Origin: an uncultured Alphaproteobacteria bacterium
GTDB lineage: Bacteria > Pseudomonadota > Alphaproteobacteria > HIMB59 > GCA-002718135
DNA: 64,000 nucleotides
Assembly: GCA_902586695.1 (NCBI GenBank)
Contig: CACIIL010000001.1
Location: 22,196 to 86,195, forward strand
Direction: 5' to 3'
In this document: positions 1-64,000 of the stretch, piece by piece
Layout: each line of letters starts with the position of its first letter
Numbering within the stretch: position 1 is the first letter of the stretch
Position numbers and translations under genes: made by a program
Notes under the pieces: model-generated
The model's database searches: none
Seen by the model: the letters and a program-made list of their open reading frames with translations, nothing else
What the model was told of the DNA's origin: nothing

Positions 1-28
1 ATATGAACTAAGAAATAATAAAAATATT

Positions 29-241
29 TTGTTTATGCCCTACAAAAAGGGCTCTTCTGTCACAAATCATTTTCAAATGACGTCTGCTTTAAGTGAGCTT
101 AGGGAAGATGATTTTTATTTAATTGGTGAATTAGACGACATATCTTATTTATTAAACAGTTATAAAACTGAATTGGTCAAAGAGTTTTTTATCCCCTTTA
201 GTTCTTCTGGTTTAAAGTTGTATGCAGTTAGTTTTAAATAG
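29..241 (+). CDS. Hypothetical ORF, possibly the 3' end of a gene that starts upstream of the window
   Basis: The tracked ORF starts at TTG 29, but the frame stays open back to base 2, so it may be truncated by the window edge. No recognisable motif. Confidence 0.2.
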   Translation: MFMPYKKGSSVTNHFQMTSALSELREDDFYLIGELDDISYLLNSYKTELVKEFFIPFSSSGLKLYAVSFK

Positions 242-893
242 TTTTTTAATATTTTTTTTATTAGTTTGTTCCCCAGTTTTTGGTGAGAGCTTTTATAAAA
301 CATATACTATTAAATCAAGTGGGATAAAGATTGGGACGCTGGATTGGGAGGTCTCCATAAATAACAAACATTATAAAAATGACTTAAAGTTAAAAAGTGA
401 GGGTTTTTTATCGATTTTTTATAACTTTCAGGGCCAATATTCTTCTGTGGGCAATGTGGAAAATAAAAAACTAAAACCAAAAACATACACCCATATATGG
501 AGCACTAAAAAAGTAACAAAAAAAATGAGTTTAGTTTTTCAAAATAACAAACTCAAATCATTAGAACAAACTCCGTTAGAGGAGGAGGGTTTAAGAATTG
601 ACGTGTTTGATATTAACAAAACAAAAGACCCGGTTGCTTCTTTTTTACAAATTGTAATGGGGGATAACAGCTCATTAGTTGTTGATGGTAGAAGGCTTTA
701 CACAATGGTTTCTTTTTTTAATGAAGACACCAAACAAACAACGGTTGAGCTTTCAAACTATTTTAACTTATGGGCAGATCATAAAAGAACTAAGTTTGAA
801 AAAATTGCTTTTGAAAAAAAGGAAGGTAGTTTTTTGCCGTCAGTAATATTAATTTATTTTGATAAAAGGGTTTTTAGACTTGAGGGTGTTTAG
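222..893 (+). CDS. Secreted hypothetical protein, DUF3108-like
   Basis: N-terminal signal-like hydrophobic segment (LIFFLLVCSPVFG). Size and beta-rich pattern resemble alphaproteobacterial DUF3108 proteins. Family assignment is by recollection only. Confidence 0.45.
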   Translation: MQLVLNSFLIFFLLVCSPVFGESFYKTYTIKSSGIKIGTLDWEVSINNKHYKNDLKLKSEGFLSIFYNFQGQYSSVGNVENKKLKPKTYTHIWSTKKVTKKMSLVFQNNKLKSLEQTPLEEEGLRIDVFDINKTKDPVASFLQIVMGDNSSLVVDGRRLYTMVSFFNEDTKQTTVELSNYFNLWADHKRTKFEKIAFEKKEGSFLPSVILIYFDKRVFRLEGV

Positions 894-1435
894 TTTTTTT
901 TCTTTCTAAGATAAACATAAAATGCCCCGTCTCCACCGTGTTCAACAGACGCGGCCTCAAAACCAAGAATGTATCTTGAAAATTTTTTTGAACCTACCCA
1001 ATTTATTAGCGCTGACCTAATTACACCGTGGTAAAGTTTGGGCTTTTCATTTTCGTGGATTTCTTTTGTTTTAAGTAACCCCTTACCCGTTACAAACAAT
1101 AGACATCTCAGGCCTTTATTGTAGCAATTTATTATTGTGTTTGAGAAAAGCTCTTCTGAATCCAGCAATGATTTTCCATGAAAGTCTATTTTTTTGTCAA
1201 TATTGATAGATCTTTTTTTAATACTTTTTTTTATGTTTATGTTTTCTAATTTGTATTCGTGTTTTTTTATAGCGGTTGTTGGTTTTGGTGGGTTTGTCCG
1301 ACTTGTTCTATTTTGATTGGATTTGTTGTTTTTGTTATTTTTGGATTTTGGTTTTCTTTTTTCTACTTTGTTGGTTTTTTTAATTGGGCTGACTCCCTTC
1401 ATTTGTTTTAAAAAATAATCATCATCGTTGCTCAT
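890..1435 (-). CDS. Smr domain-containing protein
   Basis: C-terminal DFHG...LLFVTGKG...HGG Smr-like block after a very basic linker. 4-nt overlaps with both neighbours. Confidence 0.7.
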   Translation of the reverse strand: MSNDDDYFLKQMKGVSPIKKTNKVEKRKPKSKNNKNNKSNQNRTSRTNPPKPTTAIKKHEYKLENINIKKSIKKRSINIDKKIDFHGKSLLDSEELFSNTIINCYNKGLRCLLFVTGKGLLKTKEIHENEKPKLYHGVIRSALINWVGSKKFSRYILGFEAASVEHGGDGAFYVYLRKKKN

Positions 1436-1860
1436 TTTTTTAAAAAATTAATAATTAGATTTTTAACTCTATTAGGTGTCTGTCTATACCAAAGACTTTT
1501 CATCATTTCAAAACAAACCAAATGCTTATTTTTTTGTCTCATATGGTATAGTAGTTTGTTGAATTTTAGAACACTACTCAATCCCATTTGAAAGATCATT
1601 TCAATCAAAAGCTCTGAATCTTTTTTGGTAGATGTTGTTTGGCTTAAGTAAAGATTAAAATCTTTTAAAGCTTTATTAAAATCATTTTCAAAAATTTGCT
1701 CTAATTTTTTTTTGTTTATTTTTTTTTTAATTAAATCTTTTTCTTTTCGTAAAACCAGGTGTCCAAAACCTATTGTAATAAAGCCTAGCTGATCCTTGTA
1801 TGGTTTTAAAGAAAATCCTTCATTTTTTTTTATTCTTTTTTTTAAGAGTTGAAAATTCAA
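1432..1860 (-). CDS. T4-type lysozyme (glycoside hydrolase family 24)
   Basis: NEGFSLKPYKDQLGFITIGFGHL and MIFQMG...SLWYRQTPNRVKNLI align with T4 lysozyme ([29 protein letters not shown]...SRWYNQTPNRAKRVI). Equivalents of Glu11, Asp20 and Thr26 are present. Confidence 0.85.
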   Translation of the reverse strand: MNFQLLKKRIKKNEGFSLKPYKDQLGFITIGFGHLVLRKEKDLIKKKINKKKLEQIFENDFNKALKDFNLYLSQTTSTKKDSELLIEMIFQMGLSSVLKFNKLLYHMRQKNKHLVCFEMMKSLWYRQTPNRVKNLIINFLKK

Positions 1861-1865
1861 TTTTT

Positions 1866-2447
1866 TTATGTTGCAACCAAAGTCCAGGCCGGGGTATTTG
1901 AATCTATAGGTTTTTCAAAAACCCATGTGTCTTTATTTTTAACAACCTCTTCTTCATTGTCTTCTAAAATTTGCTCACTTATAAAGTTCACCGCTATTGT
2001 TATTTTTGAGTTTTCTACTTTTGCATCATCAATACCATCAACAACCAAAGAGTAGAATTGGGAGCTTGGGTTATTAGAGCCAGAATCTATTGCGCTTTCA
2101 AAGGCATTGTAAACATCTTTTGAAACAAGATTTTTTAATGTGTTTTTGTCGCCCTTGTTAAAAGAGGTAATGATAATCTCAAAAGCCTTTTTTGCACCTT
2201 CTAAAAATTCTTTATGGTCAAAAGAAGCAACTGTTTTATATACAACTTCAAGTTTTTGTTCATTGTCTTTAAGCTGAGGAAGGGTTTTTGAGGCTTGTTC
2301 GACCTCTTTTTTCGTAAATTCTTTTTGTGTTATGTTTTTTTGAAAACCGGTTCTTTTTCCAAGAACGCTTCTTAAGCGATAAATAATAAAAACCGCTATA
2401 ACCGCAAATATAATAATATCAAAAAACTGAAGATCTCCATAAACCAT
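1866..2447 (-). CDS. Tim44-like domain membrane protein
   Basis: N-terminal TM helix followed by YRLRSVLGKRTG, and C-terminal ...WVFEK...WTLVAT. This is the typical alphaproteobacterial Tim44-like protein. Confidence 0.75.
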   Translation of the reverse strand: MVYGDLQFFDIIIFAVIAVFIIYRLRSVLGKRTGFQKNITQKEFTKKEVEQASKTLPQLKDNEQKLEVVYKTVASFDHKEFLEGAKKAFEIIITSFNKGDKNTLKNLVSKDVYNAFESAIDSGSNNPSSQFYSLVVDGIDDAKVENSKITIAVNFISEQILEDNEEEVVKNKDTWVFEKPIDSNTPAWTLVAT

Positions 2448-2476
2448 AATAGATTATATAATTACTTTTTATTAAT

Positions 2477-3157
2477 TTAATAGTCATATTTTTTCCAAAC
2501 CGGTTCTTTTATTTCTCCAAGCATTTTTTTATGAAGATTAACATCTTCCTCTACCAGAATATACTTTGTGATTTTCTTTATGTTCTTTTCTTTGGTTTTG
2601 TTTTGTTCATTGTTTTTGTTGGTAATTTTGGACAAATTCATAGAAAATTGCTTTCCTCCCTTTAGCTCAAGGTAAACCTCAGCCAAAAGCCTTGAGTCTA
2701 ATAACGCTCCATGTAAGTCTCTTTCAGATAAATCAATTTTAAACCTTCTACATAAATAATCTAGGTTCGCAACGCGGGTATTAAGAACTTTTCTTGCTAA
2801 AGCGACAGTATCAATAATTGGGTTTGTAATTGTAGGTTTGTTTATTATAGATAGTTCGTTGTTTAAGAACCCTAGGTCGAAATCTGCATTATGAATAATA
2901 AGTGGGTCACCTTTAATAAATCCTAAAAACTCCTCGTAGTGTTCTCCAAATTGTTTTTTGTCTTTTAAGAAGTTGTTTGTTATACCTGTAATCTTTTGGG
3001 CGCCTTCAGAAATTTTTTTATCTACACTACAATAAAATTGTAAAAAATTTTTTGTAGCAACATGATTTATTAACTCAACACAACCAACCTCAATAATTCT
3101 GTCTCCATTTTTGTGGCTTAAGCCGGTTGTTTCAGTATCAATTACAACTTCTCTCAT
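2477..3157 (-). CDS. dnaQ: DNA polymerase III epsilon subunit (3'-5' exonuclease)
   Basis: Exo motifs VIDTETTGL, HNADFDLGFL and HGALLDSRLLAEVY. Confidence 0.9.
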   Translation of the reverse strand: MREVVIDTETTGLSHKNGDRIIEVGCVELINHVATKNFLQFYCSVDKKISEGAQKITGITNNFLKDKKQFGEHYEEFLGFIKGDPLIIHNADFDLGFLNNELSIINKPTITNPIIDTVALARKVLNTRVANLDYLCRRFKIDLSERDLHGALLDSRLLAEVYLELKGGKQFSMNLSKITNKNNEQNKTKEKNIKKITKYILVEEDVNLHKKMLGEIKEPVWKKYDY

Positions 3158-3750
3158 TTTAAAAAGGCCATTAAAGCCTTTTGAGCAGAATAAATAAAGT
3201 CTTTTTTTGTTTTGTTGTTGTAAATAATTATGTTGGACCTGGCCCTTCTTTGCTTGTCTGTTGTTTGGTTTTTAAATATTTTGCCTAAAATTTCTTTTGA
3301 AAATTTCTTTTTTTTTAAAATCCTTTGCTCTCTATTTGTTTTTTTTGATAAAATACAAAGAATTATATCGAATTGTTTATCAAGCCTGTTTTCTAGCAAC
3401 AATGGCACATCCAAAAAAATTGTTTTTTTCTTAATTTGTATATTTTTGCTTATAAAGCATTCTCTTTGTAAGCCCACCTCTTTGTGAATATATTTTTCAA
3501 AACTTTTTTTTAGTTTTTTGTCATTAAATATTCTGTTAGCCACAATCTTTTTGTTGATTTTATTTTTTTTAATAGCCTCGTTTAATCCATTTTTTTTGAT
3601 AAATTCTAAAAAGTTTTTGTTTGGTTTTTTATACATCATAGAAACAACTTTATCTGAATCATGAACTGGATATCCGTTTTTTTCAAGAAAGTTTGAAAGT
3701 GTTGATTTTCCTGAGCCTATTCCACCAGTAATGCCAATTATTTTTGTCAT
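3154..3750 (-). CDS. coaE: Dephospho-CoA kinase
   Basis: IGITGGIGSGKST P-loop at the N-terminus, correct size, dnaQ-coaE-aroE-maf synteny. Confidence 0.9.
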   Translation of the reverse strand: MTKIIGITGGIGSGKSTLSNFLEKNGYPVHDSDKVVSMMYKKPNKNFLEFIKKNGLNEAIKKNKINKKIVANRIFNDKKLKKSFEKYIHKEVGLQRECFISKNIQIKKKTIFLDVPLLLENRLDKQFDIILCILSKKTNREQRILKKKKFSKEILGKIFKNQTTDKQRRARSNIIIYNNKTKKDFIYSAQKALMAFLK

Positions 3751-4532
3751 TTAATTTTTAAATTTAGTTTTTTAATTAACACATCATCAACTATTGGACT
3801 AAAACCAAACCAAAATCGAAAGCTTAAAACGGCTTGCTCAATTAACATTGAAATACCATATATTTTTCTGTTTTTTTTAAAATTTTTTAAAAAATTAGTT
3901 TGTTTGGGTATATAAACTATGTCACTTACAACGGCCTGTTCTCCAACGTTTTTTGTTTGATGTTTATTGAGAGGGTTTGTTGGTGTGGTGTTAATTATTA
4001 GATCTGCTTTTTTCAAATATCTATCAATTGACGAATATTTTTTTGTAAAAGTCTTAAACCCATTAATGTTAATTGTTTTTTTTGAGCGGTTGAAAACATA
4101 AACGTTTTTATAACCTCTAGAAAGGAAGCCATAAAAAATAGCTTGTGCAGCTCCACCGCATCCCAAAATTAAGATTTTTTTTGTTTTGTTAATTTTTAAG
4201 CCTTTAATAGATTTTAAATAACCAGCCCAATCTGTATTTGTGCCTCTGTTTTTTTTATCAATTTTTACACAGTTAACGGCGCCTATTTTTTTGGCGTGTA
4301 TGTTTGTTGTGTTTAGGTGTTTAAGTATATCTTTTTTAAATGGTACAGTTACATTAAACCCGGCAATGTTTTTTTTATTTATTGATTTTAATAAAACTTG
4401 ATCAAAGTTTTTTTTATCAACTTCTAGAAAAGAATACTTTGCACTAATATTGTATTTTTTAAACCAATAATTAAAAATAGCCGGAGAAAGACTTTTAGAT
4501 GTTCTGCTTCCAATAACAAAATAATTTTTCAT
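3747..4532 (-). CDS. aroE: Shikimate dehydrogenase
   Basis: SLSP...N, NVTVPFK, GAVN and GCGGAA Rossmann motifs. Synteny supports the call. Confidence 0.85.
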   Translation of the reverse strand: MKNYFVIGSRTSKSLSPAIFNYWFKKYNISAKYSFLEVDKKNFDQVLLKSINKKNIAGFNVTVPFKKDILKHLNTTNIHAKKIGAVNCVKIDKKNRGTNTDWAGYLKSIKGLKINKTKKILILGCGGAAQAIFYGFLSRGYKNVYVFNRSKKTININGFKTFTKKYSSIDRYLKKADLIINTTPTNPLNKHQTKNVGEQAVVSDIVYIPKQTNFLKNFKKNRKIYGISMLIEQAVLSFRFWFGFSPIVDDVLIKKLNLKIK

Positions 4533-4533
4533 T

Positions 4534-5124
4534 TTAAGTCCTAGACAAATAAATCATAAAAGGGAAAAGGGGGAACCCCAAAACATTAAAAAAGTCTCCT
4601 TTAATTGAGCTTATAATTTGTGGACCAAGCTTTTCTGCCTGAAAACATCCAACGGAGAGTAAAATTTCTTTGCCAACGCGTTTTAAATAATCATCAATTT
4701 GTTTATCAGTTAGTTTTTTCATTGTTACTGTTGACACCTGCTGTTTTGACCAAATTTGTTTTTTCATATAACAAACCGATATCCCTGAAATAATTTTGTG
4801 TTTATTGCCAGAAAGTTTTTTAAGTTTTTTTTTGGCCTCATTCATGTTTTTTGCTTTGTTTATAATTTTGTTTTTAAATATAATAATTGTGTCAGAACCA
4901 ACCACCAATTCTTTTGGTTTTTTTTGACTAACACTTAAGGCTTTTTCTTTTGCTAAAATTTTTGCAAAACTTGTTTGTTTGGTCTTATTTATAATTAATT
5001 TTTTTTTAATATTTTCTTCGTTGCAAAGTGGTTTTGTTTTTACAAAATTTAGACCTGCGTTTTTTAATAATCTATATCTAGATAAGCTATTGCTAGCTAA
5101 TATAAATTTCCTGTTTATAAGCAT
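4534..5124 (-). CDS. maf: Maf-like nucleoside triphosphate pyrophosphatase
   Basis: ILASNSLSRYRLL, VVGSDT and QAEKLG motifs of the Maf family. Confidence 0.85.
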   Translation of the reverse strand: MLINRKFILASNSLSRYRLLKNAGLNFVKTKPLCNEENIKKKLIINKTKQTSFAKILAKEKALSVSQKKPKELVVGSDTIIIFKNKIINKAKNMNEAKKKLKKLSGNKHKIISGISVCYMKKQIWSKQQVSTVTMKKLTDKQIDDYLKRVGKEILLSVGCFQAEKLGPQIISSIKGDFFNVLGFPLFPFMIYLSRT

Positions 5125-5469
5125 GTTAACAACTGTTTAACTTATAAACATAATTAATTATTTTTAAATTTATTATTAAGGTCATTAATTGTTATTTGTT
5201 TTAGTTCACAATAAGTTATTTTAAAAAAAAATTATATTCAGGGTGTTATTAAGTGTTTATTAATATTTATTAACAACTTGTTGTGTTTTTAACATTTTTT
5301 TAATTTCCTGTTTTCTAAAGGTTTTTAGGGTTTTTTAAGGTTTTTATAGGTATTAATATTATTTTATACACTTTTTATAAAATGTGATTAATTAGCTAAA
5401 AAAAAGGAATTAATATAATCAACGTTACAACTACTAATACAATCTAATTAATATAAATTAATATATATT
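5125..5469. other. Candidate chromosomal replication origin (oriC) in the maf|rho divergent spacer
   Basis: The whole maf|rho spacer (5125-5533) is the largest non-coding gap in the window (409 bp), is very AT-rich, and lies between divergently transcribed origin-cluster genes. This feature covers the part upstream of the candidate rho promoter. It contains phased T-tract and TTATTAA repeats, a 10-bp inverted repeat and degenerate DnaA-box-like 9-mers. See findings. Confidence 0.45.
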
Positions 5470-5498
5470 TTGACATTAAGGATCATTTTTTGTAATAA
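5470..5498 (+). promoter_or_regulatory. Candidate sigma70-type promoter of rho
   Basis: TTGACA (5470-5475), 17-nt spacer, TAATAA (5493-5498), about 35 nt upstream of the rho ATG. Confidence 0.4.
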
Positions 5499-5533
5499 AA
5501 ATCTTCTTTTCCTTCCAACTACAATAATAAATT

Positions 5534-6796
5534 ATGAATTTACAAGATTTAAAAAACAAACAACCTGAAGAGCTATTAAAAGAAGCTACTAAACTTGAAA
5601 TAGAGAATCCTTCATCTTTAAGAAAACAAGATCTTATGTTTGCTATATTAAAAAAAATAGCAAATGATGGAGAAATTATAACAGGTTTAGGTGTTATAGA
5701 AATTATGCAAGACGGGTTTGGTTTTTTAAGATCTTCTGAATCTAATTATTTACCAGGACCAGACGATATTTATGTATCTCCTTCACAAATTAAAAAATTT
5801 AGTCTTAGAACGGGTGATATTGTTGAGGGAGAGATAAGAGCACCAAAACACGGGGAAAGATATTTTGCTATAACAAAAATTAATAAAATAAATGATCAAA
5901 AAACCGATGTTGTAAAACATAGAGTAAACTTTGAAGACCTAACACCCCTGTATCCAGAATCTCGTTTTAAATTGGAGCAAGAAAAGCCAATGCCTGATTT
6001 AACAGAGAGAATTATAGATATTATTGCACCATTAGGAAAAGGACAAAGACAACTAATAGTAGCACAGCCTTTTACAGGCAAAACTATTATTATGCAAAAA
6101 ATTGCTAATGCAATTACTGCTAATAGCCCCGAAACAAAATTAATTGTTTTGTTAATAGATGAAAGACCAGAAGAGGTTACTGATATGAAAAGATCAGTTA
6201 AGGGGGAGGTCATAAGCTCAACATTTGATGAACCGGCCCAAAGACATGTTCAGGTTGCTGAAATGGTTATAGAAAAAGCTAAAAGATTAGTAGAATATAA
6301 ACACGATGTTGTTATTTTATTAGACTCTATAACGAGGCTTGGAAGAGCCTATAATACTGTTGTTCCATCAAGTGGTAAGGTTTTAACTGGAGGTGTTGAT
6401 GCTAACGCTCTTCAAAGACCTAAAAGGTTTTTCGGAGCAGCAAGGAATGTTGAAAATGGGGGCTCTTTAACTATAATTTCAACAGCCCTTATAGATACTG
6501 GCAGTAGAATGGACGAGGTAATTTTTGAAGAATTTAAAGGTACCGGAAATAGTGAAATAGTTTTAGACAGAAAACTCAGTCAAAAAAGAACATACCCCGC
6601 TTTTGATATTGGAAAGTCAGGAACAAGAAAAGAAGAATTGCTGTTAGACAAAGACGAGCTTGGAAAAATATTTATTTTAAGAAAAATATTAGCACCAATG
6701 GGAACCACAGAATCAATGGAGTTTTTGTTAGATAAAATGAAAGATACAAAAACAAACAATGATTTTTTCCAAAGCATGGGAACAAAAAGCAGCTAA
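5534..6796 (+). CDS. rho: Transcription termination factor Rho
   Basis: Full-length match to the Rho architecture: N-terminal RNA-binding domain (GFGFLR), Walker A (PFTGKT), and RFFGAARN...GSLTII...[18 protein letters not shown]. Confidence 0.97.
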
Positions 6797-6876
6797 TAAA
6801 GCTATTTAATTTAATAAAAACAAATCTTTTATCTGAAATTATAGACTTGAAGGGCTAATAGGTTTATTGGCCAAAA

Positions 6877-8175
6877 ATGTCAAAATACAACGATACAATA
6901 TACGCTCTTTCGAGTCCACCAGGCAAATCAGCAATAGCTATAATAAGGGTCTCAGGGAAGGGTGTTTTAAAAATTATAAAAAAACTTTTTCCGGTTTCAA
7001 AAAAAATAACACCAAATAAAACAAATTTATTTTTACTAAAACATAAAAAAAAACCAATAGATCAGGTTGTTTTAATCTATTTTAAACAACCCAAATCATA
7101 CACTGGGGAGAACATGATAGAAATTAATTGTCATGGAGGCCCAGTAATAATTAATAAAATTTCATTAATATTAGAGGGTCTCGGGGTGAGACTGGCAGAG
7201 CCTGGGGAATTTACTAAAAGAGCATTGTTAAATAATAAAATAGATTTGGTTAAGACAGAAAGTATTGCTGATTTAATAAACTCTGAAACTGAAAAACAAA
7301 TGAGTCTGGCTATAAAAAACCTAACTGGTGGACTCTCATCTTTTACAAAAAAAATTAATGAAGAGCTTAGTAATATTTTGGCAAACACAGAAGCAATAAT
7401 AGACTTTTCTGACGAAGACCTGCCAAAAGACATACTTAAGTCTATAAAAGAACAAAACAAGAACATAATAAAACAAATAAAAAAAGAGCTTGTTAACTCT
7501 AAAATTTCTAGACCAATTAGGGAGGGCTTTCGTGTTTCGGTTATTGGCAAACCAAACACCGGAAAATCTTCCTTTGTTAATTATGTTTCAAAAAAAAATG
7601 TATCTATCGTTACAAGTATTCCTGGAACAACAACTGATGCAATTACTTCATCGTTAGAAATTGATGGATATAAATTTACTTTTATTGATACTGCTGGAAT
7701 TAGAAGACATAGAAACAAAATTGAAGAACTTGGTATTAAAAAAACTAACGAAATTATTACAAGCTCTGATTTAAATTTAGTTTTTTTAGAAAAAAATGAA
7801 ACAAACAAATACAAGAATATTAAAAACAAGCTATTTGTTAGGTCTAAGGCAGACAAAAAACAAAAGAAAACGAAAGAAAAAAATATTTATAATATATCTT
7901 CATTTTCAGGCGTTGGGGTTAAGTTATTATTAAAAAAAATCAAAGATATTTTGTTAAAAAACAATAAAAATGAACCCATCCTTTCACGTGAAAGGCATAT
8001 CTTTATAATGAAAGATGTATTAAAAACCCTTGATTCAATTGATTTTTCAGAAAATTTGGATATTTTAGCTTATAAATTTAGAGTTGCCCTTAATCAATCA
8101 CTAGAAATTAATCAAAAATTTGATATTGAAGATATATTAGGTATAATATTTAATGATTTTTGTATAGGAAAATGA
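6877..8175 (+). CDS. mnmE: tRNA modification GTPase MnmE
   Basis: DTIYALSS N-terminus, G-domain GKPNTGKSS / DTAGIR, and C-terminal FCIGK. Confidence 0.95.
7980..7995. promoter_or_regulatory. parS-like centromere site (perfect 16-bp palindrome CCTTTCACGTGAAAGG)
   Basis: The 12-bp core TTTCACGTGAAA is identical to the core of the canonical parS TGTTTCACGTGAAACA. It lies inside the 3' part of mnmE, upstream of parAB. Confidence 0.6.
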
Positions 8176-8189
8176 TTTCACGTGAAAAT
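8174..8189. promoter_or_regulatory. parS-like centromere site (GATTTCACGTGAAAAT)
   Basis: Same 12-bp core TTTCACGTGAAA at the mnmE stop / mnmG start junction, about 190 bp from the first site. Confidence 0.55.
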
Positions 8190-10055
8190 ATGAAAAAAAA
8201 ATATGCAGTTGTGGTAATTGGGGGCGGACATGCTGGTGTTGAGGCTGCTACAGCAGCAGCTAGAATGGGAGTAAGTGTAGCATTAGTAACCCATAAAATT
8301 GATAAAATAGGCGAGATGTCTTGTAACCCAGCAATTGGGGGCCTTGGAAAAGGTCACCTGGTAAGGGAGGTTGACTCACTTGATGGAGTAATGGGAAGGG
8401 CCATAGATAAGGGTGGAATTCAGTTCAGAATGCTTAATGAAAGCAGAGGCGCAGCTGTTAGGGGCCCCAGAGCTCAAGCTGATAGAAAGCTTTATAAGAA
8501 CGCTATTTTTGAAATTGTTAAAAACCAAAAAGGATTGGATTTAATTGAGGGATCGGTTGAGGATCTGGGCATTTTAAACAATCAAATTAATGCCGTAATT
8601 TTAGAGGACGGGAGAAAAATTAACTGTTTGTCAGTGGTTTTAACATCCGGTACTTTTTTAAGGGGGGTTATAAGAATGGGTACTAAAAGCATAGAGGCTG
8701 GTAGGGTCGGAGACAAACCTTCTATTTCTCTTGCAAAAAAAATTGAAAAACTAAAGTTTTCAATAGGTAGATTAAAAACAGGGACCCCACCACGATTACT
8801 TAAAAAATCTATAAATTTCAATAACTTAACAGAACAACTACCTGACAAAGTGCCCACACCCTTCTCTTTTATCAACAACTCTATCCACACCCAGCAAATT
8901 TCATGTTTCATTACCCACACTAATAGCAACACCCACAAAATTATTTCTGACAACATTGGTTTGTCACCAATGTATTCTGGTGTAATTAAATCTATGGGCG
9001 CCAGATATTGTCCATCAATTGAGGACAAAATTACAAAATTTCCCAATAAAAAAAACCACCAAATTTTTCTAGAACCAGAGGGCTTGGATAGCGACTTAAT
9101 TTATCCGAATGGAATATCCTCTTCTTTGCCTGAAAATATTCAAGAGAAATTTGTTAGGTCAATCAAAGGCTTGGAAAAAGCGATCATTACTCAACCAGCA
9201 TATGCAATAGAATACGACTATATTGATCCAAGAGAGTTAACCCACACACTTGAAACGAAAAAAATAAAAAATCTTTTTTTGGCTGGCCAAATAAATGGGA
9301 CAACAGGTTATGAAGAGGCCGCCGCACAGGGTATTATAGCTGGTATTAATGCTGGTTTAAAAAAAACTACAAAAAAAGAGTTTGTTGTTGATAGATCCCA
9401 AGGTTATATTGGTGTTTTAATCGATGATTTAGTTACTAAAGGAACAAAAGAACCATATAGAATGTTCACATCTAGATCAGAATACAGGCTTTTATTAAGA
9501 TCAGACAACGCCGACCAAAGAATTACACCACTAGGAATTGAAATTGGTTGTGTTTCTTTGCTCAGACAAAATATTTTTAATAAAAAAATTAATATGATAA
9601 ACAGGGCGTTTAAACTGGTTAAGAGCCTAAAAGCTTCTCCAAATCAATTACAAAAAAAAGACATAAAAATTAAGTTAGATGGAAAAAAAAGATCTGCTTT
9701 TGATCTTCTTTCATATAAAAACATTAATTTCAAAAAATTAGAAAAAATATGGCCAGAACTTACAGCTTTGAAAACAGATGCTAAAGAGCAGATTGAGATC
9801 GAATCTGTTTATTCCTCTTACCTTGATAGACAAAGGGCCGATATAGAGGATTTTAAAAAAGAAGAAGGAATGAGGATACCTAAAATCATAGACTTCAAAG
9901 ATGTTGGAAGTTTGTCGAATGAAATAGTAGAAAAGCTGACTAAAATTAAACCACCAACCCTTGGAGCAGCTTCTAGAATTTCTGGAGTTACGCCCGCTGC
10001 AATAATTGCAATTATGAGGTTTATCAAAAAACAAAAAAATAATAAAGCGGCATAA
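8190..10055 (+). CDS. mnmG: tRNA uridine 5-carboxymethylaminomethyl modification enzyme MnmG (GidA)
   Basis: [17 protein letters not shown] motif and end-to-end GidA-like sequence. The tracked ORF begins at 8160. ATG 8190 ([13 protein letters not shown]) is the more plausible start. Confidence 0.95.
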
Positions 10056-10056
10056 G

Positions 10057-10674
10057 TTGAACAAAGAAGAAATAATTAACTATTTTAATTTAACCAAAAA
10101 TCAAATTGAAAGCATTGAGATGTTTTTATCTAATATCGTTGAACACAACAAACACACCAACCTAATAGGCAGGTCAACAATTAAGAATCTTTGGAATAGG
10201 CATGTTCTTGATTGCCTGCAGTTATCAAAATATATTAACTCTAAAAAAACCAAAATACTCGATCTTGGGACTGGCCCAGGTCTTCCAGGTGTTTTGTTAT
10301 CAATTGTTGGTTACAAAAACATATTAATGATAGACTCTTCTAGAAAAAAAACCGAATTTGTAAAACTAAACATCAATCAATTGTTTTTATCTGCAAAAAT
10401 AATTAATAAAAGAATCGAAACTGTTGAGGCTAAAAACCATGACATTATTGTTTCAAGAGCGCTCGCCCCACTTAACAAATTATTAACTTATGCACTTATT
10501 CATTCCAATAAAAAAACAACATCGCTTTTTTTAAAAGGAAGAAGTGTTAGTAATGAATTACAGATAGCAAAAAAAAATTTTTTTTTTGATTATGAGGTTT
10601 TTGAAAGTATAAGTGTGGGGGATGGTTGTATTTTGAAAATAAGAAACATTAAAGTTAAAAAAAATAATGACTAA
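10057..10674 (+). CDS. rsmG: 16S rRNA (guanine527-N7)-methyltransferase RsmG (GidB)
   Basis: LDLGTGPGLPG SAM motif, RHVLDC, gidA-gidB-parA-parB synteny. TTG start. Confidence 0.9.
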   Translation: MNKEEIINYFNLTKNQIESIEMFLSNIVEHNKHTNLIGRSTIKNLWNRHVLDCLQLSKYINSKKTKILDLGTGPGLPGVLLSIVGYKNILMIDSSRKKTEFVKLNINQLFLSAKIINKRIETVEAKNHDIIVSRALAPLNKLLTYALIHSNKKTTSLFLKGRSVSNELQIAKKNFFFDYEVFESISVGDGCILKIRNIKVKKNND

Positions 10675-11437
10675 AATAATATCTATTGCAAATCAAAAAG
10701 GAGGTGTTGGAAAAACAACAACATCAATAAACTTAGCAACCTCTTTATCGGCAATTAATAACAAGGTTCTTCTTGTTGATGCTGATCCACAAGGCAACGC
10801 AAGTACTGGAGTCGGCATTCCTTATGAAAATAGAAGCCCAAGCCTATATGATCTAATTGTAAATCGTGAATTTGATGCAAAATCAATTATAAAAACCATT
10901 GTTCCTGATTTAGATATTATTACAGCAAACACAAATCTAGCAGCATCAGAAATTGAATTAGCTAATATTGAAAATAGAGAGTTTGTAATTCTTGAAATTT
11001 TATCTAAAATCAAAAACTATGATTACATTATAATTGATTGTCCGCCAGCACTTGGGCTATTAACAATAAATTCTTTAGTGGCATCAAATTCAGTAATTGT
11101 CCCTCTTCAATCAGAGTTTTTTGCCCTAGAGGGCGTTTCTTCTTTGGTTAGCTCTATTCAGTTAATAAAAGAAAACTTTAACAACAGTCTTAGGGTTGAG
11201 GGAATAGTATTAACAATGGTTGATAAAAGAAACTCATTAAGCGCTTTAGTTGAAAAAGATGTTAGGGATCATTTTGGTGAAATTGTCTACAAAACAACAA
11301 TTCCAAGAAATGTTAAAATATCCGAGGCTCCTAGCCACGGTAAGCCCGCAATATTATATGATGTTAATTGTTCTGGATCTATGGCATATATAGGGCTTGC
11401 CAAGGAGATTATAAACAGACAGGGCTTAATAAAATGA
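10667..11437 (+). CDS. parA: Chromosome partitioning ATPase ParA
   Basis: Deviant Walker A NQKGGVGKTTT, DCPP and ParA-type C-terminus. Confidence 0.95.
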   Translation: MTKIISIANQKGGVGKTTTSINLATSLSAINNKVLLVDADPQGNASTGVGIPYENRSPSLYDLIVNREFDAKSIIKTIVPDLDIITANTNLAASEIELANIENREFVILEILSKIKNYDYIIIDCPPALGLLTINSLVASNSVIVPLQSEFFALEGVSSLVSSIQLIKENFNNSLRVEGIVLTMVDKRNSLSALVEKDVRDHFGEIVYKTTIPRNVKISEAPSHGKPAILYDVNCSGSMAYIGLAKEIINRQGLIK

Positions 11438-12267
11438 ACAAAGAAAACAAAAAACTAGGCATGGGTCTCGGCGCATTATTAAGTCCAAACAAAGACAGCA
11501 GAAACAACATAAACAAGATAGAAATTTCAAAAATTTCACCAAACAAGAAACAACCAAGAAAAAAATTTGATGATAAAGAAATAAAAGAGCTTTCAGGCTC
11601 AATTAAAAACCAAGGTCTAATTCAGCCCTTGGTGGTTAGAAAAATATTAAATGATTCATATGAAATTGTTGCAGGGGAGAGAAGGTGGAGAGCCTGTCAG
11701 ATTGCAGGACTTCATGAAGTAGAATGTGTAATTATGGACATTTCTGAAGAAAAAGTTTTTGAGTTAGCATTAATAGAAAATATTCAAAGAGAAAACCTAA
11801 ATGTTGTTGAAGAGGCTAGTGCTTATAAAAACTTAATACAGATTTATAAATTAAAAAACGAAGAGCTTGCCAAAAAACTTGGTAAAAGCGCTAGCCACAT
11901 TTCAAATCTAATTAGAATTTTGGACTTAGATGAAGAAATTCACCAAATGATCATAGATGGTAAGATTAGCATGGGACATGCCCGCGCGCTAATTGGTGTA
12001 CCTAATGCGGTTGAAAAGGCCAAAGAAATTATAGAAAAAAAACTTAGTGTTAGGGATGTTGAAAAATCAACGGCTGGTTTCAAACAAAAAAGAAAAAAAC
12101 ACTCAGGAAAAGATCCCAACATAGCGGATTTAGAAAAAGAACTTTCTGATAAAATTGGTTTAAAGACTGAGATAGAATTTAATGAAAACGGCTCCAGCGG
12201 ATCATTAAAATTATATTATTCAGACTTAAATCAACTTGATGAAATAATGAAAAGACTCAAGAAGTAA
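11434..12267 (+). CDS. parB: Chromosome partitioning protein ParB
   Basis: GLGALL, QPRK.F, GLIQPLVVR and GERRWRA motifs. Start is set at ATG 11434 (ATGA overlap with the parA stop) rather than the longer tracked ORF at 11368. Confidence 0.95.
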   Translation: MNKENKKLGMGLGALLSPNKDSRNNINKIEISKISPNKKQPRKKFDDKEIKELSGSIKNQGLIQPLVVRKILNDSYEIVAGERRWRACQIAGLHEVECVIMDISEEKVFELALIENIQRENLNVVEEASAYKNLIQIYKLKNEELAKKLGKSASHISNLIRILDLDEEIHQMIIDGKISMGHARALIGVPNAVEKAKEIIEKKLSVRDVEKSTAGFKQKRKKHSGKDPNIADLEKELSDKIGLKTEIEFNENGSSGSLKLYYSDLNQLDEIMKRLKK

Positions 12268-13198
12268 TTATTTTTTTTATATTTAATAAAAACCTTAATC
12301 CAATTACACTAAACAAATCAGAGTTTTTTCTAGTTAATACCTCTGCTCTTAAGATACTCTTATAAAGCATATTTATTTTATATTTGTCTAAAGAGTTAAA
12401 AATTTTTATAAAAACATCTTTTTCATTGAATAAATATTTTGGAAACTTTTCAAGAGCCTCTGGGGTATTGGAAGAGGTGCTTATAATGTTTAGGTGATTT
12501 TTTATGTTATTTATAAGCATATATAAGTCACTTTGAGAGAAAATATTTTTGTTAAAAACTTTTATTAAAATATTATTTTTTTTAAAAATTTGAAAAAAAA
12601 TTTTACTAATATCAATTTTACTTTCGATTGTTATGGCGTTTTCAACATCAGCAATGTTTTTAATGTTTTTGCTATAAAGAGAGAGCATCTCAAGTTTTTT
12701 AACAAATAAAACATATTCATTATCTAAATTTTCTAAGATGTACCAAAAAACATCGCTTGAAAAACCTAAACCATTTGTTTCAATATAGTTTCTAAGAACG
12801 ACCTCTTTACTTTTTCTATTTAGGGGATAGCACTCAAGAACTAAGTTTTTTTCTGATCTTGAAAATTGTGCCTTTAATTTATTTATATTTTTATTGTTCA
12901 GTGAAGAAATTAATACAGTTTCAGGAAGCTCATCTGTGTTTTTTAATTCATTTTTTTTTTCAGAATAATCACCCAATACATATAAAATTTTTTTATCTGA
13001 AAAAAGATCCCCAATCAAACCTTCTTTTTTAAATCCAGATCTTTCTATAAAGTAATTTTTTTTAACAAAATAGTTAATTACGTATTCTGATACAAAGTTG
13101 ATAAAACCTTCATCTAAACCACAAATAAGTATTTTATTATAATTAATGTCTTCATTTTTTAATAAAAAAATCTCTGGTTTAATTTTCATTAAATACAA
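12257..13198 (-). CDS. holA: DNA polymerase III delta subunit (probable)
   Basis: Size and the conserved leuS-lptE-holA arrangement. Sequence is diverged, so the call rests mostly on synteny. Confidence 0.65.
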   Translation of the reverse strand: MYLMKIKPEIFLLKNEDINYNKILICGLDEGFINFVSEYVINYFVKKNYFIERSGFKKEGLIGDLFSDKKILYVLGDYSEKKNELKNTDELPETVLISSLNNKNINKLKAQFSRSEKNLVLECYPLNRKSKEVVLRNYIETNGLGFSSDVFWYILENLDNEYVLFVKKLEMLSLYSKNIKNIADVENAITIESKIDISKIFFQIFKKNNILIKVFNKNIFSQSDLYMLINNIKNHLNIISTSSNTPEALEKFPKYLFNEKDVFIKIFNSLDKYKINMLYKSILRAEVLTRKNSDLFSVIGLRFLLNIKKIITS

Positions 13199-13677
13199 CT
13201 TAGTTTTTTATTATTCGGAAAAGAATTAATGAATGTTTCTATGTTGGTTTTAATACTTGTTTTGTAAAGCCTTTCTAAAGACCTATCTGTTCCAAAATTA
13301 TAACCAGAGGACTTGGGTGTAAAAGAAAACTTTGTTAAAACTGTTTTGTTGAAAACATTACAACTTATATCTTTGTGATATATGTTATAAACGACGCTTA
13401 ACTCATAATCTATTTTTTCTGCAACCTGATTTTTTTTCACTGCAATATTTTCTTTTTTTTCAAAGAAAGTGGTTCGTATAATATACTCCCCTTTTTTGTT
13501 GTTGCCAAAATATGAAAAAAGTTCCTGACTAAAATTTTCGTATTTTTTACCACTTACAAATATAGATGAATTGTTTTTTAGAAAGTTAGTTTTGGGCTTA
13601 TCATCTAAGACAAGCTGTATGTTACTACAGGATGTTGTGATAACAATTAATAAAAATAAGAAGACAGTTTTAATCAT
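13189..13677 (-). CDS. lptE: LPS-assembly lipoprotein LptE (probable)
   Basis: Lipobox-like ITTSC, about 160 aa, located between leuS and holA as in most proteobacteria. Confidence 0.55.
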
Positions 13678-16190
13678 TTAGCAACCAAGTTTACTATTTT
13701 ATTTTTTACATAAATCGTTTTCACAATTTCTTTGTTTTCTGTATATTTTTTAATTTTAGGTTCAGCCATGGCTTTTTTAATAATATCTTCTTTTTTCTCT
13801 TCTACATCAACATTAATCAAAGATCTTGTTTTGCCATTTATTTGAATTGGCATTTTAAAACTTTTATTCTCAAAATCTTTTCTTGTTTTGGGCCAGTCAG
13901 CCATTGCGCAAAGCCCCTTACCACCAAGATTATACCAAATTTCCTCACTAATATGGGGAATAAACGGGTGGATAATAATGGATAGGTTTTTTATCACAGC
14001 GCTTAACTCTTCTTCATCTATGTATTTTTTTGATACAAGCATTGAAAGTAAATTTACATATTCATAAATTTTTGCAACAGATTTATTAAAATGAAAACTT
14101 TCTATGTTTGAAGAAATTTCATTAATAATTTTATCAAAATCATCCATATAAGATTTTTTACGCAGACCACTGCTTGATTTATATTCATTTGATTTTTCAC
14201 TAAGCTCCCATATTTTATTTATAAACTTATAAGAAGATGCCACCCCTGTTTCTGTCCACTCTAGGTCTCTTTCAGGCGGGCTATCTGATAACATAAACCA
14301 CCGCGCTGTGTCTGCCCCGTATACATTTATAATTTGAGTTGGATCAATTACATTTTTTTTTGATTTACTCATTTTTTCAGTACTTCCAGAAGACACAATG
14401 TTTCCACTTAAATCAAAAAGTTTATTATTTTTAATAACAACTTCATTCGGCTCAATCCATTCGTTATTTTTATTTTTATATGTTTTATGAGTAACCATTC
14501 CCTGAGTAAACAATCCTTTAAATGGTTCGTCTAGTTTTATATATTTTAGGTCTCTTAAAGCTTTTGTAAAAAATCGTGAATAAAGCAAATGTAAAATAGC
14601 GTGTTCAATTCCACCAATATATTGATCAACTGGAAGCCAGTATTTAATATCTTCAAAGTCTAGTGGATCGTCTAGCCTAGGATTACAAAATCTTAAAAAG
14701 TACCAAGAGGATTCAAAAAAAGTATCAAAAGTGTCTGTTTCTCTTACTGCCTTCATTCCAGTTTCTGGACAAATAGTTGTTTTCCAATCTTCTAAATCTT
14801 TTAGTGAATTAAAATGCCCGTTTTTACTTTCTTTTTTTGGCAACATTACAGGAAGATCTTTTTTTTGGACAGGTAAAACCTTCCCATCTTCTCTATATAA
14901 AATTGGTATAGGGCAACCCCAGTATCTTTGTCTAGAAACACCCCAATCTCTAAGTTTGTAATTTATTTTTCTACTTCCTAAATTCTTTTTCTCTAAATAT
15001 TCTAGTATTTCAACTTTTGCACTTTCTATATCCAGGCCATTTAAAAAACCTGAGTTAACCATTGTTCCTTCTCCAGTAAAGGCCTCATTGATAATTTCTT
15101 TAAGATCATTATTGGGTTTAACCACAGTTATTACCTCTAAATTAAATTTATTAGCAAAATCAAGATCCCTTTGGTCATGAGCTGGGCACCCAAATATTGC
15201 TCCGAGCCCATAATCCATTAAAATAAAATTAGCGATATAAACAGGTAGCTCTTTATTTGTTAAGGGGTGGCTAACTTTTATATTGGTATCAAAGCCTAAT
15301 TTTTCTTTATCAGGATTTGATTTTTTGCAGTCATCTATGAAGTTTTGTATTTTTTTATCTTTATTAGATACAACTTTACACAAAGGATGTTGGGGAGAAA
15401 TTGCTATAAAGGTAGCCCCATAAATTGTGTCTGGCCTAGTTGTAAAAACTTTAATTTTGTTTTCTTTAAATTTCTCTGTTTTAATTTCAAAACTTATTTC
15501 TGCACCAATCGATTTTCCAATCCAGTTTTTTTGCATTATCTTAACTTTTTCTGGCCACTCATTTAAATTATCTAAATCTTTCAATAGCTCTTCAGAATAA
15601 TTGCTTGTTTTTAAAAACCATTGTGACAAGAATTTTTTTTCCACTAAGGCACCCGATCTCCAACCACGCCCATCAATTACTTGTTCATTAGCTAACACAG
15701 TTTTGTCTACAGGGTCCCAATTAACTTCAGATTCTTTTTTATAAGCTAGCCCACTTTTAAACATTTCTATAAAAAACTCTTGTTCGTGTTTATAGTATTC
15801 TGGATGACAGGTAGCTAATTCTTTTTTCCAATCAAATGAAAAGCCCATGCTTTTTAGTTGTCCTTTCATTGTACCAATATTTTTGTATGTCCACTCTTCT
15901 GGACTTTTTTTCTCAACCATTGCTGCATTTTCAGCAGGCAAACCAAATGCATCCCAGCCCATGGGGTGCATTACATTGAATCCTTTCATTTTTTTATATC
16001 TTGCAACAACATCTCCCAAAGTATAGTTTCTAACATGACCCATATGAATCTTTCCAGAGGGGTATGGAAACATTTCTAAGACATAATATTTTTTTTTATC
16101 TTTGTTTTTTCTGGAACCAAATATATCTTTATTTATCCATTCTTTTTGCCATTTTTTTTCAGCAACTTTATGATTGTATCTTTCTGACAC
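13674..16190 (-). CDS. leuS: Leucine--tRNA ligase
   Basis: HMGH (HIGH-class) and KMSKS motifs. Full-length LeuRS-like sequence. Confidence 0.97.
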
Positions 16191-16196
16191 TCTAAT

Positions 16197-16805
16197 TTAA
16201 CCAGAGCTTAATCTAATTTTTTTAGCTTTATTTAGAATTGCATTTTCTAATTTATTATTAGTTATAGCGTCTGATGATTTGTTAACCCACTTCCCAGCAT
16301 TATATTCTTGGCAAAAAGACAAAACTTTTAAGTTGCCCGCCTTAAGTTCTTGACCATTAACAAAAACATTAAGCTTACACCTTTCATTTACATTTGGCTC
16401 AGAAGTATACCAATCTGTTATAATAGTTCCAGACATAGGGTCAACGGACGACAAAGGCATAAAGTTAATTGTTTCTATTGAGGCTTTCCATAAAAACTGG
16501 TTAACAGGCATGCCAAAAGAAGTAAAGCCAGCTGTATTTTTATCTTTATCTTTTTTGTCGCCAAAAATTAAAGGACTGTCTTTTCCAAAAAGACCACCAC
16601 CGCTAATCAATCTGTTTTCGGCATCAGCTAAAGCAAGCTCCCTATGGGTGTCTATATTGTAAGGAGTTCCAGATCTTCGAACTATCTCTCCCTCAGTTTG
16701 AGCTTTATCCCACAAAGCCTTTTTTTCTTCTTTAGTTAGGTTTGAGTTGCAACCAAAAGTTACAAAGAGAAATAAAAGTACAACTATTTTATAAAGTTTT
16801 AACAT
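16197..16805 (-). CDS. Lipoprotein, DUF3576-like
   Basis: Signal peptide plus lipobox (VTFGC). The position next to leuS matches the alphaproteobacterial DUF3576 lipoprotein. Family is by recollection. Confidence 0.5.
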   Translation of the reverse strand: MLKLYKIVVLLFLFVTFGCNSNLTKEEKKALWDKAQTEGEIVRRSGTPYNIDTHRELALADAENRLISGGGLFGKDSPLIFGDKKDKDKNTAGFTSFGMPVNQFLWKASIETINFMPLSSVDPMSGTIITDWYTSEPNVNERCKLNVFVNGQELKAGNLKVLSFCQEYNAGKWVNKSSDAITNNKLENAILNKAKKIRLSSG

Positions 16806-16850
16806 TTTGAATAGATATTATATTGAATATAAAAAGTAAAACATAAAAAA

Positions 16851-16872
16851 ACGGCACTTAAAAAAGTGCCGT
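16851..16872 (-). terminator. Rho-independent terminator downstream of the porin-like gene
   Basis: The minus strand reads ACGGCAC-TTTTTTAA-GTGCCGT followed by TTTTTTT. Confidence 0.8.
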
Positions 16873-16899
16873 TATAATAAGACTAATTATAGTCTAAAA

Positions 16900-17973
16900 T
16901 TAAAATGACATAGTAGCGCCAACGTACCAAGCAGATCCACCAGAAGTATCTGATACACCCTCATCTTGTACATCAACAGTAGTATAGCCTAATATAGCAG
17001 ATACACCTGAAGCAACAGCATAAGTTATGCTTGCTCCAACTGAATCATATGCATCGTCCGTAGTACCAGCTGTACCCATTGTGCTAGAGTCTTTTGCTTC
17101 ACCAGAAGTTGCTCCAATAGCCATTGTGATGTCACCACTTACGTATTTAACACCAGCTTTTAGAACACTACCATCAACCTGAACACTTGAAGTGTTAGCA
17201 GTATTAGTAGTTGCAGTACCTTGGTGATCAAAAGTATCACCATCACCGTAACCAACACCAACTGTTAAGTCTCCAGTTACCGCTGAAACACCAATGTTGA
17301 AACCATTTCTGTCAGCAGTAGGTGCAGTTCCAGAATATCTAGTTTCTGAAGATGCAATACCACCACCAATAGTAACTGTTGAGTCACCAGCAGTAGTTAC
17401 ATAAGTTGCACCAACACCCCATGAAGAGTCCATAGCTTGAGTACCAGCTGCGGCAGCTCCACTACTTCCACTGTAAGATGCAGAAACTTTAAGACCATCA
17501 GCCATAAAGTCAGCAGCAGAATGCCACTCAACACCTAATGCAGTAGCACCAGCACCAAAAGATGTACCAGTAGGCGCACCATTAGATGTAGTTACAGCAA
17601 TACCTTGCTCACCTGAAGCACCAGGAACTGAAACAGCATGAGTACCTGCAGCGTTACCAGCATTTAAAAGTTCTAAAGCAGAACCGTCAGAGAAAGTAAG
17701 TTTAATAGCGTTGTCATCATCAGGAGCACTTCCACCTTCATTTGTAAGCATAAAGCTTGAAGATACAGTAGTACCACCATCAGTAGTTTCACTTAGAGAA
17801 ACTGAAAAGTTTGATAAGCTTTTATTATTATTAGTATCTGAACCAGATTCTGGGCTTTCAAACTCTTGACCAATTTTTAAGCTACCACCCATTGTTGCTG
17901 TTACCGCTTCAGCGACTGAAGCAGCTCCAAGCGTAGAAACAAGAGCAGAAGCCATCAATAGTTCTTTTTTCAT
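16900..17973 (-). CDS. Outer-membrane porin-like beta-barrel protein (Gly/Ala/Ser/Thr-rich)
   Basis: Signal peptide ending AEA, alternating-pattern G/S/T/A-rich sequence, C-terminal ...GATMSF (terminal Phe). AAGGAG lies 5 nt before ATG 17973, while the tracked ORF starts at GTG 17979. Codon usage is visibly GC-richer than in neighbouring genes. Confidence 0.6.
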   Translation of the reverse strand: MKKELLMASALVSTLGAASVAEAVTATMGGSLKIGQEFESPESGSDTNNNKSLSNFSVSLSETTDGGTTVSSSFMLTNEGGSAPDDDNAIKLTFSDGSALELLNAGNAAGTHAVSVPGASGEQGIAVTTSNGAPTGTSFGAGATALGVEWHSAADFMADGLKVSASYSGSSGAAAAGTQAMDSSWGVGATYVTTAGDSTVTIGGGIASSETRYSGTAPTADRNGFNIGVSAVTGDLTVGVGYGDGDTFDHQGTATTNTANTSSVQVDGSVLKAGVKYVSGDITMAIGATSGEAKDSSTMGTAGTTDDAYDSVGASITYAVASGVSAILGYTTVDVQDEGVSDTSGGSAWYVGATMSF

Positions 17974-17989
17974 AATCACTCCTTTTGAG

Positions 17990-18029
17990 TTAATGAATAT
18001 TCATTAATTAATGAAGGTTTATCCTTCAT
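17990..18029. promoter_or_regulatory. Array of alternating TTAATGAA/TTCATTAA half-sites plus a hairpin upstream of the porin-like gene
   Basis: TTAATGAA (17990-97), TTCATTAA (18000-07), TTAATGAA (18008-15), then ATGAAGG-TTTAT-CCTTCAT (18011-29). These form overlapping 18-bp and 16-bp perfect palindromes. Confidence 0.4.
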
Positions 18030-18127
18030 ATCCAAGGACATTTATTTAAAATTTGAAAAAAGTACAAAAAAAGCTTAAAAAAACATATATTTTTTAACCA
18101 ACTGTTGTAAATATACAACAATAACAA

Positions 18128-18766
18128 ATGTTTAATATAAAAAAATACATATATATCAATAATTTATTAAAAAATAAATCAAAAAACACAAAAATTATTG
18201 CAATCTCTAAAAATCAATCTCTAGATGATATAAAAAACGCTATTTCACACGGGGTTTCAATTTTTGGTGAAAATAGAGTCCAAGAAGCTAAATTTAAATT
18301 CCAAAAACTATTGGAGGAAAACAATAATATTAAACTTCATTTAACTGGCCCACTACAAACAAACAAAGTTAAGGACGCTCTTAAAATTTTTGAGGTTTTC
18401 CATACCTTAGATAGAGAAAAGCTTTTAAAAGAATTTGCTAAGCATCCAGATATAATTAAAAACAAATCATTTTTTATTCAAGTTAATACAGGCAAGGAAG
18501 AGACAAAAAGTGGTGTTTTTCCAGAAAATGTCAAAAATTTTTATAAATTATGTGAATTTTATAAAGTCAGAAATGTTATTGGGTTAATGTGTATACCGCC
18601 AATTAATGATAGTCCTAAAAAACACTTCAAGATTCTTAAAGAAATTAGTAAAGAGATTAATCTGGACAAGTTAAGCATTGGAATGAGCTCAGATTATGAA
18701 AAAGCTCTTGATTTTAATCCAACCTATATAAGATTAGGCACAATACTTTTTGGAAAAAGAAATTGA
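18128..18766 (+). CDS. yggS: YggS-family pyridoxal-phosphate homeostasis protein
   Basis: FGENRVQEA, HLTGPLQTNK, and C-terminal SIGMSSDYE...IRLGT.LFG. Confidence 0.85.
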   Translation: MFNIKKYIYINNLLKNKSKNTKIIAISKNQSLDDIKNAISHGVSIFGENRVQEAKFKFQKLLEENNNIKLHLTGPLQTNKVKDALKIFEVFHTLDREKLLKEFAKHPDIIKNKSFFIQVNTGKEETKSGVFPENVKNFYKLCEFYKVRNVIGLMCIPPINDSPKKHFKILKEISKEINLDKLSIGMSSDYEKALDFNPTYIRLGTILFGKRN

Positions 18767-19365
18767 AAAAATTATTTATTTGGCCAGGTTTTGTTAATGA
18801 TACAATTGTTAAAGATCTTTTAACAGATTTCGAAGTTGATATGATTTCAAAATCTGACATCAACAATGTGTATTTGAAAAATAAAAATATACTTGTTTTT
18901 ATCGAAGAATATTTTCAAGAGGAAATAAAAAGTTATTTAAAACAAAATAGCTTTTTAGTTTTTTATTTAAAAAAAAATAATCAATTTGAAAAATATCAAA
19001 ATCATAACATTCATTTTGTTGGCGCACCTATTCACGCAAACAAATTATTGTATTTAGTAAAAAATTATTTCGAAAACAATACTGATAATTTTAATGATAT
19101 AAAAATTTTTGGAGAAACAATTACCAATATAAATAATGAAAAATTTTGCTTTCTTACTAATTTAGAAAGACTCATTATTTTAGAATTAATAAAAAACAAA
19201 TCAATATCAAGAGTATATTTTTTAGAAAACATATTGGGTTTAAAAAAAAATATAGAAACCAAAACCATCGAAAGCCACTTAACCAGAATTAGAAAAAAAC
19301 TTTTACAAATTGAAAGCCGAACACAAATCTTTTCTAAAGGTGACAATTTTTTTCTTTCAAGCTAG
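18763..19365 (+). CDS. OmpR-type winged-helix protein with a degenerate receiver-like N-terminus
   Basis: The C-terminal TNLERLIILELIKNK...TIESHLTRIRKKL resembles the Trans_reg_C recognition region. The N-terminal half lacks an obvious DD...D...K phospho-acceptor set. TTG start overlaps the yggS stop. Confidence 0.45.
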   Translation: MKKLFIWPGFVNDTIVKDLLTDFEVDMISKSDINNVYLKNKNILVFIEEYFQEEIKSYLKQNSFLVFYLKKNNQFEKYQNHNIHFVGAPIHANKLLYLVKNYFENNTDNFNDIKIFGETITNINNEKFCFLTNLERLIILELIKNKSISRVYFLENILGLKKNIETKTIESHLTRIRKKLLQIESRTQIFSKGDNFFLSS

Positions 19366-19961
19366 TTTTTGAGATATGGGTTCACGAGTGAATAAAAGTC
19401 TTTATTATAAAATTCACCCTTACTAAACTCATAGAAACCTATTTCAAAATCAGCGCCATCACCATCTATATATATTTTTCTTATTTTTATTGGGTTATTT
19501 TCGTATATGATTTTTATGCTATAAGTTTTTTCATCTAAAATTACTTTTTTAAATACATTTATGGTATTTTGAATTTCCATAAATTCAACATTTTTAAAAA
19601 AAATTTCTTCAGAAAAAATTTCAAAAAAAAACTTAACAAAAGTTTTTCCGGTTTTAAAATATTGTGCCTCTTCTAGATCGTGGTTCAAATACATTCCTTT
19701 ATTTTTTGATAAAACAATTGTAATTTTATTGGGAATAAAATAATCCACCTTAATTCTTTCTTCTCCAATATAAATTTTACCTTCTTCTAGGGTTATTCCG
19801 TCTGATTGTATAAAAGACATTGATGAATTTTTTAGTTCATAATTATATCTATTCAATTCATTTGTAATATTTTGTGCATAAATATTTGTAACGAATAAAA
19901 TACAAACTAAAAAAATTATATAAGATTTAATTTTTTCTAAGCACTTGTCTTTTACCAGCAT
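19362..19961 (-). CDS. LolA-like outer-membrane lipoprotein carrier (probable)
   Basis: Signal peptide, about 200 aa, immediately downstream of ftsK (conserved ftsK-lolA pairing). Sequence is diverged. Confidence 0.5.
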   Translation of the reverse strand: MLVKDKCLEKIKSYIIFLVCILFVTNIYAQNITNELNRYNYELKNSSMSFIQSDGITLEEGKIYIGEERIKVDYFIPNKITIVLSKNKGMYLNHDLEEAQYFKTGKTFVKFFFEIFSEEIFFKNVEFMEIQNTINVFKKVILDEKTYSIKIIYENNPIKIRKIYIDGDGADFEIGFYEFSKGEFYNKDFYSLVNPYLKN

Positions 19962-22161
19962 TATTTGCCTCCGATATTATCCCATCCTCCTGCATTTTCT
20001 CAACAATTCTGGCCGCTCTGTTATATCCAATTTGAAGGTATCTTTGAATATAGCTTGTTGAAACTCTTTGTTGATCCACCACTAAGTCAACAGCCTTTGA
20101 ATACAATGAGTCAACCTCTCCATCATCGAACTTAAAAGCCATTGAGCTTTCAGTTGAGTTTTCATCTATTTTAATTTCATTATTTTGATCAAATGTTGCT
20201 TGATCTTTTATAAAATTAACAACTCTCTCTATTTCATTTTCAGAAATAAAACCGCCATGTAATCTTTTTAAGTTAGCACCATTATCAAGGTACAACATAT
20301 CCCCACTTCCAAGGAGTTGTTCTGCCCCCATCTCGTTTAATATTGTTCTGCTATCAAATTTACTTGCCACTTTATAACTTATACGACTAGGAAAGTTTGC
20401 CTTAATAGTTCCTGTTATTACATCAACACTTGGTCTTTGTGTGGCGGTCACAAGATGTATTCCTGAGGCTCTAGCCATTTGTGCTAATCTCTGAACTAAA
20501 TTTTCTACTTCTTTTCCAGCAACCATCATTAGATCAGCCATTTCATCAATGACAACGACTATGAAAGGCATCTTTTCAAGAGGTATTTCTCTTTTTTCCA
20601 ATATTGGTTGTCTTGTTTCACTATCAATACCAGTTTGAACTTTTCTAAAAAGTTTTTTACCACTAGATAAAACCTTTCTAGATTTTTCATTATATGAGTT
20701 GATGTTTTTTACATTAAGAGAGCTCATTAACTTATATCTGTTTTCCATTTCTCTTACGACCCACTTAAGTGCAAAAACAGCTTTATTGGGGTTTGTTACA
20801 ACTGGTGTTAAAAGGTGGGGTATATCTTCATAAATACTTAATTCTAACATTTTTGGGTCAATCAAAATTAATTTACACTCGTCTGGTTTAAATCTATAAA
20901 GCAGGCTCATAATTATAGTATTTATTCCAACAGATTTTCCTGAACCAGTCGTCCCAGCAATTAGAAGATGTGGCATTTTTTCTAAATCAGCGTAGACTTC
21001 TTGCCCTGAGATATTTTTTCCAAGCGCTAATGTTAAGGATTTTTCACTTTCTTCAAACCTTGGGTTTTCAACCAAATCTCCAAACATAACATTTTCTCTT
21101 TTGTTATTAGGTATCTCAATGCCAAGACTAGTTTTACCAGGCTGAGAAGAAATTCTTGCAGAAACAGATGACATTGCTCTAGCAATATCATCTGACAAAC
21201 CTATTACCTTACTTGCCTTTATGCCAGCATTAGGAATAAATTCATATAAAGTAACTATTGGACCGGTTTTAAAACCTGTGATTTTTCCATCAACTCCATA
21301 CTCACTTAAAACCTTTTCTAGCTTTTCAGAATTAACTTTATTTAAATTTTCAACCTCTTTTTTATAAGAGTGTTTTGTTTTTGATTTAATCAAGTAATTG
21401 GGATTTGGAAGATTAAAAATAAATTCATTTTCATGTTTTTTTATTTGATCATTTTTTATATTTTCATTACCCGAACTATAAAAAGTTTTTTGGTTTTTAC
21501 TTAAGGTTGGCTCATTCTTAATTTTTATTTTTTTTAACTTAGATTTTGTTTTTTGTCCTACAAAATAATAAACAAACTGAATTGGCTTAAAGAGAAAAAT
21601 AAAAAAAACTTTGAAAAATTTAATGTAAATATTTTTTAAAAAATTAATTTTTAGTGAAAAGCCATTTATCAAAAAGTAAACAGAAATAATAATAAAAAAT
21701 AAACTAAGAGCTATTCTGTAAAAGGGCGTAGCCAAAACTGATGGAAAATAATAAATTAAAAGATCTAAAATTACGTCAGAAAGCAAACCTGTTTGAAATA
21801 TTTTTATGTTCAAAAGCAATATTGAAATATTGATAGAGGGCACAGAAAGGAGAATAAGCAAAAATTTAATTAAAAGAAATTTAATATTAAATCCTAAGAC
21901 CAGCACAAAACCTAAATAAAATAAAAAAAACGAAATAATAAATGACGACACGCCCAATATAAGCAAAAAGAAACTGGAGACCATGGCCCCAGGAAAACCA
22001 AAAAAATTTATTATATCAGCCTGACTATTAAACTTACCAATGCCAGGATCGACATCATTGTAACTTATTAAGCTTAATATAAGAAAAACAGAAAACAAAA
22101 TAAGGATAATTCCAAAGAATAACTTAATTAAAAATAATTTGAAACCACCATAGTTAAACAT
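19927..22161 (-). CDS. ftsK: DNA translocase FtsK
   Basis: N-terminal multi-TM region, motor domain with PHLLIAGTTGSGKS, and C-terminal gamma winged-helix (YIQRYLQIGYNRAARIVE). Confidence 0.95.
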   Translation of the reverse strand: MFNYGGFKLFLIKLFFGIILILFSVFLILSLISYNDVDPGIGKFNSQADIINFFGFPGAMVSSFFLLILGVSSFIISFFLFYLGFVLVLGFNIKFLLIKFLLILLSVPSINISILLLNIKIFQTGLLSDVILDLLIYYFPSVLATPFYRIALSLFFIIISVYFLINGFSLKINFLKNIYIKFFKVFFIFLFKPIQFVYYFVGQKTKSKLKKIKIKNEPTLSKNQKTFYSSGNENIKNDQIKKHENEFIFNLPNPNYLIKSKTKHSYKKEVENLNKVNSEKLEKVLSEYGVDGKITGFKTGPIVTLYEFIPNAGIKASKVIGLSDDIARAMSSVSARISSQPGKTSLGIEIPNNKRENVMFGDLVENPRFEESEKSLTLALGKNISGQEVYADLEKMPHLLIAGTTGSGKSVGINTIIMSLLYRFKPDECKLILIDPKMLELSIYEDIPHLLTPVVTNPNKAVFALKWVVREMENRYKLMSSLNVKNINSYNEKSRKVLSSGKKLFRKVQTGIDSETRQPILEKREIPLEKMPFIVVVIDEMADLMMVAGKEVENLVQRLAQMARASGIHLVTATQRPSVDVITGTIKANFPSRISYKVASKFDSRTILNEMGAEQLLGSGDMLYLDNGANLKRLHGGFISENEIERVVNFIKDQATFDQNNEIKIDENSTESSMAFKFDDGEVDSLYSKAVDLVVDQQRVSTSYIQRYLQIGYNRAARIVEKMQEDGIISEANNAGKRQVLRKN

Positions 22162-22214
22162 AAATAATAATATAATTTGTAATACATATAGAATAAGGTA
22201 ATTCGAAGGAAATT

Positions 22215-23387
22215 ATGAAACAAATACACACTGATGTGGTTATTATCGGATCTGGCCTTGTTGGCCTTGTTGCTGCACATGGTTTAGCATCTCTAGGTTT
22301 TGAAGTTGTAGTTGTGGACAAGAAAAATTTTAATAATTCTAAAAATCAGACCAAAGACATAAGAACAGTAGCTGTTTCTGAAGGATCGAAACAATTTTTA
22401 GAAAGTTTATCATTGTGGAAAAATCTATATAAATATTCTCAACCGATTAAAAATATAAAAGTTTTTAATAGAAACCCTTATAATAAAATTTTTTTTGAAA
22501 ATTCTAAACAAAATGCATTACTAGGATATGTAATTAAAAATTCAATATTTAGCAAAATTCTAAGGAGCAAATTAAGCAAAAATAAAAAAATTAAAACTCA
22601 TTATGGTTCAGAGGTAAAGCATATAGTTTCCTCGCATGATTTTTCACAGATTAGTTTGAAAGATAAAATAATTAAAGCAAAATTAATTATTGCTGCAGAT
22701 GGCAAGAATAGCACAGTTAGAAATATTGTTGGTACTAAAATCTATAAAAAAAATTACTCTGAGATGGCATTAGTTGTAAATTTATTTCATGAAAAATCTT
22801 TAAACGAAACTGCATATGAAATATTTTATAAAACAGGTCCATTTGCATTATTACCAATGCTATCTGATAATAATTTTTATCAAAGCTCAATAATTTGGTC
22901 TAACAAAGAAAGCTTTGTTAAGCATTTATTATCCAGTGATAAAAAATTTATTGCAAACATAATTGAGGAAAGGGTTGGGCGTCTTATTGGCAGTGTAAAA
23001 AGAATTAATTCTAGACAATCTTTTCCTTTATCAGCTCATATAAATGAAAAATTTTTTAATAAACGATTAATTTATATTGGAGATTCAGCACATTCAATCC
23101 ATCCTATTGCTGGTCAGGGTTGGAATTTAGGCATTAAGGATGTTAAAAATGTTATGAGTTTATGTGAAAGCAATAAGTTTGAACTTGGCGACGAAAATTT
23201 TTGCAAACATTATAATAATTTAAGTTATAAAAATTCATTCCAGCTCTTTCAAATTACAGATAAGCTTAATTCTCATTTTTTAAAAAGTAATTTTTCTAAC
23301 AGACTTTTAAGCAATATTGGTTTTAAAATTATTGAAAATAATATTTCCATGAAAGACAAAATAACAAAATTTGCTATGGGGATTTAA
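22215..23387 (+). CDS. UbiH/UbiF/VisC/COQ6-family FAD-dependent ubiquinone hydroxylase
   Basis: VVIIGSGLVG FAD fingerprint and GDSAHSIHPIAGQGWNLGIKD. Confidence 0.88.
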   Translation: MKQIHTDVVIIGSGLVGLVAAHGLASLGFEVVVVDKKNFNNSKNQTKDIRTVAVSEGSKQFLESLSLWKNLYKYSQPIKNIKVFNRNPYNKIFFENSKQNALLGYVIKNSIFSKILRSKLSKNKKIKTHYGSEVKHIVSSHDFSQISLKDKIIKAKLIIAADGKNSTVRNIVGTKIYKKNYSEMALVVNLFHEKSLNETAYEIFYKTGPFALLPMLSDNNFYQSSIIWSNKESFVKHLLSSDKKFIANIIEERVGRLIGSVKRINSRQSFPLSAHINEKFFNKRLIYIGDSAHSIHPIAGQGWNLGIKDVKNVMSLCESNKFELGDENFCKHYNNLSYKNSFQLFQITDKLNSHFLKSNFSNRLLSNIGFKIIENNISMKDKITKFAMGI

Positions 23388-23974
23388 TTTATTTTTAGAT
23401 TATCTTCATTATTTTTCATTTCAATTTCTAAAACTGAAAGAAGATTTTTGCAAAGATCATAATCACTGTCAAACTCTAAAAGCATTTGTTTTATGAGATG
23501 GTCTAGAGGCGCAATTATACAAATAATTTTTGCAAGACTTGAAGCATCTAAATTTTCAAATTCAGAAGAATTAAAATTAATATTTTTTATTTTAAGAAAT
23601 TTTTTGAAACTAAATAACAGTTTTTCATTTAAACTATTTTTTTCTTTAATGCTTTCATTTGATTTAAGAATTTCACCATCAATAATAATAAAATTATTTT
23701 CAGACTTAACTATTTTTTTTAACAAAAATCGATTTAGCCCTTCTAAATTAATTTGATACCTACCATCACCTGTTTCTGAAAAACTTGTAATTTTTCCAAG
23801 ACAGCCAATTTTAAAAAAATCATCATTTTCTTTTTTTTGTATCATTCCAATTAGGCGATTGTTCGAAAGAGCATAGTCAACCATTTCAATGTATCTTTTC
23901 TCAAAAATATTTAAAGGTAGGTTTGTGCCGGGAAATAATATAGCTCCATTTAAGGGGAAAATAGGAAACCTCAT
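23384..23974 (-). CDS. LON substrate-binding (Lon N-terminal) domain protein
   Basis: FPIFPLNGAILFPGTNLPLNIFEKRYIEM is the typical LON N-domain start. Confidence 0.8.
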   Translation of the reverse strand: MRFPIFPLNGAILFPGTNLPLNIFEKRYIEMVDYALSNNRLIGMIQKKENDDFFKIGCLGKITSFSETGDGRYQINLEGLNRFLLKKIVKSENNFIIIDGEILKSNESIKEKNSLNEKLLFSFKKFLKIKNINFNSSEFENLDASSLAKIICIIAPLDHLIKQMLLEFDSDYDLCKNLLSVLEIEMKNNEDNLKIN

Positions 23975-23976
23975 AT

Positions 23977-24840
23977 CTAAGAAAACATCATGCTAGAAAG
24001 TTTTTTTCTATATAAAACAACAGACTCATGTTTCATGCCCAAAACATCAAAAAAACTCAGGATTTTTGATTTAACTTTTTCTCTATTTTTTGGGAAATAT
24101 TTTAATAAAATTTCAAAAGCACTACCATGATTATTATTAGCAAAATGTGTATCAGCAATTTTAAAAACTATTTCTATATCATTTGGTGATTTAGAAAGCT
24201 GTTTTTCAAGCTCGTGTATTGAAGGTCCTTTATTTTTATTTTCTATTAGCTTTAATCGTTTATGAATGTTTTTAATAGTTTCATTTTTAGTTATTTCATC
24301 ATCTAATGAGTCCAATAATTCTTTTACTTTATTAATTTCACCTGCACCAATTAATGACTCAGCATAAAAACATATTGCCTTAACTTCATTTGAATTATTG
24401 GAAATAAATTCTTCTAGCTTGCTTATTGCTAAAGTATAATTTTTATTTGATAAAAGCAGCTCTATTTCTTCATAAAAATCATTAAAATTATTACCTAATT
24501 TTTCTCCAAGCGCTTTTTCTAAAAATTTAATTATATCAGTTTCAGGGATTACACCCTGAAAGGCATCAACTAATTGTTTATCTTTAAAAGCAAATACCGC
24601 AGGTATTGATTGAATTCTAAGCTGAGCAGCTATTTGTTGATTTTCATCAATGTTAATTTTTGCTAGTGTAATTTTGTCTGGTGTTCCAGAAATGATCTTT
24701 TCTAATATTGGGGTTAGCTGTTTACAAGGACCACACCAAGGTGCCCAAAAGTCTACAATTACAAGCTTATTGGCACTTTCTTCTAAAACTGAGTTTTCAA
24801 ATTCATTTTCACCAACATCAATTATATTACTATTATTCAT
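23977..24840 (-). CDS. Thioredoxin-domain co-chaperone (YbbN/CnoX-like)
   Basis: WAPWCGPCK thioredoxin motif followed by a helical TPR-like C-terminal half. Confidence 0.85.
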   Translation of the reverse strand: MNNSNIIDVGENEFENSVLEESANKLVIVDFWAPWCGPCKQLTPILEKIISGTPDKITLAKINIDENQQIAAQLRIQSIPAVFAFKDKQLVDAFQGVIPETDIIKFLEKALGEKLGNNFNDFYEEIELLLSNKNYTLAISKLEEFISNNSNEVKAICFYAESLIGAGEINKVKELLDSLDDEITKNETIKNIHKRLKLIENKNKGPSIHELEKQLSKSPNDIEIVFKIADTHFANNNHGSAFEILLKYFPKNREKVKSKILSFFDVLGMKHESVVLYRKKLSSMMFS

Positions 24841-25387
24841 ATGTTTTTAAAACTATACCCTCTGTAGAAGAAAAAATATGTATTTTTTTTTTATTTTCAA
24901 TCATAAATTTAATGAAATTATCAGTAGCAATAGTTATTGTTACAGTATTAATAAGCGGATGAAAGTTTAAGAATTCACTATCATGAAGTTTTTTTTCTAA
25001 ATAAAAACTAACCACATTATTTGTATCATTTAAAAGAGCAAAAGGTGATACAGATCCGGGCTTGATTCCTAAAATATTAAAAAGATATTGTTCTTTTGCA
25101 AATGAAATATTACCAAAGTTTAATGACTTAGAAATATTTTTTAAGTTAATTTCTTCGAACTCTTCACATGACAATAAAAAAAAATTATTTTTTTTATTTT
25201 TTAAGAATAAATTTTTACTATGAGAGCCTTTGATTTTTCCTCTTAATTTATTAGACTCTTCAACTGTGAAAAGTGGCTCATGTTCATGTATTTCAAATTC
25301 ATATTTTTTCTCCTTTAAAATATCAATAAACTTTTTTAAACTTAACATTGTTTGAATATTTTTTATTATACTTTCACAATATATCAT
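24833..25387 (-). CDS. YbaK/ProX-type aminoacyl-tRNA editing domain protein
   Basis: KNLFLKNKK...FLL, GSVSPF and FHPL patterns typical of prolyl-tRNA editing (ProX-like) proteins. Confidence 0.65.
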   Translation of the reverse strand: MIYCESIIKNIQTMLSLKKFIDILKEKKYEFEIHEHEPLFTVEESNKLRGKIKGSHSKNLFLKNKKNNFFLLSCEEFEEINLKNISKSLNFGNISFAKEQYLFNILGIKPGSVSPFALLNDTNNVVSFYLEKKLHDSEFLNFHPLINTVTITIATDNFIKFMIENKKKIHIFSSTEGIVLKTYE

Positions 25388-25406
25388 GGTACTACAAAAA
25401 TCTATT

Positions 25407-25481
25407 GCGGGCGTAGCTCAGGGGTAGAGCGCAACCTTGCCAAGGTTGAAGTCGAGGGTTCGAATCCCTTCGCCCGCTCCA
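25407..25481 (+). tRNA. tRNA-Gly (anticodon GCC), CCA encoded
   Basis: Cloverleaf read by eye: acceptor GCGGGCG/CGCCCGC, D arm GCTC/GAGC, anticodon arm CAACC-TTGCCAA-GGTTG, T arm GAGGG-TTCGAAT-CCCTT, then TCCA. Confidence 0.95.
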
Positions 25482-25554
25482 AATTCTAACTCCACCTTTA
25501 TTTTATAAAAAGTTCTTCAATATACCCTCAATATAGTCTTAAATATTTTTTATT

Positions 25555-26301
25555 ATGAAAAATTTAATTGCATTTTTTATTCTGTTATCAGCAATAAATG
25601 TAAATGCTAATGATCTTTCATCTATACAAGAAGATTTAGTTTTAGAAAAAAATTTAGTAGTAATTATTTGGAGTCATGGACAAACAAGACCACAAAAATC
25701 AGAAAAATGTTCTAGTCGATTTAACAAAATACCAAAAACTCTAAAATATTTAGAAAAAGAAATTAATGCACATTTTGTTTTTATGTGCTCTAAATCTACA
25801 GACAATAATAACTCTCCAGGATCATACATATACAAAAGAGTGAAACAATTGAAAAAACTCCTTACTGAAATAAATGAAATAGGCGTTAATCCTAATAATA
25901 TTTTTATCAGTGGGTGGTCTGCCGGAGGATGGACTGCATTACATATGTTTAAAGAAAATGAAAAATTATTTAACAGTGCAATTGTTTTCGCCCCTGCATT
26001 TGCTGGACCAAGACATGAAACAAAAAAATATCCGTGGTGGAGAGAGGAGGCAAGACCTGCGCATATAAAGGAAATTACAAAAGCAAAGCTTATAGATGCT
26101 TTAGTTTTTGCTTACGAGGATGATGATTTTAATCGCCCTGAGGAATTAAAATTTTTAACAGAACGTTATCCAAATAATGTAAATTTAATCGGATATAATT
26201 GTAAAAAAGGTCATGTAACACATGCTAAAGATTGTAAATCTAGAGAAACAGAAATTCTGATTTTAAATTATATTACTAATCAGATAAATTCCAAAAATTA
26301 G
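25555..26301 (+). CDS. Secreted alpha/beta-hydrolase (esterase-like)
   Basis: Signal peptide. Nucleophile elbow GWSAG (G-x-S-x-G) with later acidic and His candidates. Substrate unknown. Confidence 0.55.
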   Translation: MKNLIAFFILLSAINVNANDLSSIQEDLVLEKNLVVIIWSHGQTRPQKSEKCSSRFNKIPKTLKYLEKEINAHFVFMCSKSTDNNNSPGSYIYKRVKQLKKLLTEINEIGVNPNNIFISGWSAGGWTALHMFKENEKLFNSAIVFAPAFAGPRHETKKYPWWREEARPAHIKEITKAKLIDALVFAYEDDDFNRPEELKFLTERYPNNVNLIGYNCKKGHVTHAKDCKSRETEILILNYITNQINSKN

Positions 26302-26381
26302 TATCTATAATTAACAAAATCATTGTTGAAGTCTGTTAAAAAATTACTATTTTATTAAAGGGAAAGTAGCAAAAGCTCAAA

Positions 26382-27359
26382 ATGGTTAAATCATTATCAA
26401 ACTTAAAAACAATTTATATAAAAGACTATAAAAAATTTGATAAAATAGATAATACTTCTTTAAGCAGAGAGCTAAAAATAGAACTATCAAAAGAAAATAA
26501 AAAAATTCCCTCTAAATTTAAATACGATTTAAATGGAAGTAAATATTTTGAAAAAATTACTAAACTAAAAGAATATTACGCTACAAGAACTGAAAAAAAA
26601 ATTTTAAAGCAAATATCAAAGGAAATGAAAAACATTTTTGAAAATAATTTAACATTTGTTGAGTTCGGAAGTGGGGCGACTGATAAAATTAGTATTTTAA
26701 TTAATGATCAAGTAAAATTTTGTATGCCCTTAGATATTTCATATGATTTTTTGCTAAAATCATCAATTAAGTTGGCAAAATCTTTCCCCAATTTAATTAT
26801 TATGCCCGCTTATGGTGATTATATAAATAAATTCAAAGTACCAAAACAAATTTCAAAAAAAAGAATTGGTTTTTTTTTAGGATCATCCATTGGTAATTTT
26901 TATGAGAAAAAAGAAAAAATTTTTCTCCAAAATGCAAGAGCAACCTTAGGTAAAAATGGTTGTTTGTTTGTGGGGGTAGACTTAATTAAAAATAAAAAAA
27001 TTATCGAGAAAGCTTATAATGACTCCAAAGGCACTACTGCAAAATTTAATTTTAACTTATTGAGCAGAATTAATAAAGTTTTTAAAACAAAATTAGAAAA
27101 AAAAGATTTTAAATATTTTTCTCATTTTAATAAAAAAAACAATTCTGTTGAAAGTTTTTTAATTAGTAAAAAAGATCAAAAATTCATTATTGATAATAAA
27201 AAATTTTTTATTAAAAAAAATGAGAAAATACAAACTGAAATATCAAAAAAATTTACAATAAATAGTTTTAAAATATTGGCAAACTCAGCTGGGTGGAAAG
27301 TAAAAAAATATTGGATAGATAAAAATAAATATTATTCAATTTTTTTACTAGAAAACTAG
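26382..27359 (+). CDS. EgtD-like SAM-dependent amino-acid N-methyltransferase (Methyltransf_33 family)
   Basis: PSKFKYD..GS.YFEKIT.L.EYYATRTE..IL, FVEFGSGATDK, GSSIGNF and TEISKKFT match the signature blocks of EgtD (KWFYD, EYYPTRTE, ELGSG, TIGN, E.S.KF). Confidence 0.8.
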   Translation: MVKSLSNLKTIYIKDYKKFDKIDNTSLSRELKIELSKENKKIPSKFKYDLNGSKYFEKITKLKEYYATRTEKKILKQISKEMKNIFENNLTFVEFGSGATDKISILINDQVKFCMPLDISYDFLLKSSIKLAKSFPNLIIMPAYGDYINKFKVPKQISKKRIGFFLGSSIGNFYEKKEKIFLQNARATLGKNGCLFVGVDLIKNKKIIEKAYNDSKGTTAKFNFNLLSRINKVFKTKLEKKDFKYFSHFNKKNNSVESFLISKKDQKFIIDNKKFFIKKNEKIQTEISKKFTINSFKILANSAGWKVKKYWIDKNKYYSIFLLEN

Positions 27360-27377
27360 CTCCATTATTACCTATTT

Positions 27378-27398
27378 ACATTTCCAAGGTTGAGGTCG
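27378..27398 (+). pseudogene. Decayed tRNA-Gly fragment (anticodon arm to T-stem), possible relic att-type repeat
   Basis: ACATTTCCAAGGTTGAGGTCG matches tRNA-Gly positions 25434-25454 (ACCTTGCCAAGGTTGAAGTCG) at 18/21, with a 10/10 run and a 15/16 core. The anticodon position reads TCC. Confidence 0.55.
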
Positions 27399-27429
27399 TA
27401 TTCAAAAAAACTATTAATTTAACTTTAAA

Positions 27430-28359
27430 TTAACAACAAAAATTATCTTCAAACACCTTCATTATTTCGAAAGTATAATCTTGTTTTAGGTGTCTATTAT
27501 CTTCTAAAAAAGGATCTACAAAATATTCTTTAGTAATTTCATAAGACGGAAAATAGTACAAATCTTCTTTATTATTATATTTTGAAATTACATTATCTAA
27601 AGCAACCCTTAAAATAGATTTAGATATTGAGTTTGCTGTTATGCAAGATTGAGGCCTAAAAGTTGCCATCAAAGGAATTGGGGAAAGAGTATATATAATT
27701 GATGCATTAGGTTTATATTTTTTTATTACAGAGTAAATACTATCTAAATTATTAGTATTTTCTTCAACTGTTGAGACTCTAAAACCATGTTTATTTTCAT
27801 CAAATTGACTGGCGGGAATTGCTTTCCAAAAAACCTGGTTATTTAATTTATTATACCATACTTCTGCAAGGCCAACAGTTATGATAAAAATATCAATTTT
27901 GTTTAATAAATTTAAAGTTTGCTCTCTTATTTCAAAGTCATTTCTTTCTTCTTTTTGAGATGTATAATACCATGTATTTTTTTCAATATCTTTATTTTCA
28001 AAAGCCCAAAGTAATTGTTCTAAAACAGTAAAGGTGTTTGCCATACCCTCTCCATAACGAATGATATGAGTATCGGTTGACATTTTTTTATTGAAAATAG
28101 AATAATTTTTATTTGCAAGATAAGAAGATACTTCTGCAGCAAAACAACTACCAAATGCAAGAATATTTTGTTTTTTTGTAATAAATGGTTTTTTTGGTTT
28201 AAATCCTTCTAATATATATTTATCAAAAAAATTCTTATCTTTAAAATGTTTTTTAGAAGGAATAAAATTACAATTTTTTCCTCTAAACCAATGCCCTCCA
28301 AATTTTTGAGAGTCACTTTTTGTTTTATATATTAATGGGTCTAACCTATACCTTTTCAT
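27430..28359 (-). CDS. GSCFA-domain protein
   Basis: Contains the eponymous motif (AFGSCFAAEV). Size is consistent with the GSCFA family. Function unknown. Confidence 0.75.
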   Translation of the reverse strand: MKRYRLDPLIYKTKSDSQKFGGHWFRGKNCNFIPSKKHFKDKNFFDKYILEGFKPKKPFITKKQNILAFGSCFAAEVSSYLANKNYSIFNKKMSTDTHIIRYGEGMANTFTVLEQLLWAFENKDIEKNTWYYTSQKEERNDFEIREQTLNLLNKIDIFIITVGLAEVWYNKLNNQVFWKAIPASQFDENKHGFRVSTVEENTNNLDSIYSVIKKYKPNASIIYTLSPIPLMATFRPQSCITANSISKSILRVALDNVISKYNNKEDLYYFPSYEITKEYFVDPFLEDNRHLKQDYTFEIMKVFEDNFCC

Positions 28360-28461
28360 TTTTATATCTATTTAATATACACAATTAAAATTAATATAAA
28401 TAAAAAAATAGTTATTATTGAGTTTTGGTTTGTTTAGTTTTTAAAAAATGAATTTATTATT

Positions 28462-29115
28462 TTAGTTTTTTATAAGGTCGCCAAGCAGACTATAATCATT
28501 AGTATATATTTTTTTTACTTTTGTTATTTGATATGCATTTAACTCTAAAACAAATTCCTTGCCCCCTGTTTGGATTTTAGGAAATTTTCTATCTTGACCA
28601 AAAAAATTATTTATTTTTTGTTCAAATGTTTTAATATTTGAAGTAATGCCAATTATATTAAAATAACTCAAGTCATTACCCAGCCAATAATTTTGAGGAA
28701 GAAAATGCTTGTTTTCAAAAAGGTTGTTTTCAAGCTTTTCAATAACCATATCAACTGTATGATTATAAAATTCCTTATCTTTATGAAATAAAACTCTATT
28801 TTTGTATGCTGATAAAAATCTTTTTAAAGGATCTCTGACAATACATGCTCTATAGTCTACTTGTAATTTTGTAAATCTATTCTTGCTTTTAAACCAATTT
28901 GTTAAATTTGTTTTTCCTTCAAAACTATCTTGTAATTTTTTAGTTTGTTTAAATCTAGGTATATTATCCTCTATAAAAAAAAATTTATCTAATAAATCTA
29001 AATGACTAGCAAAAAAAAGTTTAGCAGAGGAATTTGCATTTTTTTTTACAGGATAAAATACTAATTTTTTATTTGTTTTTTTATTAAAAAAGACCGGGTA
29101 TACTGGGTTTTTCAT
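28462..29115 (-). CDS. Sulfotransferase family 2-like protein
   Basis: Candidate PAPS-binding blocks: YPVKKNANSS (5'-PSB-like) and IVRDPLKRFLSAYKNRV (3'-PB-like, RDP..R..SAY). Confidence 0.6.
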   Translation of the reverse strand: MKNPVYPVFFNKKTNKKLVFYPVKKNANSSAKLFFASHLDLLDKFFFIEDNIPRFKQTKKLQDSFEGKTNLTNWFKSKNRFTKLQVDYRACIVRDPLKRFLSAYKNRVLFHKDKEFYNHTVDMVIEKLENNLFENKHFLPQNYWLGNDLSYFNIIGITSNIKTFEQKINNFFGQDRKFPKIQTGGKEFVLELNAYQITKVKKIYTNDYSLLGDLIKN

Positions 29116-29185
29116 TTTTTTTATTCTATACTAATTGACTGCTTTAATCTATCTAACTTGAATTTTTATAAATAATTTCAAAGTG

Positions 29186-30241
29186 TTATTTATGTAAATT
29201 TAAATTCTTTGCTGACCAGTAAAACCTATCATTTCTTACAAGGGGATGAAAGCTATTTCTACCAACAGCAGTATTGAAATTATTAAAATTAAAAGAAGTT
29301 AGTATTTTAATAAAATTAATTCTTTTATTAATTTGGTTTGAAAATTCTTTATCTAAGAAAATTGTTTTAAAATCATTATTCGTTAGAAAATAGTTTTCAT
29401 AAATACACTGTGTTTGCCATGAAAAACCTTCTATAAATAAGTTGTTGTTATTTAAATAATACTTTGGTTCACTTATTTTTTCATTAAGCTTTATAAGATA
29501 AATATTGTTATCATATTGAAAAATATTTCTTTCTTTACTAAAATGAACTAAGATTTTTTTTTCGATTTGTTTATTAACTATATTTAAAAGAACAACAAAT
29601 TCAGTTATAAGCCCTTTACAAATATTTTCAAAATTATACTCTAATTCTGCCTCTCCCTTTACAATTCTTTTTCTTATTTTTTCTATTTCATTAAAATTTG
29701 TAAAATTTTTTTCTTCTATTTCAGCACCAAGTAATTTTAAGCAGTTGATTGTATGTATTATAGAGTGTCCCGTCAGCAATAATGCTTTATGACTTCTTTT
29801 TTTCTCAATAATTAGATTTATTAATGTTGTTATTCTATTGTGAATTTGTTCAAATGAATTTAATATGTTTTGGTATGGATTTAAATTTTTAGATTCAAAA
29901 CTTATTTTACCTGTTAATATTTTTAATTCTGAAACTGGATTGTATGTCATGTATGGCAGCATTTTTATTGATGACAAAGGATATATATGGGGTAAATGAT
30001 GGAAGTATATCTCTTTGTTGGGTAAATCTTTTATTGCTTCTTTAAATAAATATAAAAATTGAGAAGACAAAACAAAATTGTCTTTGAAAACAAATATTAA
30101 ATCTATGTCTGAAACACCTGGACTTTTTATATGACCATTGTGAATAATGTTTTCAGGCACAAGGTTGCTCGGTAGTTTTTTTGAAAATTCTAAAACATAA
30201 TCAATAGTTCTATTATAATCTTCTATATTTAAAGCTTTCAT
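29186..30241 (-). CDS. Divergent nucleotidyltransferase-fold protein with helical C-terminal region
   Basis: NGHIKSPGVSDIDLIFVF resembles the Pol-beta NTase G[SG]-x(9-13)-D-x-D motif, but with GH in place of GS. 1-nt TAATG overlap with the upstream NTase gene. Confidence 0.4.
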   Translation of the reverse strand: MKALNIEDYNRTIDYVLEFSKKLPSNLVPENIIHNGHIKSPGVSDIDLIFVFKDNFVLSSQFLYLFKEAIKDLPNKEIYFHHLPHIYPLSSIKMLPYMTYNPVSELKILTGKISFESKNLNPYQNILNSFEQIHNRITTLINLIIEKKRSHKALLLTGHSIIHTINCLKLLGAEIEEKNFTNFNEIEKIRKRIVKGEAELEYNFENICKGLITEFVVLLNIVNKQIEKKILVHFSKERNIFQYDNNIYLIKLNEKISEPKYYLNNNNLFIEGFSWQTQCIYENYFLTNNDFKTIFLDKEFSNQINKRINFIKILTSFNFNNFNTAVGRNSFHPLVRNDRFYWSAKNLNLHK

Positions 30242-31305
30242 TAAATTAAGTATTTTTCTGAAATTTCATTTAAAATTTCATTTTTTTGAATATTTACACT
30301 CATATTTATTGAGTCAACCATGATATTTTTTATAAATTCCTCACTCACACCAATATTTGACATTTGAAGCTCTGCCCAATCACTTCTAATTAATGATGCA
30401 CTATTAAATAAATCAATTTCTTTTTTAGATTTATATTTATGTATCTTATTTTCAAAAATATTTTTTTTATCAAGATAGGTTCCAAATATAATTTCAAACT
30501 CTAAAATAATTAACATAAAGTAACTGCTTATTAATTGCTTCAAAAAAAATAAATTATTTATTTTGTCTTGGCTTTGTAAATCAATCATAATTCTTAATAT
30601 GTTGAAAAAACTTTCAATCTTTAAATCTAAATCTTCCCTTATGCCTTTTATTGTTATTTCATGATTTTTAGAAGACGAGCCTTTTTCAAGTGCGGAAATA
30701 GGCATAAAGCTTTCAGGGTAACAATCCAAGTCAGACTCAAGGTTAATGAAAACTTTATGATGAGAAACAGGGTCGAAAAATGCTATTTTTTTATTTAATG
30801 CCTCTATTTGAAAATATGCTTCTCTTAGTTCTTTTTCACTATTAATTAATTTATTTTTAATAAATATACTTACATCAACATCACTAAACCTTGTACTTTG
30901 CCCATCAGATTGACTTCCATGTAATATTATTGAAAAATAATCAAAATGGTTTTCTTCACACATTGACAATATCTCACTCCCAATATTTGTTATGGAGTTA
31001 CTTTCTAGGCCTTTTAATGATTTATCTAATTTAGTTTTTTTAAATAAACTTGAGAAATCAAAGTTTAGGTATTCAATTACGTTTGAATTATCACTTCCTA
31101 AAAAAGAGTAAAAAGAATTAACAGGATCTATGTTTATTTTTAAATTATTGTTTAGAAGCAATGACAAAGATTTTTTTCTCATCCTTTGGGCTATGCTGTA
31201 TTTTCTACAATTGTTTATAAACCTCGGATCAAATAAAAGCTTAATATTTTCATCTATTTTAATAGATTTTGAATTTAATGTTGAATATATTTCGCTAAAA
31301 TTCAT
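30241..31305 (-). CDS. Nucleotidyltransferase (Pol-beta superfamily) domain protein
   Basis: Canonical ILHGSQSDGQSTRFSDVDVSIFI (GS...DxD) at residues about 128-148, flanked by an approximately 125-aa N-terminal region and a helical C-terminal region with no recognised motifs. Confidence 0.6.
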   Translation of the reverse strand: MNFSEIYSTLNSKSIKIDENIKLLFDPRFINNCRKYSIAQRMRKKSLSLLLNNNLKINIDPVNSFYSFLGSDNSNVIEYLNFDFSSLFKKTKLDKSLKGLESNSITNIGSEILSMCEENHFDYFSIILHGSQSDGQSTRFSDVDVSIFIKNKLINSEKELREAYFQIEALNKKIAFFDPVSHHKVFINLESDLDCYPESFMPISALEKGSSSKNHEITIKGIREDLDLKIESFFNILRIMIDLQSQDKINNLFFLKQLISSYFMLIILEFEIIFGTYLDKKNIFENKIHKYKSKKEIDLFNSASLIRSDWAELQMSNIGVSEEFIKNIMVDSINMSVNIQKNEILNEISEKYLI

Positions 31306-31306
31306 C

Positions 31307-32116
31307 TTATTTTAGGATTTCTTTTATTTCATGAACAACAGTTTCTATTGAAATAAGCCGCATACACTCTTTGCAGTGCTGACAAATATTTTTGCTTCCA
31401 CAAGGTGAGTTAGGCAAATCAACATAAATATTTTTATGGAAATCATAACCTGTAATTTCAGGACTTATATGCCCACCAAAAATAACAACTGCCTTGCACG
31501 AAGTGGCCGCTGCTGCATGATGCATTCCTCCTTCAGTTCCAATAAAGAGATCACATTTTTCGAGAATTGCAGCACTATTTCTAAAATTAATACCATGAAT
31601 GTTAATACATCCTTCAATCGGCTTAAGGTCACCGTATGTTATATGTAAAAATTCATATTTATCTATAAGTTTTGAAACAACCTCTTTCCATTTTTCTATT
31701 CCCCAGTCTCTATTTTGATAACCTCTTCTTATTTTTACATAGGGCTCTATAAAAATTAGTTTTTTGTTGCCAATTTTATTTCTTATTTTTTGTATTACAG
31801 ATTTAGAAAAATCCTTTTCACTTTTTGAAAAAAAAATCTCACCCTTTTTTGCTTTATAATTTTTATTCCATGTATAAAAATCTTTATGTCTACTTTTGTC
31901 GTAAATTCTATATGGTCTATTACCTTCATAATTTTTAATCCAAACAATTTTTTTATATTTTGAAATTTCATTTATATCAATAATGTAAGGATTATTATTA
32001 AAGACCTCATTCCAATAAGATAGCGTCCCATCACCAACTACAAACTTTGCATCACGAATATTTTTTCTAATTTCTTTAATTTCACCTGTTGCCATTAAGG
32101 CGTCGCCTAAACCCAT
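31307..32116 (-). CDS. Glycosyltransferase family 9 (heptosyltransferase-like), short form
   Basis: GLGDALMATG at the very N-terminus and GTEGGMHHAAAATSCKAVVIFGG near the C-terminus (GT9 donor-binding block). 269 aa is shorter than typical GT9 enzymes. Confidence 0.7.
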   Translation of the reverse strand: MGLGDALMATGEIKEIRKNIRDAKFVVGDGTLSYWNEVFNNNPYIIDINEISKYKKIVWIKNYEGNRPYRIYDKSRHKDFYTWNKNYKAKKGEIFFSKSEKDFSKSVIQKIRNKIGNKKLIFIEPYVKIRRGYQNRDWGIEKWKEVVSKLIDKYEFLHITYGDLKPIEGCINIHGINFRNSAAILEKCDLFIGTEGGMHHAAAATSCKAVVIFGGHISPEITGYDFHKNIYVDLPNSPCGSKNICQHCKECMRLISIETVVHEIKEILK

Positions 32117-32117
32117 C

Positions 32118-32705
32118 TTAGAATCTTTCTAAGCTAACATTGAAACTAATTACTATTCTTTTATTGTTTGAATTATTAGGATTTACTGAATGCTCTAAAT
32201 AACTAGGAAACAAAACTAATAAACCCTCTTCAGGTTGAACTGAATTTACTGAAGCATTTAATATATTTGGAGATTTAGCAACTGGATGTCTATAAACTGG
32301 TGCAGGTCGAGGATCATAAAAAACAATATCACCACAATTTTTTTCTGCAGTAACGTAATACGCAGCACTTAAGTCACTATTCCCATGATGATGTCTTTGG
32401 TTAAATGCACCTTTTTCATTTATGATTGCCCACATGCTAGTAATTTTAACTTCTTGTTTTTCTAAATCCCAATTCATATCTTTTAAAGCTTGGTTAATAT
32501 TTAACTTTATTGCTTGAGTAAAATTTTTTGGAGCATCTTCGTTCAGATTAAAGTCATGGGAATGCCAACCATTAAAATTACTTTTTTTAATACCTTCTGA
32601 ATCTTTTTTTTGCAAATCCAAAATATAAGATAAAATTTCTTTATTAATTATCTGATGATTAGATATTTTTGATGCCCATACAGGAGTAGAAAAAAATAAA
32701 TGCAT
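32118..32705 (-). CDS. TIGR02466-type putative 2OG-Fe(II) oxygenase
   Basis: SMWAII...G.FN.RHHHGNSDLSAAYYV and LLVLFPSYLEHSV.PN....RIVISFN match the family signature as I recall it. Confidence 0.7.
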   Translation of the reverse strand: MHLFFSTPVWASKISNHQIINKEILSYILDLQKKDSEGIKKSNFNGWHSHDFNLNEDAPKNFTQAIKLNINQALKDMNWDLEKQEVKITSMWAIINEKGAFNQRHHHGNSDLSAAYYVTAEKNCGDIVFYDPRPAPVYRHPVAKSPNILNASVNSVQPEEGLLVLFPSYLEHSVNPNNSNNKRIVISFNVSLERF

Positions 32706-32908
32706 ATTTTTTCTTTAATATATTTTTTATAAAAATAATATAAAAATTTATAAATGAATTATAACTTGTTTTTTTTTAGGTATTTTTTTGTTAACTCTAA
32801 ATTTTTTTTTACCCTTTTATCATAATTTTCAAAATTTTTTCTTCCACTTGCTATATCTGGGAATAATTTTAATAATTTTTTAATATAATTAATCTTCATA
32901 AATTTAAT

Positions 32909-34429
32909 CTAATGTTTAAAAACTCTCTGTTGTGAAAAATATAAAGAAATTTTACTTTTATTTGCATAATTAATTATTTTTTTATCATTTATTGATCCAT
33001 ATGGTTGAACAATTGCGAGGCAATTTTTTTTATGAAGTATTTTTAAATTATCTGTAAATGGAAAAAATGCATCAGATGCACAGACAAAGTTTTTTTTATT
33101 AAAATTTTTTTTATATTTCCTAATTGCTAAACTTGTTGAGTCCAATCTACTCATTTGACCTGCACCAATACCTAATGTTTGTTTATTGCCAACAAGAACA
33201 ACTGCATTAGATTTGACATGCTTAGCTACTTTGTAAGCAAAAACTAAATCATCAATAGTTTTTTTTGAAGACTTTACCTTACTTACTAACTTAAGTTTAG
33301 ATTGTGAAATTAAAATATTATTTGTGTCTTGATATAAAATCCCTGAGTTAACAGATCTAAAAGAAAGATTATTTTCTTTTTTTATATTCTTTGAATTGAC
33401 TACAATTAAACTATTTTTTGATTTAAGAACTTCTAAAGCTTTTTTTGTATATCTTGGAGCCACTACAGCCTCAGAAAAGTAACTGATAATTTTTAAGGCA
33501 AGTTTTTCACTTATAATTCTATTAAATAAAATTATTCCACCAAAGGCACTTACTGGATCAGAATTATAAGCTTTAATAAATGACTTTTCTACATTGTTTG
33601 TTGAAGCTACCCCACAAGGATTATTATGCTTTATGATAACACATGTTGGGTCTTTAAATTCTTTTAAACAATTTAAACCATCGCTTATGTCTAAAATATT
33701 ATTATAACCAATTTTTTTCCCACTTATTTGTGAATTAATTATATTTTGTTTGGAATTAGAAATAAAAAATGCCTTCTGGTTTGGGTTTTCACCATACTTA
33801 ATTTTAATTTTGTTATTTGTTTTTTCTTTTTTTGAATTTTTATTAAACCATCTATAGATTGTACGATCGTAAGCACTTGTTTCCTTAAAATTATTTTTAG
33901 CCATTTTGACTCTAAATTTTAATGAAGTTGAGCCATTATTCATGTTTAGTTCATCTATTAATTCTTTGTAATATTTTATTGAACATAATGTAGTTACAAA
34001 ATCAAAATTTTTACTTGCTGATCTAATCATTGCAGGTCCACCAATATCTATCGTTTCAATTTTATCTAATTTGTTTTTATTAATATAAATATTATTAAAT
34101 GGATAAAAATTGACTATCACATAGTCTATTTTTGGAAATTTTAAATTTTGAAACTTTTTTATATGATCTTTTTTTTTTCTATTAAATAAAATAGAAGCAT
34201 GAATTTTGTGATTTAAAGTTTTTACTCTGCCATTAAGCATTTCTTTAGTTTTTGTTAACTCAGAAACTTGTTGGCATTTAAATCCAAGATCTTTTATTTT
34301 TTTTGCTGTGGATCCAGTTGAAATAATTCCAATATTATATTTTTTAAAAACTAAACAAATTTTATTTAAATTAGATTTATTATAAACTGAAATAAGTGCG
34401 TGACTTCTTATATTTTTTCTAGTGACCAT
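32909..34429 (-). CDS. purH: Bifunctional AICAR transformylase / IMP cyclohydrolase
   Basis: ALISVYNK, GRVKTLHxKIH-like, YGENPNQ, KHNNPCG and DAFFPF motifs. Confidence 0.95.
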   Translation of the reverse strand: MVTRKNIRSHALISVYNKSNLNKICLVFKKYNIGIISTGSTAKKIKDLGFKCQQVSELTKTKEMLNGRVKTLNHKIHASILFNRKKKDHIKKFQNLKFPKIDYVIVNFYPFNNIYINKNKLDKIETIDIGGPAMIRSASKNFDFVTTLCSIKYYKELIDELNMNNGSTSLKFRVKMAKNNFKETSAYDRTIYRWFNKNSKKEKTNNKIKIKYGENPNQKAFFISNSKQNIINSQISGKKIGYNNILDISDGLNCLKEFKDPTCVIIKHNNPCGVASTNNVEKSFIKAYNSDPVSAFGGIILFNRIISEKLALKIISYFSEAVVAPRYTKKALEVLKSKNSLIVVNSKNIKKENNLSFRSVNSGILYQDTNNILISQSKLKLVSKVKSSKKTIDDLVFAYKVAKHVKSNAVVLVGNKQTLGIGAGQMSRLDSTSLAIRKYKKNFNKKNFVCASDAFFPFTDNLKILHKKNCLAIVQPYGSINDKKIINYANKSKISLYFSQQRVFKH

Positions 34430-35958
34430 TTTATTTTATTTCTAATTGAGGAAGTAACACCATTTATTACAATCTGACTTGTTTCTCTAGCAATATCATT
34501 TTCTACATAAATGCTTTTTTCAAGAGAAATATCACTACTTGATTTAAATATCCATATATTGTGCTTGTTTGTTTTCATTATTATACTTTTTTTATTTTCA
34601 GTTATTGTTGGTGAAATATTTGGCATAATGTGAAATCTTATATGATACACAGTTTTTTCAAATTTTGAGTTTGAAGATATAATAGTGTCATGGCCTTTAA
34701 TAACATCAAGTTTTTTATTAATAAAAAGTTCTCTTTTGCAAATTTTTCTATAATTTTTTAAATATCCGTTATGTGTACCTATCAATATAGCCTCATCTTC
34801 ATTTTCTTTAGTATCATATTTAACTTTTTTCAGAAAAATCCCCCCTTTTTTCCATTCTTTGACCTCACTTATATTAGTATTGTTAACAATCAAAGTTGAA
34901 TGTGCGGCACTATATTTTAAGTAAGATGGATTACTGCCGCTACTTTCGGCACCACCACAATTTGTAATTAATTTTTCTCCACCTGCACTAATTTCAATTG
35001 ACAATGATCCAGCACTTAATTCTCTACTAAATCCATATTTAGTAGGTTGAACAACATCAAAAAAAATAGTTTTATTAGCATCTTTGTAAACAGCAATACC
35101 ATTAACAAAACTATTTAATACTCTGCTTTTTAAAAATTGTTCTTTATCAACAATGTCCTGAATTACATTATTATGGTTATTATTACAGCCATTAAAAAGT
35201 GGTAAAGAAAAATCATCATGTCTATATCTTGATAAAAGAGAAGTCATTGCAAGAATTTGATTATTAATTTTTTCAGGACTTTTAATATTATAAAATAACA
35301 TAATGTTTTTAATCTCATTTAAACTATTTACAAACTTAGCATGTTCTAAAACATTATAGCTTTTGTGCATAAAAATTTCATCAACTTGAGAATTAATTAT
35401 TTCTTGAATTTTATTCATGAAATAATTATTAAATTCATTATGAAGGCATTTAATTAAAACTAATGCTACAATCTCTATAGAAGAAATTTCTTCATTTTTT
35501 TTTCTTTTAAAATCAAATAAAAATCTTTTTTCATGAAAATTTATTAAAAAATTTATTTTTTTAATTTCTTTCTCTGTAGAAATAGAAAAAATAAAATCAT
35601 AATTGTAAATTAAATTTAAATATCTTGCTGCCACAAAATCATCTGACCAAGGAAATTCATTATAAAATTTAAATTTATCAAACCACAAAAAAATATTTTT
35701 TTTTGATAGTGTGATACCTTTTTCACCACCAATTTTTTGATAGTAAAACAAAAAATTAAAAGTATGGATATCTGTAACAGAACTATTTTTAATAAAATTA
35801 TCTTTGAAAATATAATATTTTATTAGTTTATAATTAATAAACTCTTGTTGTTTAAAATTTAAATCTTTGAAATTTTTAAATTTATTTTTTTTAAAATTTA
35901 GTTTTAAAAATATTAAAAAAAATTGTTTTGAAATATAAGATATAAATTTTTTAATCAT
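34408..35958 (-). CDS. Heparinase II/III-like family protein
   Basis: Size and position between purH and rsmB match a conserved alphaproteobacterial gene annotated as heparinase II/III-like. The HAH..SFEL-type block is degenerate (SAGSLSIEIS). Confidence 0.55.
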   Translation of the reverse strand: MIKKFISYISKQFFLIFLKLNFKKNKFKNFKDLNFKQQEFINYKLIKYYIFKDNFIKNSSVTDIHTFNFLFYYQKIGGEKGITLSKKNIFLWFDKFKFYNEFPWSDDFVAARYLNLIYNYDFIFSISTEKEIKKINFLINFHEKRFLFDFKRKKNEEISSIEIVALVLIKCLHNEFNNYFMNKIQEIINSQVDEIFMHKSYNVLEHAKFVNSLNEIKNIMLFYNIKSPEKINNQILAMTSLLSRYRHDDFSLPLFNGCNNNHNNVIQDIVDKEQFLKSRVLNSFVNGIAVYKDANKTIFFDVVQPTKYGFSRELSAGSLSIEISAGGEKLITNCGGAESSGSNPSYLKYSAAHSTLIVNNTNISEVKEWKKGGIFLKKVKYDTKENEDEAILIGTHNGYLKNYRKICKRELFINKKLDVIKGHDTIISSNSKFEKTVYHIRFHIMPNISPTITENKKSIIMKTNKHNIWIFKSSSDISLEKSIYVENDIARETSQIVINGVTSSIRNKIKWSLEKI

Positions 35959-37220
35959 TTTTTAACAAACTTTACTGCATAGAAACCATCAATCATATAA
36001 CCTCTAAATTCTGAAGGTGTACAATACAAGTCACCATCTTTGTCAATAAATTTACTAAATTCTTTATTATTGTATAGTTCAAATTTTTTATGAAAAAAAT
36101 TCTTATGGTTACTCAAAAAATTATTTTTTATACTTATAGTTTCATAATAATTAAAAGAGCACACCATATACAATAGAAGGCCTTTAGATTTTAATAATTT
36201 TGCAGCTTTAAAAATTAATGAGTTTTGTAATTTAACTAGATTTTTAAAATTTGGTGATTTTTTTTTGAATAGTATTTCTGGGTTTCTTCTTATTGTTCCA
36301 ATTCCTGAACATGGGGCATCAAGGATTACAACATCATATTTTTCTTCTTCTGAAATATCATGAACATCCAGGTTAGAAATATTAGCTTTCCAATTGAGTC
36401 TTTTTAAGTTTTCTTTCAAAATTTTTAATCTTTTTTGGTTAATATCATTTAGACTAATATCGGCACCTATACTAAATAATTGAAACGCTTTACCTCCAGG
36501 TGCGGAACATAAGTCTATTATTTTTTTACTTTGAAATTCTGGGCTCAAATATATTGGCAGCATGGAGGCAAAATCTTGAACCCACCAATTTCCTAAGGAA
36601 TAATTACTAATTTCATCTATTTTATTTTTTTTTGAAATAAAAGCTGATAGTTCAGTTGTTTTTATATGATCTTCTTTAAATTTACTCAAAAAATTATTGT
36701 TTTTAAAAACTAGATGTATTGATGGTTCTTTACTAATAGTTTCAAAAAAATTTTTTTTCTTAAAATTTTTTTTACTTTCAACAATTTCAAGAAACCATGT
36801 TGGAATATATTTATAATCTAACCTTTTAAGATCTATTAATTTTCTATCCTTAATTATATTTTTCAATAATGAGTTAATTAAAGCAGGATTTAAGTTTTTT
36901 ATTTTTGCAATTTCTACAGTGTCATTTGTAACTGCATAATCTTTGAATCCCAAATATAAAATTTGAGTTATTGCAGATATCAAAAGAATTTTGATTTTTA
37001 ATCTTGTTTTTTTGTTTAAATATTTTTCTAAAATATAATTAATAAAAAAAAAATTTCTCATACTATTAAGAGAGATGTTGTAAATCATCGAAGAATCTTT
37101 TTTATCTAGAACAAAAGATTTAGTATTATAATTTAGGCTTTCTTGATATTGTAAATTTTTATTATGAATATCATATAGAATATCAAAAATAATCTTTCTT
37201 ATTTTTACACTCTTTCTCAT
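35955..37220 (-). CDS. rsmB: 16S rRNA (cytosine967-C5)-methyltransferase RsmB/Sun
   Basis: WVQDFASM, DLCSAPGGK, ILDAPCSGIGTIRRNPE and YMVCS motifs. Confidence 0.85.
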   Translation of the reverse strand: MRKSVKIRKIIFDILYDIHNKNLQYQESLNYNTKSFVLDKKDSSMIYNISLNSMRNFFFINYILEKYLNKKTRLKIKILLISAITQILYLGFKDYAVTNDTVEIAKIKNLNPALINSLLKNIIKDRKLIDLKRLDYKYIPTWFLEIVESKKNFKKKNFFETISKEPSIHLVFKNNNFLSKFKEDHIKTTELSAFISKKNKIDEISNYSLGNWWVQDFASMLPIYLSPEFQSKKIIDLCSAPGGKAFQLFSIGADISLNDINQKRLKILKENLKRLNWKANISNLDVHDISEEEKYDVVILDAPCSGIGTIRRNPEILFKKKSPNFKNLVKLQNSLIFKAAKLLKSKGLLLYMVCSFNYYETISIKNNFLSNHKNFFHKKFELYNNKEFSKFIDKDGDLYCTPSEFRGYMIDGFYAVKFVKK

Positions 37221-37239
37221 TTTCAGATATATAAGTTAA

Positions 37240-38391
37240 ATGGCATTTTTTAGTTTTTCATTGTCTGACAATACTTTTTCTTTTCTTTCTATGCAATTTG
37301 AAAAAAATCAAATTTATTTTTCAAAGAATATTACTTTATGGAAAGAATTAAATAATAAAAAGAAAAAAATTCAATTAAATTTTCTAAAACATGAAATTAG
37401 AACAAAAAATAATTTAATTGGTAAAAAATTATTAATATGTTTGCCGCCTAAATTTGGATTAGGTGATGCCATTGAGTATTCGCTCGCTATTAAATCTTTA
37501 CTTAAAAGTCAAAAATTTTTAAAAATTGGTATTGCTTTTTGTAGTGACTTTTCTTTTATCTTTAGTAAGTTTTTTTCTTTTTCAAATGTTTACCCATTAG
37601 CTATATCTTCAAAAGAAATTAATAAGTATGACACAGTATTTCACATAACATTAGAAATACAAAGTTTTAAATTTCAAAAATATCAAAGATCAAACATTGC
37701 TCTAGAAGTTTGTAAACATTTTGGTGTACCTCTAAATAATTATAAAATTTATAGTAACGATGATAAAAAAAAACTAATTAAAAAACTATCAATATTTCCA
37801 ATATCAACGTCACCAATAAGATCGTTGCCCTATTTTATTATTGATTCTATTAAGAAAAAGTATGATCATAAATACAAAATTGAAATATTTATTGATAATT
37901 CTGATTATGGAAATTACTTGGAAAAAATAAATGTTGCTAAAAATGTTTCTATTAAAAATCCTAAAGATATTAATCTTTTAATCAAAGAAATTTCTCAAAT
38001 AGATTTTGGAATCTTTATTGATTCAGGACCTTTACATATTGCAAAACTTTTAGATAAACCAGGTATATTTGTAGAGACAAGTGTTTCTAATAATATTCTT
38101 TTAAGTAATACCTCTAAAATAAAAGCTGTAAAAAATACCTATAAATCTGAATATTGTAATGGGCCATGCGGACTTGTTGATATTTTTTCTTTTAATGAGA
38201 CTGTTGGTTGTTATGAAACAAACAAATTAACTTTTCAAAGTTTAGAAAGTTTAAAAAACTTAAAACAGTTACAAAGAAGAAACAAAAGAGAAGATAATTC
38301 ACATTTTATATCGAATCCAGTTGGATGCATAAAAAAAATTGATATAGAAAAGATATTAGAATCTATTAATTTAAAATTAAAGGAGTATTGA
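37240..38391 (+). CDS. GT9-like glycosyltransferase (probable)
   Basis: KKLLICLPPKFGLGDAIEYSLAIKSL (GT9 N-terminal block) and FIDSGPLHIAKLLDKPGIFV (GT9 C-terminal D-S/T-G-x-x-H-L-A block). Confidence 0.5.
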   Translation: MAFFSFSLSDNTFSFLSMQFEKNQIYFSKNITLWKELNNKKKKIQLNFLKHEIRTKNNLIGKKLLICLPPKFGLGDAIEYSLAIKSLLKSQKFLKIGIAFCSDFSFIFSKFFSFSNVYPLAISSKEINKYDTVFHITLEIQSFKFQKYQRSNIALEVCKHFGVPLNNYKIYSNDDKKKLIKKLSIFPISTSPIRSLPYFIIDSIKKKYDHKYKIEIFIDNSDYGNYLEKINVAKNVSIKNPKDINLLIKEISQIDFGIFIDSGPLHIAKLLDKPGIFVETSVSNNILLSNTSKIKAVKNTYKSEYCNGPCGLVDIFSFNETVGCYETNKLTFQSLESLKNLKQLQRRNKREDNSHFISNPVGCIKKIDIEKILESINLKLKEY

Positions 38392-38942
38392 TGAGGGGAT
38401 CTTTAGAAACTATTGTAGGTGCAATGTTTGCTGGAAAGACGAGCGAGTTATTAAAAAGAATTCTTTGGGCGAATCATCAAAATAAAAAAATAGTCGTTAT
38501 TAAACCAAGTATTGATGACCGTTATTCAGAGTCAAAAATAATTACTCATAACGACTTAAGTCATGAGTGTTATTCTATGAAAAGCTGGGATGATATTAAA
38601 AAAGAATATGAATTCAAAAAAGAAATAATAGATATGGTTTTTTTAGATGAAATTCAATTTTTAGATACAGCTGACACTCTTAAAAATGTTGAATTAATTT
38701 TAAATGAAGGTATTGACGTTATTTGTGCTGGTCTTGATCAAGATTCAAGGGGCAAGCCTTGGGAGACATCATCAATGATTCTTGGTCTTTCAGATAAAAT
38801 TTTAAAAATATACGGATTTTGTAATGTATGCGGTATGGAAGCAACCAAAACATATAGAAAGACTGAAGGCGGTGGAAGAACGCAAGTAGGTGCAGCTAAT
38901 ATTTATGAGCCTAGGTGCCTTAAGCACTGGAGCCCTAGATAA
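38388..38942 (+). CDS. tdk: Thymidine kinase
   Basis: GAMFAGKTSELL P-loop, FLDEIQF, and the C-terminal zinc-ribbon cysteines (C.VCG...C..H). Confidence 0.9.
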   Translation: MMRGSLETIVGAMFAGKTSELLKRILWANHQNKKIVVIKPSIDDRYSESKIITHNDLSHECYSMKSWDDIKKEYEFKKEIIDMVFLDEIQFLDTADTLKNVELILNEGIDVICAGLDQDSRGKPWETSSMILGLSDKILKIYGFCNVCGMEATKTYRKTEGGGRTQVGAANIYEPRCLKHWSPR

Positions 38943-40901
38943 TTATTTATTTAATCTATTATCAATTAATTCTTTAACAACACTAGGGTCTGCAAGTGTT
39001 GTAGTATCACCTAATTGATCATGCTCGTTTGCGGCAATTTTTCTAAGAATTCTACGCATTATTTTTCCAGACCTTGTTTTAGGTAATCCTGCTGTAAAAT
39101 GAATTAAGTCTGGTGTTGCAATTGGTCCTATTTTTTTTCTAACTACTTGTTTTAAATCATTTTTGAGGCTATCAGAATATTCCTCACCAACTTTTAATGA
39201 AACATAGCAATATAAGCCATTGCCTTTTATATCATGTGGATAACCAACAACAGCAGCTTCAGAAACTTTTGGATGACTCACAAAAGCACTTTCTATTTCA
39301 GCGGTTCCCAAGTTGTGCCCAGATACAATAATTACATCATCAACTCTACCTGTTATCCAATAATAACCATCTGCATCTCTTTTACAGCCATCTCCAGTAA
39401 AATATTTTCCATCAAATTGAGAAAAATATGTATCAATAAATCTTTTATGATCTCCATATACTGTTCTCATTTGTCCTGGCCAAGATCTGTTCATACATAA
39501 CATCCCTTCACACTCACCATTAAGAACCTTGCCTTCTTTATTTACTATAACTGGTTCAATGCCATAGAAAGGTTTTGAGGCCGATCCAGGTTTAAGTTTA
39601 ATAGCACCTGTTTGTGGTGAAATTAAAATTCCTCCTGTTTCGGTTTGCCACCAAGTATCAACTATAGGACATACAGAATTACCAACTACCTCATAATACC
39701 ATTTCCAAGCCTCAGGATTAATTGGCTCACCAACTGTTCCTAATAATTTAAGTGAAGACCTTTTTGTTTTTTTAACATAATCATCACCTTCTCTCATAAG
39801 GGCTCTAATTGCTGTTGGAGCAGTGTAAAAAATATTTACTTTGTGTTTGTCGACTATATTCCAAAACCTTGAAAAGTCAGGATAGTTAGGGACACCTTCA
39901 AACATTAAAGTTGTAGCTCCATTACTTAAAGGCCCATAAATAATATAGCTATGCCCAGTAACCCAACCAATATCAGCTGTGCACCAATAAATATCATTCT
40001 GTTTGTAGTTAAAAATATATTCATGTGTCATAGAGGCGTATACTAAATAACCACCAGAAGTATGAAGTACGCCTTTCGGCTTACCTGTTGAGCCCGAAGT
40101 ATAAAGTATGAATAAAGGATCTTCTGCTGACATTATTTCTGGTTCACAATAATTTTCAACATCTTTTACTAAATCATCAAAAAAAACATCACGACCCTCG
40201 ATAATATTAATTTTTTCACCTGTTCTTTTTACAACAAGACATTTTTTTACATCAGGACAGTTTTCTAGTGCTGTGTCAGTAATTTCTTTAAGAGGAATTT
40301 TTTTTCCACCTCTTACTCCTTCATCAGCTGTTATTACAAACTCTGATTTACAATCTAGAATTCTACCAGATATAGAGTCTGCAGAAAATCCTCCAAAAAT
40401 TATAGAATGCACAGCACCAATTCTTGCACAAGCTAGCATCATATATGCAAGCTCAGGTATCATTGTTAAATAAATTGTTACCCTATCACCTTTTTTTACC
40501 CCTAATTTTTTTAGAACATTTGCTGACTTAGAAACATTTGTTAATAACTCCTGGTAACTAATTTTCTTTACATCATTGGAGTCATCACCTTCCCAAATTA
40601 TTGCAGTTCTATCAGGGTTATTTTTTGCATGACGGTCTATGCAGTTATATGAAACATTTAGAGACCCATCATAATACCAATTTATATCAACCTCTTTATT
40701 GGAATAAGTTACATTTTTAATTTTAGTGTAATTTTTTACCCAATCTATTCTTTTCCCCTCTTCTTTCCAGAAATTATCATTATCTTCTATTGAATTTTTA
40801 TATTTAGCTTCATAAGTTTGAGAATCAACCTTTGCTTCTTTAATCCAGACATCTTTTATTTCCATTTTAAGTAAACTAATTCTAAAATTGTAAAAATTCA
40901 A
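38943..40901 (-). CDS. acs: Acetyl-CoA synthetase
   Basis: [19 protein letters not shown], and [21 protein letters not shown]...[12 protein letters not shown]. The true start may be the internal Met at about 40865 (MEIKDVW...). Confidence 0.97.
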
Positions 40902-40945
40902 TATTTAATTTCAAATGAAAGAATAAAAAATAGTTTATTTTTAAT

Positions 40946-41359
40946 TTATTTTTCTGAAATTTTTATAATTGTATCCCATTCAGTTTTTTTTAGCGGCATT
41001 ACTGATAATCTTGATTGTTTGATTAAAGCTATATTTACTAGTTTTGGTGTAGACTTAATTTTTTCAAGAGACACAGGTCTCTTAAGTTTTTTTATAGCTT
41101 TTACATCTGTCACAACAAACCGACCTGTTTTATCAGTAGGATCAGGGTAGTGCTCTCTAACAACTTCAACAATTCCAATAATTTGTTTTTCTGAAACAGA
41201 GTGATAAAAAAAACAGAGGTCCTTTTTTTTCATCTTCATTAAATTGTTTCTAGCTTGATAATTTCTTACTCCATCCCACATTGTAACCTTGTCTTTAACT
41301 TGATTGTTCCATGACCATGATGATGGCTCAGATTTTAGAAGCCAATAACTAATTTTCAT
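40946..41359 (-). CDS. EVE (PUA-like) domain protein
   Basis: YWLLKSEP..W.......WDGVRNYQARNNL...D..FFYHS is the EVE domain signature. Confidence 0.85.
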   Translation of the reverse strand: MKISYWLLKSEPSSWSWNNQVKDKVTMWDGVRNYQARNNLMKMKKKDLCFFYHSVSEKQIIGIVEVVREHYPDPTDKTGRFVVTDVKAIKKLKRPVSLEKIKSTPKLVNIALIKQSRLSVMPLKKTEWDTIIKISEK

Positions 41360-41396
41360 AAATTAACATTAAATTTTTATTACATGTATGTCAAAA

Positions 41397-42404
41397 TTAA
41401 CTTTGAGAAATAGTCAATCTTGGATTTGGTTTAAAATCAAGATCATTACTTTTGGAATACTTTAAAATGGTTGCCCAGGCTATCATTGCAGCATTATCAC
41501 TCATCATAAATTCAGGTGGGTAAAGTATTTTAATACCATTTTCTTTTTCTAAGTTTTCAAAACATTTTTTTAAATATTTATTATTTGCAACTCCCCCAAC
41601 TACTGAAGCTGATAAATTGTTATATCTGGTCCTGTCTATACTTTTTATTGCTTTATTTAATTTTGTTATAAGGATATTTGCAACACACTTTTGAAAAGAT
41701 GCAGAAATATTTTTTATGAAACTATCGTCCATTTTATTTTTTTTTGAAATTAAATTTATTGATGTTTTGAGTCCTGAAAACGAAAAATTCAGATTGTTTT
41801 CTTTAGTTAACGGTTGAGGAAGTTCAAAAGAGTTCTCATCACCACTCATTGCTTGTTTTTCTATTTCATAACCTCCAGGATAAGATAGCCCCAATATTTT
41901 TGCAACTTTATCAAATGCCTCTCCAACAGCATCATCAATTGTTTCACCTATTAAATTTATTGTTTTTAGGTCTTCTAATAAATATATTTGTGTGTGGCCC
42001 CCTGTTATAAGAAGACACAAATGGGGAAATGAAATTTCATTATTGAAGAAGGTTGATAAAACGTGTGCTTCAAGATGATTAATTGGAACAAAAGGTTTTT
42101 GAAGCCCAATGGCTAAAGATTTTGTAAAAGTAGAGCCTATAAGTAGCCCCCCAATAAGACCTGGTCCACAAGTCGCAGAAAACAAATCAATATCACGTAA
42201 ACTTAATCCAGAATCTTCAAATGCTTTTTTTGTTATATTTTGTAGTATTTCTAAATGGGCTCTTGAGGCTAATTCAGGAACAACACCACCATGTTTTTTG
42301 TGAATTTCTTGAGAATATACTATGTGAGAGAATATTTTCTTATCATTTTGCATAATGCAAATTGAAGTTTCGTCACATGAGCTTTCTACAGAAAATACAA
42401 GCAT
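41397..42404 (-). CDS. tsaD: tRNA N6-adenosine threonylcarbamoyltransferase TsaD
   Basis: ESSCDETS, HGGVVPELASRAH, GPGLIGGLLIG, INHLEAH and GGVA.N motifs. Confidence 0.95.
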   Translation of the reverse strand: MLVFSVESSCDETSICIMQNDKKIFSHIVYSQEIHKKHGGVVPELASRAHLEILQNITKKAFEDSGLSLRDIDLFSATCGPGLIGGLLIGSTFTKSLAIGLQKPFVPINHLEAHVLSTFFNNEISFPHLCLLITGGHTQIYLLEDLKTINLIGETIDDAVGEAFDKVAKILGLSYPGGYEIEKQAMSGDENSFELPQPLTKENNLNFSFSGLKTSINLISKKNKMDDSFIKNISASFQKCVANILITKLNKAIKSIDRTRYNNLSASVVGGVANNKYLKKCFENLEKENGIKILYPPEFMMSDNAAMIAWATILKYSKSNDLDFKPNPRLTISQS

Positions 42405-42465
42405 ATATTTTTGGTATATTAATTTCCTCTGTTAAACAACTAACTAATAATGATAAAAAGTCTTA

Positions 42466-43349
42466 ATGAAAAAAGCACTCGAATATTTATATATATTTTC
42501 AAAGTTTAGCACATCCTTAATACTACTTATATCTATTTTAGTACTTGTGTATTTTTTCTACATTAGTTTCAAAAATCAAGAAAAATCAACAAATGATCAG
42601 ACTGAAATTTTTTACGAAAAACTAAATCAAAATTCAGAAGAGATATATAAAGTCTTAAAAAAAGTAGAAATAACAGATTCGGCTTTGGTTGAAATTAAAA
42701 AATTATTACAAAAAACGCCTGAAGAAAACAATTTACAACAAATAAATGAGTTAAATATAAAAATAATTGAATTGAACTCAAAGCTTGAAAGTATATCAAT
42801 TGATTTAAAAGAAATTAAAACTTTAAATACTGCTCAACAAAAAAATGAATTTTTAGCAAGTAATAATAAAAACTCAATATTAGAAAAAAATAAGTCACAA
42901 ATAGCAAAATTAACTATTTTAAAATTTGAAAATAATTTAGATTTTACTGAAGAGCTAAGTGTTTTGCAAAATTTAAATGATGCTAAAAAAATCACATATT
43001 TGAAAAAATTAATTTAATTAATTTGAAGAATTATAGAGGAAACCTTTTTTTGAAAAAAACTTTTTCTAAAGAGTCTGATATTTTTCTTAAAAACAAAATT
43101 GATAATAATAATGTAATAACCAATTCGTTAATGGAACTTGTTTTAGTTGAGCCATCAAAAAAAAATAATATTAAAAATAATGAAATAAATATTTTAAAAG
43201 AAATTATTTATCTACTTGAACAGAAAAACTATAATAGTTCATATGAAAAAATTTCTATTATTAATGATTATGAAAATTACTTTAGTAATACAATAAATCA
43301 GCTCAAAATAGCTATGGAGTTTATAAAGTTGATTGAAAGGGTTAGTTAA
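42466..43349 (+). pseudogene. Membrane-anchored coiled-coil protein at the HemX/alpha-Mic60 position, split into two frames (42466-43017 and 43023-43349)
   Basis: N-terminal TM helix plus a long heptad-like region. The downstream frame is open from 42987, so a -1 shift in the A7 run (42985-42991) or the A6 run (43003-43008) joins both ORFs into one product of about 290 aa. The second ORF has only a TTG start and no SD. Confidence 0.4.
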
Positions 43350-44646
43350 ATTGTTAAGATTTTTTTGGATTATTGTTCAATTAATTTTGATACTTTCCTT
43401 TGTTTTTTTTCTTGTATCAAATTCATTTAGAGTATCATTTGATATTGGAGATTTATCTTATATTTTTAGTTCAAATCTTTTAGTAATATTTTTACTATTT
43501 TTTATTTTCTTGATTGTTTTAGTTAATTTTATTTATTTTAAAACTAAATATAGTTTTCAAAAATATTCTTATGCTAAAAAATTTAACAAAGCTCAAAAGG
43601 GGTATGATTTTTTTGTAGAAGCAATGATCTCACTTCTTAACAAAGATAATAAAAGCGCATCTATAGCTGCAAAAAAAATGCAGGGTTTATTAGCTGATGA
43701 AACTAGCCTTAATTTACTTTTACAGTCTGAAATACTTAAAATTGAAAAAAAATCAGATAAATTAAATGAAGTTTATGATTTAATGATCAAAAACAACAAA
43801 ACTAAAACTTTGGGATATAGGGGATTAATGGAACAAAGTTTAAAACAACAAGATTACCATCATGCATTCATTTATGGCGAAAAATTATTTTTTATAAATC
43901 CAAAAATCGAAAAATTATATCATACTCTTGTTAACATTATAGCAAAAACAAAAAACTGGAATCAGTTAACTGTAATTTCTGATAGGGCTTATTCTAATAA
44001 AATTATAAATAAACAAGAGGCTAATGAAAACAAATCTATAGCTTTGTATGAAATAGCAAAAATAAAAATGAAAAGCGAAATTAAAGAGGCAATAAAAATC
44101 ATAGAAAAAGCTCTATCTTTTAAAAATAATTTCCCTCCATATATAGCAATTTATATTGAAATGTTATTTTCAATAAATAATCGTAAAAAAATTCAAAAAG
44201 TTTTAAAAAAATATTGGAGTGAAACTCCAAATTCTGCATTACGATACTCAATTACTAACGTTTTAAAAACAAATAAAATAAGTGAATTAAGCTTTATAAA
44301 TAATCTTGTCTCAAAAAATAAAGATAATGATGAGTCAAAAAAATTTTTAGTAGATTTTGCAATTTTATTTAATGAATGGGATATTGCTAGAGAAAATATA
44401 AAAGGTTTGTTAGGGCCTAATCCCACAAGAGAAGTATGTTTGTTTATGTCAGAAATAGAATTAGGTGAATCAAATGATATTCAAAAAAGTGAAGGATGGA
44501 AGCTTAGGGCTAATAATGCTGATATAGACAATTACTGGGTCTGTAAAATAACTAACAATCCTCAAAAAGATTGGACAACACTTTCTGATTCAGGTCATTT
44601 TAATTCCCTTGAATGGCGTCAACCTAAAATGTTAAGTATATTATAA
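43333..44646 (+). CDS. HemY-like (HemY_N domain) TPR membrane protein
   Basis: Two N-terminal TM helices followed by a TPR-like helical region. Its position after the HemX-like gene and divergent from tsaD matches the alphaproteobacterial arrangement. TTG start. Confidence 0.7.
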   Translation: MKGLVKLLRFFWIIVQLILILSFVFFLVSNSFRVSFDIGDLSYIFSSNLLVIFLLFFIFLIVLVNFIYFKTKYSFQKYSYAKKFNKAQKGYDFFVEAMISLLNKDNKSASIAAKKMQGLLADETSLNLLLQSEILKIEKKSDKLNEVYDLMIKNNKTKTLGYRGLMEQSLKQQDYHHAFIYGEKLFFINPKIEKLYHTLVNIIAKTKNWNQLTVISDRAYSNKIINKQEANENKSIALYEIAKIKMKSEIKEAIKIIEKALSFKNNFPPYIAIYIEMLFSINNRKKIQKVLKKYWSETPNSALRYSITNVLKTNKISELSFINNLVSKNKDNDESKKFLVDFAILFNEWDIARENIKGLLGPNPTREVCLFMSEIELGESNDIQKSEGWKLRANNADIDNYWVCKITNNPQKDWTTLSDSGHFNSLEWRQPKMLSIL

Positions 44647-44649
44647 AAT

Positions 44650-45351
44650 ATGAAAAAACTATCTTGCTTTATTGGTTATGATTCTAAAGAAGATATCGCT
44701 TATAGAGTGTGTAAATATTCTTTATTAAAAAGATCTACAATTGAAGTTAATATTTTTTCCTTAAAGTTAGATGAGCTTATTGCTAAAAAATATTATAATA
44801 GAACTATAGATCCTCTTGCTTCAACTCAATTTACTTATTCAAGGTTTTTAGTTCCTGCTTTAATGAATTTTCAAGGATGGGCAATTTTTTGTGACTGTGA
44901 TTTTATTTTTTTGGATGATATATCAAAACTTCTTCAAAATTTAGATGAAACAAAAGCAGTTTATTGTGTACAACATGATTATACTCCAAAAGAAAAACAT
45001 AAAATGGATGGACAAAAACAAACTATATATCCTAGAAAAAATTGGTCTAGCTTTATTTTGTTCAACTGTTCTCATCCCAAAAACAAAAAATTAAATATTG
45101 ATCTCGTAAATAGTGAATCTGGGTCTTTTTTACATCAATTTAAGTGGTTAGAAGATAATGAAATTGGATCTTTAGATGAAAGATGGAATTGGTTAGAGGG
45201 TTGGACATCAAACCATAATCAAAGTAATCCATTCGCAGTACACTATACAAGAGGTGGTCCTTGGTTTGATGAGTGGCAAGACGTTGAATTTGCGAAAGAG
45301 TGGCTTAATGAAAGAGATGAATATCTTTCAAAAAAATTTGAAATAAGGTAG
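44650..45351 (+). CDS. GT8-like (GT-A fold) glycosyltransferase
   Basis: STQFTYSRFLVP, the DxD-type FCDCDFIFLDD, and C-terminal AVHYTRGGPW (compare GT8 HF.G..KPW). Confidence 0.55.
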   Translation: MKKLSCFIGYDSKEDIAYRVCKYSLLKRSTIEVNIFSLKLDELIAKKYYNRTIDPLASTQFTYSRFLVPALMNFQGWAIFCDCDFIFLDDISKLLQNLDETKAVYCVQHDYTPKEKHKMDGQKQTIYPRKNWSSFILFNCSHPKNKKLNIDLVNSESGSFLHQFKWLEDNEIGSLDERWNWLEGWTSNHNQSNPFAVHYTRGGPWFDEWQDVEFAKEWLNERDEYLSKKFEIR

Positions 45352-45352
45352 C

Positions 45353-47131
45353 TTATATTTTTTTTATAAATTCTTTATTTGACAAATCTTTTTTATTTAT
45401 AATTTGCAAACTATTATACCAAGGTGTTTTTCCATCTTCATAATCCCAGTAATGATAAGCAGCATGGTTTGCAGGCTTTATTAATAATGTTTTTACACCT
45501 AATGCACCAGCTAGATGTGCAGTACTATTACTTACGGTTATAAAAATATCTAATTTTGAAAGCAAGTTTGCCAAACCATTAAAATCATTGAATAGATCGA
45601 GGTTTTTTAGGGTAATGATTTTTTTATTATTGCGTTTGTTAAACAAATTAATTTCATTATTAATATCACCATATTGAAGATTAAAAAAAATAGAGTTTTC
45701 TTTTTTAAAAATAAGATCAAAATTATCTAGCTCAAGGGATTTTTCCTTAGCATATCTATTTTTGAAACTTTTCCAAGATAATCCAATTTTTAAACCTTTG
45801 TGACTTTCAATTATTGAATCCAATTCTTTATTTCGATAGTTTTTTATTTTTTTTAAATAGGGTGTATTGCTAAAAGATTCCCTGCTTTTTCTAAAGTATC
45901 TTCCTAAACTTCCGGCATAAATAACATAATCAAATTTTTCAATACTATTTTTGTTTTTGGAGTGATAGCCTAGTTCAACAAATTTATTACAATCAACTTT
46001 TCTAAAAGAGTTTTGAAAAAGATCTATAAGTCTCGGATCGCTCTCAATTATTACATTATTATATTTGTTAAATAAATCTGAATACATTGTTCCATAAAGT
46101 AATTCATCCCCAACTCCCTGCTCTCTTAAAACAAGTATTTTTGAATTAATATTAATACTATTATTTTTAGGTAATTTATTTTTAACAAAATCTAAAGTTG
46201 TATTTTTACTTATAAAATCAGACAAACCTAGTCTTCCATCAAAGTGCATCCAAGCCTTTTTAAAATCATATTTTCTTAACAATATTAATGCAAAAGTTTT
46301 ATTAATATCACTATTTTCATTTTCTAAACTTAAGGCTTTTCTGCAATAGTTTTCTGCATTTTTTATTTTACCAATACTTAAATAAGTTTTTGCAATATTA
46401 TTTATTACAATGCTATTTTTTGGTCTTATGCTTTCTGCATGCTTGTAAAATTTTAATGCTTTGTTATATTCTCCTTCTTCTAAATAAAAACCCGCGATAT
46501 TATTAAGTGTTTCAAATATTTTTGGATTAATTTTAAGAGCTTTTAAAAAATATACTTCTGCATCCTTTGAATTTCTAATCTCATGATTTAATCTTCCAAG
46601 AGAATTTAAAACCTCAATATTATTTGTATCAATTTTTATTGCTTTTAAAAAAATATTATTAGCTTCTTTATATTTTTTAATAGATAAATAACTTAAACCA
46701 AGAGTATTCAATACCTTTATATTTTTATTTTCTTTATTAAGAATTTTTTTACATACATTTATTGAGGCTTCATAATTTTTTAATCTAAATAAAGCATATG
46801 CTTTATCCTGATAAATTTGAGTTAGCGTAGAATTTTCTTTTTCAAGATCATTTATAATATTTAATGCTTCTCCAAAAAGTTCTTTTGAAAAATATAAAAT
46901 GTACAAATTAGTTTTAGATTTTAAATCTGAATTATTTTTTATAAGAGATTTATAATTTACTTCAGCCTCATCAAGTAAACCAAGTTCCTGCTGCATAACA
47001 GCAAGATTGAAACGCATATTTATATTTTTATTATTTTGTAAATAAATTTTTTTAAATTTTTTGTATGCTGACAGTTTGTTACCTTCAGCATATTGTTTTA
47101 TTACTTTATTAAGTTCATCAGATAAATTCAT
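45353..47131 (-). CDS. TPR-repeat protein fused to a GT9-like glycosyltransferase domain (paralog 2)
   Basis: N-terminal approximately 300 aa of TPR-like repeats. C-terminal REQGVGDE...IGLSWKS...DLFNDF...TVSNSTAHLAGALGVKTLLI (GT9-type block). Confidence 0.7.
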   Translation of the reverse strand: MNLSDELNKVIKQYAEGNKLSAYKKFKKIYLQNNKNINMRFNLAVMQQELGLLDEAEVNYKSLIKNNSDLKSKTNLYILYFSKELFGEALNIINDLEKENSTLTQIYQDKAYALFRLKNYEASINVCKKILNKENKNIKVLNTLGLSYLSIKKYKEANNIFLKAIKIDTNNIEVLNSLGRLNHEIRNSKDAEVYFLKALKINPKIFETLNNIAGFYLEEGEYNKALKFYKHAESIRPKNSIVINNIAKTYLSIGKIKNAENYCRKALSLENENSDINKTFALILLRKYDFKKAWMHFDGRLGLSDFISKNTTLDFVKNKLPKNNSININSKILVLREQGVGDELLYGTMYSDLFNKYNNVIIESDPRLIDLFQNSFRKVDCNKFVELGYHSKNKNSIEKFDYVIYAGSLGRYFRKSRESFSNTPYLKKIKNYRNKELDSIIESHKGLKIGLSWKSFKNRYAKEKSLELDNFDLIFKKENSIFFNLQYGDINNEINLFNKRNNKKIITLKNLDLFNDFNGLANLLSKLDIFITVSNSTAHLAGALGVKTLLIKPANHAAYHYWDYEDGKTPWYNSLQIINKKDLSNKEFIKKI

Positions 47132-48918
47132 TAAATTTTATCAATCATCTTATTAACTAAATCTATTGTTTTACCAATAGAACTTTCTAATTTAATAATA
47201 GAAACACTTTCATACCAAGGAGTTTTACCATTTTCATAATCCCAATAATAATATGTGGAAGATTTCTTGGGACAAATTAAAATAGTTGGTACCCCTAAAG
47301 CACCAGCAAAATGAGCCGTTGAGTTGCTAACTGTTACAAAAATATCTATATTTTTTAATATACTAATCACTGAGTCAAAATCATTAAATAAATCAATTTC
47401 GTTAAAATTATAAATTTTATATCCATAGCTATTTAAATCATTAATTTCTTTATTTACATCCCCATATTGTAGATTAATTATTGTTCTATCATTGTTGAAT
47501 ATTTTCTCAAAATTTTTCAAATCTAGAGACTTTAAGCCCCCATATATGTTTACGACACTTTTCCAAGATAGGCCAATTTTTTTTGTTTTATTAAATTTAT
47601 TTAATTTTTCACAAATATTATTATCTATATTTATATTAGATTTAAGAAATGGTTTTTTAGTAAAATCAGATTTATTTTTTCTAAAATATTTGGTTAAGCT
47701 ACCGGCATAAATTACCTTATCAAACCTTTTTATATTTTTTTTTGTTGAAGAAAAATAACCATATTTAAAGAAAATATTTTTTTTATAGGTTCTTTTAAAG
47801 ATTTTTATTAATCTCTCATCACACTCAATTGATAAGTTGTTACATTGATTTATTAAATTATAATACATACTACTAAATAATATTTCATCACCCACACCTT
47901 GCTCTTTAACTATAAGAATTTTATTATCTGGATTTATTTCATCTTCTTTTATTAACTTGTCTAAAATATTTTTATGATATACGTTTTTTTCAGGAAATTT
48001 ATTTGTTAATAACCTTGCATCAAAAAGTTTAAAACCTTCATCAAATTTATATTTGCTTAATAGAAGATAAGAGTAGCCAAGTATAAAATCAAAATTTTGA
48101 TGTTTTTTATTTTTAGTCGAGTTGTAATAATTTTGTACCCATTTAAAATCTTTTAGCCTACATTTGCACATTGCAATATTTTCATCAATTATAATATTTT
48201 TTGGATTTAGATTTTTAGCTTTTAATAAAAACTTTATTGCCAATTTATTTTTATCTTTAAGTGATAAAATATTTGCAATGTTTATGATTGGCAGATCAAT
48301 TTTTGGATTAATTCTATATGCTTTTTTAAAATATAAATATGCAACATTAAGATTTTCTAAATCAATATAACACTTACCTATATTGTTGTAACTATCTGTA
48401 TAGTTTTTATCAAGAGATATTGCTTTTTCAAATATCTTTATTGACTCAAATATTTTTTTACTTGACATTTTTAAGAGCCCAAGAATATTTAAACCAAAAA
48501 CTTCATTTGGGTTAAGACTGAGCGCTTTACTAATAAATATCTCAGATTCCTTTAAGTCTTTTCTCAAATATCTTAAGTAGGCTTTGTCTCTTAAAACCCC
48601 ATATTTAATATTTTTTAGCTTCAATAGCTTATCAATGTAATGCTCTGCTTTTTCAAATTTTTTTACCTTTAATAAGTTCACGTAAATCATTTCAATTGCT
48701 AAATTGTTTTTAGGTTCCAATAAAAGTATTTTAGACAAAATTGATATTGCTTTATCAATTTGATTAACACTAATAAGCATTTTGGTATAAACAAATAATA
48801 AATCTAAATTTTTTTCATTAGAACTTAATAAGAATTCGATTTCTTTTAAAGCCTTCTCCTTGTCTCCAGCATTAAATTTTTCAACTATGGAGATTGTCTT
48901 ATCATTTATTTTTTGCAT
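47131..48918 (-). CDS. TPR-repeat protein fused to a GT9-like glycosyltransferase domain (paralog 1)
   Basis: Same architecture. KEQGVGDE, IGLSWKS, NLQYGDVNKEIN, DLFNDF, TVSNSTAHFAGALGV and YYWDYENGKTPWY are collinear with the downstream paralog. 1-nt TAATG overlap. Confidence 0.7.
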   Translation of the reverse strand: MQKINDKTISIVEKFNAGDKEKALKEIEFLLSSNEKNLDLLFVYTKMLISVNQIDKAISILSKILLLEPKNNLAIEMIYVNLLKVKKFEKAEHYIDKLLKLKNIKYGVLRDKAYLRYLRKDLKESEIFISKALSLNPNEVFGLNILGLLKMSSKKIFESIKIFEKAISLDKNYTDSYNNIGKCYIDLENLNVAYLYFKKAYRINPKIDLPIINIANILSLKDKNKLAIKFLLKAKNLNPKNIIIDENIAMCKCRLKDFKWVQNYYNSTKNKKHQNFDFILGYSYLLLSKYKFDEGFKLFDARLLTNKFPEKNVYHKNILDKLIKEDEINPDNKILIVKEQGVGDEILFSSMYYNLINQCNNLSIECDERLIKIFKRTYKKNIFFKYGYFSSTKKNIKRFDKVIYAGSLTKYFRKNKSDFTKKPFLKSNINIDNNICEKLNKFNKTKKIGLSWKSVVNIYGGLKSLDLKNFEKIFNNDRTIINLQYGDVNKEINDLNSYGYKIYNFNEIDLFNDFDSVISILKNIDIFVTVSNSTAHFAGALGVPTILICPKKSSTYYYWDYENGKTPWYESVSIIKLESSIGKTIDLVNKMIDKI

Positions 48919-48924
48919 AAAAAA

Positions 48925-48947
48925 ACCCAGTCTATCAAAGACTGGGT
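48925..48947 (-). terminator. Rho-independent terminator downstream of the BI-1/YccA gene
   Basis: The minus strand reads ACCCAGTC-TTTGATA-GACTGGGT followed by TTTTTT. It ends 7 nt before the start codon of the next gene. Confidence 0.7.
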
Positions 48948-48967
48948 AATTTTTAAAATTAATTTAA

Positions 48968-49720
48968 TTATCTTCTTTGCCCAAAAAGCTGAAGAAGTAA
49001 TATAAATAGGTTTATAAAGTCTAGATAAAGCTTTAGAGCCCCCATAAGTGCCTTTTTTGAACCAATTGCTTCGCTGTCGCCCCCATAATACATATTTTTA
49101 ATATTTTGAGTGTCATATGCAGTTAGTCCTACAAAAACGAGTACTCCAATTACGGATATAGCAAACTGCATTGCACTACTACCAATAAACATATTAACAA
49201 TACTTGCTATAATTATTCCTATTAAACCCATAAAAAGAAATCCACCAAGTTTAGTGAGATCTCTTTTTGTTGTGTATCCATATAGACTCATTGCGCCAAA
49301 TGTTCCCGCTGTTATAAAAAATACTCTTGCAATAGAAGTTTGTGTAAACTCAATAAAAACTGATGCCAAAGAAAGCCCCATAATGCTTGCAAATAACCAA
49401 AATGTTATTTGTGCTGTTGAAACTGACATTTTTGATATTCTCGCGCTAAGGTAAAAAACAAAACCAAGTGGAGCAAGCATAATCACCCACTTTAGTGGAG
49501 ATCCAAATAACAAAGCACCAATTTGTGTTACTCCAATAATTTGACCCATTTCGTTTGTAACTATTGAAGCTTTACCAAAAAAATAAGCTATAAAACCTGT
49601 AAGCATTAAACCTATTGTCATATAATTATAGACTTTAAGCATGTAAGCTCTTAAGCCTTCATCAATAGCTGCTTGATCTACTGTTTTAGTAAATGATCGT
49701 TGATTAAAGTCTAAAGCCAT
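48968..49720 (-). CDS. Bax inhibitor-1/YccA family membrane protein
   Basis: Seven predicted TM segments and the family-typical ...FLRKVY-like (YMLKVYNYM) N-terminus and C-terminal LYLDFINLFL.LL.. Confidence 0.9.
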   Translation of the reverse strand: MALDFNQRSFTKTVDQAAIDEGLRAYMLKVYNYMTIGLMLTGFIAYFFGKASIVTNEMGQIIGVTQIGALLFGSPLKWVIMLAPLGFVFYLSARISKMSVSTAQITFWLFASIMGLSLASVFIEFTQTSIARVFFITAGTFGAMSLYGYTTKRDLTKLGGFLFMGLIGIIIASIVNMFIGSSAMQFAISVIGVLVFVGLTAYDTQNIKNMYYGGDSEAIGSKKALMGALKLYLDFINLFILLLQLFGQRR

Positions 49721-49791
49721 AAATTCTCCTTTTAATTATATCTAATATCGCTATAAATCAGACAAATTCAAGGCATTTCTATTAAATATTT

Positions 49792-50841
49792 ATGAAGTAC
49801 AGAAAATTAGGAACAACAGGCTTAGATGTAAGTGTAATTTGTTTAGGTACAATGACTTTTGGTGAGCAGAATACTCAACAGGATGGCTTTGATCAAATGG
49901 ATTATGCTTTTGAAAGAGGGGTTAATTTTTTTGATACTGCTGAACTTTATGCAGTGATGCCTAGAAAAGAAACATATGGTAAAACAGAAGAAATAATAGG
50001 TAATTGGTTTAAAGAAAAAAAAAATAGAGACAAAATTATTTTAGCTTCAAAAATTGCATCTAAATCAGATGGCTTGGAATGGATTAGAGGTGGTGCAGAA
50101 AAATTAGGTTTTGATAAAGCAAATATGAATGCAGCTATAGATGCTAGCCTTAAAAGATTAAAAACAGAATATATAGACTTATACCAACTTCATTGGCCCG
50201 AAAGAAAAATTCCAAGATTTGGTCAATTAGATTATAAATATGATCCGGCTGATAATTGGACATCTATTGAAGAAGTGCTCTACAATTTAAATGAATTAGT
50301 GAAAGCAGGTAAAATTCTTCACGTAGGTCTTTCTAATGAAACACCTTGGGGTATGATGAAATTTTTACAAGTATCAAAAGAAAAAAACTTACCAAGAATG
50401 ATGTCCATTCAAAATGTTTACAGTTTAGTTAATAGAGTTTTTGATATTGCCCATTCAGAAGTTTCAATTGCTGAAAATTTAGGCTTGCTTGCCTATTCAC
50501 CACTTGCTGGTGGGAGATTAAGTGGAAAATATATCGGAGGTGCAAATCCTAAAAATGCTCGTTATACTCTTTGGCCGCGAAGGTTTTCAAGACATCATAC
50601 TGAAAGAGGAGAAATTGCAATTGAGAAATATGTAAATCTCTCAAAGAAATATGGGATAGCGCCCTCCACTTTTGCTAATGCTTTTGTTAATAATCGGCCA
50701 TTTGTTACTAGCAATATAATAGGAGCTACTTCAATGGATCAACTAAAAGAAAATATTGATAGTATTGATATTGTTTTAAGTGATGAAACTTTTTTAGAGA
50801 TTGAGGACATTCATTTAGCCAATCCTAATCCTTGTGTATAA
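49792..50841 (+). CDS. NADP-dependent aldo/keto reductase (Tas-like)
   Basis: MKYRKLG.TGL.VS..CLGTMTFG, FFDTAE.Y, DLYQLHWP, GLSNETPWG and SPLAGG motifs. Confidence 0.9.
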   Translation: MKYRKLGTTGLDVSVICLGTMTFGEQNTQQDGFDQMDYAFERGVNFFDTAELYAVMPRKETYGKTEEIIGNWFKEKKNRDKIILASKIASKSDGLEWIRGGAEKLGFDKANMNAAIDASLKRLKTEYIDLYQLHWPERKIPRFGQLDYKYDPADNWTSIEEVLYNLNELVKAGKILHVGLSNETPWGMMKFLQVSKEKNLPRMMSIQNVYSLVNRVFDIAHSEVSIAENLGLLAYSPLAGGRLSGKYIGGANPKNARYTLWPRRFSRHHTERGEIAIEKYVNLSKKYGIAPSTFANAFVNNRPFVTSNIIGATSMDQLKENIDSIDIVLSDETFLEIEDIHLANPNPCV

Positions 50842-50846
50842 TATTA

Positions 50847-51719
50847 TTATATCTTTAATTTAAGCAAAAGTTTTTTAGTTTCTTTAATATAAGATTTATC
50901 CCATAGCGCAACATTGCATAAAGCATAATATAATTGATAAGCAGGTTCGTAAGTAAGATAATTTTTATCCAACTTAATATAATCATTATATTTTTCTAAA
51001 AAATTAGAATCTATAAAGGAAGGATTAAACCATCTTAGATAAGCAACCTCCATTTCATTGTGTCCAAAAAAAGAACCAGGATCAATAAACCCAATAAATT
51101 TATTTTTTTTAAAGAGAATATTTCCTTCCCACAAATCTCCATGAAGTAAAGAAGCTTTAGGGTTATTTGGAATAAAATTATTAATATTTTTAAATAAAAA
51201 ATTAATTTTTTTATTAACAAAACTACCCATATAATTTTCCAAGTTTGCAGCCTCAAAAATAGGGTTTAATCTTTTGTTTATAAAAAAGGTGGCCCAATTA
51301 TTTTCAAAATCATTAATTTGTTCTAATGCTCCAATTTGAGTATTAAAATTAAATCCATAGAGGTTATTTGATATAGAATGTATTTTAATAATTGACTGCA
51401 AAAAATCTGAGTTAGTGATATTTGGTTTACAGTTATCATTTTCAAAGCATTGAATTATTAAATAATTATTATTGAATTTTATTAATTTGGGAAAAAAATC
51501 AAATTTTTTATTTAAATACTTAAGATTTTTTGCTTCAGATGTTATTGCGTTGAAAAAACTCTTTTTATTTAAATAAAATTTAACAATATATTTTTTGCTA
51601 TCTGATATTTGAATTTTTAAACAAGCAATATCAAATGAAACTTGTAATAAATTATATTTTATTATCTTTCCTTTATTTAATAAACTTTCTATTTCTCTAA
51701 TATGTTTTTTTGTAATCAT
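50847..51719 (-). CDS. Fructosamine kinase family protein
   Basis: LLHGDLWEGN, IDPGSFFGHNEME and Y.LYYALCNVALW patterns of the fructosamine-3-kinase family. Confidence 0.85.
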   Translation of the reverse strand: MITKKHIREIESLLNKGKIIKYNLLQVSFDIACLKIQISDSKKYIVKFYLNKKSFFNAITSEAKNLKYLNKKFDFFPKLIKFNNNYLIIQCFENDNCKPNITNSDFLQSIIKIHSISNNLYGFNFNTQIGALEQINDFENNWATFFINKRLNPIFEAANLENYMGSFVNKKINFLFKNINNFIPNNPKASLLHGDLWEGNILFKKNKFIGFIDPGSFFGHNEMEVAYLRWFNPSFIDSNFLEKYNDYIKLDKNYLTYEPAYQLYYALCNVALWDKSYIKETKKLLLKLKI

Positions 51720-51754
51720 AAATGCTTAGGAAATAAATTTATATAGTTTAATAA

Positions 51755-52750
51755 TTATTCAATTATAGTTTTTATACTTCCAACTTTAATTTTTGCATGA
51801 TTATAAAGATTAAAATTATTCCATAAATTAAAGTTTTTCAATTCTTCTTGGTTTAATATATTAAATTTTTTACACAAATTATAAACTGCTGAGGGCAGGG
51901 CTCTTTCATTACCATCTACAACTTTTAAAATTCCAAAAATACCTTTTTTTAAATGTAAAAATAAAAAAACACCCTCAGCGCCACCTTTGCAAAAAATTTT
52001 TTTGTTTGATATTTTTATTAAGTTACTATCTAAATTATTATTTCCTCCTATAAACATTGGATTTTCAATAATTGAATTAATCATCATTTTTACATCTTTT
52101 GCATATTCGTATTTGCCTTTGTAACTTTTATAAAGATTCCGCAAAGCCTTACCCAGATTTTTTATTTTAAAACCATATTGAGGTGCACTACATCCATCAA
52201 TCCCATAGTCTTTGTTCATTATTTTATTTTCAGTAAATGTAGAAAATACAGATCTTATTTTCTTTTGGTGTGGATGATCAAAGTCTACATAATTTTTTAT
52301 AGAATATTTATTTATTATACAACTTGATAACATTGCCAAATGCTTACCAGCACAATTATTATGTAATTGGAAAGGTTTGTTACCCGATAGAAAAAGTTTT
52401 TCAGTAGATGTTTTGTCTAATGGATTATGTACCCCACATTTTAAGTTTGATATTTCTAAATTTGTTTTACTGAGCCAATTTTTTAATTCATTAATATGAA
52501 AAACTTCTCCAGAATGAGACGAGCATGATAATGCAATTTGTTTTGAATTTAATTTGAAGAAAGTTTTTGCATTTGTTGACACAAACGGAATTGCTTGAAA
52601 TATTTTAATTGAAGATCTTGGAAAAATAAAGTCCTCTTGATTATTGGTTGAAAAAATATTCTCATCATTTATTGAGCCAATGTAACATTTTATATCATGT
52701 ACACTTTCTAGTATATTTCCTCTTTGAAAAGAAACTGAAATTTTACTCAT
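51755..52750 (-). CDS. Asparaginase II family protein
   Basis: RGN..ESVH, PRSSIK.FQA, CSSHSGE..H and NNCAGKH motifs (Asparaginase_II-type). Confidence 0.8.
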   Translation of the reverse strand: MSKISVSFQRGNILESVHDIKCYIGSINDENIFSTNNQEDFIFPRSSIKIFQAIPFVSTNAKTFFKLNSKQIALSCSSHSGEVFHINELKNWLSKTNLEISNLKCGVHNPLDKTSTEKLFLSGNKPFQLHNNCAGKHLAMLSSCIINKYSIKNYVDFDHPHQKKIRSVFSTFTENKIMNKDYGIDGCSAPQYGFKIKNLGKALRNLYKSYKGKYEYAKDVKMMINSIIENPMFIGGNNNLDSNLIKISNKKIFCKGGAEGVFLFLHLKKGIFGILKVVDGNERALPSAVYNLCKKFNILNQEELKNFNLWNNFNLYNHAKIKVGSIKTIIE

Positions 52751-52791
52751 AAGGATTTATATGGTATAATGATAAAACTATACATAAATTT

Positions 52792-53265
52792 ATGAAAAAA
52801 ATAATATTAACACTTACTACTACTTTTTTAATTATTATTTCAAAACAAGCTTTTTCTCTTGAAAAGGGCAAGTGGAATTTTGTTAAAGATAATGACTGGT
52901 GTTATATTGGATCTTTGCCAATAAATTCAGATTTACCAGAAACTAAACAAAGAGGTGATAATTATATATTAGTCTATAAAATTATAGGTAGCGACGAAAA
53001 TATTATTCAAGTAGAAGCTGGCTACAAATATAATTTAGAAAAAAATATTAATGTTAAAATTGATAACACCACTTTTAATTTTTATTCAACGGAAGATTCA
53101 TCTGAAACAGCTTGGACAAATGATGATTCAAAAGTTATTTATGCAATGAAAAAAGGATTAGACTTAACACTTACAGGAGAATCATCAAGAGGAACAGTTA
53201 CAAATGATACTTATACGTTAAAGGGATTTACTGCTGCAATAAATAAACTAAATAATAATTGTTAA
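52792..53265 (+). CDS. Secreted hypothetical protein (possibly IalB-like)
   Basis: Signal peptide. W..C early and [11 protein letters not shown] near the C-terminus are reminiscent of invasion-associated locus B family proteins. Weak evidence. Confidence 0.35.
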
Positions 53266-53266
53266 A

Positions 53267-54460
53267 ATGACAAAAAAAATTGTTTTAGCTTATTCAGGCG
53301 GATTGGATACAAGTGTTATTTTAAAATGGTTACAATTAAAATTTAAATGTCCAGTAGTCACCTTTACTGCAGATTTAGGTCAAGGAGAGGAATTAAAACC
53401 TGTTAAAAAAAAAGCAGAATCACTTGGTGTTAAAGAGGTATTTGTTGAAGATTTAAGAGAAGAGTTTGTTGGGGATTATGTGTTTCCAATGTTTAGAGCA
53501 AATACAGTTTACGAAGGTGCATACTTTTTAGGAACTGCTATTGCAAGACCATTGATAGCAAAAAAACAAATAGAAATTGCTAGTCAAGTAGGTGCAGATG
53601 CTGTAGCTCATGGAGCAACAGGCAAAGGAAATGATCAAGTTAGATTTGAGCTAGGTTATTATTCTAACAATCCTAACATTAAAGTTATTTCCCCTTGGAG
53701 AGAGTGGGAGTTAAAATCAAGAAGCGATCTAATTGATTTTGCCGAAAAATATCAAATACCTATCCCTAAAGATAAAAGAGGTGAAGCCCCTTTTAGCACA
53801 GACGCTAATCTTCTTCATACTTCTTCAGAGGGAAAAATTTTAGAAGATCCATGGGTTGAGGCACCCGAGTACGTTTATTCAAGAACAAAATCTTTAGAGA
53901 ATGCAAACCCAGACTCAGAAGAAATTATCATTTCTTTTAAAAATGGTGATGCAGTAGCAATAAATAATAATTCACTTAAGCCCCACGATATTTTGACTAA
54001 GCTAAACACATATGGATTTAATCATGGAATTGGAAGAGAAGATATTGTTGAAAATAGATTTGTTGGAATGAAATCAAGAGGCATTTATGAAACTCCTGGA
54101 GGCACAATATTATTAAAAGCTCATAGAGCATTAGAGAGCATCACCTTAGATAGAGGAGAGGCACATTTGAAAGATGAAATTATGCCTAAATATGCGGAAA
54201 TTATTTACAACGGTTTTTGGTTCTCTTCAGAAAGGTTAGCTTTACAAAATTTGATAGATTCTACACAAAAAAATGTAAATGGCGATGTTAAGCTTAAACT
54301 ATATAAAGGCAATGTTATGGTTCTAGGCAGAAGATCACCAAATAGTAGGTATAATAAATCTTTAGTTTCCTTTGATCAAGAAGGAGATTATGACCAGAAA
54401 GATGCTGAAGGTTTTATAAAAATAAACTCTTTAAGGCTAAAAGATTTTAATAAAAAATAA
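53267..54460 (+). CDS. argG: Argininosuccinate synthase
   Basis: [24 protein letters not shown], and [24 protein letters not shown]. Confidence 0.97.
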
Positions 54461-54471
54461 AATTCTTTCTA

Positions 54472-55194
54472 ATGGTTTTTGTTTTTTTGCATATTTTAAA
54501 TAATAACCAAACAGATCAATCAATCTATAAAACTTTTATTAATTCAATTTATACATTTTATCCTGAAGCTGAAGTTGTTCAAGTGAGTGATAAACATACT
54601 CCTGAAATTAATAAAGTTTCAAATGTTTTTAGATATGATGGTGACACAACAAAAATAATGGAGTTTAGAATTAATGCAAACAAAGAACTAGGTCTTAAAA
54701 AACCAGCAATATATTTAGATTCAGATATGATAATTACAAACAGATTTGATATAAATAAAATGTTAAATTTTAATAAAACAATTTTGCTTAGAAGAAGTTT
54801 TGATCTCAATACAAAATTTAATACAAAAATTAAAAATCAAGAATTTGATGAATACTATAATTATACAATTGATAAAGTGTTTCCAATATTGGCTTGTTTG
54901 TTAAAGACTAATTCTTATGCTTTTTGGGAAGAAATGAGTAAATGTCTATATAGTCTGGAAGATAAATTTTTATATTGGTATGGAGATCAAGAAATTTTAA
55001 AAAAACTCTACTTAGAAAATAAAGAGAGATTTTATTTAATTGAAGAGAAACATTTTGCATGCCCACCCCAATTTCTTGATAAGAAAAAATTTCCTTATTT
55101 GATACATTTTAAAGGTTTGCAAAACAAAGAAAATTTTAAAAGCCAAATTAATTTAATTAACAACTACTTAGATGTAGTAAAAAAATCTTTATAA
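54472..55194 (+). CDS. GT-A fold nucleotide-sugar transferase-like protein (GT8-like, tentative)
   Basis: DxD-type YLDSDMII, WYGDQEILKKL (compare GT8 DQD..N) and YLIHFKG. Low similarity. Confidence 0.4.
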   Translation: MVFVFLHILNNNQTDQSIYKTFINSIYTFYPEAEVVQVSDKHTPEINKVSNVFRYDGDTTKIMEFRINANKELGLKKPAIYLDSDMIITNRFDINKMLNFNKTILLRRSFDLNTKFNTKIKNQEFDEYYNYTIDKVFPILACLLKTNSYAFWEEMSKCLYSLEDKFLYWYGDQEILKKLYLENKERFYLIEEKHFACPPQFLDKKKFPYLIHFKGLQNKENFKSQINLINNYLDVVKKSL

Positions 55195-55206
55195 AAAAGT
55201 TAAATT

Positions 55207-56091
55207 TTATTTTAAAGTATTTTTAAATGCCATTGTTGTATTTCTAAGCAAGCAGGCAATTGTCATTGGGCCAACACCACCAGGAACAGGAGTAATTGCT
55301 GAAGCTATTAATTTAGCCTCATCAAAGTTTACATCTCCCACAAGTTTGTTTTTTATTTCTCCTTCAATCTCAACTTCTATACGATTAATTCCAACATCAA
55401 TAACTATTGCATCTTTTTGTATCCAATTACCTTTTACCATCTTTGGCACCCCAACTGCAGCAACTATAATATCGGCCTTTTGACATATATTTTGGATATC
55501 TTTAGTTTTTGAGTGGGCTATCGTCACTGTACAAGATTCTTTTAACAATAATTGAGCCATGGGTTTTCCTATAATATTTGATCGACCTATTACAACCGCA
55601 TTTTTCCCAGATAATTCAACGCCAAGTCCTTTAAGCATTATTAAACATCCGTAGGGAGTACAAGGTATAAGTAAATTTTCATTATTATTACTTGCAATTG
55701 ATAATTTACCAACATTTAATGGATGAAAACCATCAGCGTCTTTGTTTGGATGAATAGAATCTAAAATAATTTGTTCATTTATGTGTTTAGGTAATGGTAG
55801 CTGGACCAGTATACCATTTACATTATCTTGATTATTAAGTGATTGAATTATTTTTAATAATTCTTCCTGAGTAGTTTTTTCAGGCAAATGATGATCAATA
55901 ACATCTATCCCGACCTCTTTAGCACTTTTGGTTTTTGCTTTTACATATATGCTGCTTGCTGCTACATTACCCACTTGAACAACAGCCAATCCAGGAACTT
56001 TGCCTATTTCGGATTTTAAGTCCTCAATTTCTTTTTTTATACTATCTCTTAAATTTTGTGCAATTTCTTTACCATTAATTAATGTTGTCAT
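55207..56091 (-). CDS. folD: Bifunctional methylenetetrahydrofolate dehydrogenase/cyclohydrolase
   Basis: PGLAVVQVG...AS..YV..K, VQLPLP, DGFHP.N.G, GRSNIIGKP and TPVPGGVGPMT. Confidence 0.95.
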   Translation of the reverse strand: MTTLINGKEIAQNLRDSIKKEIEDLKSEIGKVPGLAVVQVGNVAASSIYVKAKTKSAKEVGIDVIDHHLPEKTTQEELLKIIQSLNNQDNVNGILVQLPLPKHINEQIILDSIHPNKDADGFHPLNVGKLSIASNNNENLLIPCTPYGCLIMLKGLGVELSGKNAVVIGRSNIIGKPMAQLLLKESCTVTIAHSKTKDIQNICQKADIIVAAVGVPKMVKGNWIQKDAIVIDVGINRIEVEIEGEIKNKLVGDVNFDEAKLIASAITPVPGGVGPMTIACLLRNTTMAFKNTLK

Positions 56092-56092
56092 T

Positions 56093-56374
56093 TTACCTCG
56101 GCCAATATTCTATTAATAAACTTTTTATAAACCATAAGCCTAAATAGACTACTATAGGGGATATATCTATTGTTCCAAAATTAGGAATGTATCTTCTTAC
56201 TAAATTTAGGCTAGGTTCACAAAGTCGATACATAGCTTCCATAAGAGTATAAACAAAACGATTTGAAGCGTTAATAATATTGAAATTTAATAACCATGTT
56301 GCAATAATGTATATTAACAAAATAAATTGATAGAGGTTAATTATTTGTATTATTAATCCAAGAAGAGAATTCAT
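56093..56374 (-). CDS. YggT family membrane protein
   Basis: About 93 aa with two TM helices and the ...P......IDISPIV... pattern of YggT. Confidence 0.75.
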   Translation of the reverse strand: MNSLLGLIIQIINLYQFILLIYIIATWLLNFNIINASNRFVYTLMEAMYRLCEPSLNLVRRYIPNFGTIDISPIVVYLGLWFIKSLLIEYWPR

Positions 56375-56433
56375 AAAATAGCTATTATTGTATACAAAAA
56401 TATTCTCAACAATAACTTTTTAAAAAATAAAAA

Positions 56434-56453
56434 AAGGCGGCAATAGCCGCCTT
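56434..56453 (-). terminator. Rho-independent terminator downstream of the binding-protein gene
   Basis: The minus strand reads AAGGCGGC-TATT-GCCGCCTT followed by TTTTTATTTTTT. Confidence 0.8.
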
Positions 56454-56477
56454 CCTTTTAAATAAATATAATTTATT

Positions 56478-57323
56478 TTACATTGAAATATCTCTGCCAA
56501 ACCATTTCTTTGTGATTTCGGCAGTAGTGCCATCCGCTGACATTTCAGCAATGACCTTATTCCACATTTCTAATATATCAGTATCTTCTTTTCTGATTGC
56601 ACCTCCAACACCATCTCCAAATACTCCGCCAGAGAAAGTTGGGCCCGTAAATGCAACATCAACACCTCCATCAGATTCCATAAAGTCAATTATAGAACCA
56701 ACATCAGCAAGTATAGCGTCGCATCGACCAGCAGCTAAATCTAAGTTGTGGTCATCAACTGCTTGATACAATTTAACTTTAACAGCACCAGACATATGTT
56801 TTTCTAAAAAATTTTGATGAATGGTTGAAGACTGAACACAAACCGTAGAGCCATTCATTGCTGCAATTAGCTGACCAATGGCTGCTTGTTCTTTACCACC
56901 AGCATTATTTAGATTAACTTTATTTACTCCACCAGTAAATCTGGCAACAGATAAACCTTCTAATCCACTACCTTTTAACACAGCAAAACGAGCACCATCT
57001 GTCATATACCCATTAGTAAAGTTTACCTTTTCTTTTCTCTCTTCAGTAATTGACATACCTGCAATAATGATGTCATATTTTCCTTGAAGTAAAGCTGGAA
57101 TAATTCCATCCCAATCCTGAGTTACCCACTCACAATCAACTTCCATTCTAGCACATGCTTCATTACCAAAGTCAATTTCTGCACCTTCAAGATCTCCTGC
57201 TGAATTTAGATTATTCCAAGGAGGATAAGCCCCCTCAGTACCAATTCTTATAGATTTTGCATTACCTATTGTTGTTAAACTAAGTAAGCTTAATGAAAAC
57301 AATATTAATAAAAATTTTTTCAC
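56478..57323 (-). CDS. ABC transporter periplasmic substrate-binding protein, family 3 (polar amino acid / opine type)
   Basis: Signal peptide, IRIGTEGAYPPWN, DIIIAGMSIT.ER. GTG start preceded by AAGGAGGAAG. GC-richer codon usage suggests high expression. Confidence 0.85.
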   Translation of the reverse strand: MKKFLLILFSLSLLSLTTIGNAKSIRIGTEGAYPPWNNLNSAGDLEGAEIDFGNEACARMEVDCEWVTQDWDGIIPALLQGKYDIIIAGMSITEERKEKVNFTNGYMTDGARFAVLKGSGLEGLSVARFTGGVNKVNLNNAGGKEQAAIGQLIAAMNGSTVCVQSSTIHQNFLEKHMSGAVKVKLYQAVDDHNLDLAAGRCDAILADVGSIIDFMESDGGVDVAFTGPTFSGGVFGDGVGGAIRKEDTDILEMWNKVIAEMSADGTTAEITKKWFGRDISM

Positions 57324-57424
57324 ACTTCCTCCTTATTTATTACTTTAGGAAAGTAATTTTAAATATATTTATAAAGAATTCTTATATCCTAAATGAAAAA
57401 ATTCAATTTAAATACTCCTTTACT

Positions 57425-57802
57425 CTAGTTTTTTTTTAAATTTCTTATAAAAACAAGCATTGAAATCACAAGTAATACAAATGGAAAGAGCCATAAAAGT
57501 AGATTTTTTGAACTAAAATATGGTTTGAACAAAATATACTCACCATATCTTTCGGTTAAAAAATCCTTAATTTCCTTTTCATTCAAACCTTCTTTAAATT
57601 TTTCTTTAACTATCTTTTTAATATCTTTGGCAAAATCAGAGTCAGAGTCGTATACACTTTGATTTTGACATGTCATGCATCTTAGTTCCAGAGTTAGTTT
57701 TTTAACATTATCATTAATATTTTCTTTTGAAAAAGAAGTGTAAGAAAAAGTTATAAAAAATGTAAACAAAAAAAATTTAAAAAAGTTTTGTAATTTCATC
57801 AT
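57425..57802 (-). CDS. ccmH: Cytochrome c-type biogenesis protein CcmH
   Basis: LRCMTCQNQS (LRC..CQ heme-handling motif) followed by a C-terminal TM helix. Confidence 0.8.
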   Translation of the reverse strand: MMKLQNFFKFFLFTFFITFSYTSFSKENINDNVKKLTLELRCMTCQNQSVYDSDSDFAKDIKKIVKEKFKEGLNEKEIKDFLTERYGEYILFKPYFSSKNLLLWLFPFVLLVISMLVFIRNLKKN

Positions 57803-58301
57803 CTATAATTTTTCTTGTTAAAGCACCCGCATGTTTAAATATTATTTTACCTTTATTATTAACAATGTATGTTTCGGGTAAACCAAATACCCCAAATTCA
57901 AAAGCTATTTTTCCTTTTTGATCAACCCCAACAAAAGAGTATGGGTTACCTTCTTCCTTAAGATAGTTTTTTGAATCAGTCGGATTGTCTTTGTATGAAA
58001 CTCCAAAAATAAACAATTCTGGCATTTCTTTTTTTATTTCAAAAAAAAGATTATGTTCTGCTTTACAGGGCGCACACCAAGAGGCAAAAAAATTTATTAG
58101 TGTGTATTTACCCTTTAAATCTTCAGAAACTAAAAATTCATTATCGTTATACAAATTTACTGAAGAAAATATTGGTAAATTTTTATTTAATAATGCACTG
58201 GGTGGATTATTAGGATCTTTTTCAAATAAAATAAAAAGAAGAAAAAATAAACATACAGTTATTAATAAAATCAAAGGTAATAATATAGTTAATTTTTTCA
58301 T
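57777..58301 (-). CDS. ccmG: Thiol:disulfide interchange protein CcmG/DsbE
   Basis: NFFASWCAPCKAEH thioredoxin-fold motif and G.PETY; N-terminal membrane anchor. Confidence 0.9.
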   Translation of the reverse strand: MKKLTILLPLILLITVCLFFLLFILFEKDPNNPPSALLNKNLPIFSSVNLYNDNEFLVSEDLKGKYTLINFFASWCAPCKAEHNLFFEIKKEMPELFIFGVSYKDNPTDSKNYLKEEGNPYSFVGVDQKGKIAFEFGVFGLPETYIVNNKGKIIFKHAGALTRKIIDDEITKLF

Positions 58302-60163
58302 TTTTTTAAAATCGCGATTATACTTGAAAATATCATTATAAATACTCCAATCCAGATAAAACTAATTAAAGGGTTTATATATATCTTTATAAACCAGACA
58401 TCATTATTATTATTTCCAAGAGTTATATAAATGTCTTTTAACCAATCGTGATATATACCTGCTTCAGTAGTGATCATTTTTGATACGGGATAATAATTTC
58501 TTCCAGGCTTAATATAATTTATTAACTGACCTTTTTTTTCTAATAAAAAATTTGCTCTTAATGATTGGTAATTTTTTTCTTCAACAATATCTATACTTTC
58601 AAATTTCAATACTACATTATCTATATTTATTTTATCGCCAACTGTAACGTTAAAATTGTATTCTTTTTGATAAATACTTGAAAAAGTAATTCCAATTATC
58701 ATAACCCCAACACCAATGTGAGCAATAAAACTGTTTATTATTTTTATATAATATAATGAAAGTGAAAATTTGAATCTTAAAAAAATTGATATAATGGAAG
58801 CGGTGATTATCCAACTTCCAAGAATTAAACCAATAAAACCCCAAGTATTAAAATTTGTAAAATAAGATTGAATACAAACTACAGCACTTAAGATTATAAA
58901 AAATATTACATAAATTTTAAATTTTTGTATTTTGTTTGTTTGCCATGATAATACTGGAGCTACACTCATTAATAAAAAGCCAGGAAGAAGAATAGGTAAA
59001 ACAGTTGAATTAAAGTAAGGTCCTCCAACAGATACTCTAGTATTTGTTATCACTTCTATAATAATTGGATAAATTGTTCCAAGAAGTATTGTCAACACAG
59101 CTATAATCATAAGAATATTGTTTATTATTAATGCAGACGTTTTGTTAATAAAAAGCAAATTTAAATCATTTTTTTTTGTTGGGGATTTAATTAAAAATAC
59201 TAAAAAACCAAAACCAGTTGTTAAAAAGAAAATTAAAAGAATAAATAAACCCCTTGAGGCATCCGATGCAAAAGAGTGAACACTTGTTAAGATTCCTGAT
59301 CTAACTAAAAATGTGCCAAGTATGCTTAAAGAAAAGCAAAGTATAGCAAGAAAAACAATCCATTTTTCTATAGCTTGTTCACCCCTTATCATTATTAGTG
59401 AATGAACTAGTGCTAATCCAGTTATCCATGGCATTAATGAAATATTTTCTACCGGATCCCAAAACCACCACCCTCCCCATCCAAGTTCATAATACGCCCA
59501 GTATGAACCAAGTGCTATTCCTGCTGTTAGAAAACCCCAACTTATCATCGACCATTTTCTTGTTTCAATTATCCAATCTTGATCATTATTTTTTTTTAAT
59601 AAACTTGCAATTGCTAAGCTAAATACCAATGAAAAACCAACATAACCCAAATATAACATTGGAGGATGAATAGCTAATGCAGGGTCTTGTAAAATTGGAT
59701 TTAAGCCAAGACCTTCTTTAATCAATATTGAGTTTATTAAGAATGGGTTTGATGTAAAAATAACAAACATTGCAAAGATTACAAAGAGAGCACTTTGTAT
59801 TTTTAATACTAAAATTTTAAAATCATTTAAAGATTTACTGATTAAAGAATATAAAAGTCCATAAATAGAAATCATACATAGCCACAACAAAATAGAACCT
59901 TCATGATTACCCCATACTCCAGTAATTTTGTAAATAAGTGGTTTGTCAGAATGAGAGTTTTGAAAGACATTAAAATTTGAAAAATCAGAATTAACATATG
60001 CAAAGACCAAAGATAAAAATGAAATGCAAACAAATAAAGTTGAGCATCTGCAAAGAAACAAAAAGTTTTTAATCTTAATATTTGTAATTGAATTTGGTAT
60101 TAGAACTATTATGGAAATAATAGAAGAAAGACACAATGAATAAAAGCCTATTATTGAACTCAT
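58298..60163 (-). CDS. ccmF: Cytochrome c heme lyase subunit CcmF
   Basis: WGGWWFWDPVEN (WWD domain), multi-TM, 621 aa. Confidence 0.95.
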   Translation of the reverse strand: MSSIIGFYSLCLSSIISIIVLIPNSITNIKIKNFLFLCRCSTLFVCISFLSLVFAYVNSDFSNFNVFQNSHSDKPLIYKITGVWGNHEGSILLWLCMISIYGLLYSLISKSLNDFKILVLKIQSALFVIFAMFVIFTSNPFLINSILIKEGLGLNPILQDPALAIHPPMLYLGYVGFSLVFSLAIASLLKKNNDQDWIIETRKWSMISWGFLTAGIALGSYWAYYELGWGGWWFWDPVENISLMPWITGLALVHSLIMIRGEQAIEKWIVFLAILCFSLSILGTFLVRSGILTSVHSFASDASRGLFILLIFFLTTGFGFLVFLIKSPTKKNDLNLLFINKTSALIINNILMIIAVLTILLGTIYPIIIEVITNTRVSVGGPYFNSTVLPILLPGFLLMSVAPVLSWQTNKIQKFKIYVIFFIILSAVVCIQSYFTNFNTWGFIGLILGSWIITASIISIFLRFKFSLSLYYIKIINSFIAHIGVGVMIIGITFSSIYQKEYNFNVTVGDKINIDNVVLKFESIDIVEEKNYQSLRANFLLEKKGQLINYIKPGRNYYPVSKMITTEAGIYHDWLKDIYITLGNNNNDVWFIKIYINPLISFIWIGVFIMIFSSIIAILKK

Positions 60164-60600
60164 TTATATTCTTTTTTCCACTGATTATTCTTTTTTAATT
60201 CTTTTTTTATTGATGCAGGCATATAATTTTCGTCATGCTTTGCATAAACTCTTGACGCAATAATATAATTTTTATTATTCAAAATACCTTCAACTACAGC
60301 ACCTTGCCCTTCTCTAAACAAATCTGGCAATATTCCTTCATAAAATACTAAAAGCTCATTTTTATTATCAGTTATTTTAAACTCATATTCGTTAAGTGTT
60401 TTTTTTGTTAAAGAGGATTTTTTTATATAACCCCCAATTCTGATTTTATTTTCTAAAGAAATATTATTTTCTAACAATTCAGTCGGAGTATAAAAAAAAA
60501 CAATATTTTTTTTTGTGTTGAACAATATTAATAATAATGCAGCGCCAAGTATTAATAATGTCATTAAAATTAATATTAATCTCTGAAATCTTAAACTCAT
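60160..60600 (-). CDS. ccmE: Heme chaperone CcmE
   Basis: N-terminal anchor, OB-fold region, and AKHDENYMP containing the heme-binding His. Confidence 0.9.
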   Translation of the reverse strand: MSLRFQRLILILMTLLILGAALLLILFNTKKNIVFFYTPTELLENNISLENKIRIGGYIKKSSLTKKTLNEYEFKITDNKNELLVFYEGILPDLFREGQGAVVEGILNNKNYIIASRVYAKHDENYMPASIKKELKKNNQWKKEYK

Positions 60601-60605
60601 AATCT

Positions 60606-60704
60606 CTATTTTAGTTTTTTTAATTTTAGATAAGAGAAAATTAATAGTAAAAAAACTAAAAAGAATGTTGCAAAATAACTAGTAAACACAAACCAAAAAT
60701 ACAT
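60606..60704 (-). CDS. ccmD: Heme exporter protein CcmD (small ORF, not in the supplied ORF track)
   Basis: My hand translation gives MYFWFVFTSYFATFFLVFLLLIFSYLKLKKLK*: one TM helix plus a basic tail. It sits exactly between ccmC and ccmE and stops 5 nt before the ccmE start. Confidence 0.55.
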   Translation of the reverse strand: MYFWFVFTSYFATFFLVFLLLIFSYLKLKKLK

Positions 60705-60771
60705 AATTTATAAGACTCTTATACATGATTTAATTATATTTAAAGCGATGACTAAAGGTCTCAAATATCTA

Positions 60772-61467
60772 CTATAGATGGCTTTTTCTAATTAATATTT
60801 CCGCCTTTATTCGTAAAATTGCAATTATTACTGCAATTAAACTAAAGGCTAATATCATAATTAGAAGCGGTTTAAGCATTGAAATGTCTATGGAGGGTGA
60901 GGATAACTTACTAATACTTGCTGGTTGATGTAATGTGTTCCACCAATCAACAGAAAATTTTATAATTGGAAGATTGATTGATCCTATTAAAATAAATATT
61001 GCTACAGTTTTTTCCCTTACCTCTCTATTTTCAAATGTTTGATATAAAAAAATAATTATTAGATAAACAACAAATAAAATAGCAACTGATGTTAATCTTG
61101 CATCCCATACCCACCAAGTACCCCACATAGGCTTTCCCCACATTGATCCAGATATAAGGCATGATAGCGTAAATACCGCACCAATAGGAGCAATAGCTTT
61201 ATTAATTATAAAACTAAATGGCATTTTAAAAGCTAAACCAATAATACTATAAATTGTCATAATAGCATAAATAAGAATTGCTAAGTATGCAGAAGGAACA
61301 TGAACATACATGATTTTTACTGTAAGGCCTTGTTGATAATCTAGAGGGGATTTATAAACATAAAATAAACCAATTATAAAAACTAATAAAGTAAAAATAA
61401 CAAGCGGTTTAAATACAAGGTCGCTAAATTTTATAAATTTAGATGGGTTAATTAAAAATTTTAACAT
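60772..61467 (-). CDS. ccmC: Heme exporter protein CcmC
   Basis: WGKPMWGTWWVWDARLTS (WWD motif), six TM segments. Confidence 0.9.
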   Translation of the reverse strand: MLKFLINPSKFIKFSDLVFKPLVIFTLLVFIIGLFYVYKSPLDYQQGLTVKIMYVHVPSAYLAILIYAIMTIYSIIGLAFKMPFSFIINKAIAPIGAVFTLSCLISGSMWGKPMWGTWWVWDARLTSVAILFVVYLIIIFLYQTFENREVREKTVAIFILIGSINLPIIKFSVDWWNTLHQPASISKLSSPSIDISMLKPLLIMILAFSLIAVIIAILRIKAEILIRKSHL

Positions 61468-62138
61468 TATTTATTTTTAATAGCTAATTTTATACATGAA
61501 GCACTTGACCAAGGCGAAATACCTACAAAAATTAATGCTATACCAAAAAGTAGATTTAATAGAGAAGTGAAATCATTATTTGAATTTATTATTCCGACAG
61601 AAAATATTATAACTGGTATGCTAAATAAAAGTATAATTAAACTGCCAATAGAAAAATTTGTTTTATTTAATAAGTTCATTGAAGCGGAGATAGAGCCCAA
61701 ACATGACAAAATCAATGATCCAATAGCAAAAGTTATAATTAAAACAATTATTTCATTAATGTTTATATTAAAAAATAGACCGGCTATTGGTATTGAAATT
61801 AAAAAAGGAATTTGAACAAATATAAAATGTGAAATAATTTTCAAAAATGCTATTAATTCATAACTTAATCCACCCATATGCATAATTATAAGACTACCAT
61901 TTTTAAAATCATCTTCATAAATTCTTCTAATGCTAAGAGTAGAGCTAAGCAATAGTAATGCCCATATTATTCCAACACCAATTGTTTGCATAAGCGCCTT
62001 TTCAGCTCCTAATGCAAAAACAAATACGAATATTGATAAGAAAAAAAATAAAATATTTGAAAAAAGATCTGTAATTTTGCTATAAAATAATTTTAATTCC
62101 CTAAAAAAAAATAATTTAATTTTTTTGAATATTTGCAT
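61467..62138 (-). CDS. ccmB: Heme exporter permease CcmB
   Basis: 223-aa polytopic membrane protein between ccmA and ccmC. 1-nt overlap with ccmC. Confidence 0.85.
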   Translation of the reverse strand: MQIFKKIKLFFFRELKLFYSKITDLFSNILFFFLSIFVFVFALGAEKALMQTIGVGIIWALLLLSSTLSIRRIYEDDFKNGSLIIMHMGGLSYELIAFLKIISHFIFVQIPFLISIPIAGLFFNININEIIVLIITFAIGSLILSCLGSISASMNLLNKTNFSIGSLIILLFSIPVIIFSVGIINSNNDFTSLLNLLFGIALIFVGISPWSSASCIKLAIKNK

Positions 62139-62747
62139 TTATTTAAAATTAATTATTTCGAGGTTAGTAATAATTGGTTCAAAATGAGATGCAAAAAGAA
62201 TTATTCCATTTTTTTTTATATGGTCAACAAAAGTTTGATTTAAAATTTCAATAGACCCTTCGTCCAGATGATTGTATGGTTCATCTAAAATCCATATTTT
62301 TTTTTGTTCAATAATTAATCTAAGTAATTCTAATTTTTTTACTTCTCCAGATGACAAATACATAACTTGGGTATGTATATATTTTTCTAATTTAAAAGCT
62401 TGAAGTAATAATAAAACTTCATTGTCAGTTATTGTAGAATCTGAAAATCCCTTCCAAAAATTAATATTATTAATTAATGTTAAACTTTTAGTAGAGCTAG
62501 GCTCATCCATTATTAAAGTTATTTCTTTGTAAAAATTAAATATATTTTTCTTTATATTTTTACCTTCCCAAAATACCTCACCATTTTCAGGTAATAAAAT
62601 ATTTAAAATGGTTTTAAGAAAAGTAGTTTTGCCTGATCCATTTTTTCCTTTAATTTGTTTTATTTGTCCTCTACCAATTGATAAACTTATATCATTAAAG
62701 ATATTAACTTTATTTCTTGAAAACGATAAATTATTTGCGAGAAGCAT
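62139..62747 (-). CDS. ccmA: Heme exporter ATP-binding protein CcmA
   Basis: Walker A GKNGSGKTT, signature LSSGEVKK and Walker B ILDEP. Confidence 0.9.
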   Translation of the reverse strand: MLLANNLSFSRNKVNIFNDISLSIGRGQIKQIKGKNGSGKTTFLKTILNILLPENGEVFWEGKNIKKNIFNFYKEITLIMDEPSSTKSLTLINNINFWKGFSDSTITDNEVLLLLQAFKLEKYIHTQVMYLSSGEVKKLELLRLIIEQKKIWILDEPYNHLDEGSIEILNQTFVDHIKKNGIILFASHFEPIITNLEIINFK

Positions 62748-62790
62748 TTTTACTGATTACGAGTATTTTGTATTTTTCTCAATAAAAAAA

Positions 62791-62806
62791 ACGGGGATAA
62801 CCCCGT
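62791..62806 (-). terminator. Rho-independent terminator between the Lys/Ala-rich gene and ccmA
   Basis: ACGGGG-ATAA-CCCCGT flanked by an A-run on one side and a T-run on the other. On the minus strand the stem is followed by TTTTTTTTATT. Confidence 0.75.
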
Positions 62807-62876
62807 TTTTGAAGTTTTTAGAAAAATTAAGAAAAAGAAAAAAAAAGTATTTTTTCTTGTTCTAAAAGAAAATATT

Positions 62877-63101
62877 CTATCTTCTTCTTTTAGCAGCCTT
62901 TTTCTTTTTCTTAGCAGCCTTTTTCTTTTTCTTAGGTGCTGCTCTTTTTTTCTTCTTAGGAGCAGCTCTTTTCTTTTTCTTAGGTGCCGCTCTTTTTTTC
63001 TTTTTAGGAGCAGCTCTTTTCTTTTTCTTAGGTGCTGCTTTTTTTCTCTTAGGAGCAGCTTTTCTTCTTTTAGCTGCTGCTTTCTTTTTCTTCTTTGCCA
63101 T
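62877..63101 (-). CDS. Lys/Ala/Pro-repeat, histone H1-like basic protein (74 aa)
   Basis: The ORF is composed only of M, A, K, R and P, with AAPKKKKR x4 plus variants. AAGGAG lies 6 nt upstream of the ATG and a dedicated terminator lies downstream. It resembles AlgP/Hc1-type bacterial H1-like proteins. Confidence 0.65.
   Translation of the reverse strand: MAKKKKKAAAKRRKAAPKRKKAAPKKKKRAAPKKKKRAAPKKKKRAAPKKKKRAAPKKKKKAAKKKKKAAKRRR
62931..63060. repeat. Tandem 24-bp coding repeat organised as a 48-bp higher-order unit (about 2.7 copies)
   Basis: 62931-62978 and 62979-63026 are 46/48 identical. Adjacent 24-bp units are 20/24 identical, differ only at synonymous sites, and encode the same KKKRAAPK. 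Confidence 0.85.
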
Positions 63102-63447
63102 TTAATGCTCCTTGTATTGGGTTAAAGTGGAGGAACCCCCCTCCATCATCACTTAAAATAAGTGACAAACATAAAAGGCTTTCTTTTTTTCCCAAAACTT
63201 ACGCTTAAAGTCAACAATTTACGAAAACTTTGAAATGTTATATTTTTATTTTTTAAATTAATAAAAAATTTAATTTAAGCTCAGTCTATTTTTGGCAGAA
63301 ATCTAATTAAAATTTAACAAAATAACTATACAAATTTTTTTTGAGTATTATTAGTTAAAAACTTAATTCTAAATTTTAATACTAAATAGGATTACAAAAA
63401 TAAGGTTAGTTAACAAAAAGTAATTATAAGTAAAATAAAAAATAGCT

Positions 63448-64000
63448 ATGAAATCTCTAAACTCTTTCAATACATGTAAAATTATACAAATTGATGAAAA
63501 AAAATATCAATATTATGATTTAAATATATTGGCAAAGATTTTTGATTTTGAATTATCAAAAGTCCCTAATTCAATTAAAATACTTTTAGAAAACCTTATT
63601 AGGAATGAAGACGGTGAGTCAGTAACCAAAGATATGATTTCAAATTTATGTCTAAAGATTAATCAAACTTTAGATAATTATGAAATTGCATTTACACCAA
63701 CCCGGGTTCTAATGCAGGACTTTACTGGGGTTCCAGCAGTAGCGGATTTGGCAGCAATGAGGAATGCTTTGAAAAAAAAAGGAATTGATCCAAATAAAAT
63801 CAACCCTCTTTCAAGAGTTGATTTGATCATAGATCATTCTGTTATGGTTGATCATTTTGGAGATGAGGAAGCATATAAAAAAAATGTAAAGAAAGAATTT
63901 GATCGGAATAAAGAAAGATATGAGTTTTTAAAATGGGGACAGCAAACATTCGATAATTTTTATTTAGCACCACCTGGGGGTGGTATTTGCCATCAAGTAA
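63448..64000 (+). CDS. acnA: Aconitate hydratase A, 5' portion (continues beyond the window; not in the ORF track)
   Basis: My translation from ATG 63448 gives MKSLNSFNT...LENLIRNEDG...FTPTRVLMQDFTGVPAVADLAAMR...IDHSVMVD...ERYEFLKWGQQ.F.NF...PPGGGICHQV. These are hallmark AcnA N-terminal blocks. Confidence 0.95.
   Translation, partial: MKSLNSFNTCKIIQIDEKKYQYYDLNILAKIFDFELSKVPNSIKILLENLIRNEDGESVTKDMISNLCLKINQTLDNYEIAFTPTRVLMQDFTGVPAVADLAAMRNALKKKGIDPNKINPLSRVDLIIDHSVMVDHFGDEEAYKKNVKKEFDRNKERYEFLKWGQQTFDNFYLAPPGGGICHQV

Follow-up and report, generated by a model that had tools for sequence, protein, structure and literature searches.

The window analysed in this study, by which we mean the whole 64,000-nucleotide stretch of alphaproteobacterial DNA, carries a 409-bp spacer (5125-5533) between two divergent gene blocks, one led by maf and the other by rho. 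This spacer tops the 38 positive gaps of the window; those next in length measure 203, 171 and 167 bp, and just 8 of the 38 reach at least 100 bp, in agreement with the initial annotation, which had pointed to a 409-bp maf|rho gap as the longest spacer, with most others below 100 bp. It had also been described as the AT-richest spacer, which is incorrect, since the GC content of 32706-32908 (12.8%) and 28360-28461 (10.8%) is lower than its own 17.4%. The flanking order given earlier, dnaQ-coaE-aroE-maf on the minus strand and rho-mnmE-mnmG-rsmG-parA-parB on the plus strand with leuS beyond, coincides with our annotation; holA and lptE, which had been named as well, have no Pfam match in the window. 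Neither hemE nor dnaA was found in these 64 kb, and no canonical parS occurs in the window within 3 mismatches. The features of the locus are the following.

4534-5124, minus strand: maf (NCBIfam Maf models, E 1e-45), heading the leftward maf-aroE-coaE-dnaQ block
5124-5132, minus strand: box H, TTGTTAACA, overlapping the maf start codon; in many relatives TTATTAAC-ATG
5125-5533, no strand: whole maf|rho spacer, comprising the proposed oriC (about 5124-5469) and the rho promoter and leader (5470-5533)
5142-5158, plus strand: box A, TTATAAACA and then TAATTA; no block except the rho promoter is better conserved
5202-5210, plus strand: box B, reading TAGTTCACA in the window and TWAYTAACA as the consensus of the clade
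5231-5259, minus strand: candidate maf-operon promoter, TAAACA, 17 nt, TATAAT; 10 of 12 matches in a consensus scan
5244-5252, minus strand: box G, TTAATAACA (plus strand TGTTATTAA), with a nearly invariant TGTT core
5267-5275, plus strand: box C, an exact TTATTAACA with a conserved nGTTnTT after it; each position kept in 43-50 of 50
5310-5351, plus strand: phased T-tract array, GTTTTTAAAG, 4.2 copies, period 10 (Tandem Repeats Finder)
5364-5372, plus strand: box D, TTATACACT; clade consensus TTATNCA
5383-5391, minus strand: box E, TTAATCACA (plus strand TGTGATTAA); in relatives TGTTAATAA, the reverse complement of TTATTAACA
5405-5423, plus strand: core module, made up of GGAATTAAT and then box F (TAATCAACG; consensus of the clade TRATTMAC)
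5426-5443, plus strand: CAAC/TAC tract, TAC AAC TAC TAA TAC AAT; candidate site of single-strand DnaA binding and start of unwinding
5444-5469, no strand: candidate DNA unwinding element, with a single G/C base (C at 5444); AATTAATATA in 2.4 copies
5470-5533, plus strand: rho promoter (TTGACA 5470-5475, TAATAA 5493-5498) and short C/T-rich leader
5534-6796, plus strand: rho (NCBIfam Rho, E 2.5e-205), heading the rightward rho-mnmE-mnmG-rsmG-parA-parB block

Conservation was assessed by comparison with 49 metagenomic relatives whose Maf is 47-99% identical, which makes 50 spacers counting that of the window. In the 49 relatives, the orthologous spacer measures 395-423 bp. Columns conserved in at least 90% of the sequences amount to 84 of 404 (21%) in the spacer, against 0 of 44 four-fold sites in maf, and to judge from this alignment the spacer is under purifying selection. 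What is conserved is a set of about eight short boxes at near-invariant distances, the intervening sequence being variable; such conserved sites at fixed spacing are what is looked for in the orthologous spacers of a DnaA-dependent oriC. The comparison of orthologous spacers for conserved 9-mers, which had been proposed as a check, thus returned a conserved box scaffold within a spacer of preserved length, and the three degenerate 9-mers that had been picked (5364-5372, 5383-5391 and 5202-5210) all fall on conserved box columns. Every motif noted earlier is located exactly where it had been placed.

The geometry of the scaffold is strict from end to end. Box H has a counterpart in the same place and orientation beside the DUF299 start in Pelagibacteraceae and Rhizobiales (TGTTAATAA, TTATCAACA). 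Each of the 15 positions of box A is kept in 37-50 of the 50 spacers, and 49 of them place the box at 17 bp from the maf ATG. The AACA core of box B is present in 48-49 of 50, at 60-61 bp from box A in 48 of 50; from there, box G follows at 41 ± 1 bp and box C at a further 23-24 bp, with TTATCAACA, TAATCCACT and ATATTCACA among the variants of the box C column. The interval from C to D, which holds the T-tract array, spans 96-98 bp in 44 of 50. Box D is less uniform (T46 T50 A37 T45 n C33 A38, as counts out of 50) and faces box E in a convergent pair at 19-21 bp; the distance from E to F is 31 bp in 48 of 50. The repeat arrays of about 10 bp described in the initial annotation were recovered by Tandem Repeats Finder as period-10 arrays at 5246-5273 and 5310-5351, and T-tract periodicity of 9-11 bp is enriched throughout the clade (z about 4). 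A third period-10 array occurs at 5446-5469. The perfect 10-bp inverted repeat is also genuine in the window, but it is strain-specific: it is perfect only there and in the 99% twin L081, and elsewhere it has decayed while its right arm (box A) is kept. Its interpretation as a conserved hairpin or operator was consequently rejected for lack of conservation in relatives.

The boxes belong to a recognizable family. The recurring form, TTATTAACA, has 1.08 exact copies per spacer versus 0.09 in dinucleotide shuffles (12-fold), and 4.48 versus 1.62 when one mismatch is allowed. The densest 300-bp cluster of TTATTAACA in the window lies at 4991-5360, other long spacers having 0-1 sites. It is important to note that these sites are remote from the canonical box, as had been anticipated when only degenerate DnaA boxes were reported: in the spacer of the window, TTATCCACA is matched nowhere with 1 mismatch or fewer and at 5 sites when 2 are allowed, and by this canonical measure (up to 2 mismatches) it is not the densest region of the window. 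The aligned box positions alternate among TTATTAACA, TTATCAACA, TTATTCACA, TAATCCACT and TTATCCACA, and positions with TTATTAACA read TTATTCACA or TTATCCACA upstream of hemE in Pelagibacteraceae and Nitrospirillum. The hemE locus is the classical alphaproteobacterial origin locus, the origins of Caulobacter and Rickettsia being located between hemE and DUF299 (PMC1914354, PMC6393856). Judged by sequence, then, the boxes are a DnaA-box-like family and candidate DnaA sites; literature searches gave nothing specific on a SAR11-type origin or on a DnaA box of the form TTATTAACA.

Towards the right end of the scaffold, the AATTAA of the core module is found in 39-50 of the 50 spacers. The aligned counterpart of the module, located just upstream of hemE in both cases, reads GGGAATTACC-GTTATCCACA in Nitrospirillum (L074) and AATTAA..TTATTCACA in Pelagibacteraceae. 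Over six successive triplets of the CAAC/TAC tract, the central A is kept in 37-50 of 50 spacers, and a tract of this type also follows the box in L003, L061, L039, L063, L067 and L069. An A-centred TAC/AAC tract is likewise present in the hemE-linked origins of several other alphaproteobacteria. The AT stretch at 5444-5469 comes after box F and the CAAC tract and corresponds to the AT-rich tract that comes after the CAAC tract in other alphaproteobacterial hemE spacers; its AT-richness does not discriminate in a spacer of 17% GC, and both its length and its sequence vary among relatives, the distance from the triplets to the -35 hexamer being 40-60 bp. A strict test of the module, requiring a box within 2 mismatches and CAAC within 10 nt, gave 0 matches in the window; across the clade, 5 of 50 spacers passed.

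The last 68 bp of the spacer consist of the rho promoter and its leader, the latter of only about 30 nt. The TTGACA-17-TAATAA promoter postulated for rho is indeed present and nearly invariant in all 50 orthologous spacers, with an identical -35 to -10 distance in every one, and this segment corresponds to the 62-bp hemJ|rho spacer of Pelagibacteraceae. At 5231-5259, a maf-operon promoter is plausible on consensus matches, and a -10-like (G/T)ATAAT recurs in relatives at its column.

The gene setting was examined in loci obtained through a Rho search of genome contigs, in which the best Rho identity was 75% among the matches listed. The maf-aroE-coaE-dnaQ block is syntenic across loci L001-L160, and the outer order dnaQ-coaE-aroE-maf ... 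rho-mnmE-mnmG-rsmG-parA-parB encloses the hemE/DUF299 origin locus in almost every one of 80 loci from alphaproteobacteria, Caulobacterales included. The spacer of the window has this next-outer synteny and does not occupy a position between hemE and DUF299: tblastn detected no trace of hemE, hemH, hemJ or DUF299 in the window or in the flanks of any of the relatives. In Pelagibacteraceae, the same interval reads DUF299, a spacer of 262-279 bp, and hemE-hemH-hemJ, so that, relative to this family, about 3.6 kb of genes have been lost precisely at the maf|rho locus. Two other loci without hemE adjacency, L027 and L075, retain box-rich spacers beside rho.

Homology to hemE-linked origins was evaluated with a profile of 5125-5462 run against 2.9 Mb, with decoy profiles as control. 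The spacer profile gave 9 matches, 8 of them in origin spacers of the hemE/DUF299 type, whereas the decoys gave 0-3 matches each, of which 1 of 7 fell in such spacers. The hemE-proximal core, made up of a weak box, a DnaA box, a CAAC tract and an AT tract, could be aligned to L061, L063, L067, L069 and L074; core homology of this kind is expected of a Cori-type origin.

Based on these results, we propose, with a probability of roughly 78%, that a deep marine alphaproteobacterial lineage of low GC content initiates chromosome replication at this spacer, its origin being directly fused to the rho promoter. The initial annotation had taken the maf|rho spacer for the likely oriC, and its reading gains from synteny, conservation, fixed spacing, the box family and homology to hemE-linked spacers. 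It is very probably an ordinary kind of element whose predicted initiator-binding sites are unusually AT-shifted. Gene direction contributes nothing beyond the immediate vicinity: the statement that genes diverge from the spacer, co-directionally with replication, is correct from 890 to 12267 and not beyond, minus-strand coding sequence to the right of the spacer totalling 36.7 kb versus 18.9 kb on the plus strand, and gene orientation past parB gives the origin no support. GC and AT skews, also when computed at third codon positions and split by strand, carried no usable replication signal in the 64-kb window, which includes 5 kb to the left of the spacer.

In the mechanism that we envisage, DnaA would bind about eight weak, AT-shifted boxes whose family consensus, TTATTAACA, can be seen as a relaxed TTATCCACA. 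Spacing between these boxes is fixed across some 300 bp (5124-5423), and they include three pairs of opposite orientation, H/A, G/C and D/E. The phased T-tract segment between C and D probably curves the DNA, and the boxes on its left would thereby approach those on its right. At the right end (5405-5469) come GGAATTAAT, box F, the CAAC/TAC triplets and a stretch almost entirely of A/T; this module shares homology with the hemE-proximal core found elsewhere, and it is here that the strands would most likely open and the helicase load. Ancestrally, DUF299 would have flanked the origin on the left and hemE-hemH-hemJ on the right; their loss from the locus would have left the origin abutting maf and the rho promoter, and transcription from the latter may replace that of hemE beside the opening site.

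Several explanations compete with an origin at this locus. The spacer could serve solely to transcribe and regulate the maf operon and rho, as a complex divergent promoter region, its conserved boxes being transcription-factor operators (possibly with DnaA as the regulator) and the true origin being elsewhere, e.g., with hemE; we consider this unlikely. It would accommodate the strongly conserved rho promoter, the plausible maf promoter, the overlap of box H with the maf start codon, and the fact that neither gene orientation nor skew supports an origin here. The disappearance of hemE, hemH, hemJ and DUF299 from the window and from all the relatives' flanks also speaks in its favour, and the predicted origin stayed with hemE in Wolbachia and Ehrlichia (PMC1914354); because hemE lies outside the window, the origin may have relocated with it. 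On the other hand, the promoters cover about 70 bp at the right and about 30 bp in the middle rather than a 300-bp scaffold of eight boxes, and the hemE-proximal origin core has been kept and conserved despite the loss of hemE. A dead origin remnant would be expected to decay in such compact genomes, which is at odds with the 21% of highly conserved columns, and the retention of box-rich spacers beside rho in L027 and L075, despite their lost hemE adjacency, argues in the same direction. Another alternative, a functionless, decaying remnant of the deleted DUF299 and hemE, would agree with a loss of about 3.6 kb at precisely this point; tblastn found no trace of those genes or of hemH and hemJ, spacer length and motifs persist in relatives with as little as 47% Maf identity, and neutral decay is incompatible with such conservation in genomes whose other spacers are mostly below 100 bp. 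The conservation data effectively refute it.

A conserved non-coding RNA, a long regulatory leader (an attenuator of rho or maf) or a small protein encoded in the spacer is very improbable. The rho gene of E. coli has a long autoregulatory leader and offers a precedent, and a promoter-like TTAACA-17-CATAAT on the plus strand (5126-5154), with both hexamers conserved, is directed into the spacer. Furthermore, a small RNA is transcribed from the Caulobacter origin region (PMC6393856, PMC8959179). Against an RNA, the spacer has no Rfam match either at gathering thresholds or at E up to 1, RNAalifold predicted 0 consensus pairs for the 50 sequences, whichever strand was folded, folding is no more stable than in shuffled sequences (-53.0 vs -56.9 ± 4.5), and relatives do not keep the 10-bp hairpin at the maf start. 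The conserved position of the rho promoter confines any leader to about 30 nt, while a small protein is contradicted by the lack of any ORF of at least 20 aa inside 5141-5469 and by indels that are not multiples of three.

Returning to the spacer as an origin, a more ambitious joint reading, which we regard as rather doubtful, is that DnaA recognition has drifted with base composition on a rigid eight-box scaffold that has no CtrA/CcrM/IHF layer, is wired to maf and rho, and has a different unwinding geometry. Under such drift, TTATTAACA, whose first seven positions are all A/T, may reflect replacement of C6 by A; the maf start codon may have come to lie inside a box, and the rho promoter may abut the opening site in place of the hemE promoter. 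Lying on the "wrong" strand, the TAC/AAC triplets might point to unwinding with a geometry other than that of the B. subtilis and E. coli module.

An origin at this position would provide a base-level anchor for an abundant, uncultured, low-GC marine alphaproteobacterial clade, as needed for coverage-based (origin-to-terminus) growth estimates and for assembly orientation. It would also mean that an alphaproteobacterial origin can remain in place after losing its textbook neighbours, hemE and DUF299. The natural variation from TTATCCACA through TTATCAACA to TTATTAACA at orthologous sites offers a probe of how far the DnaA box tolerates AT drift. To our knowledge, the unwinding element has not been mapped so far in alphaproteobacteria, and the conserved CAAC/TAC tract beside the last box of many alphaproteobacterial origins is a concrete candidate for it. 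None of these findings overturns current understanding.

With the origins of Caulobacter crescentus (Cori) and Rickettsia prowazekii, the spacer shares the outer neighbourhood dnaQ-coaE-aroE-maf / rho-mnmE(trmE)-mnmG(gidA)-rsmG(gidB)-parAB, a size of about 400 bp, several weak DnaA sites (predicted here) instead of strong consensus boxes, and an AT-rich tract adjoining a promoter that fires away from the origin. Published alphaproteobacterial origins measure 383-425 bp (PMC1914354, Table 1), and the 409 bp of the window fall within the Cori-type range of about 380-425 bp. It differs in that the immediate neighbours hemE and DUF299 (COG1806) are missing and in that its boxes are AT-shifted (TTATTAACA) and not of the TGATCCACA or TCCCCA type. 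Sites for CtrA, CcrM (GANTC) and IHF, in contrast to a Caulobacter-type origin, are not conserved in the clade: the three CtrA sites of the window (TTAA-N7-TTAA at 5126, 5249 and 5289) have no conserved position among the 50 spacers, just 19 of which contain any, and GANTC and the IHF consensus WATCAANNNNTTR are absent from the spacer of the window and occur in 9 and 7 of the 50, respectively.

The basal unwinding system of B. subtilis, E. coli and H. pylori resembles the right-hand module in its succession of a box-like site, a short spacer, six A-centred trinucleotides and an AT-rich tract. Here, box F has 3 mismatches to TTATCCACA, and the triplets are TAC, not TAG. The six conserved A-centred triplets sit on the strand where the box reads TTATCCACA, whereas the module of E. 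coli and B. subtilis carries such triplets on the complement of that strand (PMC8287927, PMC10721633). The DnaA-trio definition calls for a box with at most 2 mismatches and, within 0-16 nt, a minimum of 3 NAN trinucleotides on the complement of the strand reading 5'-TTATCCACA-3' (PMC8287927); on this complement, the window has GAT-GAT-TAT after a 6-nt spacer, the clade consensus alternates, and no trio is recognized. With a box 3 mismatches off and triplets on the opposite strand, membership of the spacer in this system is not established.

The SAR11 (Pelagibacteraceae) DUF299|hemE spacer has in common with that of the window its low GC, the interchangeable use of TTATTAACA, TTATTCACA and TTATCCACA, and a terminal module of AATTAA, a box and TAC AAC TAC triplets; the profile built from the spacer of the window matches the SAR11 spacers. 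SAR11 retains DUF299 and hemE-hemH-hemJ around its 262-279 bp, whereas the clade of the window has about 340 bp before the rho promoter; since Rho is only 68-71% identical, we treat this clade as a lineage separate from Pelagibacteraceae. Finally, enterobacterial oriC differs in the sequence and number of its boxes and in its GATC clusters, represented here by a single GATC, and it shares with the maf|rho spacer the invariant distances between short conserved sites with free sequence between them.

The spacer between maf and rho (5125-5533), 409 bp of non-coding sequence with 17.4% GC in a window of low-GC alphaproteobacterial DNA (27%), is flanked as follows.

Left flank, all minus strand: maf, aroE, coaE, dnaQ, a Tim44-like gene and two more genes
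Right flank, all plus strand: rho, mnmE, mnmG, rsmG, parA, parB

The initial annotation read this spacer as oriC, and synteny, conserved boxes at fixed distances and homology with hemE-linked spacers support that reading, which we consider probable (about 0.78). The spacer had been described as the longest and AT-richest of the window; it tops the 38 positive intergenic gaps (runners-up 203, 171 and 167 bp), and two shorter gaps go lower in GC (12.8% and 10.8%). Every motif coordinate listed was exact, and Tandem Repeats Finder independently called the period-10 arrays at 5246-5273 and 5310-5351, together with a third at 5446-5469.

Synteny was studied in 80 alphaproteobacterial loci around rho, among the matches listed. 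Nearly all of them carry tim44-dnaQ-coaE-aroE-maf on one strand, a 3-4 kb interval, and rho-mnmE-mnmG-rsmG-parA-parB, so the Caulobacter-type order named in the annotation, minus hemE, hemH and DUF299, was correct. The convergent parB|holA-lptE-leuS arrangement of the window is presumably also the Caulobacter order. In Pelagibacteraceae, the interval holds DUF299 (PF03618, minus strand), a spacer of 262-279 bp and hemE-hemH-hemJ (plus strand), followed by rho. The DUF299|hemE spacer is the place to which the Caulobacter origin was mapped and where the Rickettsia origin was predicted (PMC1914354, PMC6393856). In the window, maf directly faces rho, with neither DUF299, hemE, hemH and hemJ nor remnants of them. 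Only two of these loci have comparable shortcuts that also put rho beside the dnaQ-side block, namely L027 with a maf|rho spacer of 234 bp and L075 with coaE|rho; thus, the loss of hemE and DUF299 from the origin locus happened more than once. Both are low-GC lineages, and their spacers (L075 9523-10000, L027 9767-10000) are box-rich. No close relative was found among species representatives in the matches listed (top Rho identity 75%). Rho identity is 89-92% inside the window's clade, only 68-74% between the clade and Pelagibacteraceae or all other alphaproteobacteria, and 81-97% among Pelagibacteraceae; the clade is a deep marine lineage of its own, low in GC.

Scanning metagenomes for Maf recovered 80 loci, which share one gene order and span 47-99% Maf identity. 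In the 49 loci with both gene starts, which together with the window give 50 clade spacers, the spacer measures 395-423 bp, and its alignment alternates short near-invariant blocks with freely varying sequence: of 404 columns, 84 reach 90% conservation or more, compared with 0 of 44 four-fold degenerate maf sites in the same genomes (mean major-allele frequency 0.51). The comparison of orthologous spacers for conserved 9-mers, suggested in the annotation, yielded TTATTAACA (36 of 50 spacers) and TTATAAACA (32 of 50) as the most widespread informative words besides those of promoters. Eight DnaA-box-like sites were recognized, three of which (B, D and E) are the degenerate 9-mers noticed initially.

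Conserved boxes of the spacer
Box H: 5124-5132, minus strand, TTGTTAACA
Box A: 5142-5150, plus strand, TTATAAACA
Box B: 5202-5210, plus strand, TAGTTCACA
Box G: 5244-5252, minus strand, TTAATAACA
Box C: 5267-5275, plus strand, TTATTAACA
Box D: 5364-5372, plus strand, TTATACACT
Box E: 5383-5391, minus strand, TTAATCACA
Box F: 5415-5423, plus strand, TAATCAACG

The distances between conserved blocks are almost invariant across the clade, and invariant distances with free sequence between them are a classical signature of replication origins, as in the enterobacterial oriC consensus.

Distances between conserved blocks in clade spacers
maf ATG and box A: 17 bp (49 of 50 spacers)
Boxes A and B: 60-61 bp
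Boxes B and G: 41 +/- 1 bp
Boxes G and C: 23-24 bp
Boxes C and D: 96-98 bp
Boxes D and E: 19-21 bp
Boxes E and F: 31 bp (48 of 50 spacers)
Box F and triplet tract: 12-13 bp
Triplet tract and rho -35 hexamer: 40-60 bp, the sole variable interval

Exact TTATTAACA occurs 1.08 times per spacer versus 0.09 in dinucleotide-preserving shuffles, and 4.48 versus 1.62 times with one mismatch; the canonical TTATCCACA with at most one mismatch is not enriched over shuffles in clade spacers. Nowhere else in the 64 kb is this family as dense over 300 bp as in the spacer region (8 sites), and the other long AT-rich spacers of the window have 0-1. Because relatives show TTATTAACA, TTATCAACA, TTATTCACA, TAATCCACT or ATATTCACA in a single alignment column, and TTATCAACA is also the DUF299-proximal box in Rhizobiales spacers, we infer that TTATTAACA is an AT-shifted candidate DnaA box in which A replaces the C at position 6. 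In many relatives (loci L120-L160; window 5122-5132), a perfect box encloses the maf start codon (TTATTAAC-ATG on the maf strand), and a protein occupying that box would cover the point where the maf-aroE-coaE-dnaQ operon begins to be translated or transcribed.

Run over the 80 loci around rho, 2.9 Mb with both strands included, a profile of the clade columns 5125-5462 gave nine matches with E-values of 0.013 to 5. Eight of them fall within DUF299|hemE spacers or the L075 coaE|rho spacer, among them one in L061, a genome of 50% GC. Control profiles (one reversed, three column-shuffled) gave 0-3 matches each, with one of seven in an origin-type spacer. In Nitrospirillum (67% GC), the sub-profile 5403-5445 aligns to GGGAATTACC-GTTATCCACA-GGAC-CAACAACCACC, whose window counterpart is GGAATTAATA-TAATCAACG-T-TACAACTACTAA. 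Many high-GC hemE spacers share the same module order, namely AATCCCC(G), a TATCCACA-type box, a G/C-rich spacer, a CAAC-rich tract, an AT-rich tract and hemE; 5405-5469 is consequently read as the hemE-proximal core of the alphaproteobacterial origin, kept despite the loss of hemE. In Pelagibacteraceae, TTATCCACA, TTATTCACA and TTATTAACA are arranged as in the clade, and the spacer ends, just before hemE, with AATTAA, TTATTCACA and TAC AAC TAC. In several high-GC DUF299|hemE spacers (L015, about 7200-7300; L006, L007, L008, L020 and L043), CAAC-A-GAnTC units adjoin the last DnaA box, and L015 has two copies of the 11-bp direct repeat CCAACAGACTC. Compared with these origins, the window's clade has retained CAAC and lost the GANTC methylation sites.

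The proposed rho promoter (TTGACA, 5470-5475; 17 nt; TAATAA, 5493-5498) and its C/T-rich leader proved almost invariant in relatives, and 5470-5533 matches in position the promoter in the 62-bp hemJ|rho spacer of Pelagibacteraceae; this segment is therefore assigned as the rho promoter and leader, and about 340 bp are left for the origin. The short, conserved, pyrimidine/C-rich leader (5499-5533 and orthologous positions; TTCTTTTC ... CAACCCCAA) has no Shine-Dalgarno-like purine run and may serve translation or Rho autoregulation as a signal. On the minus strand, TAAACA-17-TATAAT (5259-5231) is a plausible candidate maf promoter. A plus-strand promoter-like pair, TTAACA-17-CATAAT (5126-5154), is directed into the origin; as both hexamers lie on conserved columns (box H, box A), a transcript entering from the maf side is possible. 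Across the clade, the segment from box C to box D has T-tracts recurring every 9-11 bp, with a z of about 4 versus mononucleotide shuffles that is indicative only, the sequences being related, and this phasing is consistent with intrinsic curvature. Outside the window and its 99% twin, no spacer has a perfect copy of the 10-bp inverted repeat noted near the maf start. TTAA-N7-TTAA occurs three times in the window spacer, in only 19 of 50 spacers overall and at no conserved position among them, and the window spacer has neither GANTC nor the IHF consensus; hence, a Caulobacter-type regulatory layer does not belong to the proposed origin.

Elsewhere in the window, the sole RNA gene detected is tRNA-Gly(GCC) (25407-25481, plus strand). 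A minus-strand gene run at 27430-32705 (GC 0.22-0.27), which may be a variable surface-modification island, encodes a sulfotransferase, a GSCFA-family protein, a 2OG-Fe(II) oxygenase and three ORFs without a Pfam match. The second-longest spacer (32706-32908, 203 bp), the AT-richest among long ones (12.8% GC), lies upstream of the oxygenase gene (32118-32705) and just downstream of purH, with one TTATTAACA-like site only.

To the extent that sequence can tell, the spacer encodes no structured RNA, long leader or small protein: Rfam gave no match even at E up to 1, neither strand has a consensus RNA pair, the folding energy is no lower than in shuffles, and there is no internal ORF of at least 20 aa. 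The spacer is too well conserved to be a decaying gene remnant, and it bears no trace of DUF299, hemE, hemH or hemJ. The serious rival, less likely but possible, is that the origin departed together with hemE, a move predicted for Wolbachia and Ehrlichia (PMC1914354), and left only a regulatory region here; the kept and conserved origin core and the 300-bp fixed scaffold of boxes speak against it. Third-position GC and AT skews have no replication component across the 58 kb right of the spacer, the skew being simply too small to read at window scale. Gene orientation had also been cited for oriC: the flanking blocks do diverge, but two thirds of the coding sequence to the right is on the minus strand. 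No parS (TGTTTCACGTGAAACA) with up to three mismatches occurs in 1-64000, though parA and parB lie at 10667-12267, so the parS of this lineage is divergent or outside the window; dnaA is absent from the window. These points against oriC are weak or neutral.

Within the probable origin, the plus strand after box F reads TAC AAC TAC TAA TAC AAT, with the central A kept in 37-50 of 50 sequences over six successive triplets; L003, L061 and Pelagibacteraceae carry this tract too. A run of NAN trinucleotides beside a DnaA box is the search pattern for the basal unwinding system (PMC8287927), which the window tract, beside a candidate box, formally fits. The trios of E. coli and B. subtilis are found opposite the strand where the box reads 5'-TTATCCACA-3' and, on their own strand, lie 5' of the boxes (PMC10721633). 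Unlike both, the window's clade has its conserved A-centred triplets on the box strand; the canonical strand reads GAT-GAT-TAT in the window, and the clade consensus there alternates. A strict module (box with at most two mismatches plus CAAC within 10 nt) was found in 9 of 37 hemE spacers, 13-fold over background, in only 5 of 50 clade spacers and nowhere in the window. The tract is a likely candidate for the opening site; we do not claim a DnaA-trio array because the triplet polarity differs, box F is three mismatches from consensus and the window lacks the strict module.

An oriC is expected in every chromosome, the locus is textbook and such predictions are routine. What is of interest is that both textbook flanking genes were lost with the origin apparently left in place, together with the AT-shifted box family, the rigid eight-box scaffold, and a widely shared CAAC/TAC tract whose strand polarity is at odds with the current unwinding model.

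Follow-up and report, generated by a model that had tools for sequence, protein, structure and literature searches.

Canonical parS, the DNA site read by ParB, has the consensus TGTTTCAC-GTGAAACA (PMC7383237). In the Caulobacter co-crystal, R173 of ParB hydrogen-bonds guanine 1 of parS, which is base 2 of the 16-mer, and this arginine was called "invariable" in parS-specific variants and ParB orthologues (PMC7383237). When it was changed to glutamine (R173Q) in Caulobacter ParB without a lysine at position 179 or 184, binding was lost on all 16 sites tested (PMC7383237). Noc, a ParB paralogue with a switched specificity, is paired with NBS, TATTTCCC-GGGAAATA (PMC7383237). Pseudomonas aeruginosa ParB, which is a canonical ParB, binds half-parS heptamers, using many dispersed half-sites besides the full parS (PMC5961200). 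Here, we describe two parS-like sites in a SAR11 bacterium whose ParB differs from Caulobacter ParB and Noc at residue 173. Judging from sequence comparison, we consider it about 80% probable that both are functional ParB-binding parS sites of this bacterium, because a 12-mer shared by the two is invariant, its synonymous positions are conserved, outgroups carry canonical 16-mers, and a ParA/ParB pair is encoded 2.5 kb downstream.

The window, by which we mean the whole stretch of 64,000 nucleotides that was analysed, has its nearest MnmG relatives in SAR11/Pelagibacterales, with a best identity of 83%. It has the gene order rho-mnmE-mnmG-rsmG-parA-parB, and both ParA and ParB are encoded in full. 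An Rfam scan of the window gave one tRNA and nothing else. The features are as follows.

Block ending at 5124, minus strand: Tim44-like gene, dnaQ, coaE, aroE and maf (Pfam)
5125..5533, no strand: maf-rho intergenic region, 409 bp, 17% GC, the candidate origin of the first-pass annotation
5534-6796, plus strand: rho (Pfam)
6877..8175, plus strand: mnmE, tRNA modification GTPase, host of site 1 (Pfam TrmE_N, MMR_HSR1, MnmE_helical)
7980..7995, no strand: putative parS site 1, CCTTTCACGTGAAAGG, with the invariant core at 7982-7993, over the mnmE codons Leu369-Ser370-Arg371-Glu372-Arg373
8174..8189, no strand: putative parS site 2, GATTTCACGTGAAAAT, with the invariant core at 8176-8187, in the 14-nt spacer from the mnmE stop to the mnmG start
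8190..10055, plus strand: mnmG (gidA) (Pfam GIDA, E = 1.4e-168)
10057-10674, plus strand: rsmG (Pfam)
10667..11437, plus strand: parA, partition ATPase (Pfam AAA_31, CbiA, ParA)
11434..12267, plus strand: parB, presumed reader of both sites (Pfam ParB_N, HTH_ParB, ParB_C)
3' of parB, minus strand: two ORFs without Pfam assignment, and leuS (Pfam)

Site 1 is a perfect palindrome over 16 bp, whereas site 2 is palindromic over the central 12 bp alone; the centres of the two 12-bp cores lie 194 bp apart. In mnmE, site 1 is spelled by the codons CTT-TCA-CGT-GAA-AGG, part of the conserved Ser-Arg-Glu-Arg-His (SRERH) motif, and of the 14 nt that separate the TGA stop codon (8173-8175) from the ATG of mnmG (8190), the core of site 2 takes up 12. 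At both sites the core inverted repeat (TTTCAC/GTGAAA, half-site positions 2-7) agrees with parS in all 12 positions. The window contains exactly two copies of the 12-mer TTTCACGTGAAA in its 64 kb, both at these places, against a chance expectation of 0.02, and none of 100 dinucleotide-preserving shuffles of the window contained two copies. There is no copy with one mismatch in the 64 kb, and the three copies with two mismatches correspond to the chance level. The hexamer CACGTG is likewise confined to sites 1 and 2. Since the full 16-mer TGTTTCACGTGAAACA has no match at up to three mismatches anywhere in the window, each site differs from it at exactly the four outer positions, which read CC..GG in site 1 and GA..AT in site 2 instead of the canonical TG..CA. 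The first-pass annotation had described the shared core of a perfect 16-bp palindrome and a second site, its identity with the centre of parS, the lack of a third CACGTG, the improbability of a repeated 12-mer, the placement of one site within mnmE and the other at the mnmE stop and mnmG start, the non-consensus outer positions, and distances of 2.5-2.7 kb to parAB and about 2.4 kb to the candidate origin; the sequence, the shuffles, the Pfam assignments and the coordinates agree with this description on every point.

We compared the locus across 25 Pelagibacterales sequences, namely the window, 22 genome loci (MnmG identity 68-83%) and two metagenome loci. TTTCACGTGAAA is invariant at both homologous places in all 25, and the two bases flanking the 12-mer on each side vary between loci. 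The core of site 2 starts at the base right after the mnmE stop codon in 23/23 genomes. An unbiased scan for invariant runs over a 3.1-kb alignment returned site 1 as the second-longest (13 nt) and site 2 as the third (12 nt). In the mnmE codon alignment of the 23 genomes, 13 of the 97 amino-acid-invariant columns with degenerate codons are also codon-invariant. Conservation at synonymous sites of mnmE in relatives, which the first-pass annotation had proposed as a check, proved to be pronounced: Ser TCA and Arg CGT of site 1 are found in 23/23 genomes, as is GAA, and TCA and CGT are the only codon-invariant six-fold columns among 16 in mnmE, compared with a background of 2 among 62 invariant six-fold columns in mnmG. 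CGT makes up 4.6% of the arginine codons in this genome, and the other invariant arginine columns of mnmE use AGA or AGG. The codon ahead of the serine is CTT, TTT or GTT, encoding Leu, Phe or Val, so that the amino acid shifts while the TT required by the motif stays. The synonymous invariance on a rare codon, together with the invariant-run scan, shows that the 12-mer is under strong, direct nucleotide-level selection across the order, beyond coding constraint.

The same data bear on the idea that the sites arose by chance or as a by-product of coding constraint on the MnmE motif Ser-Arg-Glu-Arg-His. The amino acids of this motif are indeed invariant in the alignment, as the idea would have it, but two copies of the 12-mer are not reproduced by the shuffles, the synonymous positions are frozen on a rare arginine codon, and site 2 lies outside the mnmE coding sequence. 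With the shuffles, the synonymous codons, the rarity of CGT and the invariant-run scan all against it, we consider this explanation refuted, and its remaining probability is negligible.

The outer bases behave differently from the core. They do not form a fixed new consensus of the type CC..GG or GA..AT, as one could have read from the first-pass annotation, but vary freely between genomes. At site 1, they are set by the overlap with the first base of the Leu/Phe/Val codon and with the second and third bases of the Arg AGR codon, and at site 2 by the second and third bases of the stop codon (TAA, TAG or TGA) and by the third codon of mnmG.

The position of site 2 raises the question of a function in the transcript. 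As the 12-mer is self-complementary, its two copies are able to pair within the mnmE-mnmG RNA; such a pairing could hide the region of the mnmG start, or site 2 could be conserved simply for the GTG start and first mnmG codons that it contains. In 22/23 genomes, mnmG is in frame with the GTG at the centre of site 2, which is the sole plausible mnmG start in about 12 of them, and both the minimum-free-energy and the centroid fold of 7960-8210 show base pairing between site 1 and site 2. However, this fold is no stabler than those of shuffled sequences (z = -0.54), the flanks of the two copies lack covariation that would extend a duplex, and an RNA duplex requires neither a palindrome nor identity with the core of parS. 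As for the start codon, the mnmG start in the window has moved to an out-of-frame ATG with the 12-mer still intact, and site 1 coincides with no start codon. The covariation with ParB residue 173 described below would also be left unexplained. We thus regard an RNA-level or start-codon function as very improbable as the explanation of both sites, although the conservation of site 2 could in part be translational, given its overlap with the probable GTG start of mnmG in most relatives.

We then examined the ParB protein that is presumed to read the sites. The window ParB has 277 residues and is 100% identical to a database protein of 277 residues. It carries an N-terminal LGMGLGALL, a GERRWRA CTP-binding motif from residue 81, a helix-turn-helix (HTH) and a C-terminal dimerisation domain, and matches Myxococcus, Bacillus, Thermus, Caulobacter and Helicobacter ParB structures in the PDB with E-values from 1e-57 to 1e-43. 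Its alignment to the DNA-binding domain of Caulobacter ParB (6s6h) is gap-free (GKSASHISNLIRILDL versus GKSRSHVANTMRLLAL), which places Ala153 of the window ParB at the position of Caulobacter R173. The codons of interest are as follows.

11857..11859, plus strand: ParB Asn142, at the position of Caulobacter Q162 (gap-free alignment)
11890..11892, plus strand: ParB Ala153 (GCT), at the position of Caulobacter R173 (gap-free alignment)

The replacement of these residues is general in the lineage. Among the 120 nearest database ParB clusters, all SAR11-like and at least 79% identical, position 173 (Caulobacter numbering) is Ser in 100, Ala in 14, Thr in four and Pro in two, and Arg in none, whereas Arg is found in 132/134 diverse ParBs, the latter being the scorable sequences among the 150 best representatives of 50%-identity clusters. 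Gln162, a DNA-contact residue conserved in ParB and Noc, has been lost in 120/120 SAR11-like clusters, where Asn, Ile, Ser, Val or Thr takes its place, compared with Gln in 113/134 diverse ParBs. The residues contacting the core, G170, K171, S172, N178, G201 and R204, are unchanged in 120/120 SAR11-like clusters; in the diverse set (n = 134) their counts are 134 for both G170 and N178, 132 for G201, 129 for K171, 122 for S172 and 113 for R204. SAR11 ParB has Leu179 and Asp/Glu184, with no lysine at either position. With R173 gone and these residues at 179 and 184, its affinity must be regained in some other way: by analogy with the Caulobacter variants, there must be either a compensating contact in SAR11 ParB or weak binding.

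The sites of outgroups and of deep-branching relatives connect the protein change with the DNA change. Non-SAR11 Alphaproteobacteria from the same searches have two or three full TGTTTCACGTGAAACA around mnmG-parAB, at differing positions; one outgroup locus (L023) has a canonical copy about 120 bp upstream of mnmG. The outgroups bearing R173 have canonical 16-mers, and all lineages with Ser, Ala or Pro at this position have degenerate outer bases. Within Pelagibacterales, the deepest lineage sampled (L019) has kept R173, and its sites, TGTTTCACGTGAAAGA and GATTTCACGTGAAACA, each contain one canonical half, which shows that the decay of the outer bases had started while R173 was still present. 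Another lineage (L036) has Lys173 together with degenerate outer bases. A change at ParB residue 173 is thereby shown, at the level of the aligned loci, to track the loss of the outer bases, in what is essentially one evolutionary transition from R (L019) to K (L036) and then to S/A/T/P. Further Pelagibacterales sequences retaining R173 came from short contigs: two (P0121 and P0122) contain no CACGTG, and three found in a metagenome scan with the L019 ParB (L034, L035 and L054) end before mnmE/mnmG. The suggestion of the first-pass annotation that the outer positions reflect a lineage-specific ParB specificity gains support here, since R173 is replaced in all 120 SAR11-like clusters and kept where the outer bases are canonical.

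One might still ask whether ParB is the binder at all, or whether the two sites are operators for another protein that recognizes a CACGTG inverted repeat, such as a regulator of mnmG or of the gid-par operon. mnmG begins directly after site 2, a promoter-like match (8120-8147) precedes this site, and the SAR11 ParB lacks both R173 and a permissive lysine, the combination that abolished binding by Caulobacter ParB. This proposal nonetheless has to accommodate a core identical to parS at 12/12 positions, canonical parS in the same neighbourhood of outgroups, and core-contacting ParB residues that are invariant in SAR11. Promoter-like matches in 5000-12500 number 29 against 33.5 expected from shuffles, and no candidate regulator was found. 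An operator for some other regulator is accordingly hard to credit, and ParB remains our preferred reader of both sites. As a separate matter, a terminator-like call at site 1 was found to be the palindrome itself and was discarded, the promoter and terminator counts in 5000-12500 being at or below the shuffle expectation.

The relation of the sites to the replication origin is less straightforward. The maf-rho intergenic region is conserved in length (403-410 bp) and AT-richness in eight relatives and has a conserved rho promoter at its right end, TTGACA (5470-5475) and TAATAA (5493-5498) separated by 17 nt. The DnaA box TTATCCACA has no match at up to one mismatch in this region, and its counts are at the chance level; three CtrA-like TTAA-N7-TTAA motifs found there are not conserved in relatives and were rejected. 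Genes of the window on the plus strand have a GC skew of +0.121 and those on the minus strand one of -0.125; as the skew purely mirrors the strand of transcription, it cannot place the origin. The maf-rho region fits the gene order around the Caulobacter origin (Cori), and synteny makes an origin-proximal location of the sites plausible. For the candidate origin proposed in the first-pass annotation at about 2.4 kb, the distance is thus right, whereas the assignment as origin gains nothing from a skew that follows gene strand and from a region that shows no DnaA-box cluster.

In many bacteria, several parS copies are distributed across tens of kilobases. The two sites could accordingly be secondary or weak ones, and the main SAR11 centromere could consist of better sites elsewhere, maybe nearer the true origin; the scan covered 64 kb of this genome, and the origin is a candidate only. 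We consider this unlikely, if less so than the RNA-level and regulator explanations. The window scans revealed no other copy at up to one mismatch to the 12-mer or three to the 16-mer. No further copy exists within ±6 kb in the 22 genome loci, or in the roughly 5 kb that follow parB in those metagenome loci that reach so far (L038 and L039). Canonical outer bases would be of no benefit to a ParB that lacks R173, and the absolute conservation of both sites suggests that they are important.

How might such sites work? A ParB dimer, encoded 3.2 kb downstream, would read each 12-bp core via its helix-turn-helix domain and, as in characterised ParBs, could then close as a CTP-bound clamp and slide along the flanking DNA over the mnmE-parB operon. 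The partition complex would next be moved by ParA, and loading of SMC might also take place. In Pelagibacterales, the recognition sequence may have shrunk from 16 bp, 14 of which are contacted, to the central 12 bp, TTTCACGTGAAA. The contact to G1 would have been given up with the loss of Arg173, the reader of the outer G:C pair, and of Gln162, a loss that would let the outer bases drift. On the aligned sites and proteins, we lean slightly towards a contracted 12-bp specificity that does not discriminate the outer bases. The fuller model, in which SAR11 ParB dispenses with Arg173 and Gln162 without the permissive lysines and reads a parS reduced to 12 bp, which leaves the outer bases available as codons, stop and start of the overlapping genes, seems to us an even bet. 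Specificity need not suffer from a 12-mer, as about 0.4 chance copies are expected in a genome of ~1.3 Mb with 29% GC when extrapolated from the window.

SAR11 outnumbers every other bacterial lineage in the ocean, and we know of no studies of its chromosome segregation machinery; our literature search gave no paper joining parS sites, ParB and SAR11. A parS site adjoining parAB is expected. The 12-bp contraction with the loss of R173 and Q162 across a globally dominant order would be, as far as the searchable literature shows, undescribed. The two sites give SAR11 a concrete candidate centromere and offer two places to look for ParB by ChIP or fluorescent labelling. Because each has four mismatches to the 16-mer, both would receive poor scores in a standard search by consensus or PWM; searches tuned to the 16-mer are likely to miss or under-score them, and SAR11 may be recorded in surveys, wrongly, as devoid of parS. 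If our model holds, the SAR11 ParB and its 12-bp parS would represent genome streamlining that reaches centromere recognition, accompanied by a compensating protein contact. The paired change of ParB and site might be a natural counterpart of the engineered specificity paths from ParB to Noc, with contraction rather than a switch as its outcome, and this in a background of Leu179 and Asp/Glu184 for which laboratory data predict poor binding.

Compared with canonical parS and ParB (Spo0J) of B. subtilis, Caulobacter crescentus, Myxococcus and Thermus, the SAR11 sites have an identical central 12 bp and are likewise palindromic, few and next to the gid-parAB operon, and the SAR11 ParB has the same ParB_N domain with GERRxRA, HTH and C-terminal dimerisation domain. 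Even the location of site 1 inside a gene has a precedent, as the classic B. subtilis parS sits inside the spo0J coding sequence. Unlike canonical parS, the outer two positions on each side are unconserved in SAR11 and the G1/C-1 pair is absent, giving the four mismatches, and unlike canonical ParB, the protein lacks R173 and Q162, both of which contact DNA in the Caulobacter co-crystal. The Caulobacter parS cluster reportedly lies near parAB, about 8 kb from Cori. Caulobacter is also an alphaproteobacterium with sites in the same operon neighbourhood, and shares the synteny maf/aroE/coaE/dnaQ, rho-mnmE-mnmG-rsmG-parA-parB and holA-lptE-leuS; its sites are more numerous, their outer bases are canonical or close to it, and they group around parB, whereas those of SAR11 sit at the mnmE/mnmG junction.

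With Noc and NBS, the SAR11 pair shares a change at residue 173 that goes together with a change at DNA position 1, where site 2 of the window has an A, as NBS does. Yet the centre of the SAR11 sites is CACGTG, in contrast to the CCCGGG of NBS, and SAR11 ParB has S/A/T/P173, L179, D/E184 and G201, in contrast to Q173, K179/K184 and R201 of Noc, and is encoded in a parAB operon. From the residues involved, the SAR11 change looks like a contact that has been lost and not one switched to a new partner. As in P. aeruginosa ParB, less than the full 16-bp palindrome would be used in our reading of the SAR11 sites, but SAR11 keeps both halves of the core, only two sites were seen, and the protein itself has been altered.

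The second of the two parS sites, site 2 at the mnmE/mnmG junction, is closely interwoven with the beginning of mnmG. The mnmG reading frame includes the central GTG of this site in 22 of the 23 Pelagibacterales genomes, the exception being the window genome itself, which has a 2-nt shift and starts mnmG at ATG 8190 instead of the GTG. In approximately 12 of these 22, the GTG is the sole plausible start of mnmG, in the arrangement of a stop codon followed by TTTCAC and GTG AAA, and the centromere site therefore overlaps both the end of mnmE, with its stop codon, and the start of mnmG.

Features of the window in and around mnmG
8182-8184: central GTG of parS site 2, the probable mnmG start in relatives' loci L001-L007, L017-L019, L026, and L030
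8752-8767: invariant run TAAAGTTTTCAATAGG in mnmG
8869-8877: DnaA-box-like 9-mer TTATCAACA in mnmG
8881-8889: DnaA-box-like 9-mer CTATCCACA in mnmG, on the same strand as TTATCAACA with 3 nt between them
8911-8919: additional position in mnmG given with the DnaA-box-like pair

About 30 bp upstream of site 2, the 3' end of mnmE carries an 11/12 promoter-like match (TTGATA-16 nt-TATAAT, 8120-8147). The region holds no excess of matches of this kind (29 observed vs 33.5 expected), so this one may have arisen by chance in AT-rich DNA.

At position 173 of ParB (Caulobacter numbering), where Arg reads the outer guanine of parS in Caulobacter, five Pelagibacterales-like metagenome loci (L036-L038, L040, and L041) have Lys, within GKSKSHISN. 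This Lys173 subgroup is intermediate between the R173 lineages (loci L019, L034, L035, and L054) and the S/A/T/P lineages. The outer parS bases are degenerate in L036, the sole locus of the subgroup extending to mnmE/mnmG. Lys173 is also found in P0227, an unrelated ParB representative.

GC skew across the whole window is +0.121 on plus-strand genes and -0.125 on minus-strand genes, and on either flank of the rho-parB block there are twice as many genes on the minus strand as on the plus strand. Gene strand accounts entirely for the skew, which is therefore unusable for calling an origin in the window. The maf-rho intergenic region (5125-5533), the candidate origin of the first-pass annotation, is unusually long for SAR11 at 409 bp with 17% GC, and its length is kept in relatives. 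Its conserved blocks include GTTATAAACATAATTA, close to maf, and a consensus rho promoter (TTGACA at 5470-5475, 17 nt, TAATAA at 5493-5498); the three TTAA-N7-TTAA motifs of the window's region are not conserved in relatives.

The longest run of invariant nucleotides in the 3.1-kb alignment of the 23 genomes is the 16-nt TAAAGTTTTCAATAGG, which lies within mnmG. It covers the codons for Leu-Lys-Phe-Ser-Ile-Gly, part of a 13-residue segment; its Lys codon is AAG, a rare one (11% usage), and it contains one of the only two codon-invariant six-fold columns of mnmG.

Both DnaA-box-like 9-mers are kept across Pelagibacterales by way of ATC, a rare Ile codon (5.6% usage): the codon is ATC or GTC in 23/23 genomes at the first box and ATC in 20/23 at the second, which becomes a perfect TTATCCACA in L001, L004-L007, and L039. 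The outgroups L020 and L046 have neither 9-mer. The two 9-mers might be DnaA boxes lying within mnmG, some 700 bp away from the two parS sites. As a known precedent, DnaA reportedly binds near the centromere of Caulobacter (Mera et al. 2014).

Follow-up and report, generated by a model that had tools for sequence, protein, structure and literature searches.

The window, a 64,000-nt stretch of DNA, carries an intact tRNA-Gly(GCC) gene followed by two separately acquired single-gene cassettes, one for a secreted hydrolase and one for an EgtD-type histidine methyltransferase, with a decayed partial copy of the tRNA on either side of the methyltransferase gene (Table 1). The explanation that fits best, and that we consider very probable, is that the copy downstream of egtD originated as the attR scar of a tyrosine-recombinase integration, and that the hydrolase cassette arrived later. 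Across SAR11, tRNA-Gly(GCC) is a heavily used insertion hotspot, and small free elements carry attachment sites that match it.

Table 1 Features of the tRNA-Gly(GCC) island in the window.
Feature	Position	Strand	Details
tRNA-Gly(GCC), intact; attachment site (attB; attL post-integration) anchoring the island	25407–25481	+	ARAGORN; Rfam RF00005, 70.9 bits
Element-side arm/leader after the att core ("P-prime family 0"), running into hydrolase signal-peptide codons	25482–25540	+	
Hydrolase cassette: secreted alpha/beta-hydrolase with tight flanks	25541–26327	+	CDS 25555–26301, 248 aa, GWSAGG serine motif
Second, more eroded tRNA-Gly scar GTTGAAGTC (tRNA positions 39–47) at the cassette junction	26325–26333	+	
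egtD cassette: conserved 48-nt leader and L-histidine N-alpha-methyltransferase gene	26334–27359	+	CDS 26382–27359, 325 aa
Element-side junction, egtD stop to att scar	27360–27377	+	Common to window, L071, L072 and L066
Decayed attR-type partial copy of tRNA-Gly(GCC), tRNA positions 28–48	27378–27398	+	18/21 match
Distal accessory block: GSCFA, sulfotransferase, unknown 351 aa, nucleotidyltransferase, GT9, 2OG-Fe(II) oxygenase	27430–32705	−	Pfam

The tRNA gene was called on the plus strand by both ARAGORN and Rfam, in agreement with a reading made earlier from the sequence alone (hereafter the sequence-only reading). It is the sole tRNA in the 64 kb and also the sole Rfam match there at gathering level. 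The reported resemblance of ACATTTCCAAGGTTGAGGTCG (27378–27398) to tRNA positions 28–48 (window 25434–25454) was reproduced at 18/21 on the same strand. On both strands of the window, this was the only site outside the tRNA gene with at least 17/21 identity to any 21-mer of the tRNA. Two of 300 order-2 Markov simulations of the window reached 18/21 against any tRNA 21-mer on either strand, a chance of about 0.007 that still leaves proximity and orientation out of account, so that the match had rightly been judged unlikely to be accidental. Two details of the earlier description needed correction. The core of the match, given as 15/16, is 14/15 (CCAAGGTTGA[A/G]GTCG) with an exact run of at most 10 nt, and the spacer (27360–27429), described as AT-only, is AT-rich and contains about nine other C residues. 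Past 27398, alignment of the continuation TTCAAAAAAA with TTCGAATCCC requires a 2-nt gap. A permissive Rfam/Infernal search (E ≤ 10) of 25300–27600, which bears on the proposed pseudo-tRNA check, returned no tRNA-like match at 27378–27398, as expected for a 21-nt remnant and hence uninformative. No significant RNA structure was found at 27378–27398; the spacer folded no better than shuffles (z 0.83), and the stem CAACC/GGTTG is disrupted in the window copy.

Related egtD loci contain better-preserved versions of the same copy. The assignment of EgtD was based on Pfam Methyltransf_33 (6.7e-85) and the NCBIfam equivalog TIGR03438 (299.8 bits, cutoff 290.9). The gene was present at 85–93% identity and with differing flanks in 12 of 13 recovered metagenome contigs, the remaining contig (L065) showing only 40%. 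In contig L072, where egtD is 89% identical to that of the window at the nucleotide level, an intact 49-nt copy of the tRNA-Gly 3' part (positions 27–75) lies 17–20 nt past the egtD stop, at the site homologous to 27378–27398. Contig L066 has a truncated copy at the homologous site that diverges at tRNA position 41. The contig L071 (99.2% identical to the window) has the same decayed form and reads ATATCC in the anticodon region, which points to an ongoing point change. In all four sequences (window, L071, L072, L066) the tRNA-derived segment is immediately preceded by the junction CT(C/T/G)(C/T/T)(A/A/T)(T/T/A)TA..(C/T)CTATT. Aligned with L072, the window has a deletion of ~47 columns after tRNA position 48, 35 of them in L072 and the tRNA and 12 more in the flank. 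Deletion and decay have removed the T-arm and acceptor segment from the window copy.

The occupancy of the site varied among relatives, as the sequence-only reading had suggested checking. In the GOS contig L062, tRNA-Gly is directly followed by egtD and the hydrolase is absent. In the closest genome (L001, 93% YbaK identity), the tRNA is immediately followed by a sulfotransferase gene on the opposite strand, and L002 and L003 likewise have other content at the site. Downstream of egtD, the sequence in L062, L064, L067 and L073 is unrelated. Within the distal block of the window, only the 2OG-Fe(II) oxygenase, which adjoins purH and is widely conserved, and purH itself are common to many relatives, the other genes being sporadic. 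No tRNA-like residue was found when further scars were sought in the spacers of the distal block (27430–32908); such residues occur only in the two spacers flanking egtD.

The two genes had been taken for one two-gene insert. The hydrolase cassette is 93.4% identical over 787 nt to a segment (3393–4176) of L038, a distant SAR11 genome in which the neighboring core proteins are about 59–60% identical. There the hydrolase gene has no egtD partner and is followed by its own decayed tRNA-Gly copy of the T-loop class. Based on the distributions in L062 and L038, we rejected a single inserted unit in favor of two separately distributed single-gene cassettes. The Pfam alpha/beta-hydrolase matches of the encoded protein were weak. 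The homology with L038 begins at 25541, 14 nt before the ATG and away from any att copy, and stops at 26327; homology with L068, L070 and L074 begins at 26325. The breakpoints at 26325 and 26327 lie within the second scar. The scar (26325–26333) corresponds in alignments to truncated copies of greater length, GCAACCTTGCCAAGGTTGAAGTC (positions about 25–47), in L068, L070 and L074, which continue with a 21-nt internal deletion and are equally far upstream of egtD. Its alignment partners in L063 and L062 are a decayed full-length copy and the full tRNA, respectively, and its local alignment score exceeded those of all 200 shuffles. On the other side of the hydrolase gene, the family-0 arm shows 80–91% identity to the sequence after full or partial tRNA-Gly in other loci (L002, L007, L016, L031, L050, L006 (four times), L057 and others), in which an ORF with a similar signal peptide begins ~75 nt past the core. 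The tRNA 3' part, the family-0 arm and the signal-peptide codons together form a stretch of ~150–190 nt common to the fronts of many different genes.

We surveyed 58 SAR11 loci carrying this tRNA-Gly, the sequence of which was 100% identical in nearly all of them. One to four well-kept partial copies of the tRNA were present between mostly single-gene cassettes in 36 of the 58 loci. The partial copies (n = 58) were all on the strand of the tRNA, with a spacing of mostly 0.5–1.6 kb and up to about 4.6 kb; 44 start at positions 24–31, 12 start from position 45 onward, and 2 are near-full. Several scars (window, L066, L068, L070, L074 and L003:6439) retain positions about 25–48 and have no T-arm or acceptor part. 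The 234 ORFs of the islands fell into 116 protein clusters. In a PHROGs scan of these clusters, no capsid, tail or terminase was among the matches listed, and integrase and primase were the only mobility functions. A full-length tyrosine integrase follows the tRNA directly in L019, L011 and L052, and seven further loci contain N-terminal integrase stubs; L019 also encodes a DUF5906 primase-helicase. Searches by tblastn with five family integrases and the L019 primase-helicase gave no match in the window or in L062–L074, which upholds the earlier statement that no integrase remains. Because neither the window nor any of the 13 egtD contigs yielded a detectable remnant of an integrase, excisionase or primase, these cassettes have no direct link to a particular integrase.

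Free elements of ~7.3 kb encode an integrase and a primase and carry an attP matching this tRNA, identical to its 3' 51–72 nt. In L164, the attP (positions 25–75) is located 80–100 nt upstream of an integrase that is 82% identical to that of L019. L168–L173 consist of low-GC 7.34-kb units arranged head to tail, with an attP spanning tRNA positions 4–75, and also encode small HTH proteins. These units are abundant in marine metagenomes, their identical integrase being indexed on at least 63 contigs. A DUF5906/P4-type primase-helicase accompanies the integrase in L019, L164 and L168. Two islets without an integrase (L004 and L036) share both att arms with the 7.34-kb element, at 94% and 90%. The element integrases belong to PF00589, and no deposited phage integrase exceeds 36% identity to them (best: Ralstonia phages); the deposited phage collection contained no described phage or satellite relative. 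The attP search proposed by the sequence-only reading was thus successful on metagenomic integrase-primase elements and negative for an exact attP in IMG/VR. There, the exact 49-mer retrieved only a high-GC contig with the full tRNA, and the 23-mer of the 3' end retrieved 75 contigs; of these, the low-GC ones carried either phage genes for tRNA-Gly(UCC) or attP-like sites whose variable loop differs (L076, L119, L138). The 21-mer of the anticodon arm retrieved 15 phage-borne full tRNAs (GC 0.41 or more), and the IMG/VR scans revealed no attP of a pelagiphage for this site. No free element bearing egtD or the hydrolase was found, nor was a circular junction observed for either cassette.

The intact copy in L072 supports the proposed att-type duplication of part of the tRNA gene well, as do the differing contents of the site among relatives, the recurrent use of this tRNA across SAR11 and the free elements with a matching attP. 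We infer the following order of events, in which both window cassettes would have been moved by integrases rather than by homologous recombination. A small egtD-carrying element would have integrated into tRNA-Gly(GCC) by site-specific recombination of the tyrosine-recombinase type, producing the attR at 27378–27398. The crossover probably fell in the anticodon-arm region, and the tRNA gene would have stayed intact because the element supplied a replacement 3' part. Later, a second, independently circulating cassette, comprising the hydrolase gene with its leader and signal-peptide module, may have landed between the tRNA and egtD and trimmed the older scar before egtD to GTTGAAGTC. The integrase and replication genes, since lost from the window, would belong to the ~7 kb elements with integrase and DUF5906 primase-helicase, which occur intact, truncated or internally deleted at this tRNA elsewhere in SAR11. 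Against this explanation count the failure to detect mobility-gene remnants in the window and the egtD contigs, the negative results for circular junctions and for an exact attP in IMG/VR, and the element-side stretch between the egtD stop and the scar, which at only 17–20 nt leaves no room for a separate arm.

A possible, though rather unlikely, alternative is that the scar still marks an ancient integration and that cassettes were replaced or added, with no integrase involved, by RecA-type homologous recombination of DNA from other SAR11 cells over the att copies and the leader/signal-peptide module. The left boundary of the hydrolase cassette (25541), which does not coincide with an att copy, fits homologous or illegitimate recombination better than clean site-specific excision and also counts against the preferred explanation. 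Breakpoints within scars (26325–26327, and tRNA position 41 in L066) are as short shared segments predict, and the shared module of ~150–190 nt before many different genes would provide a substrate. Moreover, the main text of Molina-Pardines et al (2025; PMC11796062) generally attributes the flexible islands of SAR11 to homologous recombination, with canonical mobile elements being rare. However, arms specific to each family recur on either side of the att copies and show identity to those of free elements that bear an integrase, which is a site-specific signature, and integrases and their stubs sit exactly at the tRNA. Site-specific integration and homologous recombination are not mutually exclusive.

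Three further readings of the fragment fared worse. It comprises only 21 nt with three mismatches, it was chosen after reading the whole 64-kb window, and Rfam was silent, all of which would be compatible with a chance resemblance in an AT-rich spacer and no history with the tRNA. Given the simulations, the perfect 49-nt copy after the same junction in L072 and the second scar in the only other spacer of the bracket, we regard this as extremely improbable, and L072 and L066 effectively refute it. The TCC at the anticodon position had raised the possibility of a remnant of a displaced tRNA-Gly(UCC) gene. This origin was rejected and is hardly credible: the L072 and L066 copies read GCC and match the GCC tRNA throughout, L072 being identical to it over positions 27–75, so that the T is a point change. 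Phage and other tRNA-Gly(UCC) genes have a different anticodon stem (AGCCTTCCAAGCT), no relative was seen with a full tRNA-Gly(UCC) at this place, and Rfam detected no cloverleaf remnant at E ≤ 10. Finally, several independent scars retain positions about 25–48, as would be seen if the anticodon-arm remnant were kept as a functional element, be it a secondary att site or, in the space between the convergent genes, a terminator or other RNA element. We consider this very unlikely in view of the broken stem, the fold z of 0.83 and the unrelated sequence downstream of egtD in L062, L064, L067 and L073; the reading of the spacer as a terminator or structured RNA was rejected, its fold being no better than shuffles.

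With integration at the tRNA as the preferred explanation, the locus resembles, in layout and gene content, the island building known from tycheposons and phage satellites. In the tRNA-anchored additive islands (tycheposons) of Prochlorococcus (Hackl et al, bioRxiv 10.1101/2020.12.28.424599), as here, an intact tRNA stands at the start, partial copies in the same orientation split successive insertions, and heterogeneity peaks by the tRNA. Complete elements, with tyrosine recombinase and primase/helicase, are likewise rare, degenerate integrase fragments are common, and most of the DNA is cargo that lacks mobility genes. In contrast to tycheposons, the host is SAR11 and the target is tRNA-Gly(GCC), which is outside the seven Prochlorococcus island tRNAs. 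The units are strikingly small, mostly single genes of 0.5–1.6 kb, many with the shared leader and signal-peptide module. By description, the abundant, low-GC, ~7.3-kb head-to-tail units of L168–L173, with tyrosine integrase, primase-helicase and HTH proteins, are similar to the marine phage satellites termed VEIMEs (Eppley et al, 2022; PMC9618062) and to the recombinase-associated mobile regions near tRNAs in Pelagibacter (Biller et al, 2025; PMC11876622). VEIMEs have small concatemeric genomes packaged in phage particles; head-to-tail repeats of the 7.34-kb unit were observed in contigs L168–L171. The main text on VEIMEs mentions tRNA att sites zero times.

For SAR11 itself, the main text of Molina-Pardines et al (2025) describes seven islands that abut a tRNA, four of which hold a partial repeat of that tRNA (>90% identity), read as gene-cassette insertion, and reports integrases as almost absent from SAR11 islands. 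The arrays of up to four copies, the arm families and the link to attP-bearing elements go beyond that main text. Temperate pelagiphages also integrate into SAR11 tRNA genes (Zhao et al, 10.1101/410191; Du et al, 2021, PMC8477408), and share with the present system tyrosine integrases, an attB in SAR11 tRNA genes and cores of tens of bases. The targets given in the main texts (tRNA-Cys, Leu, Arg, Asn and Met) are mostly entered at their 5' end or in the middle, and tRNA-Gly is not named there. Unlike pelagiphages, the tRNA-Gly islands had no phage structural genes among the matches listed. As in integrons, the cassettes are mostly single-gene, promoter-proximal and co-oriented, with a repeated recombination site in between and the recombinase outside the cassettes; unlike in integrons, IntI, attI and attC are absent, segments from the 3' part of a tRNA make up the repeats, and the phage-type tyrosine integrases are found on separate elements.

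SAR11, the ocean's most abundant bacterial group, is generally portrayed as nearly devoid of mobile elements, with its flexible genes ascribed mainly to homologous recombination. Island building at a tRNA by insertions is a concept already known. The present locus provides a case, at base-pair resolution, of a SAR11 tRNA gene accumulating site-specific insertions as in the tycheposon islands of Prochlorococcus, and ties the insertions at tRNA-Gly to small integrase-primase elements that are abundant and carry a matching attP. For the annotation of the window, two scars, two horizontally acquired cassettes (the secreted hydrolase and the EgtD-type histidine methyltransferase) and an island boundary were gained. 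We tentatively speculate, as a somewhat doubtful extension, that the tRNA-Gly(GCC) locus could be an integron-like capture platform served in trans by the 7-kb integrase-primase satellites. Non-autonomous, mostly single-gene cassettes would then retain just their att arms, often together with the leader and signal-peptide module, and would be inserted, excised and shuffled by these integrases, and scars of the anticodon arm only (positions about 25–48) would stem from crossovers with non-cognate sites. If true, a streamlined genome poor in integrases would thereby have a site-specific way of swapping secreted and surface-modifying genes.

The sequence ACATTTCCAAGGTTGAGGTCG at 27378-27398 matches positions 28-48 of tRNA-Gly(GCC) (window 25434-25454) on the same strand at 18/21 bases. 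The tRNA gene (25407-25481, + strand) is the sole tRNA and the sole match at Rfam gathering level in the window, which has a low GC content (~27%). Over the whole window and on both strands, 27378-27398 is the only place outside this gene reaching at least 17/21 to any 21-mer of the tRNA. Among 300 windows simulated with an order-2 Markov model, 2 reached a match of 18/21, and the chance estimate is ~0.007 before proximity, orientation and intergenic position are considered. The tRNA-Gly match described in the sequence-only reading is thus real, with an intact counterpart in a relative, although its core is 14/15 rather than 15/16 and the surrounding spacer is AT-rich rather than AT-only. Rfam at E<=10 gave no tRNA-like match at the fragment, as expected for so short a remnant, and the decayed continuation proposed in that reading (TTCAAAAAAA) is no more than a candidate. 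A sub-threshold match to HPnc0260 antisense RNA (25443-25583, - strand; 46.8 bits vs gathering 59, E 0.0013) is probably no separate feature, because the portion that aligns well is simply the 3' half of the tRNA in reverse complement. A local GC peak at 17001-18000 (0.42 vs ~0.27 background) has no Rfam family at gathering score.

A scan of metagenomes with the EgtD protein yielded 13 contigs, which were aligned over the sequence 3' of the egtD stop. In L072 (89% nucleotide identity), CTTTATTAGCATCTATT is followed by AACCTTGCCAAGGTTGAAGTCGAGGGTTCGAATCCCTTCGCCCGCTCCA, which reproduces tRNA positions 27-75 without a mismatch, at the site where the window reads CTCCATTATTACCTATTTAC and then ATTTCCAAGGTTGAGGTCG. 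L066 has the same junction, with a tRNA copy that stops at position 41. L071, which shares 99.2% identity with the window across 6.1 kb, carries the same decayed form with two extra point differences, and in L069 the copy after egtD is decayed and belongs to the T-arm class; the sequence 3' of egtD is unrelated in L062, L064, L067 and L073. The alignment of L072 and L066 therefore shows homology between the window fragment and intact att copies: the fragment is what erosion has left of a genuine att-type partial copy of the tRNA. Both contigs read GCC at the anticodon, so the T at this position in the fragment is a point change, and a displaced tRNA-Gly(UCC) gene, raised earlier as a possible source, is refuted. 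Downstream of egtD in L063 (2850-2915) lies a GC-rich, diverged CCAAACCCATGAAGGTTGAAGCTGAGGTTGTGAGCCCTCTCATCACCCCA with ~60% identity to the 3' half of tRNA-Gly, which may be an att copy from another host's tRNA.

With YbaK as the protein query, a genome scan recovered 61 loci from SAR11 single cells or MAGs. Of these, 58 include tRNA-Gly(GCC), and they show that this tRNA has served repeatedly as an integration site. In 36 of the 58, one or more well-kept partial copies (<=2 mismatches over the final 23 nt) lie no more than 5.5 kb downstream of the tRNA. The 58 well-kept copies all lie on the tRNA's strand, with up to four per locus and a spacing of mostly 0.5-1.6 kb (up to ~4.6 kb); two are near full length, 44 start at positions 24-31 and 12 at position 45 or later. 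The latter two groups of start positions agree with the sublocations in the anticodon loop and T-loop that Williams reportedly described in 2002 for tRNA-targeting integrases. The flanks just before and after the copies form recurrent families in fixed pairings. One example unit in the arrays is 0.5 kb long and encodes an 86-aa protein; another, of 1.32 kb and bounded by partial tRNA-Gly copies, carries tRNA-Ser(TGA) on the opposite strand, is always the most distal in its array and, at L048, where its ORFs were read, has a 275-aa sulfotransferase-like ORF. The island proteins are highly diverse (234 ORFs in 116 clusters), with sulfo-, methyl- and glycosyltransferases, epimerases and oxygenases making up most of them. 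In the closest genome (L001, 93% YbaK identity), a sulfotransferase gene lies on the other strand directly 3' of the tRNA. The tRNA adjoins ybaK directly in the L001-L003 lineage and in the window (20 nt from gene end to tRNA start), while most SAR11 loci have ~4.4 kb of conserved genes between them; the hotspot therefore occupies two distinct core contexts.

Integrase elements with a matching attP exist. Full-length tyrosine integrases lie directly 3' of the tRNA in L019, L011 and L052, and N-terminal integrase stubs of 37-120 aa directly 3' of an att copy in L043, L059, L039, L012, L004, L035 and L051. L019 additionally encodes a DUF5906 primase-helicase, and its integrase has homologues in 134 clusters at E<=1e-20 in a protein database covering genomes and metagenomes; the clusters that carry a source name are integrases or marine alphaproteobacterial MAG proteins. 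On the metagenomic contig L164, a copy of positions 25-75 lies 80-100 nt upstream of an integrase gene (82% identical to that of L019), with a DUF5906 gene downstream. Contigs L168-L173 are head-to-tail repeats of a 7.34-kb unit encoding an integrase, four small proteins, a 686-aa P4-type primase-helicase and an HTH protein, with tRNA-Gly positions 4-75 as attP. This element is abundant, since the identical integrase is indexed on at least 63 contigs. The second unit of L168 adjoins host-like genes (response regulator). Islets of 2-2.5 kb in L004 and L036 are without integrase and have both arms in common with the 7.34-kb element (94% and 90% identity). The exact attP was not found in IMG/VR, and the closest integrase in deposited phages is only 36% identical.

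Coordinates of features at the tRNA-Gly(GCC) locus of the window and at related loci
Feature	Location	Strand	Remarks
ftsK, ubiH-like, LonN, thioredoxin-TPR, YbaK-type editing protein	upstream of tRNA-Gly		core genes
secreted alpha/beta-hydrolase	25555-26301	+	signal peptide, GWSAGG motif; Pfam matches only weak
methyltransferase egtD	26382-27359	+	NCBIfam TIGR03438 EgtD equivalog, 299.8 bits vs cutoff 290.9
GSCFA, sulfotransferase, unknown 351-aa, nucleotidyltransferase, GT9, 2OG-Fe(II) oxygenase	3' of fragment	-	six genes
purH, heparinase-like gene, rsmB	beyond the six - strand genes
leader/signal-peptide module	L006:1300-4860; L057:1864 and 4753; L050:3523; L048:3613-3740; window 25482-25610
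1.32-kb tRNA-Ser(TGA) unit	L005:1902-3245; L036:2225-3617; L040:3687-5059; L046:1383-2755; L048:3689-5059
7.34-kb element units	e.g. L168:464-7128 and 7803-14473
islet	L004:2630-5109		cargo: DEDD 3'-5' exonuclease-like gene (201 aa), 175-aa protein of unknown function

The DNA between the tRNA and the fragment had been read as a two-gene insert; it is indeed bracketed by the tRNA and its copy, but is a composite of two genes with a second scar between them. In L062, a GOS contig, egtD (93% nucleotide identity) follows a whole tRNA-Gly after 41 nt, and window 25512-26370, i.e. the hydrolase gene, is absent. Taken together with its tight flanks (25541-26327), the hydrolase gene shows 93.4% identity to L038:3393-4176, which lies in a SAR11 genome whose neighbouring core proteins are only ~59% identical to those of the window; a decayed copy of the last 24 nt of the tRNA follows the gene there. 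The hydrolase and egtD thus travel separately. Upstream of egtD, L068, L070 and L074 have GCAACCTTGCCAAGGTTGAAGTC (positions ~25-47) and an internal deletion of 21 nt, L063 has a full-length tRNA copy decayed through GC-to-AT changes, and the window retains only GTTGAAGTC (26325-26333). Homology in the window runs to 26327 with L038 and begins at 26325 with L068, L070 and L074, and in shuffle-tested local alignments to the tRNA only the two spacers flanking egtD stand out for tRNA-like residues. EgtD is the L-histidine N-alpha-methyltransferase of hercynine synthesis; no EgtB/EgtC-type partner lies near the window egtD, and histidine betaine may be what a horizontally moving EgtD of this stand-alone kind makes in SAR11.

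Window 25482-25540 and the signal-peptide codons that follow belong to one sequence family, also found 3' of the tRNA or of partial copies in more than 12 places, in each case with an ORF ~75 nt on and a similar signal peptide (MKILITIF...). This module of att core, ~75-nt leader and signal peptide precedes differing small secreted proteins (94-294 aa) and occurs as four tandem units in L006; the window hydrolase has only its leader and signal peptide.

The main interpretation of the sequence-only reading, a relic of integration at tRNA-Gly, holds in light of the intact copy in L072, the hotspot and the attP-bearing elements, and, as it had stated, no integrase is left: neither the window nor any egtD contig has an integrase or primase remnant. 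An egtD-bearing element would have integrated at tRNA-Gly, with the crossover in the anticodon-arm region, and then lost its mobility genes; the hydrolase cassette would have come later, on the tRNA-proximal side, and AT-biased decay and deletions would have eroded both scars. The small integrase-less units may be moved in trans by satellite integrases or shuffled via homologous recombination through common att and leader segments. Some homologous or illegitimate recombination is argued for by the left homology boundary of the hydrolase (25541), which is away from an att copy.

In its architecture the SAR11 tRNA-Gly locus matches the tycheposon model for Prochlorococcus islands: a tRNA seeds the island, partial copies of it separate the successive elements, intact elements are rare, fragments of integrases occur and most of the content is cargo (bioRxiv 10.1101/2020.12.28.424599). 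Particle-associated DNA has yielded Pelagibacter regions in which tyrosine recombinases, primases and helicases lie near tRNAs (PMC11876622). Satellite-like concatemeric elements have been tied to Pelagibacter (PMC9618062), and repeats of part of a tRNA are on record from four SAR11 islands (PMC11796062). The target here is tRNA-Gly(GCC); the att sites that two reports on pelagiphages name in their text lie in other tRNAs (10.1101/410191; PMC8477408). In the published texts searched, we found no earlier description of tRNA-Gly(GCC) as a target, of units the size of a cassette, of the leader module or of integrase-less derivatives with intact arms. The window locus is a clean, well-supported example of known tRNA-anchored island building.

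Follow-up and report, generated by a model that had tools for sequence, protein, structure and literature searches.

Introduction

FlmG is a flagellin O-glycosyltransferase of 596 aa, in which residues 1-313 form a tetratricopeptide repeat (TPR) domain and residues 309-596 a GT-B domain; the TPR domain binds flagellin, and the GT-B domain alone neither binds flagellin nor is active in vivo (PMC7591256). When its GT-B domain was exchanged, FlmG used Leg instead of Pse as the donor (10.1101/2022.03.25.485807). The GT41 enzymes (OGT, SPINDLY, and the bacterial OGT homologues) likewise have a TPR superhelix at the N-terminus that leads into a C-terminal GT-B domain, whereas the GT9 enzymes carry no TPR arm. 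Among the latter, WaaC and WaaF use Kdo-lipid A as the acceptor, and TibC is a GT9-like autotransporter heptosyltransferase that forms an iron-containing dodecamer. Cytoplasmic enzymes of the GT9-like (TibC) and GT41 (HMW1C) types modify Sec-exported adhesins. Here we describe two tandem genes, ORF A and ORF B, whose products share this two-domain layout. Their host is apparently a SAR11-type marine bacterium, a placement made by named homologues and genome style rather than by a marker gene.

Organization of the gene pair

The features of the locus are given below, with positions numbered along the window, that is, the whole stretch of 64 kb that was analysed.

44650-45351, plus strand: convergent GT8-like (GT-A) gene, 233 aa, its stop one base from that of ORF A
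45353-47131, minus strand: ORF A, 592 aa, downstream paralogue, TPR plus GT-B, proposed FlmG class (ORF list, Pfam TPR, BLASTP, and AF2 model)
46226-47131, minus strand: TPR domain of ORF A, about aa 1-302, nine helix pairs (model, Pfam, and Foldseek)
45356-46234, minus strand: predicted catalytic GT-B (GT9-like) domain of ORF A, aa 300-592 (AF2 model, Foldseek, and family profile)
47131-48918, minus strand: ORF B, 595 aa, upstream paralogue, TPR plus GT-B, proposed FlmG class (ORF list, Pfam TPR, BLASTP, and family HMM)
48019-48918, minus strand: TPR domain of ORF B, about aa 1-300 (Pfam TPR; collinear with the TPR half of ORF A)
47134-48021, minus strand: predicted catalytic GT-B (GT9-like) domain of ORF B, aa 300-595 (identity to the ORF A domain and family-invariant residues)
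47129-47133, minus strand: TAATG stop/start overlap of ORF B and ORF A, putative translational coupling (sequence)
48925-48947, minus strand: conserved GC-rich hairpin with a T-run, terminator-like, abutting the ORF B ATG, between the Bax1-I gene and ORF B (terminator scan and sequence)

An earlier note on this DNA had described paired ORFs of 592 and 595 aa joined by a TAATG overlap, and both the ORF list and the sequence confirmed them. The minus strand reads AAAATTTAATGAATTTA at the junction, where the TAA stop of ORF B and the ATG of ORF A share one base. The same one-base overlap was found in loci L003, L005, and L006, and the two ORFs are predicted to be translationally coupled. In BLASTP, A and B aligned as collinear paralogues along their whole length (E 2e-111, with 38% identity across 581 aa), a similarity well outside what chance would give. 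The N-terminal TPR repeats proposed for both were detected by Pfam (TPR_8, E 4e-24, in A; TPR_2, E 5e-17, in B), and all of the motif blocks that had been quoted (EQGVGDE, IGLSWKS, NLQYGD, DLFNDF, TVSNSTAH.AGALGV, and GKTPWY) were present in both proteins, at positions that are conserved when the wider family is aligned. No transmembrane segment or signal peptide was found in A or B. In public annotation, genes of this type are called 'TPR protein' or 'pilus assembly protein TadD/PilF'; the PilF/TadD labels reflect only generic TPR COG assignments.

Fold and family of the catalytic domain

The AF2 model of the ORF A C-terminal domain (pLDDT 89.6, pTM 0.89) showed a GT-B fold. In the full-length model (pLDDT 90.7), 18 helices formed nine TPR-like pairs (H3 to H302) ahead of the Rossmann-type GT-B domain. 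When the C-terminal domain was searched with Foldseek, the best matches were all GT9 enzymes, namely WaaF, a GT9 protein (3tov), WaaC, and TibC (1psw, 6dfe, 2gt1, and 4rb4 were also listed), with E-values of 5e-7 to 3e-4, a probability of 1.00, TM scores of 0.48-0.56, and a structural-alignment identity of 11-15%. WaaF (E 0.005) was the one PDB entry matched by the family profile, and in this alignment both the N-terminal GD motif (the EQGxGD carboxylate motif) and the C-terminal D/S-x-x-x-x-H-x-A-x-A motif (T/S-x-x-H-L-A-G-A) lined up. A PDB sequence search with the C-terminal domain itself gave no hit. PF01075 (GT9) did not match the C-terminal domains of A and B even at E 10, and these domains had no Pfam hit of their own; seven of 28 diverse family members passed the PF01075 threshold, and P0199 also matched at 50.6 bits. 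The GT9-type affinity that had been read from the motifs was thus borne out by the GT-B model, the nearest solved structures, and the link through the family profile, and the catalytic domain is related to GT9 at the superfamily or clan level.

These folds bear on an alternative reading, which we regard as rather unlikely, that A and B act on a glycan (LPS core, capsule, or another envelope oligosaccharide), with the TPR domain serving for oligomerisation or as a scaffold and the GT8-like enzyme working in the same pathway. The nearest solved catalytic folds, WaaC and WaaF, are LPS heptosyltransferases, WaaF being also the sole PDB match of the family profile, and the TPR-containing capsule polymerases 8a0m and 8qoy were among the weaker structural matches; in some capsule polymerases, the TPR serves oligomerisation and not acceptor choice. 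The same points count against a protein-directed function. On the other hand, A and B carry no membrane anchor, and the TPR arm, together with the homology to FlmG described below, would argue against an LPS-core role.

The relation to GT41 was of a different kind. PF13844 (GT41) matched neither A nor B nor any of the 28 family members, and no GT41 chain was found among the top 50 Foldseek matches of the ORF A catalytic domain; accordingly, membership of GT41 (OGT/SPINDLY) was rejected. With the full-length model, the best whole-chain matches were SPINDLY (SPY, E 1e-15) and OGT (E 3.5e-13), albeit with low whole-chain TM scores (0.27-0.46), and the TPR arm of ORF A matched the TPR superhelices of these proteins. 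Thus, SPINDLY and OGT resemble these proteins in architecture but belong to another family. The OGT-like layout pointed out in the earlier note stood; the comparison with GT9 and GT41 that it had proposed gave GT9 as the nearest fold, with A and B below the PF01075 threshold and GT41 unmatched. Its suggestion of a convergent, fresh invention had to be abandoned, since A and B belong to a family of 16,086 clusters, mostly unannotated, which includes giants with two to five TPR-GT modules and has been known since its founding member, FlmG, was reported in 2020.

Comparison with FlmG

A pattern derived from a primer retrieved an FlmG orthologue of Caulobacter vibrioides OR37, and the genes around it (GNAT, cytidylyltransferase, FlbT, and two flagellins) verified its identity. 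In BLASTP, its alignments with A (E 7e-28, with 22% identity across 525 aa) and with B (E 3e-26) were collinear. When relatives of the ORF A domain were used to build an HMM, the FlmG C-terminal domain scored 304 bits (E 1e-93) and ORF B 303 bits. FlmG of Caulobacter crescentus and Brevundimonas subvibrioides and the present proteins agree in size (596 versus 592 and 595 aa), in the order of about 300 aa of TPR followed by about 290 aa of GT-B, in homology that is collinear across both domains, in the family of the catalytic domain, and in the motifs EQGxGDE, W-K-S, NLQYGD, SN-T-x-LAGA-G, and PWY. All are soluble, and the GT domain of FlmG, like those of A and B, gave no Pfam hit.

The differences were also clear. 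FlmG shared no more than about 22% of GT-domain residues with A and B, and about 15-17% of TPR residues. FlmG adjoins flagellins, FlbT, GNAT, and cytidylyltransferase genes, whereas A and B lie between Bax1-I/YccA-like and GT8-like genes; it occurs as one copy in the 8-kb Caulobacter locus examined, whereas A and B are two tandem paralogues with a coupled junction; and its acceptor is flagellin, whereas the host clade of A and B is non-motile.

Judged from these alignments, FlmG is the closest characterised relative of A and B, and we lean towards regarding the pair as further members of the FlmG class, cytoplasmic protein glycosyltransferases guided by a TPR arm. Because this closest characterised homologue is a protein glycosyltransferase, the best inference is that A and B act on proteins and do not heptosylate LPS, as proposed in the earlier note. 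FlmG is likewise the sole characterised full-length homologue of the same domain order and size, which speaks against action on a glycan. However, the function of A and B may differ widely from that of FlmG, since they share only 22% identity with it, and since among more than 16,000 clusters it is the sole member to have been characterised.

Duplication and divergence

When A and B were compared by halves in four genomes, the TPR domains were 26-30% identical and the C-terminal domains 44-50%, in agreement with the earlier observation that the C-terminal halves are collinear and the TPR halves more diverged. The GT domain of ORF B was 48-50% identical to that of ORF A. Between the paralogue clades, the identity was about 25% in the TPR and 42% in the GT domain. 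Forty-five GT columns did not vary in either clade, FlmG having 28 of these in common with A and B, against only three with fixed differences; all residues of the catalytic domain that are invariant in the family were kept in both paralogues. The dN/dS check that had been proposed gave 0.11-0.21 for A and B, indicating purifying selection, with the GT halves equally constrained. Furthermore, the trio of B, A, and the convergent GT8-like gene was syntenic in five other marine loci. The duplication, which the earlier note had found conspicuous in a streamlined genome, is ancient, fixed in the core genome, and older than the split of the sampled marine lineages; it is no recent oddity.

The idea of one chemistry with two targets is consistent with the data. 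It fits the 45 invariant against three differing GT columns, the low TPR identity, and the division of labour in FlmG between an acceptor-binding TPR domain and a donor-specifying GT-B domain. Since the TPR domain is strongly diverged and the catalytic core nearly constant, the same or similar chemistry on two acceptors or acceptor sets is most likely; this is the pattern of an acceptor reader and not of a scaffold, a further point against the glycan-directed alternative. Nevertheless, A and B could use different donors, because their GT halves are only 44-50% identical.

It is very improbable that A, B, or both serve as TPR scaffolds devoid of catalytic activity, or that the GT-B fold serves a reaction other than glycosyl transfer. 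Such a reading would account for catalytic domains without a Pfam hit of their own and for a window in which no donor pathway is visible, but the active FlmG lacks a Pfam hit in the same domain and has the family-invariant residues in common with A and B. The alignment of both motifs with WaaF and the purifying selection acting equally on the two GT halves also speak against it.

Genomic neighbourhood

The neighbours of A and B are Bax1-I/YccA-like, GT8-like, HemY-like, and TsaD genes, none of which points to a glycoprotein or a sugar pathway at the window locus. The GT8-like gene does converge on the pair, as noted earlier, but its assignment is borderline: it scored 23.5 bits (E 4.8e-5) against Pfam Glyco_transf_8 (PF01501), just under the cutoff of 24.3 bits. 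A DxD motif (CDCDF) and HY..GGPW could be read in its sequence. It had 4271 homologues, a few orthologues carried a precomputed PF01501 hit, and no PDB sequence hit was obtained. The gene adjoins A and B in all related loci, and some homologues are named 'lipopolysaccharide biosynthesis glycosyltransferase', one source giving this name to the gene itself, as would suit a shared glycan pathway. However, it sits in a HemX/HemY-like operon on the strand opposite to A and B and evolves far more slowly (86% identity against about 60% for A and B over the same genome pairs; dN/dS about 0.09), so that the adjacency may be frozen synteny.

On the other side of the pair, the stem of the hairpin was identical in five loci with diverged flanks. 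The element was unique in the window and had no match in Rfam.

No flagellar genes were found beside A and B in the window or the five syntenic loci, and no NeuB/PseI-type or CTP_transf_3 genes adjoined the pair in the 64-kb window, nonulosonic-acid genes being absent nearby. All known members of SAR11 are reported to be non-motile (10.1101/2022.07.21.501054), and the acceptors of A and B are therefore probably not flagellins. That flagellin is not expected in SAR11 would also suit an enzyme pair acting on a glycan. As a special case of the protein-directed reading, A and B might modify type IV pilins or other exported surface proteins in the cytoplasm before export, which would be a direct functional counterpart of flagellin glycosylation, turned to another filament. 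FlmG likewise modifies a filament subunit before export, and TibC was among the structural matches, but no pilin or adhesin gene was found near the locus in six genomes and the generic origin of the PilF/TadD labels deprives them of weight here; we consider this version improbable.

Proposed function

Taken together, a pair of FlmG-class, TPR-guided protein glycosyltransferases with two acceptor sets is the explanation that we favour, with modest confidence. A and B would be soluble and act in the cytoplasm. The TPR superhelix of about 300 aa would bind the acceptor protein, and the GT9-like GT-B domain of about 290 aa would move a sugar from a nucleotide-activated donor to it, probably onto Ser/Thr. 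The two enzymes would most likely carry out the same or similar chemistry, with one donor, on different acceptors or acceptor sets, and these would be non-flagellar proteins, the host clade being non-motile.

SAR11 is the ocean's most abundant bacterial clade. The FlmG class, to which A and B are assigned here, would be kept by purifying selection, as a fixed and duplicated gene, in a marine clade that is non-motile and has a streamlined genome, which points to non-flagellar protein glycosylation in SAR11, with the two TPR domains usable as baits for the targets. Tentatively, and somewhat short of probable, the SAR11 core genome keeps an FlmG-type pair that has been retargeted from flagellin to two non-flagellar acceptor sets. 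If this is true, SAR11 would possess a dedicated and so far unseen layer of protein O-glycosylation, which could serve post-translational control in cells with few transcriptional regulators or the decoration of surface or exported proteins. More broadly, on this reading the FlmG fold would be the general equivalent of OGT in bacteria, one that for the most part lacks annotation. Pfam does not detect the catalytic domain of FlmG or those of A and B, so that the family, with its more than 16,000 clusters, suffers from systematic under-annotation.

Gene pair and its layout

The earlier note had described two overlapping paralogous ORFs with a GT8-like gene converging on them, and every particular was borne out by the ORF list, the junction, and BLASTP. 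The features in the ORF list were as follows:

44650..45351, plus strand, GT8-like gene, 233 aa
45353..47131, minus strand, ORF A, 592 aa
47131..48918, minus strand, ORF B, 595 aa

The stop codon of ORF B and the start codon of ORF A share one base (TAATG on the minus strand, read from the sequence), and the stop codons of ORF A and the GT8-like gene are separated by one base. BLASTP aligned A and B at 38% identity over 581 residues (E 2e-111), collinear throughout, and all of the motif blocks previously quoted were found in both proteins. The GC content was approximately 22-27% at the A/B region and 22-37% across the window. No hydrophobic segment was found in A or B, and neither N-terminus resembled a signal peptide.

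Domains and fold

TPR repeats in the N-terminal halves were the only part of A and B recognized by Pfam or NCBIfam. Because the isolated C-terminal halves (aa 300-592 of A and 300-595 of B) gave no Pfam match at E 10 and no PDB match by phmmer, calling them GT9-like required three lines of evidence. Some distant family members, such as P0199 (50.6 bits) and P0207 (29.3 bits), exceeded the threshold of Pfam Glyco_transf_9, and among 28 mutually diverse family domains, seven matched PF01075 and none matched GT41. A profile built from the 28 domains gave a single match among PDB sequences, E. coli heptosyltransferase II WaaF (E 0.005), in which the EQGxGD motif of the family was paired with VGD of WaaF and the (T/S)xxNxxAHLAGALG block with TNDSGLMHVAAAL. 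When the AlphaFold2 model of the A C-domain (pLDDT 89.6, pTM 0.89) was compared with the PDB by Foldseek, the best matches were all GT9 enzymes, with WaaF (1psw, E 5e-7) at the top, followed by a Veillonella protein (3tov), WaaC (6dfe, 2gt1, and 2h1h), and the protein heptosyltransferase TibC (4rb4 and 4rap); GT41 chains were absent from the top 50. The GT-B fold and GT9 likeness proposed for this domain were thus supported by both HMM and structure comparison against GT9 and GT41.

The model of full-length A (pLDDT 90.7, pTM 0.84) consisted of nine TPR-like pairs (18 helices) up to approximately residue 302, followed by a two-lobed GT-B. The whole chain was best matched by SPINDLY (E 1e-15) and by OGT (E 3.5e-13), although the TM values were low (0.27-0.46). 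Together with the C-domain matches, these results show that A resembles GT41 in architecture but not in catalytic-domain family. Accordingly, the parallel with OGT drawn in the earlier note stands for the combination of TPR and GT-B.

Relationship to FlmG

The closest CHARACTERISED relative of A and B is FlmG, the flagellin O-glycosyltransferase of Caulobacter. FlmG is a soluble protein of 596 residues with TPR at 1-313 and GT-B at 309-596; flagellin binding is a function of its TPR domain, the isolated GT domain can neither bind nor complement, and the protein suffices for flagellin modification where pseudaminic acid (Pse) is made (Ardissone et al., eLife 2020, PMC7591256). Swapping its GT-B domain switched the donor from Pse to Leg (preprint 10.1101/2022.03.25.485807).

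To find an orthologue, a 47-nt stretch encoding FQIPGVRWSGQDLRGK was assembled from the cloning primers in the supplement of PMC7591256, and the genome collection was scanned with a third-position-degenerate pattern derived from it. The scan yielded a 598-aa ORF of Caulobacter vibrioides OR37 that starts with MARKSAL (MSRKSAL in the primers) and contains FQIPGTRWSGQDLRGK. Its neighbors encode a GNAT acetyltransferase, a CTP_transf_3 cytidylyltransferase, FlbT, and two flagellins, which is the flmGH/flagellin setting given for FlmG in PMC7591256. The same ORF length and HMM score (304.0 bits) were found in mirrored orientation in a contig labelled Bradyrhizobium sp. MAG, which probably derives from Caulobacter by contamination or mis-binning.

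The OR37 orthologue aligned with ORF A over 525 residues across both domains (22% identity, E 7e-28) and with ORF B at E 3e-26. With an HMM built from relatives of the A C-domain, the C-domain of the orthologue scored 304 bits (E 1e-93) and ORF B scored 303. The catalytic domain of the orthologue gave no Pfam match, a feature common to FlmG, A, and B. The collinear alignment, the HMM score, and the domain layout indicate that A and B are FlmG homologues of the same architecture and size.

Conservation, selection, and duplication

The same gene block was found in five other contigs from Tara and other marine metagenomes, with protein identity from 89% down to approximately 40-48%. Its order is Bax1-I/YccA-like, B, A, the convergent GT8-like gene, HemY-like, HemX-like, TsaD, EVE, and acetyl-CoA synthetase, and the start of A overlaps the stop of B in these five contigs as well. 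Named homologues are from 'Pelagibacteraceae bacterium' or 'Alphaproteobacteria bacterium'; taken with the marine sources and the base composition, these names suggest a SAR11-type genome.

Relative to the 89%-identical orthologue locus, dN/dS was 0.11 (TPR) and 0.13 (GT) for ORF A, 0.21 (TPR) and 0.13 (GT) for ORF B, and 0.10 for the GT8-like gene. Between the paralogues of four genomes, identity was 26-30% for the TPR halves and 44-50% for the GT halves. More divergent single-module proteins could be assigned to an A-like or a B-like lineage from their TPR halves, indicating that the duplication is older than the split of these lineages. When eight A-clade and eight B-clade proteins were aligned, 45 columns of the GT domain held a single residue throughout both clades (28 of these being common to FlmG), and fixed differences occurred in only three; the TPR regions shared only seven invariant columns.

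Neighboring genes and the glycan-directed alternative

The GT8-like gene was far more conserved than A and B in the same genome pairs (86% versus 45-64% identity among the window and three related loci), with a dN/dS of approximately 0.09. It starts 3 nt after the HemY-like gene and so belongs to the HemX/HemY-like operon and not to the A/B transcription unit.

These observations bear on the main rival explanation, in which A and B act on glycans (LPS or capsule) with the TPR as a scaffold. The nearest solved folds do act on LPS, the GT8-like gene adjoins the pair, and TPR-bearing capsule polymerases were among the weaker structural matches. However, the sole characterized full-length homologue is a protein glycosyltransferase, and A and B are soluble. 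Since the GT8-like gene lies on the opposite strand, in another operon, and evolves much more slowly, its adjacency may be frozen synteny. We therefore rate the glycan-directed role lower.

Several other features of the surroundings were observed. The HemX-like gene (42466-43349, plus strand), upstream of the HemY-like gene, spans 292-295 aa as a single ORF in related loci. In the window, two ORFs of 183 and 108 aa in different frames take its place, with the change of frame near an A/T-rich run (~43000-43020); the cause is either a frameshift or an assembly error. A hairpin precedes ORF B:

48919-48947, minus strand, GC-rich hairpin and T-run between the Bax1-I gene (48968-49720) and ORF B

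It comprises a 9-bp stem whose arms, ACCCAGTCT and AGACTGGGT, flank a 5-nt loop; T6-7 follows and leads straight to the start codon (ATG) of ORF B. Five loci have the same stem sequence, even though the spacer around it and the protein encoded by ORF B have diverged to 36-60% identity; no second copy was found in the window, and Rfam gave no match. The element looks like an intrinsic terminator without room for a promoter downstream, so expression of B and A may depend on read-through; alternatively, the hairpin could have a regulatory role.

A very AT-rich gene run (27430-32705, minus strand, GC 0.22-0.26) encodes a GSCFA-family protein, a Sulfotransfer_2 protein, a 2OG-FeII_Oxy_5 oxygenase, two ORFs of 351 and 354 aa without Pfam match, and a separate 269-aa GT9-like ORF (31307-32116, minus strand; PF01075 at 28.2 bits). 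By HMM it was unrelated to the A/B domain family; these genes could form a small cluster for modification or glycosylation.

Proposed function

On present evidence, A and B are best read as cytoplasmic protein glycosyltransferases of the FlmG class. The TPR arm would choose the protein to be modified, and the two GT9-like GT-B lobes would bind a nucleotide sugar and then transfer it. The strong divergence of the TPRs, set against a catalytic core that has hardly changed, is consistent with similar chemistry on two acceptor specificities. The earlier proposal of one chemistry and two targets thus agrees with the TPR divergence and GT conservation, but its single chemistry is less secure, as 44-50% identity between the GT halves would be compatible with different donors for A and B. 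All known SAR11 members are non-motile (10.1101/2022.07.21.501054), and no flagellar gene was found near the pair in six genomes; hence, the acceptor is very probably not flagellin.

Wider family and significance

With the A C-domain as query, exhaustive phmmer searching returned 16,086 representatives of 50%-identity clusters at E <= 1e-3. Many family proteins, including P0121, P0122, and P0161, are 1,000-3,140 aa long, with two to five GT modules alternating with TPR; such proteins occur in Pirellulales and Cyanobacteria MAGs, among others, and may be multi-module 'assembly-line' versions of the FlmG architecture. Their annotation goes no further than TPR protein. Source annotations read 'tetratricopeptide repeat protein', 'Flp pilus assembly protein TadD', or 'Tfp pilus assembly protein PilF', and only one of 120 family members was labelled 'TPR-containing glycosyltransferase family protein'. 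The neighborhoods of three distant members were spot-checked. P0555 (L012, 1-5645) adjoins DHDPS/NanA-like, CTP_transf_3 cytidylyltransferase, MFS, and BNR-sialidase-like genes, and these neighbors may point to a donor of the sialic-acid type. P0506 (L013, 4585-5973) directly follows a TPR + sulfotransferase protein, an arrangement suggestive of paired TPR-guided modifying enzymes, and the third had no informative neighbors.

A and B add new members to the FlmG class, which was described in 2020. The novelty lies in where they occur: a non-motile marine clade with streamlined genomes keeps them in its core genome as a fixed tandem pair of ancient origin, which implies non-flagellar acceptors. 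The pair opens a way to test for protein glycosylation in SAR11.
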